Source of the DNA: Psammoneis japonica
Lineage: Eukaryota
DNA length: 43,905 nt
Assembly: GCA_008632985.1 (NCBI GenBank)
Contig: QPGO01000232.1
Coordinates: forward strand, 62,001 to 105,905
Direction: 5' to 3'
Shown: positions 1-43,905 of the stretch, piece by piece
Layout: the number at the start of each line of letters is the position of its first letter
Numbering within the stretch: position 1 is the first letter of the stretch
Notes under the pieces: generated by a model
The model's database searches: none
What the model was told of the DNA's origin: nothing
The model's input: only the letters and a program-made list of their open reading frames with translations
Made by a program: the position numbers and the translations under genes

Positions 1-166
1 AAGTGAGGGCGTCAATTTGGGTGGGTGAGAACGTGAACAATTCCTCGCATGATTCAATCCCGTTGATGGACAGGGCAGAACGAAGAGGGCTGTCATTGTC
101 TTGATTGAGCACAGTGCCTAGAATGCATTTGAAGCTTTCGGTTTGTTGCTGTCGCGTGAGAACCAT
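1..166 (-). mobile_element. 5' end of the gag ORF of a decayed Ty1/copia (CoDi-like) LTR retrotransposon; continues off the window
   Basis: The minus strand from ATG at 166 reads MVLTRQQQTESFKCILGTVLNQDNDSPLRSALSINGIESCEELFTFSPTQIDALT, resembling N-termini of diatom CoDi gag proteins (recalled, not searched). Upstream are GACTT-rich repeats at ~220-300 and a TGGTCAG PBS-like motif near 455-470; the LTR probably lies in ~472-1100. Confidence 0.5.
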
Positions 167-1399
167 GACGGAGGACGGTGCAGCAGAAACAAAAGACAAG
201 ATCCAATCTAGAGCGCGATCTTGACTCGGAGTTTTGACTTGGAACTTGGCTTGAAAAAGACTTGACTTGAGCTAGACTTGACTTGAAATCTTGGACTGTC
301 TTAAAATCAGAAGTTGCCGGGTTGTGCCATCCCGTTCGTTGTCAAGTGCCAAACTTCCTGTCCGGTCCGTAGAGTTGTGCCGGCACGTCCGAACCCGTGC
401 AGCTGGTGGCGCTTTGGGTTGCTTACGAGCGGAGCAGCGGGTTGTAAACCCCTGCAGGTGAGCTGACCAGAGGTGGACAAGACCCCCGAACCGTTCTTAT
501 TTTATGTCGGTTGGATTTCCCGATCAGGCTGGCCAGTTGACGCAGGCGTCAGGCACTGTGGACGAACGAACAAACGCGGGAAAAACACCCTCGCCCCAAC
601 GCAGGCTGCAATCACGGCTGCTTGCTCTCACAGTCGTCCTCGTGGACCTGGTGGAACTGCAGAGCACCAGTGGTCCGGGGTGGATCAGGTGCAATGGACT
701 CGGTGTGCTTGTAGAGTGGTGGCAAAACCGCAATCCGAAGAGTGGGTGCAAGTTCTTGGCCGTGAAGACATGCACACATGCATGTCTTCAGCGACGAAGG
801 TCCTTGAACATGTGGGGCTCTTGACTGTTAACCGATGAATGGGCACATCAAGGGATGAGGATCAAGGGTGGACTTGGACATGACCGTTGAATGTGTGTCT
901 TCAGCGATCAAAGGCAGTGTGATCAATCCAGATGTCCAGCGACAAGGAGACTTGACGGTGACGTTAAATTCCTGCCGATGCCTGGTGTTGAACGCGCGTA
1001 GACTTGCCGATGCATGTAGAACACACACGGAGGTCCACGCAGAATTGAGGTGGCGTCGTCGGTAAATCAACGACAACGATGGCGGTTGCTCAATGGGTTG
1101 ACAATGAGCAAGACTGTCAATCTGTCAGAAATTGAAGGCAAATGGCAAGAATTCAAACAATGACTCCTTGCTGCTGTCTAAATGGCAGATGAGTCTCCGC
1201 TCAGAGACCGTTGCAGGAGCCGAAAGACGTGTGAGTCGGCATGATCGGGCTGCTGTTGTTGTTCTTGTGAGCCTTGTGGCTCGAAAGCAAACTGCATCGC
1301 GCGCGAACGTGCGGAACTAAAGCACACAAAACTGTGCGCGGCAAACTGGACAGTGCGCGATGTTTCGCGCGCACCTGAATCCTGTTCAAATCCTGTCAA

Positions 1400-1570
1400 A
1401 TGGCGAGAGGCTGAAGACAATGGTTTTGGATGTTCTGTGTCCTTGTCGTCCGATGGAAGCATCGTTGGAGTTGGTGCACGGGGGGCTGACGTCAATGGCG
1501 ACAAGTCTGGATCCGTGCATGCATTCACGGCAAACAACAACCAGAGGTGCATTTTGCATTTCATCCATTT
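1400..1570 (+). pseudogene. Relic of the last FG-GAP blade and 3' end of the receptor gene family
   Basis: Aligns by eye with 23357-23530 and 38520-38690 (EAEDNGFGCSVSLSSDGSIVGVGARGADVNGDKSGSVHAFT vs EAERDWFGHSVSLSADGSFVGVGARNADVNGDESGSAYAFT), including 3' flanking sequence. Confidence 0.85.
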
Positions 1571-1799
1571 GCATTGCTTGCGTCATTGCAATGTTGCATT
1601 TCAAACGACTGATGGTGTCGCAAGTGCTGCAGCAACAAAATGAAACCGTTGATTTGCAATGAGCAGGTCAGTCAGCTCTCCAGTCCTTTTGGTGGCATGC
1701 TGCAAGACATTTGCTGCATCAGTCCATCACATGAGGAGAGACGCAGCTCGGTGTCTAGAGTTGCATTGGCACCTGCCGCTGGCTAGAAATGCTGCTTGC

Positions 1800-2430
1800 A
1801 GCTGACAAGATTCCTGAGCTTTTGGCATTGCAGGTCGAAGTGACAATTTGTTTGTAGACGTGGCATTCGTTCTAAGAAAACCAATGCTTTTGTCCAAACT
1901 GTTGTCTTGCAGATGCTTTTCAGCCTTGTTCATTTCTGTCTTGGCATGAAACAACCTGCTCAATCAAAAATCCGCGCCCATCCACCCCAACAAAATGGCA
2001 CAAGTCATGGCAATCACGGGTGCCGCGCTGACAATGTTTTGAAAGAACATGGCCAACCCTTGTTGAATGAGAGAGCCGCCACTCTTGCCAATGCAAGAAC
2101 CCAACACATCAATCACAGCCTTGCCCTTGACTTTGGATTCCTCATCAAGTGGAGTGTGCGCCAGCATTTGTGTTGTGGGTTCAAAGCACACACAGAATTT
2201 GCGTTGAAACTTGTGCAGAAACTTTGCAACCAAGGGGAACATTGCCGACAAGAATGACAAGCATGTCAACCAAAAAAGGTTGGCACCAAATGCGCGAGAT
2301 TGCTTGTGATGACAGAACAAAAGCATGCCAATGAAAAACGCAGTTGGAAAGGGCAGGCAAGAGCCATCATCATTGCACCATCTGAAAAAGGCATCGTTGG
2401 TGCAAGAGCTCATGCAGACAAACATGCAGG
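1800..2430 (-). pseudogene. NTT: Hypermutated 3' fragment of a plastid-type nucleotide transporter (TLC/NTT family), with 3' flank
   Basis: FEPTTQMLAHTPLDEESKVKGKAVIDVLGSCIGKSGGSLIQQGL is the NTT C-terminal motif with Y->H. The DNA is colinear with 8460-9000. Confidence 0.85.
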
Positions 2431-4438
2431 AATCTGTGAAACCAAGGCAGAAATGCAACACGATCCTGAAAAAGCTTTGCGGCTTGCAACTGCCTCCGGC
2501 AAAGCTCTGCACATGATTGTGATGGGAAACCTTTGTCATGTGAACATCTGAACAAATTAGGATTTTGCAGCGTGCTGCCATTTCCTTGCGATTCACATGA
2601 CAACCACTTCACATCATCAATTGGTGCTGCTTGTGCAGTCACAAAGTCAAAAGATGTTGTCAAAAACAACCACACACTGTCATGGTGACTTGTGCAAAAA
2701 CCCTCATGTTGTTGCTCCACAAAGAGTTGTGCGCGCAGCCTCAGAACTTGATGTGATGCGAAACATGCCCCTGTTGCAAAGCAGGTTGCAGCTCTAGATT
2801 GTGACAATCTGGAACCAGTTTTTGCTGGAAAAGGGGTTTTGAACAATTGAGCACAGTTGTGTGAGTGCAGAAATGGTTTCTTCAGCACAGATGGGGCTGC
2901 TGTCAGTGTCATGATGAGTGGCTTTAACAGGTCATCATCACACATGATGTCAACATCTTTTTGCACATCCCAGTGCTTGCATGGCGACAAACAAGCCTTG
3001 TCTTCCCATTGTGAAGATGGAGTGCACAGTTCCCTGAGGCACTGGCTTTCTGGCTGCAGCTGTGGTGGTTCTAGATCAAGACAATCCAGAATTGTGGCAT
3101 CCACAGACTGCGACAATCTGGAGTTGAGTGGCTCTAGATTGGGACAAATTGGAGACTGGGAACAAGCAAAAACATCTGGAGACATCATTCTGACATTGCT
3201 GGGAAGTCATTTTTGAAGAAAAGGTTGCAACAAACAGTTTGGTCTGTTGCATGTTCACAATCTGCAATCAGTGAAATGACCAGAAACAGCCCTTTTTGGG
3301 GATGTTCCAGGAACTGCAGCAACATGTGCGTCAAGATAGAAACACAGACAGACGTGCCAGCCACCAGTTGGTTGGTCAGTTGGCTTGTCAAAAGCTCACT
3401 CAAAAAACCACATCACAGCACAGCAGCACCATGATCACAAGAGACTCTCACATGACAGCAAAAATGCAATCTCCAAGAGGCAGAGCAATGGGCTTGCTTC
3501 ATGCTGACATGCTGTGAGATGAGTTTTTCAACGCACAGACACAAACACCACACCGCAGTCTGCACAGATTCTATGACAAAAGAGCCATGCAGAGGAGAGT
3601 GCCAGCCATCTCCAGGGCAATGAGAACCTCACCTCAAGCCATTTTTTCTTTTCCACTCACAGCATTAAAGCTGTCACAGATTCCACAAGGTGGCATGCCA
3701 TGACTGAGCATCACACAAAAAAAGCAAATTGAACGCTCACCCTTTTCTCATTTTTTCACTTTTTGCAGAACAACAACACCCACCAACATGAGCCGCTCCA
3801 ATGACCCACCGCAAAATTCCCCTGCAAGCACAGCAACAATGACAACCATGTGTGACAGACATGGTGGTGCCAGCAATGGCACAACTTGAAGGATGATTGA
3901 GACAAAACAACAAAGCAAGAGGTTGAAAAATGTTGCAAATCTGCCTGTTGCAACAGCGAGGAAGCTGTGTGTGGTGCAGAACAGATGTTGACTCCCAGCT
4001 TTTGTTGCTCATCACTGCCAGCAAGAGCAGCAAGAGGAAGCACTGCAGCCATCTCCTGGAGCCACTCCAGTCCTCAAACTTTTGCTGTTGGTCAAGGAAA
4101 ACAGGAAGTCCAGCAAAAGAACAGGCTGCTGATGAAGGTGTCACTCATTTTGGCACCCAAAGTGGTGTCGCCAATGCTGTGTCCACAGCAACCTGCCACT
4201 GCTGATGACAGCCCTCTTGTGCATGCTGAAGCACATTTGGCCAAACCAAGGGAGGGTGCTGTGGAGCATTTTGATGCACAAATGGCTCAAGTGTGGCAAG
4301 ATGTTGAGTGTCTTCAAATCAACTGGTTCTCTCCACCCAACAAGCAGCAAGCAGAGGTTGCTCGGGGTTGGTTTGGTGCCCCCCAGTGGGGCAGAGCACA
4401 GAGTGCACAGAGTCTGCAGACAATGCAGAGTCAACCAG

Positions 4439-4779
4439 CAGCTCCCAAAAGTCTGCCCGACATAGACGCCCGCAGACTTGTGCTGGTTTTTTGTCAAAAG
4501 TCTGCCCGTTCGGAACGCAGCTTCTACATGATTTTTGCACTGGTGCACCTCATGAACCGTGGGCTTTTCTGCGTGATTTTTTGTGCGGAGTTCGTGCAAC
4601 GGAAATCAAACTGAACATCTCATGAGCCAGTGGCCTTTTTGGGATTTGTTGCATGCACAATGTGCCAGATTCTTGTGTGCAGATGCAAAGGTAGAAAAGA
4701 CAAACAAACACACTGGGAACTTCAGCAAAATTCTGCACAATCGGGCAGACTTTTGTCGCGGGCAGACTTTTGGGAGCTG
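4439..4779. mobile_element. MITE-like element, 341 bp
   Basis: Perfect 21-bp terminal inverted repeats CAGCTCCCAAAAGTCTGCCCG (4439-4459) and CGGGCAGACTTTTGGGAGCTG (4759-4779). Extra subterminal AAAAGTCTGCCCG copies at ~4497 and ~4742 (inverted). Flanked by a CCAG direct repeat (4435-4438, 4780-4783). Confidence 0.8.
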
Positions 4780-4789
4780 CCAGTCAGCA

Positions 4790-5235
4790 GCTGCTCAAAA
4801 CAATGATGGTGTTGAAGACATTTGCAACAAGATTCATTGTTGCAGGTGCTTGCTTGTTTTGGAAGTCACACCGGTGTTGACAGCTGCTCCAACGATGCTT
4901 GTTCCTGTTGCTCCAGCTCCCTCTTGGGTCATTGTGCTTCCAAAGCCCATGGAAACAAGTGGGCAAATCTCACGTGGAAATGATGCAGAAGATCATTTTG
5001 GCTGCTCCGTTTCCTCATCTTGCGGTGGCAGCACCATGGCTGTTGGAGCAAATCAATGGAGCTCTTCCTGCCCTGTGGTTGTGTTGGCACATTCCAAGCA
5101 CCCAGCAGTTGCAGTGGATTTGCTGCACTGCACAAAAACTGTGCACGCAGAAATGGATGTCACAAGATTTGCACTGGCCCAAAACAGTTGTGTGGTGCAT
5201 TGGATCCAACACAGGCCCTGGTGTGTTTTTTGTTT
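4790..5235 (+). pseudogene. Deleted, decayed paralog of the receptor gene (juxta-TM, stalk and FG-GAP pieces)
   Basis: ATTCATTGTTGCAGGT resembles the TM start at ~21411, and LEVTPVLTAAPT resembles SEVSTSTAAPT. GNDAEDHFGCSVSSSCGGSTMAVGANQW matches blade 1; ATGGCTGTTGGAGCAAATCAATGG is identical to 22387-22410. Confidence 0.75.
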
Positions 5236-5769
5236 CCCTCCTCCTGGATCAACCCAGGAGGAGGGAAGTCAATGATGGCAAGCTCCTCCTCCCCTTTGCT
5301 GTTGGCCATCTTGGTGGTCTTGGCTTCTTTTTGCCATCAACCGCTCTTTGGAATTTTGCTCTCCTCAACTTGTTCTCAACCTGCCAAGCCTCCTTGGCTC
5401 CACTGCTTTCTGTTCCTCCAGCCCACATGCGCTGGCCTCTCTCCCTCTCTGCCCCTCTCTGCCCACCTTCCTTCTGCTGATTTCACCTGGAGTTGCCTTT
5501 CCAGGGGCTGCTTTGGCAGCACACATCACTCTGCCTTCCCACCCCAGTGGGCCATTCAGACACTTGGTTGGGCACAACCTGATGCTCCATCCTTTGATGC
5601 TTGCCCTTTGCTTTGCCTCCTCCCTGCATGCCAACTCCTCTCCCACCCCCTCTGCCAACCACCCTGCGCACTGCACCATGAGAGCTTTTCACAGCACTGA
5701 ACACCGCCACAACCCAGCTGCTTCTGGCAGCATCAGATGCTGACCTCAACACATGGCAAGGACAAGAAG

Positions 5770-6045
5770 CAACATCCAAGAAATGGGGTCAATTGGGAAG
5801 TCCACCATCAGTGTTCACAGTTCAGTTGTGGCAGTGGGCGCGCCTGGAAGCAACAACGGAGTTGTTGCATGTGAGCACGAGACAACAAGATGTCCTCTTC
5901 TTGGAGTCACAAAGCCAAGCTGCAGCTTTGGCTGGTCTGTGTCATCAAGCACAAATGACGGCACCTCAATGTGGAAAGCAGCTGGCATGATGTGGGCTGC
6001 AAACTGTGCGGGTCAAGTTGGAGTCTTTCAGAGCAATGCCGACAT
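5770..6045 (+). pseudogene. Decayed FG-GAP propeller fragment (blades ~5-6)
   Basis: VVAVGAPGSNNGVVACEH...SFGWSVSSS...AGQVGVFQSNAD parallels IVAAGAVGSNDRVLVYSY...FGWSVSLS...AGQVQIFQYDVNAD. Confidence 0.65.
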
Positions 6046-7050
6046 CTCCAAACACCTTGTCTGCAGAAAGGAGCCTCTTTGCAGCTGGCGCCCATTGCAG
6101 CAGCAGTTGACCCAGCTCCACACTTGCAACTCGCCCCTTCTTGTGGCATTGCAAGCAAGGGCAACAGCAGCAACAGCACATGGCTGGGACAACAGCGGCT
6201 GAAGTTGAGAGGGTCATCAGCACACTTTGCACTTCAGCGTCGACTTGAAGTCTGTTGTTTGTGTGAAAACAGTTCTGCGGTGCATGGCAGAAGCTTCCAG
6301 GGGAGCAAAGCCACCACAAGCTCTGGCAGCCAGCGGGCACTCTGCATTTTTGTCACGCCCCACATGCCCATTTTCAAGTCACATTGGTGTTGTCAAATGC
6401 ACACACCCCAGCCACGTGCAAACATTGGCCATGGCTTGTGTGGCTTCAAAAGTCTCTCTCCAGTGCAAAAAACCCACAGCTGGGTGAACAAAAAACACTG
6501 CTTTTGATTTGGTGGAGCATGATGGCAGAGGCTGTGGAAGCTGCAAGACAGACAAAAAGGCAAAACAAGCTTGTCTGTTTTGTGCCAAGTTCTCTGCAAT
6601 GTGCTGGGCATGATGTGAGTGACGGGCAAGGGCACAAAGACACAAGGCCTGCTCCACATCTCGCTGCTGACGCAGCAGGTGCCTCAAGGTGCTGTGACTT
6701 TTTTCATCTGAGCAGGGGGCGGCGAAGCTCTTGTGTTCTCACACAGGTGGTGCTCTTTTGTTCATTTGACAAGCTCTCTTGGTCTTGCCCTCTTCAGTCA
6801 AGATCAAACACGGGCCGCTTCAAGACAATCTGCCAGCCAGGATTTGCGACAATGGCGCCTGCTTTCTCTGCTGTCTTTTGTTGGATGTCTTGCCCCGTCA
6901 AAGGCGTGCACTTGAGATGCCCAACTGAGATCTGTTTGTTGTGTGAGCTGAACAGCCACCAGCAAGCTCGTTGGCGGGTGCCACAGCTGCAGCGTGGCTT
7001 TGTGTGTGCTGGCATCCCGGCATCATCTTTGTGGCCCGGGCCCCCCCCCN

Positions 7051-7056
7051 NNNNNN
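7051..7056. other. Assembly gap (N x6) inside a poly-C run
   Basis: nnnnnn flanked by C homopolymers. Confidence 0.98.
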
Positions 7057-7611
7057 CCCCCCCCCCAGCTCTTTTTCTGCAGGCGCCTTGGCAAAGGGCA
7101 CAGACTGCACTTTGTTGGTTGTCCCTGGGGCTTTGACCCAGAGATTGCCGATTGCCATTGTCAACGTGTCGAGGTCGCTCGAGTTAAGTGCAAAAGTGCC
7201 AAGTGGAGGCGGGCACTTTCGCCGCATCACTGCAGGATTCTCGCCCGCATTGCAGATGAATCCGCGTTCATTGCGGTCTTGCTTCAACCACCGTGTCAGA
7301 AGTCAGAATAATAATTCTTCGTGTCAAAGCAGCGTGTCATAATGATAATCCGACTGACACCGGGCTTCTCGTTTCTCACAAAACAGCAACATTGATAAGG
7401 CATTGCTCTAAGTGTTTCTACCATACCAAACACAAAGTGCTCTATTTGGCAAAGGTATGTTTAATTATTGCTGGGGGTTGGGCTATGAAAGTGATGCGTA
7501 AAGCGAGGAAAATTGACGGTCGATACGAACAAGCGCGTGATGAGGGTCGTTCGCTCCTTTGACAGCAACTCGTATCACCCTGCACCTCTTCCTTTCCACA
7601 GAACCAAAAGC

Positions 7612-8292
7612 ATGTCCGCAACCAAGAAAGACGTTGAGGAAGGTACCCCTACCGAACAAGCGACGGGGTCTCCTCCTGCTCCTGTGCCACAGCTTAAGAA
7701 GGGTCCTCTCCTTGCCCTGCTCGCTCTTTGTTTGCATTGGGTGTTGCTGGCACTGCTGTGGGCAGTGTCGCCCTCAAGAGGCCAACGATGTGAACAGCGA
7801 CATGGATCAGCTCAGCAAAAAGGGCCCTGTGATGGAGAGCGCACTTTCATTCAGAGCTTCACGTTTCCTCCGATATTCGTGCCATCTCCAAACACCATGA
7901 CTCATGTCCCGGCATGGGATTTCGTGGATCCATCTTGGTTCGGAACTCCTGGAAATCGTGTCATTTACCACAAGGACCCCATGTACGATGGTGGCACCGC
8001 TGACTTTGTCGCTGCCACTCCCATTGGATACATAAGTGGCGTAGAGACGTTCATCAAGCCCGTGACAGATCCGACAGACTTTCCAGTGAATTATATGTAT
8101 GCAACCGCTCAGCTTAATGGGTTCGAAGGAGACTTCACCTACGCTGGCATTATTGAAGGCAATGGTAGTGCTAATAAGCTCTCCATTTTGGGAGGCACAG
8201 GCTACTGGGAGAACTTTTCTGGCCATGTTGAGGGTCAGTTTGACGTTGAAAACTTGCAGTTCTCCGCAAAGATCTATCAGACGTGCCAGTAA
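7612..8292 (+). CDS. Putative membrane-anchored dirigent/allene-oxide-cyclase-like beta-barrel protein (probable indels near the N-terminal hydrophobic segment)
   Basis: ATG at 7612, normal Tyr content, hydrophobic stretch near the N-terminus, and C-terminal LSILGGTGYWENFSGHV resembling the I-x-GGTG-x-F/W motif of dirigent/AOC barrels. An alternative frame LGVAGTAVGSVAL extends the TM segment, suggesting frameshifts at ~7735-7830. Confidence 0.55.
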   Translation: MSATKKDVEEGTPTEQATGSPPAPVPQLKKGPLLALLALCLHWVLLALLWAVSPSRGQRCEQRHGSAQQKGPCDGERTFIQSFTFPPIFVPSPNTMTHVPAWDFVDPSWFGTPGNRVIYHKDPMYDGGTADFVAATPIGYISGVETFIKPVTDPTDFPVNYMYATAQLNGFEGDFTYAGIIEGNGSANKLSILGGTGYWENFSGHVEGQFDVENLQFSAKIYQTCQ

Positions 8293-8589
8293 GAGCAGAC
8301 TGCAATTGCTGGCTAGAGTGTGGATCTGAAGGATTTGTTTTTTTCCCTTGTGTGCGAGATGACGACTGCCTGTGATTTAGGGCTTAGTGTGCGTATGATG
8401 ACGAGAATGGATTAGTTGAATTCTTTTATGCTCTATAGTGCACTGCTTGCAGCTAAAAAGGTTCCTGACTTTTTAGCGCTGAAGGTCGGAGTGACAATTT
8501 GATTGTAGATAAGGTATCCGTTATAAGAAAACCAACGCTTTTGTTCCACGCCGTAGTCTTACTGATTCTTTTCAGCTTGTTCCTTTCAG

Positions 8590-9770
8590 TCTTGGCATGA
8601 AACAAACTGCCAATCGATGAGCCGAACCCATCCACCCCAACCAGACGGTACACTAAATCACGGCAACCACGGGAGCCGCATTAATCATGCTTTCCAAACA
8701 TACTACCAACCCATGTTGAATAAGCGAGCCACCGCTCTTGCCAATACGAGATCCAATACATCAATTGCAGCCTTGCCCTTGGCTTTGGATTCCTCATCTA
8801 GTGGAATGTACGCCATTTGTGTCGTGGGATCAAAGAGCGCGTACTTGGACGTTTTGCTTATACCGTAGTAAAGATTGGACCGTTCCAAAGACAACCGTGG
8901 CGGATAGACGTGTATGTGGGGCTACCGTCGAGACCCAACAAGATACAAGCAAAGAACGGTAATGCTAGTACAGCCATGATCCCCGGTGTCGCCATGGCAC
9001 CCACCCTCCATCCCAAGATTCGAATCACGTGCACGCCAAAGGAAATTGACAAATGCACACATGGATACAGCCCCACGGCCAACGAGAAGTTTCCCATGAA
9101 GCGCTAATACTCGGGTGGGTCGGAATATTGTTTCTTGACGAGTGATTTCCAAATGATTTCGGTAAAATTAATCGACAATCCGTATACCCCAACACCAAGG
9201 CTGCCAGAAACAAAAGAGCTTCGACTTGCTCCAGACCGCTACCATTTTCGAGTACAGTGCAATAAAGGCTGTTGCGGTAGGAAAGAGCTCCGTTAGTCTA
9301 TTGAAACAACAAGTACTTTTATTGCGTGAGAGTGCGGTGGTTGAGAACAAACATACCAACATGCCGTGCATGCTGTACACCTCACCTTTTAAAAATGCAA
9401 TAGCTGCGGTTCCACATTGCGATATTGCTGTACACCTCACCTTAAAAAAATGCAATAGCTGCGGCTCCACATTGTGATACTGCAAAAGTGTCCTTGGTGT
9501 CTTGTGTAATTGTCAACGTCCGTGTCGTTGATAGTGGCAATGGAAATGTTGTGCTCGTCAGTGAGGCACCTGGTTACACGCCCGGTACTTGTTTCTCCCG
9601 GTGGTTGTTGGCTCCTTTGTGTATCCCGTATTCGAATCCACAAAAGGTGAAGAAGACGACCGCGGTATCTGCATCGCGCACCATCATAACTCCAGCTATT
9701 ACCTGAAGATATTTAGAAAAAAAGAACATCATGGAGCTCAAATTCAATGAGTGGTAGTTAAGCTTTGTTC
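8590..9770 (-). pseudogene. NTT: NTT (TLC ATP/ADP translocase family) pseudogene with internal deletion
   Basis: Contains TQDTKDT..QCGAAAIAF, PTATAFIALYSKM, YGLSINFTEIIWKSLVKKQYSDPPEY*RFMGNFS (in-frame stop), LGWRVGAMATP and KYALFDPTTQMAYIPLDEESK. Also frameshifts, a ~55-bp tandem duplication at ~9370-9480, and loss of the central TM region between YSKM and LVLGY. Confidence 0.85.
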
Positions 9771-11191
9771 CTGGGCATTGCGGTTTCTTCAGCAGCCTGT
9801 TGCCGTCGCACATCCTCTGCTTCTCGTGCAGCAGCACGGGTCCGTCGTCGAGGCCCAACTATACTGCGCTCTGTAAAGTGGCATATAAAGCTTCTCCACT
9901 TGTCGATTGGTAATGTTGTCCCAAATGCCGTCAAAGTTGGCTTGGCATTTGGGCGGTGTATTCACCACACAAATCGACTCCCAATTTCCTACATACACGG
10001 GCAAAGCTCGACAGGTTGTAACTTCCAATATCGGTGTACGTATCGGTAATAAGGGATTTCTCATGCAAATGGACCTTATTACTCGATTCGCACGGGGAGT
10101 CTGTTGGGTTTCCTAGACGAATTTCCATGTTTTCGAGAAAAAACACTTTCCCATGTTGATCAACAAATCCTTCCAATGCTATCTTTTACTCTTGTCATTT
10201 GGATGAAGGATAATTCTGACATCACGCGACCATCCGGCATGAACGAGCAAATCAATCGCTATATATCGGATTTGTCAGAGAGAGTAGCAGAAAAGGCGCA
10301 CCACAGAATTATACGTGGAGCAGCGTCAAGGACCCAAGCGATAACTCGGAGCGGATGATCTGCTGGAGTCCTTCGAGGATCACCATTCAGGTACGATAAT
10401 AGTGACTTGGGATGGGAACAAATAAGTACCGCTCTTCCGGTGTATATTTGGGCCTTGGTAAAAGCTGACAAGGCGGGTATCGAAATATACCTCTCCTCGT
10501 TGCAAATCTGGGGTCAACGAGGCGTAATACTGTTGTATATGAGGAAATGTATCGTCATCATCAGCCTCGTTGAAATGCTCTTCGAAGCCTTCGGCGTCCT
10601 CGTCAAATAGGCGGTGATCTTCCGCATGAGTGCAATAATTTCCTTATTCAACACCATATCTTATAGCGGAACTCCTACTTCAACTCGTGGAGTATTCGAC
10701 TGTCTCGTATCTCGTTGTCGCGTGATGCTGTTGACGTCGATGATAAATATTGTTGTTTATCACTGTTGAAGCTGTTATCGTTTGCTGTTGTAGTTGTTGG
10801 ATTGATTTGATGTTGTTGTGGCTGCGATTGAAATTTTAGGCTCCCGTGCTGATTGTGCATCCTTATTTCTGATAGAGCTACACGGGCAGCTCTCAAAGAA
10901 CAGTCATTAGAGGGAATGAATCGAATCATTATTTGCAGTTCTTTTGACATTGGTGCAAGGACTGCATCAGCAGCGACAACAAGATAGTTGTTGAGTTTCA
11001 AGGGTAGCGCAATCGTCGCGGTTATGCTATGAAATGATGCAGCTAACAATAAGGCGCAACGCCACGACTATGCTTTCAACACTATTCAGTCAGAAAAATC
11101 TTGCGCTAGAGAAGGCGGTCTTGCCAGCTTTTGGTCTCTTTAGGAATGCGGATTTAAAGTATGCACCTAAATTTTACTCTGAAGAAAAAGA

Positions 11192-12966
11192 CTATCGTGC
11201 AGCAGAGGCGACGGTGTAGGTCCCAGAGCTTGAGTTGGGATTGCCGCAACTCTGCAAATCCACACAAATGGCAGAAAAATTGTCGCCAGATCCGCGTGAC
11301 CTACAATGATACAGATGGGATATACACAATGACAAGAACGTGAGTGTGGTCCCCGGAACAATACACAGTAAATCGTTATCATGCGACAAACGTATGCAAA
11401 ACAGGTGTGGTATCAAAACTTACCTGGCATAATTGCACAGTTTCTTGGCGGTCCACTTGAAGCGATCTGTATCTATAACTAAATCATGGTTATCCTCGTC
11501 TTGTAGTAGTGCCGTGGTGCTTTCAGGACAAGACTCATTAAGGACAATTCTTGCAGCTTCTTCATTGCTAACAGTATCCCAAACTCCGTCACTGGACAAA
11601 ATGAGGAACAAATCGTCGGGTTGCACGTCGTATTCACAAACCTCGGGTTCGGCCGTCACGTAGGGTTTGAGAGCTGCATCGCCAATACCACGAGACACTG
11701 CGAGCAGTCCTTCGACACGCCACTGCTTTTGCCAAAACACAACCTTACCACCCAATTCTTCAATGCGTGTTCGTTCACTATTGGCACCGGGTTTGTGATC
11801 ACGACAGACGCGAACAACCGACCCGTCTTGTTTGACGACAATGGCACGAGAATCACCCGCATTGGCACAAACAATACGCTTCCCTCCGACAATCGACACG
11901 GTACAAGCCGTCGTTCCGTCGGCATTGCCGGTTAAACAAAAATCTTGATCCATGACGGTGTACGTATTCTTCATGGCAAGTCCCAAATCGTGTGGATAGG
12001 TACGTTGATTCTTGAGATAGGACGACATCCAATCGGCACAATACTGACTAGCCTTATCACCACCGTGTCCATCAAAGATACCAAAAAAGGAAATGGGCAT
12101 TTTGACTCGAGTCTTGATGGGTACAACGTGATTGGAAGTATCATCCATGTCGCTGTCTACAGAAACACTGCTGCTGCTCATCAACTCGACTTGTACCGCA
12201 CCCATACTTTCCACGACATATCTGAGTACAAAAAAATAGAGTGAGTAAAGAGAACACATTTCCACATCCGCAGTATTCTACAAAACACTACTACTCACCG
12301 ATCCTCCATATAAGGACGCATACCGACGTGACTCCAATGACTGACATTGAGACGGACACCATTGGGTCGTAACGAACGCTTGGTTCCTTCGGGCGGTTGT
12401 GGCAAAGAGCCATCACCAATGGACGTTCGTAGAGAATATCGAATATCCGATACAATGGATCTTGGTGATTCCAACAAGACTTGTGTATCCATTACGGCAC
12501 TGGAATATAACAAGCTGGAGTCGTCGTCGTTGTCGTCTTTTTTGGATCGTTGTCGTGGCGGAGTATTGAGTGGCGAGGGAGGCTCGGTCCTGGTACTTTT
12601 ATCCGATGGAGATCGTGTTAGAAATCGTGGTGCCAATGAACACGATTTGGTCGGCTTATCGTCGCGATCCTTTTCGTCATGGTCGTCGCTGTAGAGTGTA
12701 TACGATCGATCTTGATTGTTGTTGTTGCTGCTGCTGTTCATTGGTTTGACTGTCGTTCTTGTTGTAGTATCGTTCAAAAAATCCCAACTACTACTACTCG
12801 TCAACAAACTCTTGCGTGAACTCCAGAGCGAATCCCATGAATGCTTTCCGTCGTTATCATTATTGTCATCATCATTATGATCATCCGACAGACGAATCTG
12901 TTCCACTTCGGTGGCTGTGAGCAATCCTACCGATTCGTTTCGTTTGGAACGACGTTGTAGGACCAT
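11192..12966 (-). CDS. PP2C/PPM-family Ser/Thr phosphatase; exons 12966-12299, 12221-11424, 11300-11192
   Basis: Motifs GMRPYMEDR, FFGIFDGHGG, GTTA, ANAGDSRA, DHKP, LAVSRGIGD, LILSSDGVWD and GSGDNFSAICVDL. The GT-AG introns at 12298-12222 and 11423-11301 keep the frame. Long disordered N-terminus. Confidence 0.93.
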
Positions 12967-14268
12967 GATGCTATTTTTCGTTTATGTGGGGGGAGTTGCT
13001 CCTTTTGTTCTCATTAACAGCATGAATGACAAGCATACACCTAAGGATCGCAATGTAATATTAAAAGAAGAGTGAGCGTGAATTCTGGGGCCGCAAACAT
13101 TGACGGGTTTGACAAAAGCAGAACAGAAAAACAAACATGTTGTGCGTCTGTAGCGTCTGTCTCAAATTACTATTCAACAGTCAAGAAAACACACAAAATA
13201 AAGAAACGATTCATCACAATCCACCAATGAAAAGAAGAAGCAAACCGCATATGGGAGGCGGTGCGCAACGTGAATCAGTCGCATACTACGGTAGGTTCGG
13301 AGTCGCGTTTTCTCTTTGTCTCTCTTTTTCGTTCCATCATGTATTTTGACTCGCTTCTCTCTCAAGCGACAGACACTGCTGTAATAGCTCATACGAAACA
13401 GTCACTACGAGATAGTATCAGCAACATATTCTCTCATTGCTCCACCATCACCTTACCATATTCCAACAATCGACAACAACAAGATGCGTCGCAGCCATTC
13501 AGCAGACTTTTTGTTCTTCAACCCGAGGATGGAAGCACATGCAACGGGTCGCGTTTGGGAGACCCGGCTTTGATGTAGAATCTACGTCTCTTCTCGTATG
13601 TACCGCATGTTGGCGGTTGGTGGACTCGCAAAACTGACTTATCCACAACCAATGTATTTATACAAAATTATAGAAAATTATAAGAGGTGTTCAACGGAAA
13701 GAGCCGTAATGGCCTCAATACAAACTATCATACTCCCCATTCACTATCCAAAATGACTACTCTCCATAATTTTTGGATCGGGTCCGTTGAATACATTATC
13801 AAAAAGACTGCAAATATACTTTTGAATTGTATACGAATCTTTTGAATCCTATTTAAAATGCGTTTCGAACCGCCCGGATCGCCAATTTGAATTTTTGCGT
13901 TCAATTTTTTCATCGTTGGCAAAACATCCTCACAAAAACCGAACCGCATCATCATGACCAAGAAAAACGCCGTACCGTGGTTGTCGTCGTCATCATTCGC
14001 ACAGGAGGATGATTGGGAAACAAACATGTCATTAAAACCATCCATGCCGAGTGATGATGATTTGGATCAAGTGGTATGTATCGTGTTTGTCGTGTTTCGG
14101 AGTAAATGATGGTTTGTGTATCGGAGAAACAATGAGACATTGGCGATGACGCGCGTCATCATTACGAGGCCATTCTATTGTGCATGAGGCTTCGCATTTT
14201 TGTTTTTGGTTTGCGTTTCGTCAACAACAATACGGCTCACACTACTAGTTATTGCTATTACAACAAAT

Positions 14269-16810
14269 ATGCAGCCACTGTACAAGGTCCAACCCAAGTC
14301 GGAACAACGATCCGTCTTTGAAAATGCCCGCAATCATGTCAAGCCCGGAAGCTTTTTCCAATTTCTAACCTATCTCTACGCGGAACGCAAGTTTATTCTT
14401 GTCATCTTGATTCACTTTGTTTGTACCATGGTTATTTGGGGTGAGTAGAGTATATTGTATGATTGAGTTGTGTGTATGATTTGCTTACTAATCTCAAACA
14501 TACCGCCGCACCTCTATACCGTACTCCATCACATTACGTACGACAGCCACTTCTTTGTGGTCAAGTTTCATCAGCAAGAAAACAAAGTACCCGAGGACGC
14601 CAATCGCTATTGGTGGAAACGTCTTGCCCCGCCGCTCGAGTTTGGAGCCATGCATGCCATTTTGTTTCAAATGGCACTCCTACCCCTCACCATGGCTCGG
14701 CTCTCTATCGCGGCCGCGTCCAAAACCTCTCTCAACACGTACTTTCCATTCAACAAGAGCCAGCGCATTCATATTCATTTGGGATACGTCTTTGGGAGCA
14801 TTGTTGTGATTGCCACTATTTTCTTTTTTGCCTTTTTTGGATTGCTTTGTTCCGATGGCGAACAAGCTTTTGTGACAAGTTTACGTCGGAAATCATGATT
14901 ACGGGGTACATTACCGTGGCCTTTGTCTTGATTATCTTGTCCACGTCATTTTTTCGGGATTACATGCCATACGAAGTCTTTTATGGCATTCATCATTTGG
15001 TATTTGCCATGTACCTTGTGGTCTTGTTGCATACGATTGATATCAACGTGCGAAAGGACGGACAGAATCGGAGTCAAACCTTCAAGTGGTTTTCGGCGAC
15101 GCTCTTGTACTACGTGTCGGACCGCCTTGCCATGCGCTTAATCATCGCTACAAGACGCGTGTCTTGCAAGCCAAAATTGTCAAGAATACAAAGTCGAGCA
15201 TGATTTTGCTACAGCTCAGACGACCCTCCTTGTTTCAATACGAACCGGGTCAGTATGCACATCTGCGGTTTCCCGACATTGATTCGTATTGGCATCCCTT
15301 TTCGATTGGTAGCAGTCCGGATTCCAACGTGTTGGAGTTTTATATTGAAGTCTATGACGACAAATCGTGGACGGGACGACTCTGTCAATTGTTGGGTAAT
15401 GACGTTAGCCACGAGAATGTTCGTGTTCAAGTCATGGGCCCGTACGGAACACGCTTGGGTGATACTCATCGATACTCTCATGCCATGGCTATTGGCAGTG
15501 GTTCTGGTGTCGTTCCTATTTTGGGTCTCTACAAAAAGCACATTTGTCAGCTACTTCGATTGGATCCACAAACATACTTTGAAGAACAAGCACAGATGCA
15601 TTCACAACTGAAGCGTATGGAACGAGCGCGAGAACAAACACGCGGGTCGTGGCTCAACTACTTTTTGCGGTGTTCACCTCAACCGACGCGACACGAAATG
15701 GGTGTTATTTCTGGAATCTTTGATTCGAGCGATGCCGAAACCAAGGACTTGCGAGAGGCGGCCAAGCGTGCGTCTTTAACCATTTATGGCGTCAATATAT
15801 TGATGCAACTGGTTGTCTTGGGAGTTACCATGTTGGGATTGACCTTATCGTGGAATACCATGCCGTTTGAACTCTACGACGGCATGCGAGAAGTGTTGAT
15901 TGTTGGCTCGATTGTGTTTCAAGGCGCCTTTGCCGTTGTGTCGATTGGATACTGGGACCGCGGCTCGTTGCTGGCGTATGTTGATGTCTTGATTGTCATT
16001 GCTGGTGCCGTGGCGAATTGGTATTGGTTTGAATACGACAAGTGGGCTAACTTTGAAGCGGCTGAACATGTGTATTATATCTTGCTGTTTGGATACATGA
16101 CGGCGCGATTGTGGCATTCGGCCGTCAAGCCACGATACTGTTCGTTGCGGAGCAGTTTGGAACGACAACACACGAGTTCAGCATTGGACAAGCTGCACTT
16201 TGTTTGGATTACGCGTTCATCCACCAACGTTTTGAAGATTGCACCCACAATCATGCAAGAATGGAATGCGCTTGTTGCGGCGTGGGGATTGGAGAATGCC
16301 GTCAAGGTGTGTCAGGTTTCTATTTACGTTACCGACAAGGACAAGGCCGCCGTGGACTATCTCAAGCAGGAGTTGTCCAAGATGCCCCTTTACAAGCAAG
16401 GTGCATTCCATTATGAGCGTCCTGACATTTCCAAATTGTTGGAAGAGCATGCCATGGAACGCATTTATGATGAGAGTCGTCCCACCTCGTCTACCCTCTT
16501 GTGCTTTTGCGGATCTCCCAAGCTATCATCAGTGATAAGCAAAGCCAAGACCATTGTGGATATATCAACAATGATTACGGGAAACAAGTACCACCAAATG
16601 GATTTCGTTTCCGAGAGTTACAGTGCCTACACGAAGCGTCCGTCGTCGTCGAACAATAGCAACGCGGTAGTTGTCGCTGCCTCGGCAAAGACGCCACAGT
16701 ACAGTGTCTTTATGGATTCACCCAGCTTTATGGAGAAGCAACATTCGGGAGATGAATTGGATACGACGGATACCTTTGAAGACAATGAGGACCACCTTAT
16801 TTCCATTTGA
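14269..16810 (+). CDS. NOX: NADPH oxidase / ferric reductase-like (NOX/RBOH) copy 1; exon 1 14269-14440, intron 14441-14546; three 1-bp indels (~14547, ~14869, ~15137)
   Basis: Heme-ligating His in TM helices (IHIHLG, GIHHL..LLH), PGQY, WHPFS (FAD), GPYG, GSGSGVVP, LHFVWITR and CFCGSP (NADPH). Four extra TM helices lie inside the NADPH domain, as in red-algal/diatom NOX. Indels inferred from copy 2. Confidence 0.9.
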
Positions 16811-17019
16811 GACTACAGAGGATCGTGGACGGCACGCAACTTTAGAATTGTTTTAGTTTACCTTGCGCATTTATAATTTATAACTACCTCAGCATACATT
16901 GATTGTCTTCAGCCTGTGATTCATAACTACCCCAGCATGCATTGATCGATTTCAGCTTTTGTGTGTTAGTCTTTTCAATTGAGAACTAGATGCATTTACA
17001 ATGCCTCCAGTTCCATTTG

Positions 17020-17950
17020 AGATGTGCATCTGGCTTTTAGAGGCACATGCTGGGAAGCCATTTTGCTTCATTTTTCCTTGAGCAACTTCCACAAGAAGCT
17101 CGAAAATGCCCAACCTGGCCTGATTGCGAAAGTTCTGCGTGCAGCCAAGATGGAAGACTGCAATGGATCTCCAACTCCTGCCCTTCCCATCTCTGTTGGC
17201 AGTGACACAGAAGGCCCACCATTCGATGAACCTTGTGACTGCCGATCTGTGGTTGGCATGTTGATGCATCCAGTGCCCAACAGCCGTCTGGACATCATCT
17301 GCACTACCCATCAATTTGCTTGGTTCTCCTGTGCTCCAAAAGCCTCCCATGCCATTGCTGTCCAATGCATTCTTTGACACTTGAAGGACACGACTGACAA
17401 AGGGCTCATCCCAGCCCCAACCATGGATCAACGACTTGATTGTCATGTTGATGCCAATTTTGTGGGTCTCTTCCATGTTGAGGATGGACAGGTTCCTGCT
17501 TCTGTTAAGTCTCGCACAGGATGTCCAAGCTGCAGCGGCCCCTCATGGTTTTGTCTCTGCTGTTGGAGGCAGAGAATGTTTCTCTCCCAATCAATGCATG
17601 GCCTCATTCCCCTTTGTGAGATCTTGAAGGAAATCAATGCACATGCTTTTGGTCAGCTGGACAGGAAGAATGGCATCACCACACATGCCAAGGCTTTCCA
17701 ACCCACCAACGATGGAACCAATGCACCCCCCATTGCCTCTGCCAGCATCAGCTTGCTCACACGCCAAAACTGTCCCCACAAACCAAGCACACCATCGTGC
17801 CTTGTCACCAGTTTTGTGCTGAAGTTGAGGCTTTGGAGATCAAGATTGAGCCTGTCAGCTCTGCTGCACAGCTTGCTGACCAGTTTGCTGGGGGTTTGAC
17901 TGCTGCTGATCTGTTCTGCACTTGTTGTGGGGCCCTCATGGGCTGGCGAC
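17020..17950 (+). mobile_element. Decayed Ty1/copia RT-RNaseH fragment, copy 1
   Basis: QPGLIAKVL..MEDCN..PTP, DCRSVVGMLMH, LDCHVDANF, SVKSRTG, QLADQF and LMGW are copia pol C-terminal motifs, with Tyr->Cys/His changes, stops and deletions. Confidence 0.9.
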
Positions 17951-19060
17951 TGTTTGTCCTGCTTCTCTTGATTTTGCAGGCAGGCTGTGAGAAAATGAGT
18001 CAATTTGCTGCTGTTCTGTTGCTTTCCCCAAACAACAATGGCAAGTCTGCCACCCGTGGCAGAATGTGCAATCAAGGAATTGCTGCGGCAACATGAAGAA
18101 AACGCAGCAAGCCACCAAGGAAGAAGAGTGTCCGTCAACGGCTGTTTTGGAGGTCCTGCTTCACTTGAGCTGCACCAATGTAAAAGTGATGCAGGCTTCA
18201 CACTTTTTCATCTTGCAGTCTTCTTTGCAAACATCCTTTTGAAATGCCTGGCACCACGTGCAAAGCTTTTGGGTCCATCAGGAATGAACCGCTCTCACAG
18301 CTCTTTTTGTGCTCGATCGACGACAATGGGGTGAACAACCCAAGGTCCAAATTGTCATGGGTCTTTTTGGCAAATGCAAATGACTGTGCACCAGAGTGGA
18401 GTGGCTTTCCATGAGACAACAAACGCCAACGTTGGAAGACAAGGGTGGGTCTTTTTTCAACAATGGCAGACTTGACAACATGCATTGATTGACCGAGGTG
18501 GCAAAACATGCCACGTGTGCACCAACAACAGCATCATCATTTCTGCTCGACAACAACAGGGGATGATTTCGATTGGTGTTGTTGGTTTGGTTGTTGATGT
18601 TGAAGTGAAGTGCGGCATTGGCGGCCTCTCTTTTTGGCACGCACCGGCCGGCTGGCACGCACCGGTGTGACTGCACCTATGTGGGTGACAGACGGACGGA
18701 CCAACCGGATGGCCACATAGTACGCCCGCCTAAAACCAACATGCGTGCAGCGCAACGCTTGAACCGCACGATCGTTCATCGCGGGAATAAGCATGCAAGC
18801 AGTTGGAAGTTGAAGTTATTGGTTATTGTTCTGTTGTTCTTCTGTTGCTTCATTTAATTCGTTCCTGCCCTTGTCTCACGGGCAAGCGTCGCTGTTCTAC
18901 AGCATAATCGATCTCGCCTTGTTGCCATTGTGTTGGTGCCTGTCTCCTTTGCAGTTGCGTTTCTGCTGAGCAGAGGAACCACCTCTTGTCTCGCGTCTCA
19001 CCGATCCGGACTCCGCAATTTTGATTCTGCATCTCGCAGAAAGACACAAAAACAGCAGAC

Positions 19061-22000
19061 ATGCTTGGTGACATCATCGCCGGCATAGAAGCGGCTTTCA
19101 ACTTGTGCGCCGTGATTTACAAGAGCTATGAAACGGTAAAGATCATGCCGGATTTGGCCAAGACCCTCAAGGACCGCGTACAAATATTCAAACCGCGACT
19201 CGAGAAACTCGTTAGGGAATGCCAGGCATCAGGCACATCACAGAAGGTAATTCCGCTTTTGCATATTCAAAGCTTGAACACGGTGTTGGGTGACATTCAA
19301 AAGTACATGAAGAAGCTTCAGGATGACTCTAAACTACGAAAGTTGAAGAATCGGGTGTTTTATCAGAGTCTCCTGGATGAATATGAAGAGCTCAACACCA
19401 AGCTCAATCGTTGTCGGGATGATCTTAAATTTGACTTTGAGTTTGATGTCGATGCCGAGAGAAAAGCGTTTGAGAATGAAACGAAAGGTCTCCTACAGTG
19501 TCTTATTGATCATCAGGGTCAAGAGCACCGTATTCTGCGCGAGATGCTTTCTGAAGTCCTCAGGTTCATCAAGGGTCACAAAGCGCTAAATCTCAATGAA
19601 CAAAACAGTCCTGCTATTGTGACCGCTTCTGCATTTATGGACAATAGTGACTCTGCAACTCTACGAGCTATCATTGATGAGCAGAGTGCCATTGAATATG
19701 AACTCCCGCCATCGGAGGTCGTTTTAGAAGATATCGAGCTTGGAGCAGGCACCTTTGGTGTCGTATACAAGGCAACATACAATAATCAAGATGTTGCCAT
19801 CAAGAAGCCTCATCGTCGAGAATCGGATGTTTGGCGGAACTCATGAACCAAGAAAGATGCAGCGGCTCGCCTTTTGTTGCCCTTATACACGGCTTTGTTT
19901 ATGTCAATGAGATTCGGTCTATTGTTATGGAGTTCATGCCATGTGGTACTCTAGGAGGTCTACTACGCCACGCAATGGGAAGGGATGGGATTGTGTCCAT
20001 CAGCAAGGACCAGCAAAGTCTCGAGGCCACACTAGCTGCGTACACAGTAATTCAGCTCTTTCACAAGGTTAGTGAGGGAATGCGATTCATCAGTCAACGT
20101 AATGTGATACACCGCGACCTCAAGCCGGAGAATATTCTTCTAAGTCAAACTCTTGACCCCAAGATTGGGGATTTTGGGTCTGCTCGAGAGCTCGCAAACA
20201 GCGCGACTCACCTTTCGGGATCCGCTGCTGGATCTGTATACTATATGGCTCCGGAAGTATTGACGGTCCTTAAAGCTGACAAAGGACAATACTCCTATCC
20301 TGCCGACCAGTACAGTTTTGGAATGATCATGGTTAAATGCTGCCATGGTCTGTTTGGTCAGCAGTCTCGTGTGGACCGGCACGACGAGGACGCGCCTCTT
20401 CCAGAGATTCCTCTTCCTGATGCGTTCCCTTCTTCGGTAACAGATATCAAGAACAATTGCATTGCTTCAGACCCATTGATGCGCTATGGTCGTGGCACCG
20501 CTTCAGAATCACTTCTATCAGAAGCGTTCGAGAAGGTACTGCAGCAATTGGATAGCTCTGTCTCTTATCCAAAGATTGATGGGTATTATGGTGACGACGT
20601 TGCAGAGGTGGCAAATATTGCTCGGATCGCTTTTGAGAGTAAGACGCATCGTGGGGTATCTGGCATTATAACTTCGTCCTCATCGCTGATCCCAACACCC
20701 GGCATGGAGAAGAAGCCATTGAAGGACGGAGAGCCGAGCTACTCCACCGCGTCCTTGTCACATTCGTCTACATCCGCGAAAGAACCGGTTCCTCGTGCAA
20801 GGAAGGAGAAGAAAAAGAAGAAACCGACTGCTGATCTCCGAGTTCAAAAAGAGCAAAGTGCATCGTCTCGCAGAAAAAAGCGTCCTGATCTCCGAGTTCA
20901 AAAAGAGCAAAGTGCATCGTCTCGCAGGAAAAAGCGTCCAACTCGTTCCGGCAGCTCGAAAGAAAAAGGACAACCAGCGCAAACTGGATCATCAGCAATT
21001 GCTTCAAGTGGTCACAATGACAGTGCTGAAAGAGAACGGGGCGTTAAGGACGAGACGCAAAATACAAGCGAATATCATAGCCGCACCAGTCGGGAGAGGT
21101 CCGTCAACAGCACAGCCACAGCAAGCCTTGCGCTATCGGCTGCCGCGTATGTCGCGCCAGATGCTTTCACAGTGACGTCTGGAGACCAAGCTGCACAACC
21201 CGAAGAACCGGACAGAGATGACCGCGTCACAGTTACTTCAGATTCCAACAAAGTGATGGAGATGGATCCAGCACAAGTCGTAGAGGCGGTTCCTGCTACT
21301 TCTGATGGTGGTGGTGGCGGACAGAATGAGAAAGCAAATGACACAACGCGAATTAGTGACGAGGATGAGAATGCTGAAGATGAGCTTCATCGCAAGTACC
21401 TTCGCAAACGATTCATTATTCCGGGCGTTGTATTGTTGGCGATTGCAGCGATTGTCAGTATTGTTGTTGCAGTAAAGCCGTGGGACACAGGTGGTGGAGG
21501 GAGCCCCACTTTCCCCCCTACTGTTTCCCCTACTGTTGCACCCGCCACAGAGACTACCGAACGAGCCACCGGTTTGGTCATGAGTTTGATTGGTATTGAT
21601 ACCGAGTTTGATGAAAATGATTCCGAGTTGTGGGCTACGGCAACCAAAGCATTCGTCGAGGATTATTACAACACTCGTCGTCGTCGTCGTGGCCTTGGCT
21701 ATCTCCAGACCCCTCGTATATTACAAGTATCGAATATACAGAATGTCGAGACGTCTTTGGATGTTACTAACACCATTGTGGTTGAAGATGGCAATGGTGG
21801 AGAACCATCCCTTCGAGTCACATACAACCAAGCTATCACGTATACTTTTGAAGACAGCAGCAACGAAAACATTTCCATGGATGCCATGGTGACCGAACCA
21901 TTCAAGACGTCTGATAGTCGATCGGCCTACCAAAAAGACCTCCAGGCGGCGGGCACCAGTGCTGGAAGCAACATTTTTGACAATTTGATTGGCACTAGTG

Positions 22001-23502
22001 AAGTTTCAACCAGCACAGCTGCTCCGACACCGTCACCTACAAATAGCATTCCAATTACGGAACTACCAACACAAGATCCCGCGTCGCCACCGTCGACTCC
22101 GGGTCCAACGACTCTCAATCCAACATCGTTGCCGACGACAAACCCTACTCCTCGTCCAACTCTCAATCCAACACCTCGTCCTACACTCAATCCAACGCCT
22201 CGTCCAACTCTCAATCCAACTCCACGCCCCACTCCATCACCAGCTCCAACAACACCCAATCCCACCAGTGGTGGTGGCAGTTTGCCGCCAAATGGCCCAT
22301 GGGATCCCGTCGGACAAGTCTTGCACGGCAAGGCTGAAGATGATCGTTTTGGCAAATCCGTGTCCTTGTCTCGTGATGGCAGTGTCATGGCTGTTGGAGC
22401 AAATCAATGGGCATCACCTTCCAATCCCGGCTATGTTGTTGTGCAACGATACAATCCAAACACCCAACAATGGGAACAAATTGGCCAAGAATTGATTGGA
22501 CAAGCCGATCATGACGATTTTGGCAATTCTGTTTCGTTAAATGGCGACGGCACAATTCTTGCGGTTGGAGCTGATGCAAATGACAGTGGTGGAACAAATG
22601 CCGGTCACGTTCGTGTGTTTGAATACAACTCGGCATTGGATCGTTGGGTTCAACTCGGCAGTGACATTCTTGGACAAGACGCTGGTGATTTATTTGGTGA
22701 TTCCGTGTCGCTCTCGGACGCGGGAGACATTCTTGCCGTGGGAGCTTACGGTGATGACACGGAAAATGGCGACGAATCTGGATCGGTTCGATTGTTTCGA
22801 TACGACCGCGGCTCCTCATCCTGGAACCAACTCGGACAAACTCTCATTGGTCAAGCTGCCTATGATTATTTTGGAATTTCCGTTTCGTTGAATGCGCAGG
22901 GAAACATTGTTGGTGTTGGAGCGAGTGGAAATGATGCGGGTGGAAACAATGCGGGTCAAGTGTTGGTGTACGAATACAATTCTGCGTCATCAAAATGGGA
23001 TCCGCTGGGTGATCCAATCAATGGCCAAGTCATTGAAGGCATATTTGGACATTCTGTTTCTCTTGACGACAGCGGTTTGATCGTGGCCGCGGGTGCACTT
23101 GGATATAACAACGAGAGGGTTTTGGTTTATTCGTACAGCCGCTCGACTTTGACATGGAAGCAACGTGACCAAACTCTCTTGACACAACAGCCTGGCAACA
23201 CAATTTTGGTTGGTCCGTGTCATTGAGTGGCAATGGAAATGTCTTGGCGGTCGGAAGCATTGGGCATGACGTCAATGGATTGATCAATGCGGGTCAAGTT
23301 CAAATCTTTCAGTATGACGTCAATGCAGACGAATGGAAGCAAGTTGGAGATGCTTTAAATGGCGAGGCTGAACGTGATTGGTTTGGACATTCCGTGTCCT
23401 TGTCGGCCGACGGAAGCTTCGTTGGAGTTGGTGCACGGAATGCTGACGTCAATGGCGACGAGTCCGGATCGGCGTATGCATTCACAGTAAATGAGGAATT
23501 AG
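19061..23502 (+). CDS. Receptor-like kinase copy 1: MLKL/HeLo-like N-terminal helical domain + TKL kinase + TM + Pro/Thr stalk + 7-blade FG-GAP propeller (~1480 aa after correcting 1-bp indels at ~19830, ~23195, ~23495)
   Basis: Joins ORFs 19061-19846, 19831-23226 and 23217-. Kinase motifs GAGTFG, VAIK, HRDLKPEN, DFG, APE and DQYSFG are present. TM FIIPGVVLLAIAAIVSIVVAV follows RKYLRKR. Seven D-x-FG-x-SVSL...AVGA repeats. Copy 2 is open across each indel. Confidence 0.85.
20831..20938 (+). repeat. 54-bp coding tandem repeat (DLRVQKEQSASSRRKKRP x2); also at ~36008-36115
   Basis: Direct repeat visible in DNA and protein. Confidence 0.9.
22108..22235 (+). repeat. 24-bp coding repeats (PTLNPTPR) forming a mucin-like stalk; also at ~37282-37410
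   Basis: Repeated ACTCTCAATCCAAC units in frame. Confidence 0.85.
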
Positions 23503-25315
23503 AAAATGTATTTTGTATTTCATCCTCTTGTGTCAATCACACTGTATTTTTTGTAGTTTAGTTCACTTGGTAGACCGTACATTGCGTCGCATGGCTCGTG
23601 TCATTGTGTGCTGTTTTTCGCGTTTGTTCCAAAAATCAAAAAAGTCTGTCTGTCGTGCGATTCCGCTAGTCTATCACGAACCACACATCACACACACACA
23701 CATCACACATCGGCTCGCGGTCTTGAACAACCATGACGCTACACCAACAGCACTACGAATCAACATGTAACAACAACAACAACGATGTCATAACGTTTGG
23801 AGGATTATCCGCCTCGTGAGTAGAACACATCAACAATGAGAGTTGTTTTGAACAAACTGTGTTGTTGTTGCATGAGTCGAATGCTGCCGCTTGTGAAAAT
23901 CATTGACACGCTGCTGCTGCCACGCACGCTACAATATTGTTGTTGTACATGTCTACGCACTCTCATACTCATCACTCCTTCTCTTTCACACACTCTCTCT
24001 CTCTCTCTCTTGACTACACGTAATGATTCACTTAAGTGTTGTCAAGACACACAAGTCCTTTGAGGGCTTGACTGCAGCCACCGGGGAGCATGCCCACAGA
24101 GTATGGAATCAGCAGCAGAGCCGGAACCAGTCAATCAAAAGTCAAGCAACTGTCTCAGCAAGCACTCATAGGAATGGTGGAGCGAAGGTATTGTACGAGT
24201 ATACTGGATGCAACCAAAGAACGATTTCTGTGATGCGGTTTGTTCGGTCGCTTCTATTCGGATATGCTGCTGGAGAAACGCGTTGCTGCTGCTGCCACTG
24301 CTCCTACAAAGGACAATAGCGAGTCGCTCGTGGCATGCGCAGCGAAATAAGCTCCTTTTGTTGGATGTGCATCCTTGATGAATATGACGTTGGAGAGAAA
24401 CCAATGGTGCTGCCACGCACGCTGTTGTTGTTGTTGTCATGCATGTCTACGTACTCTCTCAAACGAAATTAAAAATGGCCTCCATCCACACTAGTTTGGG
24501 CGTGCGACTCTGTGAATGTTGCTGAGCTCTTTCGAGATGTGGGCTTTGAACAACGCGTCGGTTATTATGCAGTGATGTGTTTTGAATGTACGTGTTTGAT
24601 GTTGTTTCCATGTATTGCTGATTCATAACCATCTGCAGCGACCTGGGTGGTAATGTATGGATTTTTTGGAAAAGAGTTGCAACTCGTATAAAGTGGATTG
24701 GAAACCACGTGTGTCTCGCGGTCGGACAGTTCTCCAGCACAAACCATGGCGGCGCCTGTTGGATATCATACAGTGAACAAGTAGCGGGTGGAACGGGCTT
24801 GTTGGGAACTGCTGTGGTGGGACTAGACGAAAAAGCGCGATGAGGAAATCAACATCCAAACAACCACAACCGAAGGGGGGTGCACGGTGCCGGTACTGCT
24901 ACTACTACTACTACTGCTACTGCTGTACGAACTATATAACAACAATGACACGGATGATTATGACTTTGGAAATGTCGATATCTTTGTTTCGACCATTCCA
25001 TCGACACCCGTCAATATTAACGATGACAACGACAAGAAGGATGACGAAGAGTATTAGTAGTATCAACAATGGCACTAATAACAATGGCGCGGTGGTGGAA
25101 ATATCATTTCATCCTATGGAGACTTGAAAGCACGATTTGCCGATAAACTCAACAAAAAAAAAAGGGACCGCTTGGCTGCTTGTGGGATGTCTTTGTTCCT
25201 CCCTACTACTGCTGCGAATAATAAGGACAAGGACAATGAAAACTACAATGACCTTGGAGATGCCGATAGAGGAAGGGGTTCCTTTGATACCACATGCGTG
25301 GCGGAATATAAAAAT

Positions 25316-26224
25316 GTACAATTGCAAGAACGAAACTGAATCCTCGAGACGGTTGGGAAGCGATGGAGGATGAAGTCGTGAATCATGAGCGCTGCTCCGA
25401 CTCGACTGTTGTTGCAAATAATATATTGTCGGCCTATACTGTGCAACCCGTCTGGAAGACACTCTCTGCATTGGGGTGTTTGTCTTGGAATCGGTAGAGC
25501 CTGAACCATGGTCTCTCAAAAATTCAAACTCCTGTCTCGGCAAACAATGCAGGCACGGTGGAGCAAGCGTACTGGATGCAACGAACGATTCGTGACGTGG
25601 TCTTGGAATTTTTGCGCTCTCTTCATTTCGCCAGATGCTTTTTTTGGATTTCCAAGAAACTCTCTAGACTGACTGCTCTCCACTCTCTAGCTGTAGCTCT
25701 AGAGATCCCTACATAAAGAGTAACACGTCCCCAGCTGCTAGTAGAGCCACTCTCTCACATGACAGTACAACTTGCAAGAACGAAACTGAATCCTCGAGAC
25801 GGTTGGGAAGCGATGGAGGATGAATTCATGAATCATGAGCGCTGCTCCGACTCGACTGTTGTTGCAAATGATATATTGTCGGCCTATACTCTGCAACCCG
25901 TCTGGAAGACACTCTCTGCATTGCTAAGGAGTAGTTGTCTTGGAGTCGGTAGAGGCTGAACCATGGTCTCTCAAAAATTCAAACTCCTGTCTCGGCAAAC
26001 AATGCAGGCACGGTGGAGCAAGCGTACTGGATGCAACGAACGATTCGTGACGTGGTCTTGGAATTTCTGCGCTCTCTTCATTTCGCCAGATGCTTTTTTT
26101 GGATTTCCAAGAAACTCTCTAGACTGACTGCTCTCCACTCTCTAGCTGTAGCTCTAGAGATCCCTACATAAAGAGTAACACGTCCCAGCTGCCAGTAGAG
26201 CCACTCTCTTGCACGACAGTACAA
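25316..26224 (+). repeat. Tandem duplication of a ~450-bp unit (25316-25764, 25765-26218) bounded by GTACAA
   Basis: Near-identical units starting GTACAA(C)TTGCAAGAACGAAACTGAATCC; GTACAA recurs at 26219. Confidence 0.92.
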
Positions 26225-26633
26225 TAGAGAGAGAGAGTGCTTTGGATTTTAAGAGAGATAATAGAGGACGCACACAGCATGCTATGCTAGCTAGCTGCTT
26301 TCCGTCCCAGCTTCGTGGCACCACGTGTAAAAATTAACCCCCCATTTTTAACCAAATGCCCACCTCGATCGACTGGCAGTAACCAGATACGAAGTTCAGC
26401 ACACTTTTGGGGGCCTAGAGAATGGGGGTGAACGTTAGTTACTAACTAACCAATCACTGAATGCTGACTTTGCACTTGCCCGTGTGACAAAGGTGCACCA
26501 CGAAAAGTTAGTTTTATTTTGAAATACCGAGATACCATGAACAACACATGCCCATTGCATTCTTGCAAGACATTGTTTTTTAAAGACTGGGAGACCGATG
26601 ATGCTCATGTCTTGTGCACTTTGTAGCTCTGCT

Positions 26634-27608
26634 CTAGCTAGCTGGGGTCAAAGTCCAACTGTTTTTTTGGATCAACGATTCGATTCGAATGGGTCGAATT
26701 TCATTCCCGAGTCGTCGTGACTCGTTCACACGGTGCGTGTCTAGTGTTTTCCAATCAACCAGTTCATGCTTGTACCAGTCCGGGAATCCGTCATGTTGAT
26801 GGGTGAAGTGGATTTCGCTGTCGCCATGAAACCTGCATGCGGCAACCGCGGCATTCATGCCGGTTCCGCATCGCTTCCAGTCGCGGTGCCGCCACATGCC
26901 TGCAACTCTTTTTTTGTGGGAGCCTTGTTTGCCTGTAAAGCGCTGCTCAATCAGAGCTGTCATTGGACGTGCAACCGATTCGTTTGGGTTGCCGGGGCCG
27001 TGTGTGTCGTCACAGTGAATGTCCGCATGCCGCGCAAGTCGGAGCTGATCGCCTCGCATCATGGTCTGGCTGCAGCTGGTCCGTGCCACCGCCAAGTTCT
27101 TCCAAGCTGCAGACTGAACAACGCAGTTCAAAATTTTGTCCTCAGCAATGCGAGGTGGAGCATCCGCAGGCAGCTTGTCGTGAGCTGATGCAAACTCAGT
27201 GAGCAAATTTTGGGTGCATCGCTCCTTGTGTGCCACCAGAGCGACGTCAACTGCCTCTGATCTCACAACGAATTTTGGATTGGGAGGTTTGTGCTCCTCC
27301 CAAGATGAACAATGCTGCAGTGACCAAATGACATGCTTGGCCGACTTTGGCGTGACGTCTCTTTTTGACACTGCTTCCAAGAAGTGCCGGTCGACCTGGT
27401 CTCGCGTCAAGTGAGGCGGCCCCGACAGAGCCGGCGATTCGTCCACCCATCTTTTGCATGCACTCCACTCAGTGACAAAGTGCCATCCACCTTGGGTGGT
27501 GTGATGGTTTGGGCCAACAAGTCTCCCATGGAGACTAGAGACACCATCGTGTGGGTCTCTTCTTTGCATTGTGACAGCCTCGAGGGATCGTTTTTGGGGT
27601 GCACCCAC
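26634..27608 (-). mobile_element. Decayed Crypton-like tyrosine-recombinase (Ndc10-like) transposon ORF, copy 1
   Basis: MMRGDQLR (catalytic-Arg-like) and GKQG..KRVAGMWRHRDWKRCGTGMNAAVAACRF resemble the Crypton/Ndc10 G-x-x-RH-x-D-x-x-x-C...RF motif (recalled). Lies in TA-depleted DNA. Confidence 0.6.
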
Positions 27609-28019
27609 CTCACTGTCAAAAGAAAAGAGGTTTTTGAAATCAAACGCTCACTTGTGGCGGTCGACAAGTGGAGTCGTTTCGAAACATGTTGACATTCGAG
27701 TGGGAAGAAAGAACATTTCGACAAGTGGATTTTGTGTCATGCCCTGTTCTGAAGGTTCTTGTCTTCACCAACCACAGGCCTGTCCGGGGTCCGGGAACCA
27801 GTTCCAGGGGTGGTTCCGGCGCCGGCCTCCTGCGGGCAGGAACTGCTGAGGACTCCCCCCGGATGGCTCGGTCAACCCGTGATGTCAGGGGAAAGCGTGC
27901 CCCCCAATCAGCGGTGGTTGTTCCTGCCAACCGAGGTCGCGCGACCCACCACTCGAGACTTGTGACTCAAAGTCACGAGCGCTCGTGCCATTGAGACGAC
28001 TCTCTCTCTCTCTCTCTCT

Positions 28020-29230
28020 CTAGAGTGGCCAGTGGCCTGCTCTCGCTCTCTCTGGAGGCAGAGCCAAAGCAGAGAACAGAGAGCAAGTCCAGAGAGCAGA
28101 GGCCACTGCTGTTGTTGCCATGGTGACTGCTGTTGCCATCTCTGCTGCTGTTGTGGCTCTGCCTCCTCTGCCAGTTTGCTGCTCTGTCATTGCACGAGCA
28201 CTCACGAGCCATCGCATCCATGCCAAGCTCATCTCATCACTGTGTTGCATTGGCGACCACTCATTGCAGCTTTTCAAAGGCCACACTTGACAAAAACCAG
28301 AGCTGTGCACTTTGTGAAGAAATGCTGCAGATGTTTGGTTGGCCAGCTGCAGATCCGCAGCACACCAATGTGAAACATGATGCTGGTCAATTTTGGTTGA
28401 CCCAGAGTTTTCAAACAAGCTGCCCATCACTTTTTTTTGCCTGGCTGCCCCCAACTCTGACTTTTCATTTTTGAGTCTCACTGCAGTTGCTGGGTTTGTT
28501 TTGCACGTGGCTCCTTCAGTGTTTTGCCAGTGCTTTGTCAAATCTTTCATGCCAGCCCTTGTTGGTGAGTTTCCTGCTTGAGCCTGGTTGGAGATCCGGG
28601 ATTCCAGGAAACACAGCCTTGTGCACTTGCAGCAAAATGTCCAAATCTTGATTTGTTGTGCCATTTGCACACACCTTCCAAGCAGTGTCACATCATCCAC
28701 CCACGACTTCTTTGTTCTTGAATCTCAACCCACAAATTTGCCAGCATGTCTTGTTCTCTGATTTTTCACTTCAGCACAGCTCTCTCCAACTCAAAACACT
28801 TTGCTGAGCACATCACAGTTGCTCTGTTGGAAGTCTCAAAAGGTCCCCTGGTGCCAAACTGGTGCAGCATCTCTTGCTTGGGCAATGGCAGCCCAGAGCT
28901 GGTCTTCAGCCATCTCATCACACTCGGTCACCACTGCAAGTCCAATCTCTTTGGCCAAAACTTTCTCTTGCACCACCACCTTTTTGCACTTCAACACAGT
29001 GGGTGCCAGAAATCTGGCTGCTGGCGGGTGGTGTCGCGACAAAGCAAAAGGCATGCTCCAATGTTTTGTGCACAGAGCTTCTGTTGTGATGGTCCAAAAA
29101 ATGACAAATGTTCAGACACCCATGACACCCTGTCAATGTCATCGTCAGCTCCCGCGGGTTTTTGACAAGTTCTCCGTGCAGTGTCAGTTGTCACTGCGGT
29201 GATGGTCTGTGCGCTAATCCGGAGCACATC
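28020..29230 (-). pseudogene. Unidentified TA-depleted decayed ORF, probably part of the same mobile element
   Basis: Protein-like minus-strand frame broken by TGA stops, with no Tyr; no family recognised. Confidence 0.35.
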
Positions 29231-29495
29231 ACCTGCCATGCCAATTTCGAATGATTGCGGTTGATGATTCGTTCGATTCGAGTCCGGGTTCTGAGCTCAC
29301 CGATCATGGATTTACCGCACTGGATGGAGCCGCGGCCGTCGCAAAACAACACCATGATGCCTCTTTACCTCTCTTGTTGATACTACTGTAATTGCATTGT
29401 CATCATGGCTTCGTGGTATACAGAAACAACAATATTGTCGTCGCTGTTGTCTGCTGCTTACGTCATAACAACACCGATGCCGTTCAAGCATACCG

Positions 29496-31980
29496 GTCAA
29501 GCCCGGAAGCTTTTTCCAATTTCTAACCTATCTCTACGCGGAACGCAAGTTTATTCTTGTCATCTTGATTCACTTTGTTTGTACCATGGTAATTTGGGGT
29601 GAGTAGAGTATATTGTATGATTGAGTTGTGTGTGTGTGTGTGTGTGATTTGCTATACTCATCTCAAACATACCGCCGCACCTCTATACCGTACTCCCTAA
29701 CATAATACTACAGCACACTTCTTTGTGGTCAAGTTTCATCAACAAGAAAACAAAGTACCCGAGGACGCAAATCGATATTGGTGGAAACGTCTCGCTCCGC
29801 CACTCGAGTTTGGAGCCATGCATGCCATTTTGTTTCAAATGGCATTCCTACCGCTCACCATGGCTCGGCTCTCCATTGCGGCAGCCTCCAAAACATCTCT
29901 CAATACGTACTTTCCCTTCAACAAGAGTCAGCGCATTCATATTCATTTGGGATACGTCTTTGGGAGCATTGTTGTGATTGCCACGATTTTCTTTTTTGCC
30001 TTTTTTGGATTGCTTTGTTCCGATGGCGAACAAGCGTTTTGTGACAAGTTTACGTCGGAAATCATGATTACGGGGTACATTACCGTGGCCTTTGTCTTGA
30101 TTATCCTCTCTACATCATTCTTTCGAGATTACATGCCATACGAAGTCTTTTATGGCATTCATCATTTGGTATTTGCCATGTACCTGGTGGTCTTGTTGCA
30201 TACGATCGATATCAACGTTCGAAAGGACGGACAGAATCGGAGTCAAACCTTCAAGTGGTTTTCGGCGACACTCTTGTACTACGTTTCGGACCGCCTTGCC
30301 ATGCGGCTTAATCATCGCTACAAGACGCGTGTCCTTCAAGCCAAAATTGTCAAGAATACAAAGTCGAGTATGATTTTGCTACAGCTCAGACGTCCGTCCT
30401 TGTTTCAATACGAACCGGGTCAGTACGCGCATCTTCGGTTTCCCGACATTGATTCGTATTGGCATCCCTTTTCGATTGGAAGCAGTCCGGATTCCAACGT
30501 GTTGGAGTTTTATATTGAAGTCTATGACGACAAATCGTGGACGGGAAAACTCTGTCAATTGTTGGGTAATGACGTTAGCCACGAGAATGTTCGTGTTCAA
30601 GTCACGGGCCCGTACGGAACACGCTTGGGTGATACTCATCGATACTCTCATGCCATGGCTATTGGCAGTGGTTCTGGTGTCGTTCCCATTTTGGGACTCT
30701 ACAAAAAGCACATTTGTCAGCTACTCCGATTGGACCCACAAACATACTTTGAAGAACAAGCTCAAATGCATTCGCAACTCAAGCGTATGGAACGAGCGCG
30801 AGAACAAACACGTGGATCGTGGCTCAACTACTTTTTGCGGTGTTCACCTCAACCGACCCGACACGAAATGGGCGTCATTTCGGGAATCTTTGATTCGAGC
30901 GATGCCGAAACCAAGGACTTGCGAGAGGCGGCCAAGCGTGCGTCTTTACCGATTTATGGCGTCAATATATTGATGCAACTGGTTGTCTTGGGAGTAATCA
31001 TGTTGGGATTGACCTTGTCGTGGAATACCATGCCGTTTGAACTCTACGACGGCATGCGAGAAGTGTTGATTGTTGGCTCGATTGTGTTTCAAGGCGCCTT
31101 TGCCGTTGTGTCGATTGGATACTGGGACCGCGGCTCGTTGCTGGCGTATGTTGATGTTTTGATTGTCATTGCTGGTGCCGTGGCCAATTGGTATTGGTTT
31201 GAGTACGACAAGTGGGCCAACTTTGAAGCGGCAGAGCATGTGTATTACATCTTGTTGTTTGGATACATGACGGCGCGGTTGTGGCATTCGGCCGTCAAGC
31301 CACGATACTGTTCATTGCGGAGCAGCTTGGAACGACAACACACGAGTTCAGCATTGGACAAGCTGCACTTTGTTTGGATTACGCGTTCATCCACCAACGT
31401 TTTGAAGATTGCACCCACAATCATGCAAGAATGGAATGCGCTTGTTGCGGCGTGGGGATTGGAGAATGCCGTCAAGGTGTGTCAGGTTTCTATTTACGTT
31501 ACCGACAAGGACAAGGCCGCCGTGGGCTATCTCAAGCAGGAGTTGTCCAAGACGCCCCTTTACAAGCAAGGTGCATTCCATTATGAGCGTCCTGACATTT
31601 CCAAATTGTTGGAAGAGCATGCCATGGAACGCATTTATGATGAGAGTCGTCCCACCTCGTCTACCCTCTTGTGCTTTTGCGGATCTCCCAAGCTATCATC
31701 AGTGATAAGCAAAGCCAAGACCATTGTGGATATATCAACAATGATTACGGGAAACAAGTACCACCAAATGGATTTCGTTTCCGAGAGTTACAGTGCCTAC
31801 ACGAAGCGTCCGTCGTCGTCGAACAATAGCAACGCGGTAGTTGTCGCTGCCTCGGCAAAGACGCCACAGTACAGTGTCTTTATGGATTCACCCAGCTTTA
31901 TGGAGAAGCAACATTCGGGAGATGAATTGGATACGACGGATACCTTTGAAGACAATGAGGACCACCTTATTTCCATTTGA
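29496..31980 (+). CDS. NOX: NADPH oxidase (NOX/RBOH) copy 2; intron 29599-29713, exon 2 29714-31980; start codon unresolved
   Basis: Uninterrupted 751-aa ORF (29725-31980) with all NOX motifs. The shared part of exon 1 begins at 29496; upstream sequence differs from copy 1. Confidence 0.92.
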
Positions 31981-32189
31981 GACTACAGAGGATCGTGGAC
32001 GGCACGCAACTTTAGAATTGTTTTAGTTTACCTTGCGCATTTATAATTTATAACTACCTCAGCATACATTGATTGTCTTCAGCCTGTGATTCATAACTAC
32101 CCCAGCATGCATTGATCGATTTCAGCTTTTGTGTGTTAGTCTTTTCAATTGAGAACTAGATGCATTTACAATGCCTCCAGTTCCATTTG

Positions 32190-33120
32190 AGATGTGCATC
32201 TGGCTTTTAGAGGCACATGCTGGGAAGCCATTTTGCTTCATTTTTCCTTGAGCAACTTCCACAAGAAGCTCGAAAATGCCCAACCTGGCCTGATTGCGAA
32301 ACTTCTGCGTGCAGCCAAGATGGAAGACTGCAATGGATCTCCAACTCCTGCCCTTCCCATCTCTGTTGGCAGTGACACAGAAGGCCCACCATTCGATGAA
32401 CCTTGTGACTGCCGATCTGTGGTTGGCATGTTGATGCATCCAGTGCCCAACAGCTGTCTGGACATCATCTGCACTGCCCATCAATTTGCTTGGTTCTCCT
32501 GTGCTCCAAAAGCCTCCCATGCCATTGCTGTCCAATGCATTCTTTGACACTTGAAGGACACGACTGACAAAGGGCTCATCCCAGCCCCAACCATGGATCA
32601 ACGACTTGATTGTCATGTTGATGCCAATTTTGTGGGTCTCTTCCATGTTGAGGATGATCAGGTTCCTGCTTCTGTTAAGTCTCGCACAGGATGTCCAAGC
32701 TGCAGCGGCCCCTCATGGTTTTGTCTCTGCTGTTGGAGGCAGAGAATGTTTCTCTCCCAATCAATGCATGGCCTCATTCCCCTTTGTGAGATCTTGAAGG
32801 AAATCAATGCACATGCTTTTGGTCAGCTGGACAGGAAGAATGGCATCACCACACATGCCAAGGCTTTCCAACCCACCAACGATGGAACCAATTCACCCCC
32901 CATTGCCTCTGCCAGCATCAGCTTGCTCACACGCCAAAACTGTCCCCACAAACCAAGCACACCATCGTGCCTTGTCACCAGTTTTGTGCTGAAGTTGAGG
33001 CTTTGGAGATCAAGATTGAGCCTGTCAGCTCTGCTGCACAGCTTGCTGACCAGTTTGCTGGGGGTTTGACTGCTGCTGATCTGTTCTGCACTTGTTGTGG
33101 GGCCCTCATGGGCTGGCGAC
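32190..33120 (+). mobile_element. Decayed Ty1/copia RT-RNaseH fragment, copy 2
   Basis: Duplicate of 17020-17950. Confidence 0.9.
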
Positions 33121-34237
33121 TGTTTGTCCTGCTTCTCTTGATTTTGCAGGCAGGCTGGGAGAAAATGAGTCAATTTGCTGCTGTTCTGTTGCTTTCCCCA
33201 AACAACAATGGCAAGTCTGCCACCCGTGGCAGAATGTGCAATCAAGGAATTGCTGCGGCAACATGAAGAAAACGCAGCAAGCCACCAAGGAAGAAGAGTG
33301 TCCGTCAACGGCTGTTTTGGAGGTCCTGCTTCACTTGAGCTGCACCAATGTAAAAGTGATGCAGGCTTCACACTTTTTCATCTTGCAGTCTTCTTTGCAA
33401 ACATCCTTTTGAAATGCCTGGCACCACGTGCAAAGCTTTTGGGTCCATCAGGAATGAACCGCTCTCACAGCTCTTTTTGTGCTCGATCGACGACAATGGG
33501 GCGAACAACCCAAGGTCCAAATTGTCATGGGTCTTTTTGGCAAATGCAAATGACTGTGCACCGGAGTGGAGTGGCTTTCCATGAGACAACAAACGCCAAC
33601 GTTGGAAACAAGGGTGGGTCTTTTTTCAACAATGGCAGACTTGACAACATGCATTGATTGACCAAGGTGGCAAAACACGCCACGTGTGCACCAACAACAG
33701 CATCATCATTTCTGCTCGACAACAACAGGGGATGATTTCGATTGGTGTTGTTGGTTTGGTTGTTGATGTTGAAGTGAAGTGCGGCATTGGCGGCCTCTCT
33801 TTTTGGCACGCACCGGCCGGCTGGCACGCACCGGTGTGACTGCACCTATGTGGGTGACAGACGGACGGACCAACCGGATGGCCACATAGTACGCCCGCCT
33901 AAAACCAACATGCGTGCAGCGCAACGCTTGAACCGCACGATCGTTCATCGCGGGAATAAGCATGCAAGCAGTTGGAAGTTGAAGTTATTGGTTATTGTTC
34001 TGTTGTTCTTCTGTTATCCCATTGCTTCATTTAATTCGTTCCTGCCCTTGTCTCACGGGCAAGCGTCGCTGTTCTACAGCATAATCGATCTCGCCTTGTT
34101 GCCATTGTGTTGGTGCCTGTCTCCTTTGCAGTTGCGTTTCTGCTGAGCAGAGGAACCACCTCTTGTCTCGCGTCTCACCGATCCGGACTCCGCAATTTTG
34201 ATTCTGCATCTCGCAGAAAGACACAAAAACAGCAGAC

Positions 34238-37200
34238 ATGCTTGGTGACATCATCGCCGGCATAGAAGCGGCTTTCAACTTGTGCGCCGTGATTTACAAG
34301 AGCTATGAAACGGTAAAGATCATGCCGGATTTGGCCAAGACCCTCAAGGACCGCGTACAAATATTCAAACCGCGACTCGAGAAACTCGTTAGGGAATGCC
34401 AGGCATCAGGCACATCACAGAAGGTAATTCCGCTTTTGCATATTCAAAGCTTGAACACGGTGTTGGGTGACATTCAAAAGTACATGAAGAAGCTTCAGGA
34501 TGACTCTAAACTACGAAAGTTGAAGAATCGGGTGTTTTATCAGAGTCTCCTGGATGAATATGAAGAGCTCAACACCAAGCTCAATCGTTGTCGGGATGAT
34601 CTTAAATTTGACTTTGAGTTTGATGTCGATGCCGAGAGAAAAGCGTTTGAGAATGAAACGAAAGGTCTCCTACAGTGTCTTATTGATCATCAGGGTCAAG
34701 AGCACCGTATTCTGCGCGAGATGCTTTCTGAAGTCCTCAGGTTCATCAAGGGTCACAAAGCGCTAAATCTCAATGAACAAAACAGTCCTGCTATTGTGAC
34801 CGCTTCTGCATTTATGGACAATAGTGACTCTGCAACTCTACGAGCTATCATTGATGAGCAGAGTGCCATTGAATATGAACTCCCGCCATCGGAGGTCGTT
34901 TTAGAAGATATCGAGCTTGGAGCAGGCACCTTTGGTGTCGTATACAAGGCAACATACAATAATCAAGATGTTGCCATCAAGAAGCCTCATCGTCGAGAAT
35001 CGGATGTTTTGGCGGAACTCATGAACCAAGAAAGATGCAGCGGCTCGCCTTTTGTTGCCCTTATACACGGCTTTGTTTATGTCAATGAGATTCGGTCTAT
35101 TGTTATGGAGTTCATGCCATGTGGTACTCTAGGAGGTCTACTACGCCACGCAATGGGAAGGGATGGGATTGTGTCCATCAGCAAGGACCAGCAAAGTCTC
35201 GAGGCCACACTAGCTGCGTACACAGTAATTCAGCTCTTTCACAAGGTTAGTGAGGGAATGCGATTCATCAGTCAACGTAATGTGATACACCGCGACCTCA
35301 AGCCGGAGAATATTCTTCTAAGTCAAACTCTTGACCCCAAGATTGGGGATTTTGGGTCTGCTCGAGAGCTCGCAAACAGCGCGACTCACCTTTCGGGATC
35401 CGCTGCTGGATCTGTATACTATATGGCTCCGGAAGTATTGACGGTCCTTAAAGCTGACAAAGGACAATACTCCTATCCTGCCGACCAGTACAGTTTTGGA
35501 ATGATCATGGTTAAATGCTGCCATGGTCTGTTTGGTCAGCAGTCTCGTGTGGACCGGCACGACGAGGACGCGCCTCTTCCAGAGATTCCTCTTCCTGATG
35601 CGTTCCCTTCTTCGGTAACAGATATCAAGAACAATTGCATTGCTTCAGACCCATTGATGCGCTATGGTCGTGCACCGCTTCAGAATCACTTCTATCAGAA
35701 GCGTTCGAGAAGGTACTGCAGCAATTGGATAGCTCTGTCTCTTATCCAAAGATTGATGGGTATTATGGTGACGACGTTGCAGAGGTGGCAAATATTGCTC
35801 GGATCGCTTTTGAGAGTAAGACGCATCGTGGGGTATCTGGCATTATAACTTCGTCCTCATCGCTGATCCCAACACCCGGCATGGAGAAGAAGCCATTGAA
35901 GGACGGAGAGCCGAGCTACTCCACCGCGTCCTTGTCACATTCGTCTACATCCGCGAAAGAACCGGTTCCTCGTGCAAGGAAGGAGAAGAAAAAGAAGAAA
36001 CCGACTGCTGATCTCCGAGTTCAAAAAGAGCAAAGTGCATCGTCTCGCAGAAAAAAGCGTCCTGATCTCCGAGTTCAAAAAGAGCAAAGTGCATCGTCTC
36101 GCAGGAAAAAGCGTCCAACTCGTTCCGGCAGCTCGAAAGAAAAAGGACAACCAGCGCAAACTGGATCATCAGCAATTGCTTCAAGTGGTCACAATGACAG
36201 TGCTGAAAGAGAACGGGGCGTTAAGGACGAGACGCAAAATACAAGCGAATATCATAGCCGCACCAGTCGGGAGAGGTCCGTCAACAGCACAGCCACAGCA
36301 AGCCTTGCGCTATCGGCTGCCGCGTATGTCGCGCCAGATGCTTTCACAGTGACGTCTGGAGACCAAGCTGCACAACCCGAAGAACCGGACAGAGATGACC
36401 GCGTCACAGTTACTTCAGATTCCAACAAAGTGATGGAGATGGATCCAGCACAAGTCGTAGAGGCGGTTCCTGCTACTTCTGATGGTGGTGGTGGCGGACA
36501 GAATGAGAAAGCAAATGACACAACGCGAATTAGTGACGAGGATGAGAATGCTGAAGATGAGCTTCATCGCAAGTACCTTCGCAAACGATTCATTATTCCG
36601 GGCGTTGTATTGTTGGCGATTGCAGCGATTGTCAGTATTGTTGTTGCAGTAAAGCCGTGGGACACAGGTGGTGGAGGGAGCCCCACTTTCCCCCCTACTG
36701 TTTCCCCTACTGTTGCACCCGCCACAGAGACTACCGAACGAGCCACCGGTTTGGTCATGAGTTTGATTGGTATTGATACCGAGTTTGATGAAAATGATTC
36801 CGAGTTGTGGGCTACGGCAACCAAAGCATTCGTCGAGGATTATTACAACACTCGTCGTCGTCGTCGTGGCCTTGGCTATCTCCAGATTCGTAACTTACAA
36901 GTATCGAATATACAGAATGTCGAGACGTCTTTGGATGTTACTAACACCATTGTGGTTGAAGATGGCAATGGTGGAGAACCATCCCTTCGAGTCACATACA
37001 ACCAAGCTATCACGTATACTTTTGAAGACAGCAGCAACGAAAACATTTCCATGGATGCCATGGTGACCGAACCATTCAAGACGTCTGATAGTCGATCGGC
37101 CTACCAAAAAGACCTCCAGGCGGCGGGCACCAGTGCTGGAAGCAACATTTTTGACAATTTGATTGGCACTAGTGAAGTTTCAACCAGCACAGCTGCTCCG

Positions 37201-38665
37201 ACACCGTCACCTACAAATAGCATTCCAATTACGGAACTACCAACACAAGATCCCGCGTCGCCACCGTCGACTCCGGGTCCAACGACTCTCAATCCAACAT
37301 CGTTGCCGACGACAAACCCTACTCCTCGTCCAACTCTCAATCCAACACCTCGTCCTACACTCAATCCAACGCCTCGTCCAACTCTCAATCCAACTCCACG
37401 CCCCACTCCATCACCAGCTCCAACAACACCCAATCCCACCAGTGGTGGTGGCAGTTTGCCGCCAAATGGAATGTGGGATCCCGTCGGACAAACTTTGCAC
37501 GGCAAGGCTGCAGATGATTGGGTTTGGCTATTCCGTGTCCTTGTCTCGTGATGGCAGGGTCATGGCTGTTGGAGCGGATCAATCTTCTTCCAATCCCGGC
37601 TATGTTGTTGTGCAACGATACAATCCAAACACCCAACAATGGGAACAAATTGGCCAAGAATTGATTGGACAAGCCGACGGTGACGATTTTGGAGATTCTG
37701 TTTCGTTAAATGGCGATGGCACAATTCTTGCGGTTGGAGCTTCATGGAATGACAGTGGTGGAACGAATGCCGGTCACGTTCGTGTGTTTGAATACAACTC
37801 GGCATTGGATCGTTGGGTCCAACTCGGCAGTGACATTCTTGGACAAGACGCTGGTGATTATTTTGGCATTTCCGTGTCGCTCTCGGACGCGGGAGGCATT
37901 CTTGCCGTGGGAGCGTTATACGATGACACGGAAAATGGCTCTGATTCTGGATCGGTTCGATTGTTTCAATACGACCGCGGCTCCTCATCCTGGAACCAAC
38001 TCGGACAAACACTCATTGGCCAAGCTGCTGCTGATCATTTTGGACGTTCCGTGTCCTTGAATGCGCAGGGAACCATTGTCGGCGTTGGAGCGTATTTGAA
38101 TGATTCGGGTGGAAACAATGCGGGTCAAGTGTCGGTGTTTGAATACAATTCTGCCTCATCAAAATGGGATCCGTTGGGCAATCCAATCAATGGACCAGTC
38201 GTTGATGGTCGGTTTGGATGGTCGGTTTCTCTTGACGACAGCGGTTTGATCGTGGCCGCGGGTGCAGTTGGAAGCAACGATAGAGTTTTGGTTTATTCGT
38301 ACGACCGCTTGACTTTGACATGGAAGCAACATGGCCAAACTCTCTTGACGCAACAGCCTTGGGATGATTTTGGTTGGTCAGTGTCATTGAGTGGCAATGG
38401 AAATGTCTTGGCTGTTGGAAGCATTCGGCATGACGTCAATGGATTGATCAATGCGGGTCAAGTTCAAATCTTTCTGCACGACAGCAATGCAGACGAATGG
38501 AAACAATTGGGCGATCCTTTAAATGGTGAGGCTGAAGGCGATGTTTTTGGAGGATCCATTTCATTGTCGGCCGACGGAAGCGTCGTTGGAGTTGGTGCAC
38601 GGCTTGCTGATGTCAATGGCGGCGCATCCGGATCCGCGTACGCATTCACGGTAAATGACAATTAG
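34238..38665 (+). CDS. Receptor-like kinase copy 2: MLKL/HeLo-like + TKL kinase + TM + stalk + FG-GAP propeller (1-bp indels at ~35672 and ~37520)
   Basis: Joins ORFs 34238-35848, 35635-37551 and 37163-38665. The N-domain and kinase are continuous in one frame. Copy 1 is open across both indels. Confidence 0.85.
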
Positions 38666-40298
38666 AAAATGTATTTTGCGCTACATCCTCTTGTATCAAT
38701 CACACTGTATTTTTTGTAGTTTAGTTCATTTGGTAGACCGTACATTTGCGTCGTTTGGCTCGTGTCATTGTGTGCTGTTTTTCGCGTTTGTTCCAAAAAT
38801 CAAAAAAGTCTGTCTGTCGTGCGATTCCGCTAGTCTATCACGAACCACACATCATCACACACACACATCACCACATCGGCTCGCGGTCTTGAACAACCAT
38901 GACGCTATCAACAGCACTACGAATCATCATGTAACAACAACAACAACGATGTCATAACGTTTGGAGGAGTATCCGCCTCGGACTCCATACAAGAGAAGCT
39001 CTGTGCCCATTCTTATTGCTACTGTTACACGTAAATGATTCACTTAAGTATTGTCGAGGCTTTTGAGGGCTTGACTGCAGCCACCGGGGAGCATGCCCAC
39101 AGAGTATGGATCAGCAGCAGAGCCGGAACCAGTCATCAAAAGTCGACAACTGTCTCAGCAAGCACTCATAGCATGGTGAGCGAAGGTATTGTACGAGTAT
39201 ACTGGATGCAACCAACGAACGATTTTTGTGATGCGGTTTGTTCGGTCGCTTCTGTTCGGTTGTGCTGCTGGAGAAACGCGTTGCTGCTGCTGCCACTGCT
39301 CCTACAAAGGACAATAGCGACTCGCTCGTGGCATGCGCAGCGAAAGCTCCTTTTTTGTTGGCTGTATCCTTGATGAATGTGATGTTGGAGAGAAACCAAT
39401 GGTGCTGCCACGCACGCTGTTGTTGTTGTTGTTGTTGTTGTCATGCATGTCTACGTACTCTCTCAAACGAATTAAAAATGGCCTCCATCCACACTAGTTT
39501 GGGCGTGCGACTCTGTGAATGTTGCTGAGCTCTTTCGAGATGTGGGCTCTGAACAACGCGTCGGTTATTATGCAGTGTGTTTTGAATGTACGTGTTTGAT
39601 GTTGTTTCCATGTATTGCTGATTCATAACCATCTGCAGCGACCTGGGTGGTAACGTATGGATTTTTTGGAAAAGAGTTGCAACTCGTATAAAGTGGATAT
39701 TGGAAACCACGTGTGTCTCGCGGTCGGACAGTTCTCCAGCACAAACCATGGCGGCGCCTGTTGGATATCATACAGTGAACAAGTAGCGGATGGAACGGGC
39801 TTGTTGGAAACTGCTGTGGTGGGACAAGAAGAAAAAACTCGATGAGGAAATCAACATCCAATTGAAGGGGGAGACACGGCTCTGGGTGCTACTACTACTG
39901 CTACTACTGTACGAACTATATAACAACAATGACACGGATGATTATGACTTTGGAAATGTCGATATCTTTGTACTGACTTTTCTATTGGCACTCGTCAATA
40001 TTAACGATGACAACGACAAGAAGGATGACGAAGAGTATTAGTAGTATCAACAATGGCACTAATAACAATGGCGCGGTGGTGGAAATATCATTTCATCCTA
40101 TGGAGACTTGAAAGCACGATTTGCCGATAAACTCAACAAAAAAAAAGGGACCGCTTGGCTGCTTGTGGGATGTCTTTGTTCCTCCCTAATACTACTGCGA
40201 ATAATAAGGACAAGGACAATGAAAACTACAATGACCTTGGAGATGCCGATAGAGGAAGGGGTTCCTTTGATACCGCATACGTGGCAGAATATAAAAAT

Positions 40299-41208
40299 GT
40301 ACAATTGCAAGAACGAAACTGAATCCTCGAGACGGTTGGGAAGCGATGGAGGATGAAGTCGTGAATCCTGAGCGCTGCTCCGACTCGACTGTTGTTGCAA
40401 ATAATATATTGTCGGCCTATACTGTGCAACCCGTCTGGAAGACACTCTCTGCTATGGGGTGTTTGTCTTGGAATCGGTAGAGCCTGAACCATGGTCTCTC
40501 AAAAATTCAAACTCCTGTCTCGGCAAACAATGCAGGCACGGTGGAGCAAGCGTACTGGATGCAACGAACGATTCGTGACGTGGTCTTGGAATTCCTACAC
40601 TCTTTTCATTTCGCCAGATGCTTTTTTTGGATTTCCAAGAAACTCTCTAGACTGACTGCTCTCCACTCTCTAGCTGTAGCTCTAGAGATCCCTACATAAA
40701 GAGTAACACGTCCCCAGCTGCTAGTAGAGCCACTCTCTCACATGACAGTACAACTTGCAAGAACGAAACTGAATCCTCGAGACGGTTGGGAAGCGATGGA
40801 GGATGAATTCATGAATCATGAGCGCTGCTCCGACTCGACTGTTGTTGCAAATGATATATTGTCGGCCTATACTCTGCAACCCGTCTGGAAGACACTCTCT
40901 GCATTGCTAAGGAGTAGTTGTCTTGGAGTCGGTAGAGGCTGAACCATGGTCTCTCAAAAATTCAAACTCCTGTCTCGGCAAACAATGCAGGCACGGTGGA
41001 GCAAGCGTACTGGATGCAACGAACGATTCGTGACGTGGTCTTGGAATTTCTGCGCTCTCTTCATTTCGCCAGATGCTTTTTTTGGATTTCCAAGAAACTC
41101 TCTAGACTGACTGCTCTCCACTCTCTAGCTGTAGCTCTAGAGATCCCTACATAAAGAGTAACACGTCCCCAGCTGCCAGTAGAGCCACTCTCTTGCACGA
41201 CAGTACAA
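40299..41208 (+). repeat. ~450-bp tandem duplication, copy in unit 2
   Basis: Units start at 40299 and 40748; GTACAA recurs at 41203. Confidence 0.92.
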
Positions 41209-41615
41209 TAGAGAGAGAGAGTGCTTTGGATTTTAAGAGAGATAATAGAGGACGCACACAGCATGCTATGCTAGCTAGCTGCTTTCCGTCCCAGCTTCGT
41301 GGCACCACGTGTAAAAATTAACCCCCCATTTTTAACCAAATGCCCACCTCGATCGACTGGCAGTAACCAGATACGAAGTTCAGCACACTTTTGGGGGCCT
41401 AGAGAATGGGGGTGAACGTTAGTTACTAACTAACCAATCACTGAATGCTGACTTTGCACTTGCCCGTGTGAAAGGTGCACCACGAAAAGTTAGTTTTATT
41501 TTGAAATACCGAGATACCATGAACAACACATGCCCATTGCATTCTTGCAAGACATTGTTTTTTAAAGACTGGGAGACCGATGATGCTCATGTCTTGTGCA
41601 CTTTGTAGCTCTGCT

Positions 41616-42589
41616 CTAGCTAGCTGGGGTCAAAGTCCAACTGTTTTTTTGGATCAACGATTCGATTCGAATGGGTCGAATTTCATTCCCGAGTCGTCGT
41701 GACTCGTTCATACGGTGCGTGTCCAGTGTTTTCCAATCAACCAGTTCATGCTTGTGCCAGTCCGGGAATCCGTCATGTTGATGGGTGAAGTGGATTTCGC
41801 TGTCGCCATGAAACCTGCATGCGGCAACCGCGCATTCATGCCGGTTCCGCATCGCTTCCAGTCGCGGTGCCGCCACATGCCTGCAACTCTTTTTTTGTGG
41901 GAGCCTTGTTTGCCTGTAAAGCGCTGCTCAATCAGAGCTGTCATTGGACGTGCAACCGATTCGTTTGGGTTGCCGGGGCCGTGTGTGTCGTCACAGTGAA
42001 TGTCCGCATACCGCGCAAGTCGGAGCTGATCGCCTCGCATCATGGTCTGGCTGCAGCTGGTCCGTGCCACCGCCAAGTTCTTCCAAGCTGCAGACTGAAC
42101 AACGCAGTTCAAAATTTTGTCCTCAGCAATGCGAGATAGAGCATCCGCAGGCAGCTTGTCGTGAGCTGATGCAAACTCAGTGAGCAAATTTTGGGTGCAT
42201 CGCTCCTTGTGTGCCACCAGAGCGACGTCAACTGCCTCTGATCTCACAACGAATTTTGGATTGGGAGGTTTGTGCTCCTCCCAAGATGAACAATGCTGCA
42301 GTGACCAAATGACATGCTTGGCCGACTTTGGCGTGACGTCTCTTTTTGACACTGCTTCCAAGAAGTGCCGGTCGACCTGGTCTTGCGTCAAGTGAGGCGG
42401 CCCCGACAGAGCCGGCGATTCGTCCACCCATCTTTTGCATGCACTCCACTCAGTGACAAAGTGCCATCCACCTTGGGTGGTGTGATGGTTTGGGCCAACA
42501 AGTCTCCCATGGAGACTAGAGACACCATCGTGTGGGTCTCTTCTTTGCATTGTGACAGCCTCGAGGGATCGTTTTTGGGGTGCACCCAC
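41616..42589 (-). mobile_element. Decayed Crypton-like tyrosine-recombinase ORF, copy 2
   Basis: Duplicate of 26634-27608 with one frameshift at ~41830. Confidence 0.6.
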
Positions 42590-43905
42590 CTCACTGTCAA
42601 AGAAAAGAGGTTTTTGAAATCAAACGCTCACTTGTGGCGGTCGACAAGTGGAGTCGTTTCGAAACATGTTGACATTCGAGTGGGAAGAAAGAACATTTCG
42701 ACAAGTGGATTTTGTGTCATGCCCTGTTCTGAAGGTTCTTGTCTTCACCAACCACAGGCCTGTCCGGGGTCCGGGAACCAGTTCCAGGGGTGGTTCCGGC
42801 GCCGGCCTCCTGCGGGCAGGAACTGCTGAGGACTCCCCCCGGATGGCTCGGTCAACCCGTGATGTCAGGGGAAAGCGTGCCCCCCAATCAGCGGTGGTTG
42901 TTCCTGCAACCGAGGTCGCGCGACCCGCCACTCGAGACTTGTGACTCAAAGTCACGAGCGCTCGTGCCATTGAGACGACTCTCTCTCTCTCTCTCTCTCT
43001 AGAGTGGCCAGTGGCCTGCTCTCGCTCTCTCTGGAGGCAGAGCCAAAGCAGAGAACAGAGAGCAGGTCCAGAGAGCAGAGGCCACTGCTGTTGTTGCCAT
43101 GGTGACTGCTGTTGCCATCTCTGCTGCTGTTGTGGCTCTGCCTCCTCTGCCAGTTTGCTGCTCTGTCATTGCACGAGCACTCACGAGCCATCGCATCCAT
43201 GCCAAGCTCATCTCATCACTGTGTTGCATTGGTGACCACTCATTGCAGCTTTTCAAAGGCCACACTTGACAAAAACCAGAGCTGTGCACTTTGTGAAGAA
43301 ATGCTGCAGATGTTTGGTTGGCCAGCTGCAGATCCGCAGCACACCAATGTGAAACATGATGCTGGTCAATTTGGTTGACCCAGAGTTTTCAAACAAGCTG
43401 CCCATCACTTTTTTTTGCCTGGCTGCCCCCAACTCTGACTTTTCATTTTTGAGTCTCACTGCAGTTGCTGGGTTTGTTTTGCACGTGGCTCCTTCAGTGT
43501 TTTGCCAGTGCTTTGTCAAATCTTTCATGCCAGCCCTTGTTGGTGAGTTTCCTGCTTGAGCCTGGTTGGAGATCCGGGATTCCAGGAAACACAGCCTTGT
43601 GCACTTGCAGCAAAATGTCCAAATCTTGATTTGTTGTGCCATTTGCACATGCCTTCCAAGCAGTGTCACATCATCCACCCACGACTTCTTTGTTCTTGAA
43701 TCTCAACCCACAAATTTGCCAGCATGTCTTGTTCTCTGATTTTTCACTTCAGCACAGCTCTCTCCAACTCAAAACACTTTGCTGAGCACATCACAGTTGC
43801 TCTGTTGGAAGTCTCAAAAGGTCCCCTGGTGCCAAACTGGTGCAGCATCTCTTGCTTGGGCAATGGCAGCCCAGAGCTGGTCTTCAGCCATCTCATCACA
43901 CTCGG

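Follow-up and report, generated by a model that had tools for sequence, protein, structure and literature searches.

Probable in-place TpA hypermutation of dead DNA in nuclear domains of the diatom Psammoneis japonica

Fungal RIP changes C to T, mainly at CpA to give TpA, and so creates TpA; its trigger is sequence duplication, roughly above 400 bp at more than 80% identity. Decay by deamination of 5mC in methylated transposons is unable to remove TpA. Among enzymes acting on adenine, the TadA/ADAT2-type tRNA A34 deaminases have as their natural target an A preceded by U, and they are the parents of the laboratory adenine base editors. To our knowledge, no ADAR or TadA/ADAT2-type enzyme has been tied to TpA hypermutation in any organism.

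A signature that removes TpA was reported in April 2026 for the alga Bigelowiella natans (Mettrop et al. 2026, bioRxiv 10.64898/2026.01.13.699255), which answers the doubt in a preliminary description of the locus studied here as to whether such a process had been described. In that preprint, the targets are integrated NCLDV and virophage DNA. Of 231 mutations that two viral regions acquired in mutation-accumulation lines, 230 were A to G or T to C, every one of these at TpA, and the mutation rate was about 1000-fold above background. The B. natans genome contains 124 clusters that are poor in TpA and rich in CpA and TpG, and a separate analysis of its TpA-depleted coding sequences showed enrichment in RT and DDE domains. 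The authors favour adenine deamination, as a proposal, and state that ADAR and TadA/ADAT2-type deaminases prefer a 5' U/T (bioRxiv 10.64898/2026.01.13.699255).

Here we analyse a window of 43,905 nucleotides from Psammoneis japonica (contig QPGO01000232.1, positions 62,001 to 105,905), parts of which have almost lost TpA. Homologs of its sequence also point to a diatom. Our literature search found no report of a TpA-erasing signature in diatoms, and the available part of the B. natans preprint makes no mention of diatoms (bioRxiv 10.64898/2026.01.13.699255).

Extent and content of the depleted blocks

Three blocks and the duplicates of two of them each contain 2 to 15 TpA where about 100 to 280 are expected. 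Block A (1319-7185) has 15 TpA in 5,867 bp (rho 0.04), with a CpG rho of 0.33, CA of 1.77 and TG of 1.79. Block B (17039-18678), located between a NOX gene and a MLKL_N-kinase gene, has 3 in 1,640 bp (rho 0.03; CpG rho 0.36), and its 99.3% identical duplicate (32209-33846) has 2 in 1,638 bp. Block C (26937-29215) has 2 in 2,279 bp (rho 0.02) with a CpG o/e of 0.77 in its first kilobase; its 99.4% identical duplicate (41918-43905), which is cut by the end of the window, has 4 in 1,988 bp. The TA rho is thus 0.02-0.04 in blocks A-C versus 0.54-0.66 in the flanks. Counted per 500 bp, TpA is 0-4 over 1501-7000 (o/e 0-0.11), 1-2 over 17001-18500, 0-1 over 27001-29000, 1 and 1 over 32501-33500, and 2, 1 and 0 over 42001-43905, while the remaining 500-bp intervals mostly have 13-31 (o/e 0.41-0.86). 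The whole window has 1,237 TpA; their mean spacing over 7301-16900 is 20.7 bp, and the longest run without any is 2,493 bp (~4692-7185, block A). As judged from the TpA positions, the block edges are sharp, with normal sequence around them.

The missing TpA reappears as its transition products. The CA and TG rho are 1.56-1.79 in the blocks versus 1.21-1.32 outside; the gain in TG plus CA matches the loss of TpA, and the YpR fraction is constant (0.238-0.256). TG and CA are similarly frequent (630/675 in block A, 187/167 in block B and 236/221 in block C). Six-frame translations of the blocks contain 0-0.06% Tyr, compared with 2.1-3.1% elsewhere, and are enriched in Cys, His, Trp and Gln. Accordingly, the frames lacking Tyr and rich in Cys and His that the preliminary description had noted are real, as is the absence of TA it had seen between ~4800 and ~7180. 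Its wider claim, near-absence of TpA over 1-~7300, ~17020-18670, ~26600-29230 and their duplicates, holds for the blocks but needs correction at two places: positions 1-1318 are only partly depleted, and block C starts at ~26774-26937 rather than at 26600.

The partly depleted segment, block A0 (1-1318), is a high-copy repeat with 16 TpA (rho 0.22) and a CpG rho of 0.90. Among the 4,231 contigs that DNA run X1 contributes to positions 1-20000, the majority fall on it, with a summed word depth of 68,000-195,000; it has no Pfam, Rfam or tandem-repeat match. Its composition may be inherited from a TpA-poor master copy.

The depleted sequence is supported by Logan contigs of X1, which cover 1469-2136, 2663-4497 and 4751-7040 of block A (668, 1,835 and 2,290 bp; 4,793 bp in all) with no differing letter and no gap. 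As X1 is possibly the sample from which the window was assembled, this agreement rules out an assembler artefact and is not independent biology. The window also contains a 7-N run at 7050-7056, and indel differences from X1 and X2 contigs in 7471-8752 suggest an imperfectly polished assembly.

Block A contains relics of host genes beside much sequence without identification. An FG-GAP repeat relic (1394-1538, forward strand; Pfam FG-GAP_2, E 3.4e-06 on 1245-1640) is a paralog of 23351-23525 at about 79% DNA identity and shows TA to CA changes. A second relic (4946-5065, forward) is a paralog of 22297-22416 with a weak Pfam match (E 0.025), while a third, more decayed one (5924-6052, forward) was found by tblastx against 22870-22995 and 23202-23234. 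The reference copy is the FG-GAP-coding part of an intact kinase gene (21997-23226, forward; Pfam). On the reverse strand, 1792-2608 is the relic of a nucleotide transporter gene (TLC/NTT, C-terminal part; Pfam TLC, E 3.9e-17), of which 1792-2186 is 79% identical to an undepleted fragment at 8443-8835 (reverse), itself frameshifted, that serves as the polarity reference. As a separate observation, silent TpA is unusually scarce in the FG-GAP part of the intact kinase gene, where Tyr codons are retained (TA rho 0.29; T3|A1 observed 6, expected 34.1), and a similar silent-site scarcity is found in the FG-GAP part of the second tandem-unit copy (37163-38665, forward; Pfam; TA rho 0.28; T3|A1 observed 1, expected 23.8).

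Block B carries the 3' end of a Ty1/copia pol gene (16988-17955, forward; phmmer and blastx). With phmmer, the relic has 1,614 matches to polyproteins at E<=0.001, the best (3.2e-34) to residues 1052-1203 of a 1,331-aa protein, which confirms homology to copia pol (RVT_2 to RNase H region). Being limited to the part downstream of RVT_2, it has no Pfam match of its own. The relic carries stops, and 4 of its 6 conserved Arg are now Trp, stop, His or Cys. Overlapping the start of block C, a 337-aa open frame with one Tyr (26637-27647, reverse) is possibly a decayed tyrosine-recombinase (Crypton/DIRS-like) gene. This lead comes from ESM Atlas features, which match at 0.94-0.96 clusters with Phage_integrase, DUF3504 or DUF3435, and Bacillariophyta make up most of one of these clusters; the frame has neither a Pfam match nor a sequence homolog.

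Direction, context and strand of the change

The direction of the change is from TA to CA or TG. At the 23 TpA of undepleted paralogs that could be polarised, from three paralog pairs in this one window, 21 were lost in the blocks: 2 were kept, 8 became CA, 7 became TG and 6 changed otherwise, so that 15 of the 21 losses are transitions. None of the 106 TG or CA sites of the paralogs became TA. The other 14 dinucleotides changed at 196 of 604 sites (Fisher p = 1.3e-8 against TpA). A to G change is frequent at TpA (19/47, 40%, where the ceiling is 50%) and at a common low level at ApA (10/110, 9%), CpA (12/106, 11%) and GpA (7/85, 8%); the change is a transition confined to TpA. The preliminary description had proposed just such local, TpA-specific A:T to G:C transitions on dead DNA, opposite to RIP and 5mC decay, and the polarised spectrum agrees with it. 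Its examples were also recovered: GTATGC to GCATGC, GTAAA to GCAAA and TGTATT to TGCATT in the alignment of 1398-1566 with 23357-23525, AYIP (8802-8813) to AHTP (2150-2161) in the transporter relic, as well as both copia motifs (17237-17269 and 17435-17452).

The copia relic gives the same direction from an outgroup. In columns with at least 60% agreement among at least 20 homologs (145 HSPs), none of the 4 conserved Tyr is kept (now TGC, CAT, CAC and CAT), while Leu is kept at 8/11, Gly at 7/9, Pro at 6/7, Ser at 5/5 and Ile at 4/4. On its sense strand, Tyr became His (T to C) three times and Cys (A to G) once. With the 8 CA and 7 TG of the paralog pairs, both strands are affected equally. 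Each TpA was struck about once, on either strand at equal chance, and was immune afterwards. The process is near saturation within sharp borders that adjoin normal genes, and, as the host-gene relics of block A are erased, the change was regional and in place.

Loss of CpG accompanies that of TpA, as the preliminary description had observed, in that the CpG rho of the blocks is 0.33-0.53 and 17 of 36 CpG of the paralogs became TpG or CpA. However, the association fails in 27001-28000, where a CpG o/e of 0.77 is kept while the TpA o/e is 0-0.04. Since segments without TpA still have this much CpG, CpG decay is slower or narrower in reach; the TpA process outpaces the 5mC-type decay and can be separated from it.

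In a 15-kb tandem duplication of 97% identity, the TpA content of the genes is ordinary, as is the spectrum of differences between the copies. As this duplication is untouched, repeat-induced targeting is unsupported, and the preliminary label of a repeat-targeted, RIP-like process is not upheld in the sense of homology sensing. Among the differences between the two tandem copies within the blocks no de novo TpA event was seen: 4 of 21 are TA/TG exchanges, no more than random transitions would give, because about 21% of positions are TG or CA steps.

Preferred explanation and its alternatives

It is highly probable that a DNA-level, in-place, TpA-specific and domain-limited process acted on the blocks, and the fuller explanation, TpA to TpG/CpA hypermutation in place in nuclear domains of dead diatom DNA, is likely. 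Adenine-deaminase chemistry is our best guess for the enzyme, though a tentative one. Under this scenario, domains of 1.6-6 kb containing dead mobile elements (the copia relic and possibly a tyrosine-recombinase element) and dead host-gene copies (FG-GAP and NTT) would be marked by silencing, through chromatin or small RNA, rather than by sequence duplication; the CpG decay suggests that the blocks are silenced and methylated. A polynucleotide adenine deaminase may then convert adenine to hypoxanthine, which pairs with C, presumably at a raised mutation rate. The outcome would be permanent inactivation, with every Tyr codon becoming His or Cys and TA-rich promoter signals being lost.

Because TpA is its own complement, adenine and thymine are indistinguishable as the target. 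An attack on thymine would leave an identical sequence at the palindromic TpA, including the balance of CA and TG in the paralog pairs and in all blocks. In this reading a TET/JBP-type dioxygenase acting on silent DNA would yield 5-hydroxymethyl- or 5-formyluracil, and pairing of the modified base with G would give T to C. 5-formyluracil causes T to C transitions, and in dinoflagellates TpA and TpC are the preferred sites at which 5hmU takes the place of T. However, TpC shows no excess change here, TC being among the best-kept dinucleotides (42 of 53 sites), and adenine deamination is what the B. natans authors favour, as a proposal (bioRxiv 10.64898/2026.01.13.699255). Thymine attack is accordingly unlikely.

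Descent of the blocks from TpA-poor sources, whether foreign DNA or TpA-avoiding TE lineages, would suit block A0, which is high-copy and has a TA rho of 0.22 with normal CpG. There is also a parallel in a metagenomic copia family, of which four loci (L042, L043, L071 and L025) have a TA rho of 0.13-0.18 and keep 20 of 24 conserved Tyr codons, and L042 has 3 silent-site TpA versus 127-201 in normal relatives. TpA poverty is therefore possible in elements under selection. However, the host-gene relics of block A lost TpA that their paralogs kept, and the copia relic lost all four conserved Tyr and carries stops; we know of no genome composition with zero TpA over 2.5 kb. Mutation in place fits these relics, and TpA-poor ancestry is quite improbable.

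Another metagenomic copia polyprotein, P0157, one of the 150 phmmer matches listed for the relic (PF13976, PF07727, PF00098), has a 2,061-aa open frame with only one Tyr. At the Tyr positions of its normal relative P0135 it has His 19, Cys 21, Phe 6 and no Tyr; that the frame is still open counts for a fast process. It also bears on the idea that retroelement RNA was edited by an ADAR/ADAT-like enzyme (A-to-I) and then reverse-transcribed, so that copies arrived mutated. The 5' U preference of such enzymes fits, and block B is a copia fragment, but editing of genomic RNA alone gives only sense-strand A to G, whereas both strands changed in the relic (3 His, 1 Cys), in P0157 and in the TG and CA totals of the blocks. 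The host-gene relics and non-coding flanks of block A are equally erased, and the B. natans cultures acquired their mutations in DNA that was already integrated (bioRxiv 10.64898/2026.01.13.699255), which makes RNA editing very unlikely.

Error-prone repair of the Pol eta type (a Y-family polymerase, WA motif), coupled to methylated chromatin, was an option in the preliminary description; if deamination of 5mC set off such patch repair, this would agree with the CpG decay in most of the blocks. The option is rejected as very unlikely, for A to G at ApA stays at background and the TpA changes are mostly transitions; moreover, TpA loss is complete in 27001-28000 where CpG is largely kept, and is therefore independent of CpG deamination events. 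A sequencing or assembly artefact, such as base-calling errors at modified TpA, could point to the N run and the indel differences but is scarcely credible, as the independently built X1 contigs match block A exactly, every site is settled as either TG or CA, where mixed reads would be expected from persistent damaged bases, and copia proteins with next to no Tyr are also encoded in unrelated public assemblies.

Comparison with known systems

With RIP in Neurospora and other fungi, the hypermutation inferred here would share dinucleotide-specific transitions that wreck the coding capacity of selfish DNA within sharp regional limits. It differs in that TpA is removed rather than created, and in showing no sign of homology sensing. 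The decay of methylated transposons by 5mC deamination is present in the same blocks, as seen in their CpG and in the conserved Arg that became Trp, Cys, His or stop. Another likeness is to the TadA/ADAT2 enzymes and to the hyper-editing by ADAR of dsRNA from repeats, A being read as G with a 5' U/T preferred, but the substrates of these enzymes are RNA, whereas the change here is heritable, in DNA, on both strands and in non-retroelement sequence too.

The likeness to B. natans is closer. In both, the changes are nearly only A to G or T to C, at TpA only, with TpG or CpA as products, and they lie in discrete regions of an otherwise normal nuclear genome, where clustered TpA loss comes with a gain of CpA and TpG. 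Selfish DNA is targeted in B. natans; here a copia relic is confirmed, along with the dead host-gene copies of block A. The hosts differ, a chlorarachniophyte (Rhizaria) there and a diatom (Stramenopila) here, as do the targets: in place of giant-virus or virophage inserts, the blocks contain the remains of an LTR retrotransposon, dead copies of host genes and possibly a tyrosine-recombinase element. Erasure is near total here (rho 0.02-0.04) versus 0.45 in the B. natans NCLDV region; CpG decay accompanies the TpA loss here, and the raised rate that mutation-accumulation lines gave for B. natans (bioRxiv 10.64898/2026.01.13.699255) is presumed for P. japonica. The process in P. japonica appears to be of the same kind as the TpA hypermutation of integrated viruses in B. 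natans, a process reported once before, in an alga unrelated to diatoms.

TpA-erased blocks and what they contain

TpA is nearly absent from three domains of the window, with borders placed by the gaps between successive TpA: block A (1319-7185) holds 15 (observed/expected ratio, rho, 0.04), block B (17039-18678) three (rho 0.03) and block C (26937-29215) two (rho 0.02), compared with a rho of 0.54-0.66 in their flanks. Per 500 bp there are 0-4 TpA (observed/expected 0-0.11) across 1501-7000, 1-2 in 17001-18500 and 0-1 in 27001-29000, with a like pattern at 32501-33500 and 42001-43905, where the duplicates of blocks B and C lie; most other 500-bp windows have 13-31 (0.41-0.86), and the whole window 1,237. 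The largest TpA-to-TpA gap, 2,493 bp from 4692 to 7185 against a mean spacing of 20.7 bp in the adjoining 7301-16900, bears out the preliminary description, which saw no TA from about 4800 to about 7180. Its account of three depleted stretches with duplicates is right for the blocks, but block C starts near 26774-26937 rather than at about 26600, and 1-1318 is depleted only in part (16 TpA, rho 0.22). The borders are sharp: in under about 100 bp, TpA goes from a spacing of 10-40 bp to complete absence. Within block A, 130 bp from its right edge, 7050-7056 is a run of seven N.

CA and TG have a rho of 1.56-1.79 in the blocks versus 1.21-1.32 outside, while together the four pyrimidine-purine steps make up 0.238-0.256 of the total both in the blocks and in the flanks, the product expected of transitions within the class by which TA and CG become TG or CA. 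Tyr makes up 0-0.06% of the six-frame translations of the blocks versus 2.1-3.1% outside, and Cys, His, Trp and Gln are raised, in keeping with the Tyr-free, Cys- and His-rich frames noted earlier. As TGA is the only stop left, TpA-free blocks give long false ORFs in all six frames, by which gene prediction and composition-based binning can be misled.

The depleted sequence is present in reads and is not an assembly artefact. In a check against raw reads, which the preliminary description had proposed, one DNA run (X1) contained 89% of sampled words of 1-7000, and its Logan contigs on 1469-2136, 2663-4497 and 4751-7040 had no differing letters and no gaps; as X1 is perhaps the sample behind the assembly, this is a read match but not independent biological replication. 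No RNA run was listed as carrying the sequence. Contigs of a second sequencing run (X2) have canonical spliced joints, for example 12221/12299 (CT..AC), from which X2 looks like cDNA. They leave 2002-7337 and 17343-18676 bare, a lack of cover that says nothing on silence. At 7443-9027 an abundant X2 contig (depth 405) has 17 other letters and nine gaps relative to the window. X1 supports several of the single-base insertions too, at about half of its depth. Indel errors in the window are the probable cause, or else the window represents one allele of two there.

Block B derives from a Ty1/copia pol gene, of which it is the 3' end. The read-through translation of 17021-17896 had 1,614 protein matches with E<=0.001, the best of them at 3.2e-34, and aligned in the C-terminal region of polyproteins 1,200-2,500 aa long; by blastx copia homology was found at 16988-17955, at the duplicate 32158-33125 and at no other place in the window. 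Block A contains a C-terminal NTT relic (TLC, Pfam E 3.9e-17) and FG-GAP relics at 1394-1538, 4946-5065 and 5924-6052, pieces identified by homology as relics of host genes. Of the 100 listed stop-to-stop frames in the three blocks with a length of 70 aa or more, 76 (one cut at 7049) were run against Pfam; these 76 matched only TLC and FG-GAP, with no RVT or rve match, and the rest of block A has no identity in that search. In block C, the minus-strand frame 26637-27647 (P0121; 337 aa, a single Tyr) had no homolog by sequence in a search of 185-590-aa proteins and no Pfam match; its language-model features (ESM Atlas) resemble those of Crypton/DIRS-type tyrosine recombinases, one cluster being mostly diatom, making it a tyrosine-recombinase candidate as a lead only. 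The minus-strand frame 2373-3206 had no ESM Atlas match, Rfam had none over the entire window, and tandem and inverted repeats searched in 1-7300 included none that defines an element.

Elsewhere the window encodes PP2C, MLKL_N-kinase-FG-GAP proteins and an NTT fragment; this undepleted fragment (8443-8894, minus strand) is frameshifted too. The 751-aa NADPH-oxidase frame at 29725-31980 has its best named matches in diatoms only, with Asterionellopsis first (55%), followed by Seminavis, Ditylum, Epithemia, Cylindrotheca and Pseudo-nitzschia; non-diatoms score far lower.

Direction, context and chemistry of the change

Inside the window, depleted copies were aligned with undepleted paralogs in three independent pairs (676 columns). 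The 23 TpA of the undepleted copies correspond in the depleted copy to two TpA, eight CpA, seven TpG and six other states, and the 36 CpG to 13 CpG kept, 11 TpG and six CpA, while none of 106 TpG/CpA sites became TpA. Change thus affected 21 of 23 TpA versus 196 of 604 sites of the other 14 dinucleotides (Fisher p = 1.3e-8). The copia relic was also compared with Tyr-normal homologs in 145 alignments, using columns at least 60% conserved in at least 20 homologs. All four Tyr columns have changed in the relic (TGC, CAT, CAC, CAT), in agreement with the earlier remark that Tyr is lost where copia normally has it, and Arg is kept in two of six, the rest being Trp, a TGA stop, His and Cys, all CpG transitions; Leu (8/11), Gly (7/9), Pro (6/7), Ser (5/5) and Ile (4/4) are largely retained. 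The A:T to G:C direction at TpA previously proposed is therefore upheld.

Per adenine on both strands, A to G changes number 19/47 at TpA, 10/110 at ApA, 12/106 at CpA and 7/85 at GpA. Since a TpA step has one adenine per strand and loss of either destroys the context, the ceiling is 50%, and the 40% seen at TpA implies that a step takes roughly one hit and is immune from then on. Both strands are affected, as the sense strand shows both T to C, giving His, and A to G, giving Cys, and TG/CA totals are balanced in blocks A, B and C (630/675, 187/167 and 236/221). At the level of sequence, these comparisons establish a transition confined to TpA, with one hit per step, strand-symmetric, saturating and limited to domains; by the same kind of evidence, it acts on DNA, including sequence that is not of retroelement origin.

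A silencing mark would select the domains, and adenine would be deaminated to hypoxanthine. The tRNA A34 deaminases (TadA/ADAT2) target an adenine preceded by U. The authors of a study of Bigelowiella natans propose an ADAT2 homolog as the enzyme (10.64898/2026.01.13.699255). A thymine-directed lesion at TpA, which would look identical in sequence, is a less probable cause than adenine deamination. An inherited TpA-poor composition may contribute to 1-1318, where CpG is kept (rho 0.90), but cannot explain blocks A-C. That region (about 1-1400) is a very abundant repeat, taking most of the 4,231 X1 contigs placed on 1-20000 (90-100% likeness), and has no protein, RNA-family or tandem-repeat identity. 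While the process and direction set out in the preliminary description stand, its suggestion of Pol-eta-type error-prone repair does not, being ruled out by the normal rate at ApA. RNA editing followed by reverse transcription is ruled out by the strand symmetry and the host-gene relics.

Duplication, CpG decay and selection

The preliminary description also took the process to be repeat-targeted and RIP-like, and this part falls, as homology sensing is unsupported. The window's roughly 15-kb tandem duplication (14338-28927 versus 29496-43905, 97% identity), because of which blocks B and C are each seen twice, was left untouched. Its copies differ by 207 substitutions with conserved flanks, of ordinary spectrum (A/G differences follow C in 50 cases, T in 31, A in 24 and G in 21), and their genes are normal in TpA. 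Divergence is 0.55% inside blocks B and C versus 3.0% outside, so that erasure is older than the duplication, and a long, near-identical duplication did not trigger it. The 21 substitution differences inside the blocks, examined for signs of current activity, include four between TA and TG and eight between CG and TG/CA; random transitions would give a similar result, about 21% of positions being in TG/CA steps.

The 15-kb unit comprises NOX, the copia relic, an MLKL_N-kinase-FG-GAP gene and block C. Divergence along it is uneven, with none at about 18500-22000 and many differences at 14500-16500 and 22500-25000, and each copy has a direct tandem pair of about 455 bp (95% identical; 25316-26224 and 40299-41208). 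X1 contig depth is 190-250 over 15260-20000 versus 30-55 elsewhere, which hints at more than two copies of the unit, contig depth being a poor measure of copy number.

CpG rho is 0.33-0.53 in most of the block sequence, a depletion as expected, from sequence, for methylated transposon DNA. The reported co-occurrence of CpG to TpG/CpA changes holds there but not at 27001-28000, where TpA observed/expected is 0-0.04 yet CpG is 0.77, and TpA-free zones extend into CpG-dense flanks. Segments that lack TpA and keep CpG imply that the TpA process is faster or wider-reaching than CpG decay and not its by-product.

Milder scarcity is found in the FG-GAP-coding parts of two intact kinase genes (21997-23226 and 37163-38665), where TA rho is 0.28-0.29 and CpG is normal. 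TpA across codons (T3|A1) number six versus 34.1 expected in one and one versus 23.8 in the other, the same observed/expected ratio being 0.52-0.68 for the window's kinase, NOX and PP2C frames, and the Tyr codons are kept (12 and 14). The loss of silent TpA could reflect the TpA process leaking into functional genes that are repetitive, with selection filtering the outcome, or it could be the outcome of gene conversion from erased relics.

Similar footprints are found in public collections. Five of the best 150 representative homologs of the copia relic have at most 0.33% Tyr (median 3.08%); these predicted proteins (P0157, P0171, P0228, P0182 and P0265) are of 177-2,061 aa, with 0-0.33% Tyr, in metagenome (ENA) or Logan assemblies. 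P0157 is an open polyprotein frame of 2,061 aa with gag-pre-integrase, RVT_2 and zinc-knuckle domains and one Tyr, and its sole named relative is from the diatom Cylindrotheca. At the Tyr positions of a Tyr-normal relative (P0135) it has 19 His, 21 Cys, six Phe and no Tyr, and the other four proteins have the same replacement by His and Cys. Judged by these replacements, the Tyr-poor "proteins" already present in public collections are erased copia frames, which stay open because TAA and TAG are impossible without TpA. An intact 2,061-codon frame with Tyr gone implies that erasure finished before ordinary decay began. Among 114 further homologs of P0157 only one (P0326, 0.89%) is Tyr-poor.

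In a scan of JGI metagenome contigs with a pattern that contained a Tyr, and was thus biased against erased copies, four related copia loci (L042, L043, L071 and L025) among 80 loci had a TA rho of 0.13-0.18 and a CG rho of 0.09-0.10. Among them, 15 columns have CA in one and TG in another, versus three (AC/GT) and one (AT/GC) for controls, which points to independent hits in separate copies. The L042 family keeps 20 of 24 conserved Tyr codons while nearly all silent TpA are gone: the 990-codon frame of L042 has 11 TpA in Tyr codons, two in NTA and one across codons, versus 38-45, 43-69 and 84-132 in normal relatives. We read this pattern as the same mutation pressure acting on an element that still functions, with selection as the filter.

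A second lineage and known systems

A full-text literature search gave no report of TpA-directed hypermutation in diatoms and one description of the process, the 2026 preprint of Mettrop et al. (10.64898/2026.01.13.699255). According to the part of that text available, 231 of 302 nuclear mutations in B. natans mutation-accumulation lines fell in an integrated giant virus and virophage; 230 of the 231 were A to G or T to C, all 230 on TpA. The genome has 124 clusters poor in TpA and rich in CpA and TpG, and, in a separate analysis, TpA-depleted predicted coding sequences are enriched in reverse-transcriptase and DDE domains. That part makes no mention of diatoms. From what is available of the respective articles, a Phaeodactylum mutation-accumulation study found a GC to AT bias and no TpA hotspot (PMC6604790), and diatoms have RID-related DNMT4 enzymes, concerned with cytosine (PMC9998398).

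Judging from one window, P. japonica provides a second lineage for the process just described in B. natans. A saturated footprint in a diatom places it in a distant and ecologically dominant lineage, adds retrotransposons and dead host genes to integrated viruses as its known targets, and reveals a process that outruns CpG decay. We consider it possible, though on the whole somewhat doubtful when taken with all of its parts, that TpA-directed DNA editing is a widespread genome defence of marine SAR eukaryotes including diatoms and not the peculiarity of one chlorarachniophyte. Under this scenario, TpA would be erased in silenced domains at saturating speed by an adenine deaminase that is natural, specific to its context and active on double-stranded genomic DNA, with leakage into functional, internally repetitive genes such as the FG-GAP parts, where Tyr is kept and silent TpA lost. 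Copia lineages like the L042 family would be driven to lose the TpA they can spare but to retain essential Tyr, and Tyr-free, still open polyprotein frames such as P0157 would be fresh victims. As some diatom species are transformable and gene-editable, the enzyme and its targeting signal are testable; should the enzyme prove to be a DNA adenine deaminase, it would have no natural precedent and be of direct interest for base editing.

Erasure in the blocks goes much further than in B. natans, with a TpA rho of 0.02-0.04 as opposed to 0.45 in the viral region of that species. The targets there are integrated viruses, whereas in the window they are a retrotransposon, a possible recombinase element and dead host genes. 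Relative to RIP, APOBEC and 5mC decay, all of them classical genome-defence mutators, the removal of TpA by A:T to G:C change is the mirror image.

Follow-up and report, generated by a model that had tools for sequence, protein, structure and literature searches.

The only description so far of TpA-specific hypermutation of silent DNA concerns an unrelated alga (a preprint of 2026), and no enzyme is known for it. In that alga, Bigelowiella natans, integrated giant-virus and virophage DNA carries TpA-restricted hypermutation, which was also seen de novo in mutation-accumulation lines, and the accessible part of the preprint text gives no flanking context for the mutated sites (Mettrop et al., bioRxiv 10.64898/2026.01.13.699255). 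In a literature search we found no description of TpA hypermutation in diatoms or of its flanking (3') context rule. The silent tracts of a 43,905-nt window of Psammoneis japonica (contig QPGO01000232.1), the window being the whole stretch of DNA analysed here, have undergone TpA-to-TpG/CpA transition hypermutation, with CpG decay alongside in most tracts (Table 1). Judged by the accessible part of the preprint, both systems make A:T-to-G:C transitions confined to TpA that appear as TpG or CpA by strand, and in both the TpA depletion is regional and long-term, with CpA+TpG enrichment and a strong contrast to neighbouring DNA. The window differs from B. natans, on the same partial text, in its diatom host, in the accompanying CpG decay and in its targets: the mutations fall on silent DNA of anonymous nature, on relics of genes and on a high-copy repeat, none of it recognisable as viral.

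Repeat-induced point mutation (RIP) in ascomycete fungi changes C to T at CpA and so creates TpA, and its dinucleotide preference serves as a diagnostic index. The diatom tracts resemble RIP in the regional, dinucleotide-specific transitions of silent or repeated DNA and in their sharp edges; however, the direction is opposite, TpA being destroyed and CpA/TpG created, and the genes within the 15-kb tandem duplicate have escaped hypermutation, which gives no sign of a dependence on duplication.

The strongest (state-2) tracts have a TA o/e of 0.04, compared with 0.63 in normal DNA, and a CA/TG o/e of 1.79, compared with 1.24. AA/TT o/e goes up from 1.10 to 1.27 in the depleted tracts, and among the A-containing dinucleotides only TA collapses; positions 5001-7000 hold no TA at all. 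Both the HMM segmentation and bins of 250 bp show sharp tract borders, and the adjacent genes hold a TA o/e of 0.6-0.77. A genic low-TA stretch (22067-23473, HMM state 1) was rejected as a depleted tract on its ordinary NTAN spectrum and, with its copy (37241-38637), left out of the depleted counts. A Pfam search of 15 read-through frames of 276-7049 (TGA=X) returned the TLC and FG-GAP relics only and no transposon domain, an open 337-aa minus-strand frame inside 26643-28044 gave no Pfam match, and no deaminase gene lies within the window. A metagenome scan with a 20-base word from the high-copy repeat gave 0 matches, and the 11 loci examined around PP2C relatives in metagenomes, four of which span 11-21 kb, are all free of depleted tracts. 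The closest named relatives of the window's PP2C are Cylindrotheca, a name beginning 'Asteri' and Attheya. Sequencing run X2 looks like RNA, as it contains a spliced joint at 12221-12299; the absence of its contigs on 2002-7337 and 17343-18676 carries no weight.

Table 1. Features of the 43,905-nt window, in window positions.
Feature	Position	Strand	Remarks
TA-depleted tract, CpG retained (HMM state 1)	4-1514		17 TA, 263 TG+CA, 95 CG; 17 survivors
Very high-copy repeat	about 1-1400		overlaps tract 4-1514; summed contig depth 70,000-199,000 vs about 25-60 in 2669-7337 (contigs of one sample, possibly the assembly source)
Main TA+CpG-depleted tract (HMM state 2), anonymous DNA and gene relics	1516-7162		15 TA, 1268 TG+CA, 102 CG
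TA+CpG-depleted tract (state 2)	16999-18611		tandem copy 32169-33780; survivors TTTTAGAG, CACTACCC, TGTTAAGT, ATGTAAAA
TA-depleted tract, CpG retained (state 1)	26643-28044		tandem copy 41625-43023
TA+CpG-depleted tract (state 2), zero TA left	28053-29210		tandem copy 43032-43903
Relic of FG-GAP repeat, mutated	1396-1586	+	copied from kinase/FG-GAP gene, parent 23355-23545
Relic of TLC ATP/ADP transporter gene 3' end, mutated	1792-2194	-	parent 8443-8843; Pfam TLC with TGA=X
Unmutated TLC counterpart, normal DNA	8443-8843	-	78-79% identity to 1792-2194; Pfam TLC in ORFs 8706-8921, 8861-9103
Tandem duplication, copy 1	14338-28927	+	copy 2 29496-43905; ~97% identical
Normal-looking tract, copies differ at 9 TA/TG sites	23817-26640	+	9/9 TAY; TG exceeds CA on plus strand
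TCTAGA palindromic hexamer, fully spared	207-212, 1754-1759, 2793-2798, 3070-3075, 3133-3138, 28019-28024		28019-28024 also in the second tandem copy, 42998-43003
CTAG listed earlier	119, 209, 273, 1756, 1784, 2795, 3072, 3135, 27536, 28021		
TTAA listed earlier	302, 829, 965, 2925, 3666, 7185, 17506		
CTAA listed earlier	1179, 1318, 1873, 29215		
TTAG listed earlier	2558, 17038		

An earlier note on this DNA had listed 23 residual TAs, each of which is present within 1-2 bases, and had described the survivors as mostly YTAR, a description that the counts bear out. The stretch 100-3700 contains 29 TAs, namely 17 YTAR, 8 RTAR (5 GTAG, 2 GTAA, 1 ATAG), 4 YTAY and 0 RTAY. The depleted tracts, drawn by hand and taken with both tandem copies (14,905 bp), contain 49, as 26 YTAR, 15 RTAR, 6 YTAY and 2 RTAY, and the other 29,000 bp of the window 1188, as 162, 225, 373 and 428 in the same order. 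With the 15-kb duplicate counted once the figures are 23/12/6/1 in depleted and 103/155/237/280 in normal DNA, and the enrichment of YTAR over RTAY is real and far beyond chance (Fisher p=7.7e-12 against normal DNA; p=3e-6 against a flat 1:1). Unmutated diatom DNA of metagenome relatives (9 distinct loci, 50,473 bp, 2377 TAs, serving as a composition baseline only) has 17% YTAR and 27% RTAY. The NTAN context effect is significant in state-1 and in state-2 tracts tested separately, with a YTAR:RTAY ratio of 11:0 in the latter.

This purine effect at +1 is mostly an effect of TAGA, with TAAA second. TAGA stands on at least one strand of 24/41 unique survivors, compared with 74/741 sites in normal DNA (p=4e-13) and 285/2377 in the relatives (p=3e-12), and TARA is carried by 34/41; these 41 independent survivors come from a single window in which strongly mutated DNA amounts to ~8.4 kb, and the TAGA rule was derived post hoc from the survivors themselves, with replication by tract splits and product counts only. 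Among TAG-bearing sites the ratio of TAGA to only-TAGB is 24:3 in survivors and 74:186 in normal DNA (p=9e-10); outside 1-7162 TAGA is found in 4/9 survivors (p=0.008 against 10%), and in state-2 tracts TAGA:TGGA is 17:101 versus 1:148 for TAGC:TGGC. The hexamer TCTAGA occurs 6 times in 11.3 kb of unique depleted DNA, 4 times in 16.4 kb of normal DNA and 3 times in 50.5 kb of the relatives (0.53, 0.24 and 0.06 per kb). Survival of strand-contexts relative to normal DNA is 5/467 for TAT and 15/440 for TAC; TAGC, TAGG and TAGT together (8/207) do no better than TAC, and TACG (3/94, small numbers) shows no extra loss compared with other TAC (12/346).

Strand-additive models quantify the context effect. 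AIC is 100.7 without context, 53.4 with only R/Y at +1, 34.8 with TAGA versus the rest and 15.8 with the classes TAGA, TAAA, other TAR and TAY (deviance goodness-of-fit p=0.10). A six-category model reaches 12.4, with per-strand log survival of 0 for TAGA, -0.84 for TAAA, -1.49 for TAAB, -2.09 for TAGB, -2.22 for TAC and -3.41 for TAT. A Y-over-R effect remains with the TAGA and TAAA terms fitted (LR 7.3, p=0.007). The TAY target proposed earlier is right in that a 3' pyrimidine raises the mutability of the A (or of the paired T), as seen in TAT and TAC surviving least, in this LR, in the products and in simulation (below), but the R/Y distinction by itself falls far behind the four-class model.

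The two gene relics serve as before/after pairs. In the TLC pair 18 parental TAs have ungapped flanks; 2 persist as TA and are both ancestral (TGTAGA, and TATAAG, which reads TCTAAG in the relic), 12 have become TG, CA or CG, and the other 4 have changed to TT, TC, AA and GG. In the FG-GAP pair CA has replaced all 5 parental TAs; among them, GTAAA became GCAAA and TTAGA became CCAG, both via the predicted strand. The context preference is not absolute, and 2/6 directional predictions in the pairs fail (GCTAAA to GCTGAC, AATAAG to AATGAG). The conversion of YTAR to TG at 3/4 TLC sites, together with the TAC-like survival of TAGC, TAGG and TAGT, speaks against the earlier view that a TAY target lets YTAR escape on either strand.

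The product tests are ratios with 5'-R versus 5'-Y as internal control, and in them the ancestral composition is assumed. RCAGA:RTGGA moves from 68:94 in normal DNA to 97:38 in state-2 tracts (OR 3.5, p=2e-7), with an OR of 3.65 in 1516-7162 and of 3.30 in 16999-18611 plus 28053-29210 (p=0.001); YCAGA:YTGGA shows no shift between the same classes, and RCAAA:RTGAA shifts with an OR of 2.0 (p=0.002). The ratio of RCAR+YTGY to RTGR+YCAY is 662:373 in state-2 tracts and 760:633 in normal DNA (p=4e-6); TGC:CAC rises (OR 1.33, p=0.001), TGG:CAG falls (OR 0.68, p=4e-5), and all four TGy:CAy shifts have the direction expected. The two state-1 tracts, which offer little power, show no product asymmetry (RCAGA:RTGGA 7:10 and 2:8; pro:anti 142:116, p=0.89), and since these CpG-retaining tracts are without the product signal, context-biased CpG decay may also contribute to it. 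Forward simulations begun with normal DNA of the window come closer to the observed dinucleotide profile when TAY is preferred (RMSE 0.094, down from 0.131) and depart further from it under the opposite preference (0.163); only the preference for TAY reproduces the AT deficit and GC excess. The mass balance of the state-2 tracts amounts to ~360 TA and 307 CG lost versus 582 TG/CA gained. The product excess is larger than the supply from TA and CG of normal DNA (for CAG+TGG an excess of ~381 versus a supply of ~248), and therefore the ancestral DNA was compositionally different, probably TA-richer.

The depleted tracts are older than the tandem duplication, with TA versus TG/CA in only 30/318 substitutions between the copies. 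Unpolarised, the TA/TG differences lie in TAY in 15/16 cases and the TA/CA differences in RTA in only 6/14. In 23817-26640, where the copies have 115 TAs in common (57 TAY and 58 TAR), the TA/CA difference at 24370 fits the preference and that at 24999 does not. The difference at 25613, the only polarisable one, is by comparison with a 455-bp repeat a TG-to-TA gain, and two older differences between the repeat units lie in non-TAY contexts. The tandem copies were rejected as a before/after pair; the tally of 9/12 (a hand calculation that adds the two TA/CA and the two 455-bp-unit differences and leaves out 25613) is not significant against the 54% at risk; the between-copy TAY bias weakly favours the preference.

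What the data show is the statistics of the survivors, the fit of the strand-additive model and the asymmetry of the products; as their cause we infer the substrate preference of a mutator, and such a context-dependent preference probably explains the residual TAs, the per-strand order and the products together. The mutator would act on each strand independently, would need a T 5' of the adenine and would read two bases 3', with TAT at least as mutable as TAC, followed by TAA(not A) and TAG(not A) at about the same level, then by TAAA and, far below, by TAGA. A TA would survive if both strands offer a poor context, TCTAGA being untouched because its context is poor on both, and where TAGA on one strand faces TAY on the other the loss would usually occur through the TAY strand. 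The chemistry might, speculatively, be deamination of adenine to hypoxanthine, which is read as G; the sequence data are explained equally well by the complementary account, in which T changes to C at R-T-A and TC-T-A is refractory.

Wild-type TadA is reported to depend on the bases 3' of the A (UACG; PMC12296453, PMC8052359), and evolved TadA-8e to act at 'UA' with no clear preference downstream (PMC12296453). In TadA, ADAT2-3 and TadA-derived DNA editors the edited A follows U or T, as the mutated A does here, and the footprint from -1 to +2 is like that of wild-type TadA in shape. Unlike in TadA/ADAT, which have C at +1 and G at +2 (UACG of tRNA-Arg), here T at +1 is at least as favoured as C and G at +2 is not favoured; moreover, the outstanding feature here is an avoided context, TAGA, for which we know of no TadA counterpart. 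The TadA match suggested earlier is weak: only the 5' T is common to both, TAC is no more mutable than TAT, and TACG is not lost in excess. The YTAR survivors by themselves make a simple TAY target and a TadA-like enzyme a tempting conclusion; the data show instead erasure in almost every context, with a single one spared. ADAR editing prefers a 3' G with U or A as 5' neighbour, and was rejected as a source, TAG, chiefly TAGA, being least mutated and AA not being depleted. DNA polymerase eta makes WA-motif errors, A to G at TA and AA, and was likewise rejected on the rise of AA/TT o/e in the depleted tracts.

Alternatively, TAGA or TCTAGA might be shielded, for instance by strand-specific adenine methylation or a bound factor, from a mutator with little 3' preference. 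Palindromic hexamers such as TCTAGA are of the kind read by DNA methyltransferases, and the fully spared site is one of these and is denser in depleted DNA than in normal DNA or the relatives. We nevertheless consider shielding unlikely, as the strand-additive model fits without a palindrome term and the residual order TAT > TAC > TAR would be left unexplained; R-TA-GA is still lost via the other strand (the 68 RCAGA of normal DNA correspond to ~35 when length-scaled, against the 97 found), and therefore any shield must cover one adenine only. More doubtful still is a creation bias, by which the residual TAs would be mostly new, from C-to-T or G-to-A at CA/TG (e.g. CAGA to TAGA). The higher frequency of TCTAGA than in normal DNA, the one tandem-copy difference polarised as a gain and two copy-private TAs in TAGA contexts (26742, 42137) would agree with it; however, both survivors alignable to a parent are ancestral, the RCAGA-over-RTGGA asymmetry could not arise in this way, and unbiased creation, drawing on two source pools of nearly the same size (YTGR+YCAR 423, RTGY+RCAY 426), would yield YTAR and RTAY at ~1:1 and not at the ratio of the state-2 tracts. 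New TAs that last only in a TAGA context would still need a refractory TAGA. It is very improbable that context-blind erasure met an ancestor already rich in TAGA/CTAG and poor in TAY, or that chance is at work, for although the mass balance speaks for an ancestor unlike today's genic DNA and three CTAG survivors (2795, 3072, 3135) have a common 20-bp motif, 59% of ancestral TAs would have to lie in TAGA (10% in normal DNA, 12% in the relatives), the flanks of the survivors are otherwise diverse, and the context effect persists versus a uniform ancestor (LR 31, p=8.5e-7) and versus the tracts' own TG products.

Returning to a mutator with context-dependent substrate preference, a 3' context rule with a refractory tetranucleotide provides an oligonucleotide test for candidate enzymes, permits a comparison of lineages that bears on the same enzyme versus convergence, and is a better index to find and reverse such mutation, as CpA/TpA indices are for RIP. 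As a tentative generalisation, which we would not yet put at even chances, diatoms may possess a DNA mutator that makes A:T-to-G:C changes in silent DNA, its target, and reads the sequence through a four-base footprint, with T required at -1, Y preferred at +1 and TAGA not acted on. If this is true, the footprint would be a fingerprint for the 'de-mutation' of transposon relics, for the dating of tracts and for the biochemical matching of deaminase-fold candidates, and its recurrence in the mutation-accumulation data of Bigelowiella would point to one ancient eukaryotic genome-defence enzyme across supergroups.

TA is scarce over the window as a whole (o/e 0.43) and almost absent from 2001-7000, 17001-18000 and 27001-29000, where its o/e is 0.00-0.07 and CA and TG rise to 1.4-2.1. 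By using a three-state HMM over YR dinucleotides, two kinds of depleted tract were distinguished, those in which both TA and CpG are lost (state 2) and those in which TA is lost and CpG kept (state 1). Relative to length-scaled normal DNA of the window, the state-2 tracts lack about 360 TA and 307 CG and carry an excess of 582 TG/CA. AA/TT is not depleted in these tracts, indicating that the process is specific to TA.

Principal features of the window (forward-strand positions within it)
Feature	Position	Remark
PP2C	11420-12277	
NOX-type ferric reductase	14463-16810 and 29701-31980	
Kinase with FG-GAP repeats	19786-23226	
TLC transporter fragments	near 8700-9100	
Tandem duplication, 15 kb	14338-28927 and 29496-43905	~97% identity
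TA and CpG lost (state 2)	1516-7162, 16999-18611, 28053-29210	HMM
TA lost, CpG kept (state 1)	4-1514, 26643-28044	HMM
Mutated relic of TLC 3' end	1792-2194	copied from 8443-8843
Mutated relic of FG-GAP repeat	1396-1586	copied from 23355-23545

The long open exons belong to eukaryotic genes, and among named relatives of the PP2C diatoms rank first (Cylindrotheca 57%, a name starting 'Asteri' 59%, Attheya 51%), with Triparma and oomycetes next. A contig from sequencing run X2 jumps 77 bases at 12221-12299 with CT..AC ends, which are GT..AG on the minus strand; this gap is a PP2C intron, and the splice suggests that X2 is RNA despite its 'DNA?' label. Both the NOX and the kinase/FG-GAP gene lie within the duplication, as do three depleted tracts, each of them paired with its tandem copy; the kinase frame is intact at 19786-23226 and split in the second copy (35599-37551 and 37163-38665). 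A 455-bp unit forms two tandem repeats, 94-96% identical, at 25316-26224 (also 40299-41208), and its copy B1 has four clustered transitions within 12 bases.

Pfam searches of the depleted tracts revealed no family beyond the TLC and FG-GAP relics, which derive from neighbouring genes. The depth of contigs from run X1, summing to 70,000-199,000 at 1-1400 and about 25-60 farther along the same tract, identifies 1-1400 as a very high-copy repeat; position 818 is T in 28/28 covering contigs and C in the window. TA loss is uncoupled from CpG loss in 4-1514 and 26643-28044, where CpG stays at o/e 0.86 and the TG/CA gain is only about half of that expected; possible reasons are a younger age of these tracts, absent methylation or a natively low TA content. 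Inside the second, nearly TA-free, lies an open minus-strand frame of 337 aa (26634-27647) with no Pfam match. The CpG loss of state-2 tracts is itself context-dependent, CGC/GCG retaining 48% of the expected count and CGA, CGT and CGG 24-35%. Near the right end of the main depleted tract, some 100 bases inward, the assembly has a gap of 7 N (7050-7056).

The earlier note had observed that the TAs surviving in depleted DNA are mostly YTAR, and every residual site that it listed is present in the sequence. Since the tandem duplication causes part of the window to be counted twice unless one copy is left out, counts were made both ways. With both copies, the 49 depleted-tract TAs comprise 26 YTAR, 15 RTAR, 6 YTAY and 2 RTAY, against 162, 225, 373 and 428 of 1188 in normal DNA; with the duplicate counted once the figures are 23, 12, 6 and 1 of 42 against 103, 155, 237 and 280 of 775, and the enrichment of YTAR over RTAY is confirmed (Fisher p=8e-12). 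It holds in depleted DNA even against a 1:1 expectation (p=3e-6), and in diatom DNA from metagenomes, our baseline of relatives, YTAR makes up 17% and RTAY 27%. A strand-additive Poisson model over the 16 NTAN classes rejects the absence of context whether the ancestor is taken as normal DNA (LR 58, p=2e-12) or uniform (LR 31, p=9e-7), and fits acceptably (p=0.11-0.17), with log survival per strand, relative to TAG, of -0.43 for TAA, -1.47 for TAC and -2.60 for TAT. The effect is present separately in state-1 and state-2 tracts.

Analysis of the next base sharpens this picture. In unique tracts, 19/21 plus-strand TAG survivors are TAGA and 9/13 TAA survivors are TAAA, and the second base 3' of the A, strands pooled, is A in 50/82 survivor contexts. 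TAGA lies on at least one strand of 24/41 survivors, compared with 74/741 sites in normal DNA and 285/2377 in relatives, and TCTAGA is found at 6 survivors vs 4 sites in the larger normal set. The survival index (depleted-tract count divided by normal-DNA count) is 0.385 for TAGA, 0.141 for TAAA, about 0.06 for TAAB, about 0.04 for TAGB, 0.034 for TAC and 0.011 for TAT. The TAY target proposed in the earlier note stands in part: its model with R/Y at +1 only (AIC 53.4) improves on no context (100.7) and is surpassed by TAGA vs rest (34.8) and by a model with TAGA, TAAA, other TAR and TAY (15.8), in which the Y vs other-R term is still required (LR 7.3, p=0.007). The TAGA rule is a post hoc discovery on the same sites; it holds in tracts outside 1-7162, where TAGA occurs in 4/9 survivors (p=0.008). 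Three spared TCTAGA sites in 2793-3155 share the motif TCTAGAT, three variable bases and GACAA, and so may not be fully independent; a fourth copy there, ACAGACTGCGACAAT, has no TA.

If each strand's own 3' context governs its editing, R-TA-GA is predicted to give R-CA-GA and not R-TG-GA. The RCAGA:RTGGA ratio, 68:94 in normal DNA, becomes 97:38 in state-2 tracts (OR 3.5, p=2e-7), a shift repeated in 1516-7162 (OR 3.65) and in the remaining pair of state-2 tracts combined (OR 3.30), and RCAAA:RTGAA moves likewise (OR 2.0, p=0.002). YCAGA:YTGGA does not shift between state-2 tracts and normal DNA, the other strand there being in a similarly poor context. Class-level and trinucleotide product tests are concordant, and forward simulation comes closer to the observed AT deficit (0.78) and GC excess (1.33) with a TAY preference (RMSE 0.094-0.107) than with none (0.131) or with the reverse one (0.163). 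In the CpG-keeping tracts no product asymmetry was found; the product evidence comes solely from tracts with CpG decay too, a caveat that stands although the contrast between 5'-R and 5'-Y speaks against composition as the sole cause. The product excesses surpass what TA and CG of normal DNA could supply, so the ancestral DNA differed, and was probably richer in TA.

In the pairs of mutated TLC or FG-GAP relic and unmutated parent, the context rule is a preference and not a law: 3/4 YTAR sites were lost, contrary to the escape claimed for them, and directional predictions were borne out in 4/6 cases. Where the two tandem copies differ, the changes are unpolarised and give a mixed picture of the rule. 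In otherwise normal DNA, the plus strand has TG 287 vs CA 232 at 23475-26639 and 267 vs 203 in its copy at 38639-41621, with 9 TA/TG and 2 TA/CA differences between them, which suggests a light strand-biased episode.

ADAR-type editing prefers a 3' G, and polymerase eta errs at AA as well as TA; here 3' G is avoided and AA is intact, which contradicts both signatures. The sequence data fix the changed base pair and its context, not the base attacked. Described on the A strand, the favoured context is T-A with Y next and the refractory one T-A with G-A next; on the T strand, R-T-A is favoured and TC-T-A refractory. The likeness to TadA suggested earlier extends to the shape of the footprint (-1 to +2), which resembles the reading of UACG described in the available text of PMC12296453 and PMC8052359; the bases read differ, and evolved TadA-8e reportedly has no downstream preference (PMC12296453, available text). 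TpA erasure has already been described for one other alga, Bigelowiella natans, in one preprint (bioRxiv 10.64898/2026.01.13.699255), which has 231 de novo mutations in its Table S2 and the available text of which makes no mention of flanking context; our search for literature on the flanking context of TpA hypermutation found none. An adenine deaminase, as proposed for Bigelowiella in the available text of that preprint, would be the simplest chemistry also in Psammoneis japonica.

What the first reader, a model, noticed from the sequence alone, without database searches (positions are those of the whole stretch)
22290..23502. Hypervariable positions repeated on every propeller blade
Seen, copy 1 vs copy 2 (37470-38665). 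Around FG: EDDRFGK/ADDWFGY, HDDFGN/GDDFGD, DLFGD/DYFGI, YDYFGI/ADHFGR, IEGIFGH/VDGRFGW, RDWFGH/GDVFGG. After GA/GS: NQWASP/DQSS, DA/SW, YG/LY, SG/YL, LGYNN/VGSN, IG/IR, RN/RL. Many are multi-base codon swaps to or from aromatic and charged residues, while scaffold strands and the intracellular part are conserved. Established: these loops form the ligand-binding top face of integrin-alpha-type propellers, and position-specific hypervariability marks fungal HET-E/HNWD WD40 and plant LRR immune receptors. Inference: diversifying selection on a non-self recognition surface.
Basis: partly seen in the sequence, partly recalled or inferred. Interest (0 to 1): 0.88.

Follow-up and report, generated by a model that had tools for sequence, protein, structure and literature searches.

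The report
Fast-evolving propeller face, diatom receptor kinases
Two neighbouring copies of a diatom surface receptor kinase are identical inside the cell but differ at the same few loop positions on every blade of their outer seven-bladed propeller, a pattern typical of receptors selected to recognise changing targets.

Summary
The window holds a 14.5-kb tandem duplication. Each unit carries an NADPH-oxidase-like gene and an intronless gene of about 1,470 codons. That gene encodes an N-terminal helical domain (weakly MLKL_N-like), an apparently active TKL-type kinase, one membrane span, a Pro/Thr-rich stalk and a seven-bladed FG-GAP_2 propeller.

The propellers differ at 57 of 393 residues. 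The differences pile up in five repeat positions: -3, -1 and +1 around FG, and +1 and +2 after GA (0 of 20,000 shuffles match). In a confident model all five lie in the D-A and B-C loops or at the entry of strand A, which is one face.

At cross-validated hypervariable codons, 38 of 82 first and second positions differ, against 16-18% of four-fold sites. The scaffold is under purifying selection (dN 0.05, dS 0.18).

The conversion tract ends exactly where the propeller starts.

Two of four frameshifts are assembly errors according to reads.

Diversifying selection on a binding face is well supported for two paralogs. "Non-self recognition" remains inference. No close relatives were found for site models.

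The parts
14338..28927 (+). Duplication unit 1 (NADPH-oxidase-like gene plus receptor-kinase copy 1 plus downstream DNA)
   Evidence: Self-BLAST: 14338-23816 matches 29496-38980 at 97.0% over 9,509 columns; 24015-28927 matches 39026-43905 at 97.4%.
29496..43905 (+). Duplication unit 2. It runs to the end of the window.
16384..22295 (+). Homogenised (gene-converted) tract of unit 1, matching 31554-37469 in unit 2. It covers the oxidase 3' part, the spacer and the receptor gene up to the last stalk codon.
   Evidence: Only 14 substitutions in 5,912 bases. dS is 0 in 190, 476 and 597 codons of the three coding stretches, against dS 0.19 in the oxidase 5' part.
19061..23561 (+). Receptor-kinase copy 1. 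As assembled, its reading frame is broken at 19829 and at 23194-23204.
   Evidence: ORFs; indel contexts. Read contigs leave out 2 letters at 23198 at full depth.
34238..38665 (+). Receptor-kinase copy 2. As assembled, its reading frame is broken at 35671 and 37522.
   Evidence: ORFs. Read contigs put in a G at 35671 at full depth.
34238..34882 (+). N-terminal all-helical domain, weakly MLKL_N-like (copy 2; copy 1 equivalent 19061-19705).
   Evidence: Pfam MLKL_N E = 1.2e-5, 25.3 bits, below the cut-off of 27. Atlas feature hits 0.91-0.94, with MLKL_N or RPW8 on the clusters at ranks 2 and 8 and no common family on ranks 1 and 3. AF2 model all-helical but pLDDT only 56.7.
34913..35665 (+). Protein kinase domain (copy 2). 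The motifs GxGxxG, VAIK, HRD, DFG and APE are all readable.
   Evidence: Pfam Pkinase E = 1.6e-36, residues 226-476. Alignment. Nearest solved chains are B-Raf, IRAK4 and RAF1.
36589..36657 (+). Single membrane span (copy 2; copy 1 equivalent 21412-21480), preceded by the basic stretch HRKYLRKR.
   Evidence: Hydropathy 2.97 over 19 residues, the only strong hydrophobic segment. Copy 1 translation.
22294..23501 (+). Seven-bladed FG-GAP_2 propeller, copy 1.
   Evidence: Pfam FG-GAP_2 E = 5.5e-26 on blades 1-5; blade register.
37468..38662 (+). Seven-bladed FG-GAP_2 propeller, copy 2.
   Evidence: Pfam FG-GAP_2 E = 2.7e-38, 130 bits. AF2 pLDDT 95.0, pTM 0.93. Integrin alpha matches.
1398..1541 (+). 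Relic of a third family member (blade 7 only).
   Evidence: tblastn E = 1e-12. It carries a third distinct residue at 4 of 5 hypervariable columns.
29725..31980 (+). Co-duplicated NADPH-oxidase / ferric-reductase-like gene (copy 2; copy 1 at 14463-16810 with a frame break).
   Evidence: Pfam Ferric_reduct, FAD_binding_8 and NAD_binding_6. Best relatives are diatom proteins.

Best explanation
These are two tandem paralogs of a diatom cell-surface receptor kinase with its N-terminus inside the cell. In order, the protein has a cytosolic helical domain, a TKL-type kinase, one membrane span, a Pro/Thr-rich stalk and an extracellular seven-bladed FG-GAP_2 propeller.

The duplication is old (neutral divergence about 0.19). 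A recent gene conversion erased all divergence from the middle of the oxidase gene to the last stalk codon, and it stopped exactly where the propeller begins.

Within the propeller the strands are kept by purifying selection. About five positions per blade have been replaced at three to four times the neutral rate, often by Asp, Gly, Arg, Tyr or Trp. All five lie in the D-A and B-C loops or at the entry of strand A, and together they form one face around the central axis.

The most likely cause is positive diversifying selection on a ligand-binding face, so that the two copies recognise different extracellular targets.

Inferred, not shown: the target is a variable biotic molecule (a microbe, parasite or virus, or a mating partner); binding is signalled by the kinase; and the N-terminal domain may be an MLKL/RPW8-like output module.
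For: Shown:
- Differences cluster in register: 0 of 20,000 shuffles reach the observed statistic. Cross-validated, 25 of 41 against 32 of 352 residues differ.
- The rate exceeds neutral. At hypervariable codons 38 of 82 first and second positions differ, against 28 of 178 four-fold sites in the scaffold and 43 of 239 in the oxidase gene (p = 5e-7 and 5e-8). NG86 values: hypervariable dN 0.68, scaffold dN 0.049, scaffold dS 0.18.
- Baseline age: the oxidase 5' part has dS 0.19 and dN 0.006, while the converted tract has dS 0.
- Face: 41 of 57 replacements fall in D-A loop columns, B-C loop columns or the FG+1 column, which together are 26 of 60 columns. The model has pLDDT 95.
- The fold is integrin-alpha-like.
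- The relic blade shows a third state at 4 of 5 hypervariable columns.
- Residues at these columns are rich in D, G, R, Y and W.
- The genes are probably intact: 2 of 4 frame breaks are contradicted by read contigs at full depth.
- A 47%-identical relative has the same inner module with a leucine-rich-repeat-like outer domain. The LRR assignment is my reading; Pfam gave no LRR family for its shorter cluster-mate P0122, and the 786-residue sequence itself was not scanned. This suggests a modular receptor family.
Against: - Only two full sequences and a 48-residue relic are available, so no site-model test was run and no direction of change can be given.
- The same columns are also the unconserved ones across the wider, mostly bacterial, FG-GAP_2 family (consensus), so low constraint contributes to the pattern.
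- Two frame breaks (19829 and 37522) are unresolved.
- One search listed no RNA run, so expression could not be examined.
- The reads come from one sample, probably the source of the assembly, so they are not independent.
- The face assignment rests on strand topology, because model coordinates could not be inspected.
- The ligand, and any immune role, are untested.
Confidence: 0.65

Rival explanations
1. Neutral drift. The loop positions simply lack constraint, and an old duplication let them saturate. No selection for diversity is involved.
For: The same columns are 'x' in the consensus of 25 distant homologs. The duplication is old (dS about 0.19).
Against: Unconstrained sites should match the neutral rate, not exceed it. 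In fact 46% of first and second positions differ, against 16-18% of four-fold sites. Hypervariable dN is 0.68 against dS 0.18.
Confidence: 0.12
2. A mutational mechanism rather than selection. Short templated conversions from other family members, or locally targeted mutagenesis, would write multi-base changes and small indels into the loops.
For: - 30 of 58 replaced codons differ by two or three bases.
- In-frame 6- and 3-base indels sit in B-C loops.
- Read contigs in the propellers are short and numerous, with 2-4 times the summed depth of the flanks.
- Three joints link different blades of the two copies.
- One loose end shows a third version of the blade-1 loop.
- A relic blade lies in the window.
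Against: Apart from the single relic there is no donor cassette in the window, and the Pfam scans gave no reverse transcriptase. Those scans covered most, not all, of the 35 ORFs of 150 residues or more listed. Synonymous differences in the scaffold are spread over all blades at the neutral level, as expected for in-place divergence. At dN about 0.7, multi-hit codons are expected anyway.
Confidence: 0.13
3. Assembly artefact. The two 'copies' are two haplotypes of one locus placed in tandem, or a collapse of several paralogs. The pattern would then be allelic, or chimeric.
For: The assembly has many indel errors (12 listed places). Depth of the identical tract is only about 1.3 times that of unique parts, not 2 times.
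Against: A 1,366-base read contig runs from unit 1 into the inter-unit spacer (28031-29365), and later bins are covered. Read contigs agree with nearly all propeller letters of both copies. Even if the copies were alleles, the position-specific excess would stand.
Confidence: 0.08
4. Both copies are decaying pseudogenes, since each has two frame breaks.
For: There are four frame breaks in the assembly, and no RNA run was listed.
Against: Read contigs correct two of the four at full depth. All four lie in or next to short base runs. Scaffold dN/dS is about 0.27. The oxidase gene is also broken in the assembly.
Confidence: 0.05

Closest known systems
Podospora HET-D/HET-E/HNWD WD40 repeat domains (Paoletti et al. 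2007, PMC1805685; abstract and passages read)
   Same: A beta-propeller in which a few codon positions per repeat, on the interaction face, are under positive diversifying selection among paralogs. Gene conversion operates in the family.
   Different: There, the repeats are up to 100% identical to each other and are shuffled within and between genes, in cytosolic NACHT receptors. Here the blades are 42% identical, both copies have seven blades, the fold is FG-GAP_2, the domain is extracellular, and conversion has homogenised the non-propeller part instead.
Integrin alpha-subunit head propeller
   Same: A seven-bladed FG-GAP-type propeller; best structural matches at TM 0.65-0.71. In integrins the D-A (4-1) and B-C (2-3) loops form the ligand-binding face (recalled from established knowledge).
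   Different: Here the A-B hairpins are 5 residues long and have no long Asp-rich loop (my reading). There are no thigh or calf domains. The membrane orientation is opposite, with a kinase on the cytosolic N-terminus. Sequence identity is 16-20%.
Bacterial seven-blade FG-GAP_2 surface proteins (many with a T9SS sorting domain)
   Same: These are the closest sequence relatives of the propeller, at 40-48% identity over 86-100% of it.
   Different: They are secreted or surface proteins without a kinase. Nothing is known here about their variability.
Plant LRR receptor kinases and receptor-like proteins, and brown-algal beta-propeller receptor kinases (bioRxiv 10.1101/2024.02.19.579948; passages read)
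   Same: A single-pass receptor kinase of the TKL group with a repeat ectodomain. Plant immune members show position-specific diversifying selection in tandem clusters (recalled).
   Different: Those have a signal peptide, an N-terminal ectodomain and a C-terminal kinase. Here the order is reversed and an extra N-terminal helical domain is present. The brown-algal propeller is called a QAD domain, and its relation to this one was not tested.
MLKL, plant MLKLs and RPW8-type helical bundles
   Same: An N-terminal helical domain is followed directly by a TKL-type kinase fold. The matches are weak: Pfam 25.3 bits; Atlas 0.91-0.94; VIA Z 8.6 to the human MLKL N-domain over 137 of 152 residues and Z 7.8 to AtMLKL3.
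   Different: MLKL is a soluble pseudokinase (recalled). Here the kinase motifs are intact and the protein is membrane-anchored with an ectodomain. The matches are below curated or meaningful thresholds.

Membership tests
FG-GAP_2 repeat propeller (Pfam PF14312) | Profile match above the curated cut-off, in several repeats | tested here: met
   130.3 bits against a cut-off of 23, in 5 stretches (copy 2); 90.9 bits (copy 1 blades 1-5).
FG-GAP_2 repeat propeller (Pfam PF14312) | Closed seven-bladed beta-propeller | tested here: met
   AF2 pLDDT 95.0, pTM 0.93; 27 strands of 3 or more residues, arranged as four per blade across seven blades.
Integrin alpha subunit | Head propeller fold | tested here: met
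   Foldseek E = 1e-15 to 1e-13, TMq 0.65-0.71 to many integrin alpha chains.
Integrin alpha subunit | Long Asp-rich Ca-binding hairpins in the strand 1-2 loops of blades 4-7 | tested here: not met
   A-B loops are 5 residues long in all seven blades. The motif definition is recalled.
Integrin alpha subunit | Type I orientation with thigh/calf legs and a short cytosolic tail | tested here: not met
   The propeller is C-terminal. The N-terminal 477 residues are a helical domain plus a kinase. The basic residues precede the membrane span.
MLKL-like (four-helix bundle plus pseudokinase) | MLKL_N profile match above the curated cut-off | tested here: inconclusive
   25.3 bits, E = 1.2e-5, cut-off 27. 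The relative P0123 scores 14.2 bits.
MLKL-like (four-helix bundle plus pseudokinase) | Four-helix bundle plus brace helices before the kinase | tested here: inconclusive
   The model is all-helical but has pLDDT 56.7. VIA Z 8.6 and 7.8 to MLKL N-domains, in the range that helical bundles reach by chance.
MLKL-like (four-helix bundle plus pseudokinase) | Catalytically dead kinase domain | tested here: not met
   GxGxxG, VAIK, HRD, DFG and APE are all present. The motif names are recalled.
HNWD/HET-E-type hypervariable repeats | Position-specific hypervariability on the propeller's interaction face | tested here: met
HNWD/HET-E-type hypervariable repeats | Near-identical repeats undergoing concerted evolution and repeat-number change | tested here: not met
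   Blade-to-blade identity has mean 0.42 and range 0.27-0.67. Both copies have seven blades.
Receptor kinase (single-pass, TKL group) | Kinase domain plus one membrane span plus a repeat ectodomain | tested here: met
   The membrane span was judged by hydropathy only; no dedicated predictor was available.
Sites under positive selection (codon site models) | omega > 1 at named sites by likelihood-ratio test over a gene tree | not testable with these tools
   Only two sequences and a one-blade relic are available. No closer relatives than 48% identity were found, metagenome scans were empty and no genome is held.

The most novel reading that the evidence does not exclude
Diatoms carry a family of single-chain surface immune receptors. 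A hypervariable extracellular domain (an FG-GAP_2 propeller here; what reads as an LRR-type domain in a relative) is wired through a TKL kinase to an N-terminal MLKL/RPW8-like membrane-disrupting bundle. Sensing and necroptosis-like execution would then sit in one transmembrane protein. It is duplicated together with an NADPH oxidase, and specificities are kept apart while gene conversion homogenises the signalling half.
Probability: 0.2. Interest if true: 0.85.

Novelty: new variant of a known kind. Interest (0 to 1): 0.62.

Why it matters
Little is known about how diatoms, major marine primary producers, recognise viruses, parasites, bacteria or mates at the cell surface.

This locus offers a concrete candidate. 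It has the evolutionary signature of plant and fungal recognition receptors, but on a different scaffold (an FG-GAP_2 propeller) and in a reversed receptor-kinase architecture. Its possible cell-death-type N-terminal domain adds to the interest.

It names about 35 residues to mutate or swap, and it gives a clean natural experiment: identical signalling halves with different propeller faces.

My searches of the held library listed no paper describing hypervariable FG-GAP propellers or MLKL-like receptor kinases in diatoms. The supplements of the brown-algal preprint (Figure S9B, Table S10) may list related stramenopile architectures, and I could not see them.

Tried and rejected
- Whole genome: none is held, so other paralogs could not be collected.
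- Protein searches with the propeller gave no relative above 48% identity.
- A search of 1.84 billion representatives with the inner 477 residues gave only two that cover the N-domain plus kinase.
- Two metagenome scans gave nothing useful: one search found none, and one search found one distant kinase locus.
- Earlier findings of this scan: nothing.
- No RNA holder was listed.
- N-domain: a PDB sequence search gave only a chance hit. A profile search gave kinases only. The fold model was of low confidence. In the VIA search, generic and designed helical bundles rank above MLKL, so the fold assignment stays open.
- HNWD-type repeat shuffling is rejected, because the blades are 42% identical.
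- A retroelement-type diversity generator is rejected for lack of any reverse transcriptase among the ORFs scanned or any template repeat. In addition, changes at the hypervariable codons comprise 16 transitions and 36 transversions and show no single-base bias in the list.
- The pseudogene reading is rejected as the main explanation.
- The part of copy 1 from 19000 to 20327 had no contigs laid on it, because identical words were laid on copy 2. The break at 19829 is therefore unresolved.
- No row for 37522 was among the indel rows shown (6 more rows were not shown).
Full report
WHAT IS THERE

The window carries a tandem segmental duplication: 14338-28927 against 29496-43905, at 97% identity overall. 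Each unit holds two genes.

The first is an NADPH-oxidase / ferric-reductase-like gene (Pfam Ferric_reduct, FAD_binding_8, NAD_binding_6).

The second lies about 2.2 kb downstream on the same strand and is a long intronless gene (copy 1 at 19061-23561, copy 2 at 34238-38665). Its product reads, from the N-terminus:
- A helical domain of about 215 residues.
- A protein kinase domain (Pkinase E = 1.6e-36).
- A low-complexity basic stretch.
- One strongly hydrophobic span (hydropathy 2.97), preceded by HRKYLRKR.
- An acidic linker and a Pro/Thr-rich stalk.
- Seven FG-GAP_2 repeats (130 bits against a cut-off of 23).

There is no other strong hydrophobic segment, and the basic residues sit on the N-terminal side of the span. 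The kinase is therefore inferred to be cytosolic and the propeller extracellular.

The best relatives of the oxidase gene are diatom proteins: 55% identity to an Asterionellopsis-labelled transcript, then Seminavis, Ditylum, Epithemia and Cylindrotheca. The window is therefore from a diatom.

THE OBSERVATION

A mismatch profile of the two units shows three regimes:
- About 4% divergence in 14400-16380.
- 14 substitutions in the 5,912 bases from 16384 to 22295, with none between 18510 and 21709.
- 147 mismatches in the seven 200-base bins from 22200 to 23599 (about 10%).

Divergence begins at 22296, the second codon of the propeller domain as I delimit it.

Of 395 propeller codons compared, 301 are identical, 36 differ only synonymously and 58 change the residue. 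Of those 58, 28 differ by one base, 19 by two and 11 by three.

POSITION SPECIFICITY

With the 14 blades in register, 57 of 393 compared residues differ. Five register columns carry 4 of 6, 5 of 6, 6 of 7, 5 of 7 and 5 of 7 differences. These are three before F, one before F, one after FG, and the first two residues after GA.

Differences were shuffled within each blade. This gave a co-occurrence statistic of 23.4 +/- 4.2 (maximum 43) against an observed 64; 0 of 20,000 shuffles reached it.

To avoid choosing sites on the data they are tested on, I predicted the variable columns of each blade from the other six. At predicted columns 25 of 41 residues differ, against 32 of 352 elsewhere (Fisher p = 1e-13).

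A relic of a third family member (one blade, 1398-1541) has a third distinct residue at 4 of the 5 columns. It differs at 7-10 of 15 bases there, against 20-22% of scaffold bases.

The 5' part of the oxidase gene gives a neutral yardstick for the age of the duplication: dS 0.19, dN 0.006 over 553 codons. The oxidase 3' part (190 codons), the receptor's N-domain and kinase (476 codons) and its linker and stalk (597 codons) have dS of 0 to 0.001.

So the identity of the intracellular half is not conservation by selection. It is a recent gene-conversion tract, and its 3' end coincides with the start of the propeller.

The propeller scaffold has dS 0.18, the same age as the yardstick, and dN 0.049, which indicates purifying selection.

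The cross-validated hypervariable codons have dN 0.68. More robustly, 38 of 82 first and second codon positions differ there. The comparison values are 28 of 178 four-fold degenerate sites in the scaffold, 43 of 239 in the oxidase gene, and 33 of 704 first and second positions in the scaffold (Fisher p = 5e-7 and 5e-8).

Sites that were merely unconstrained should reach the neutral rate, not three times that rate.

Changes at these codons are mostly transversions (36 against 16 transitions; elsewhere 36 against 47). The residues found there are dominated by Asp, Gly, Arg, Tyr and Trp.

STRUCTURE

An AlphaFold2 model of copy 2's propeller (380 residues, 28-row alignment) is confident, with pLDDT 95.0 and pTM 0.93. 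Its best matches among solved structures are integrin alpha head propellers (E = 1e-15 to 1e-13, TMq 0.65-0.71).

Mapping the register onto the model's strands gives the order: strand D, D-A loop, strand A (FGxSVSL), a five-residue A-B hairpin, strand B (ending in GA), B-C loop, strand C.
- The FG-3 and FG-1 columns lie in the D-A loop.
- FG+1 is the third residue of strand A.
- GA+1 and GA+2 open the B-C loop.
- A weaker column (3 of 7 blades) closes the B-C loop.

In a four-stranded antiparallel blade, the D-A and B-C loops lie on the same face. This is the face used for ligand binding in integrins and WD40 proteins (established knowledge; for WD40 see PMC1805685, passages).

Counted from the printed lines:
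- 41 of 57 replacements are in D-A or B-C loop columns or the FG+1 column (26 of 60 columns).
- 7 are in the opposite-face loops.
- 9 are in other strand positions.

I could not inspect coordinates, so contiguity of the patch is inferred from topology.

ARE THE GENES INTACT AND THE LETTERS REAL?

Each copy has two frame breaks in the assembly: 19829 and 23194-23204 in copy 1, and 35671 and 37522 in copy 2. All are in or beside short base runs.

Contigs of two public runs were laid on 19000-38900. The two runs come from one sample, which is probably the source of the assembly.
- At 23198 they leave out two letters, at full depth in both runs. This restores the frame, and the three codons then read Gly-Asn-Asn where copy 2 has Trp-Asp-Asp.
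- At 35671 they put in a G, at full depth in both runs.

The other two breaks were not resolved. Twelve indel discrepancies were listed over the 19.9 kb, so the assembly is indel-prone.

Only four alternative letters were listed inside the two propellers. Two of them, at partial depth, are Asp-to-Glu changes at hypervariable columns of copy 2.

Three features hint that more alleles or paralogs with the same scaffold exist in that sample (inference):
- Summed contig depth in the propeller bins is 2-4 times that of the flanks.
- Three joints link different blades of the two copies.
- One loose end spells a third version of the blade-1 B-C loop.

THE INNER HALF

The kinase shows all the usual catalytic motifs (reading). 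Its nearest solved relatives are B-Raf, IRAK4 and RAF1, that is, the TKL group.

The N-terminal 215 residues match Pfam MLKL_N just below the cut-off (25.3 bits against 27, E = 1.2e-5).

By language-model features, the Atlas clusters at ranks 1-3 score 0.93-0.94. Ranks 1 and 3 carry no common Pfam family. Rank 2, a fungal cluster, carries MLKL_N on 26% of its members. A plant cluster at rank 8 (score 0.91) carries MLKL_N on 62% and RPW8 on 16% of its members.

The fold model is all-helical but of low confidence (pLDDT 56.7). A wide structural comparison lists the human MLKL N-domain (Z 8.6, 137 of 152 residues), AtMLKL3 (Z 7.8), a barley MLA coiled coil (Z 7.8) and the NRG1.1 CC-R domain (Z 7.1). 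These sit among generic and designed bundles that score higher, in a range that helical bundles reach by chance.

The first 19 residues are moderately hydrophobic. This is a lead, not a membership.

Among 1.84 billion representatives, only two cover this domain together with the kinase, at 47-48% identity. A 786-residue member of one of those clusters has the same inner module, membrane span and Pro/Thr stalk. Its outer domain reads as a leucine-rich-repeat type. That is my reading of the sequence. It was not tested by a family scan of this protein, and Pfam gave no LRR family for its shorter cluster-mate P0122.

MECHANISM

Most likely (0.65): after an old tandem duplication, the two receptors were selected to bind different extracellular targets through the propeller's loop face. 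Later gene conversion homogenised the rest of the unit but not the propeller and about 1.4 kb downstream of it. That could be chance, or conversion into the propeller may have been selected against.

The nature of the ligand is unknown. An immune-type target is my leading guess (about 0.35-0.4). Mate or cell-cell recognition is the main alternative.

Rivals are neutral drift (0.12), a templated or targeted mutational process (0.13), assembly or haplotype artefact (0.08) and pseudogenes (0.05).

COMPARISON AND NOVELTY

The closest analogue in logic is the Podospora HNWD/HET-E WD40 system: four positively selected positions per repeat on the propeller platform (PMC1805685; abstract and passages). 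The defining repeat homogeneity and repeat shuffling of that system are absent here.

The closest fold is the integrin alpha head, but neither the integrin architecture nor its Ca-binding loops are present.

The closest sequences are bacterial FG-GAP_2 surface proteins (40-48% identity).

Stramenopile FG-GAP proteins and brown-algal propeller receptor kinases are in print (10.1101/2024.02.19.579948 and PMC13524835; passages read). Neither passage describes this architecture or hypervariability. Supplements of the preprint were not available to me.

I rate this a new variant of a known kind.

Noticed in passing
window 14463-16810 and 29725-31980: An NADPH-oxidase/ferric-reductase-like gene is duplicated together with the receptor kinase, 2.2 kb upstream on the same strand. 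Its 5' part has dS 0.19 and its 3' part dS 0, so a conversion boundary lies inside the gene near 16384. A receptor kinase next to an oxidase recalls the plant immune pairing of receptor kinase and RBOH (recalled).
   Followed up: partly
window 19829, 23198, 35671, 37522 and other places in 19000-38900: The assembly is indel-prone. Twelve indel discrepancies with read contigs are listed and six more were not shown. Copy 1 of the oxidase gene is also split into two frames.
   Followed up: partly
window 37585 (loose end of a read contig of X1): A contig that fits copy 2 from 37585 onward carries a different upstream end, spelling a third version of the blade-1 loop after GA. Joints 22326>37862 and 22748>38068 link different blades of the two copies. 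Further alleles or paralogs probably exist in the sample.
   Followed up: no
window 1398-1541: A solitary one-blade relic of a third family member, with no further family sequence around it (tblastn).
   Followed up: partly
window 20831-20939 and 36008-36116: A 54-base tandem duplication inside the cytosolic linker repeats an 18-residue basic peptide twice in both copies.
   Followed up: no
window 25316-26224 and 40299-41208: Two tandem copies of a unit of about 455 bases (94-96% identical) lie downstream of each receptor gene.
   Followed up: no
window 23600-25000 against 38760-40000: The island of divergence continues about 1.4 kb past the stop codon, as patches of substitutions and large indels. 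Identity then returns to about 99%.
   Followed up: partly
protein P0273 (relative): The same N-domain, kinase, membrane span and Pro/Thr stalk are joined to what reads as a leucine-rich-repeat-type ectodomain. This suggests ectodomain swapping in the family. The sequence is from metagenome records.
   Followed up: partly
window 1964-2593 (-), 11420-12262 (-), 7050-7056: A fragment of a TLC ATP/ADP transporter, a PP2C phosphatase gene and a run of seven N. Also, 1792-2186 repeats at 8443-8835 (80%).
   Followed up: no
window 23495 against 38658: A one-base difference just before the stop gives copy 1 a tail of about 20 extra residues in the assembly. Whether it is real was not resolved.
   Followed up: no
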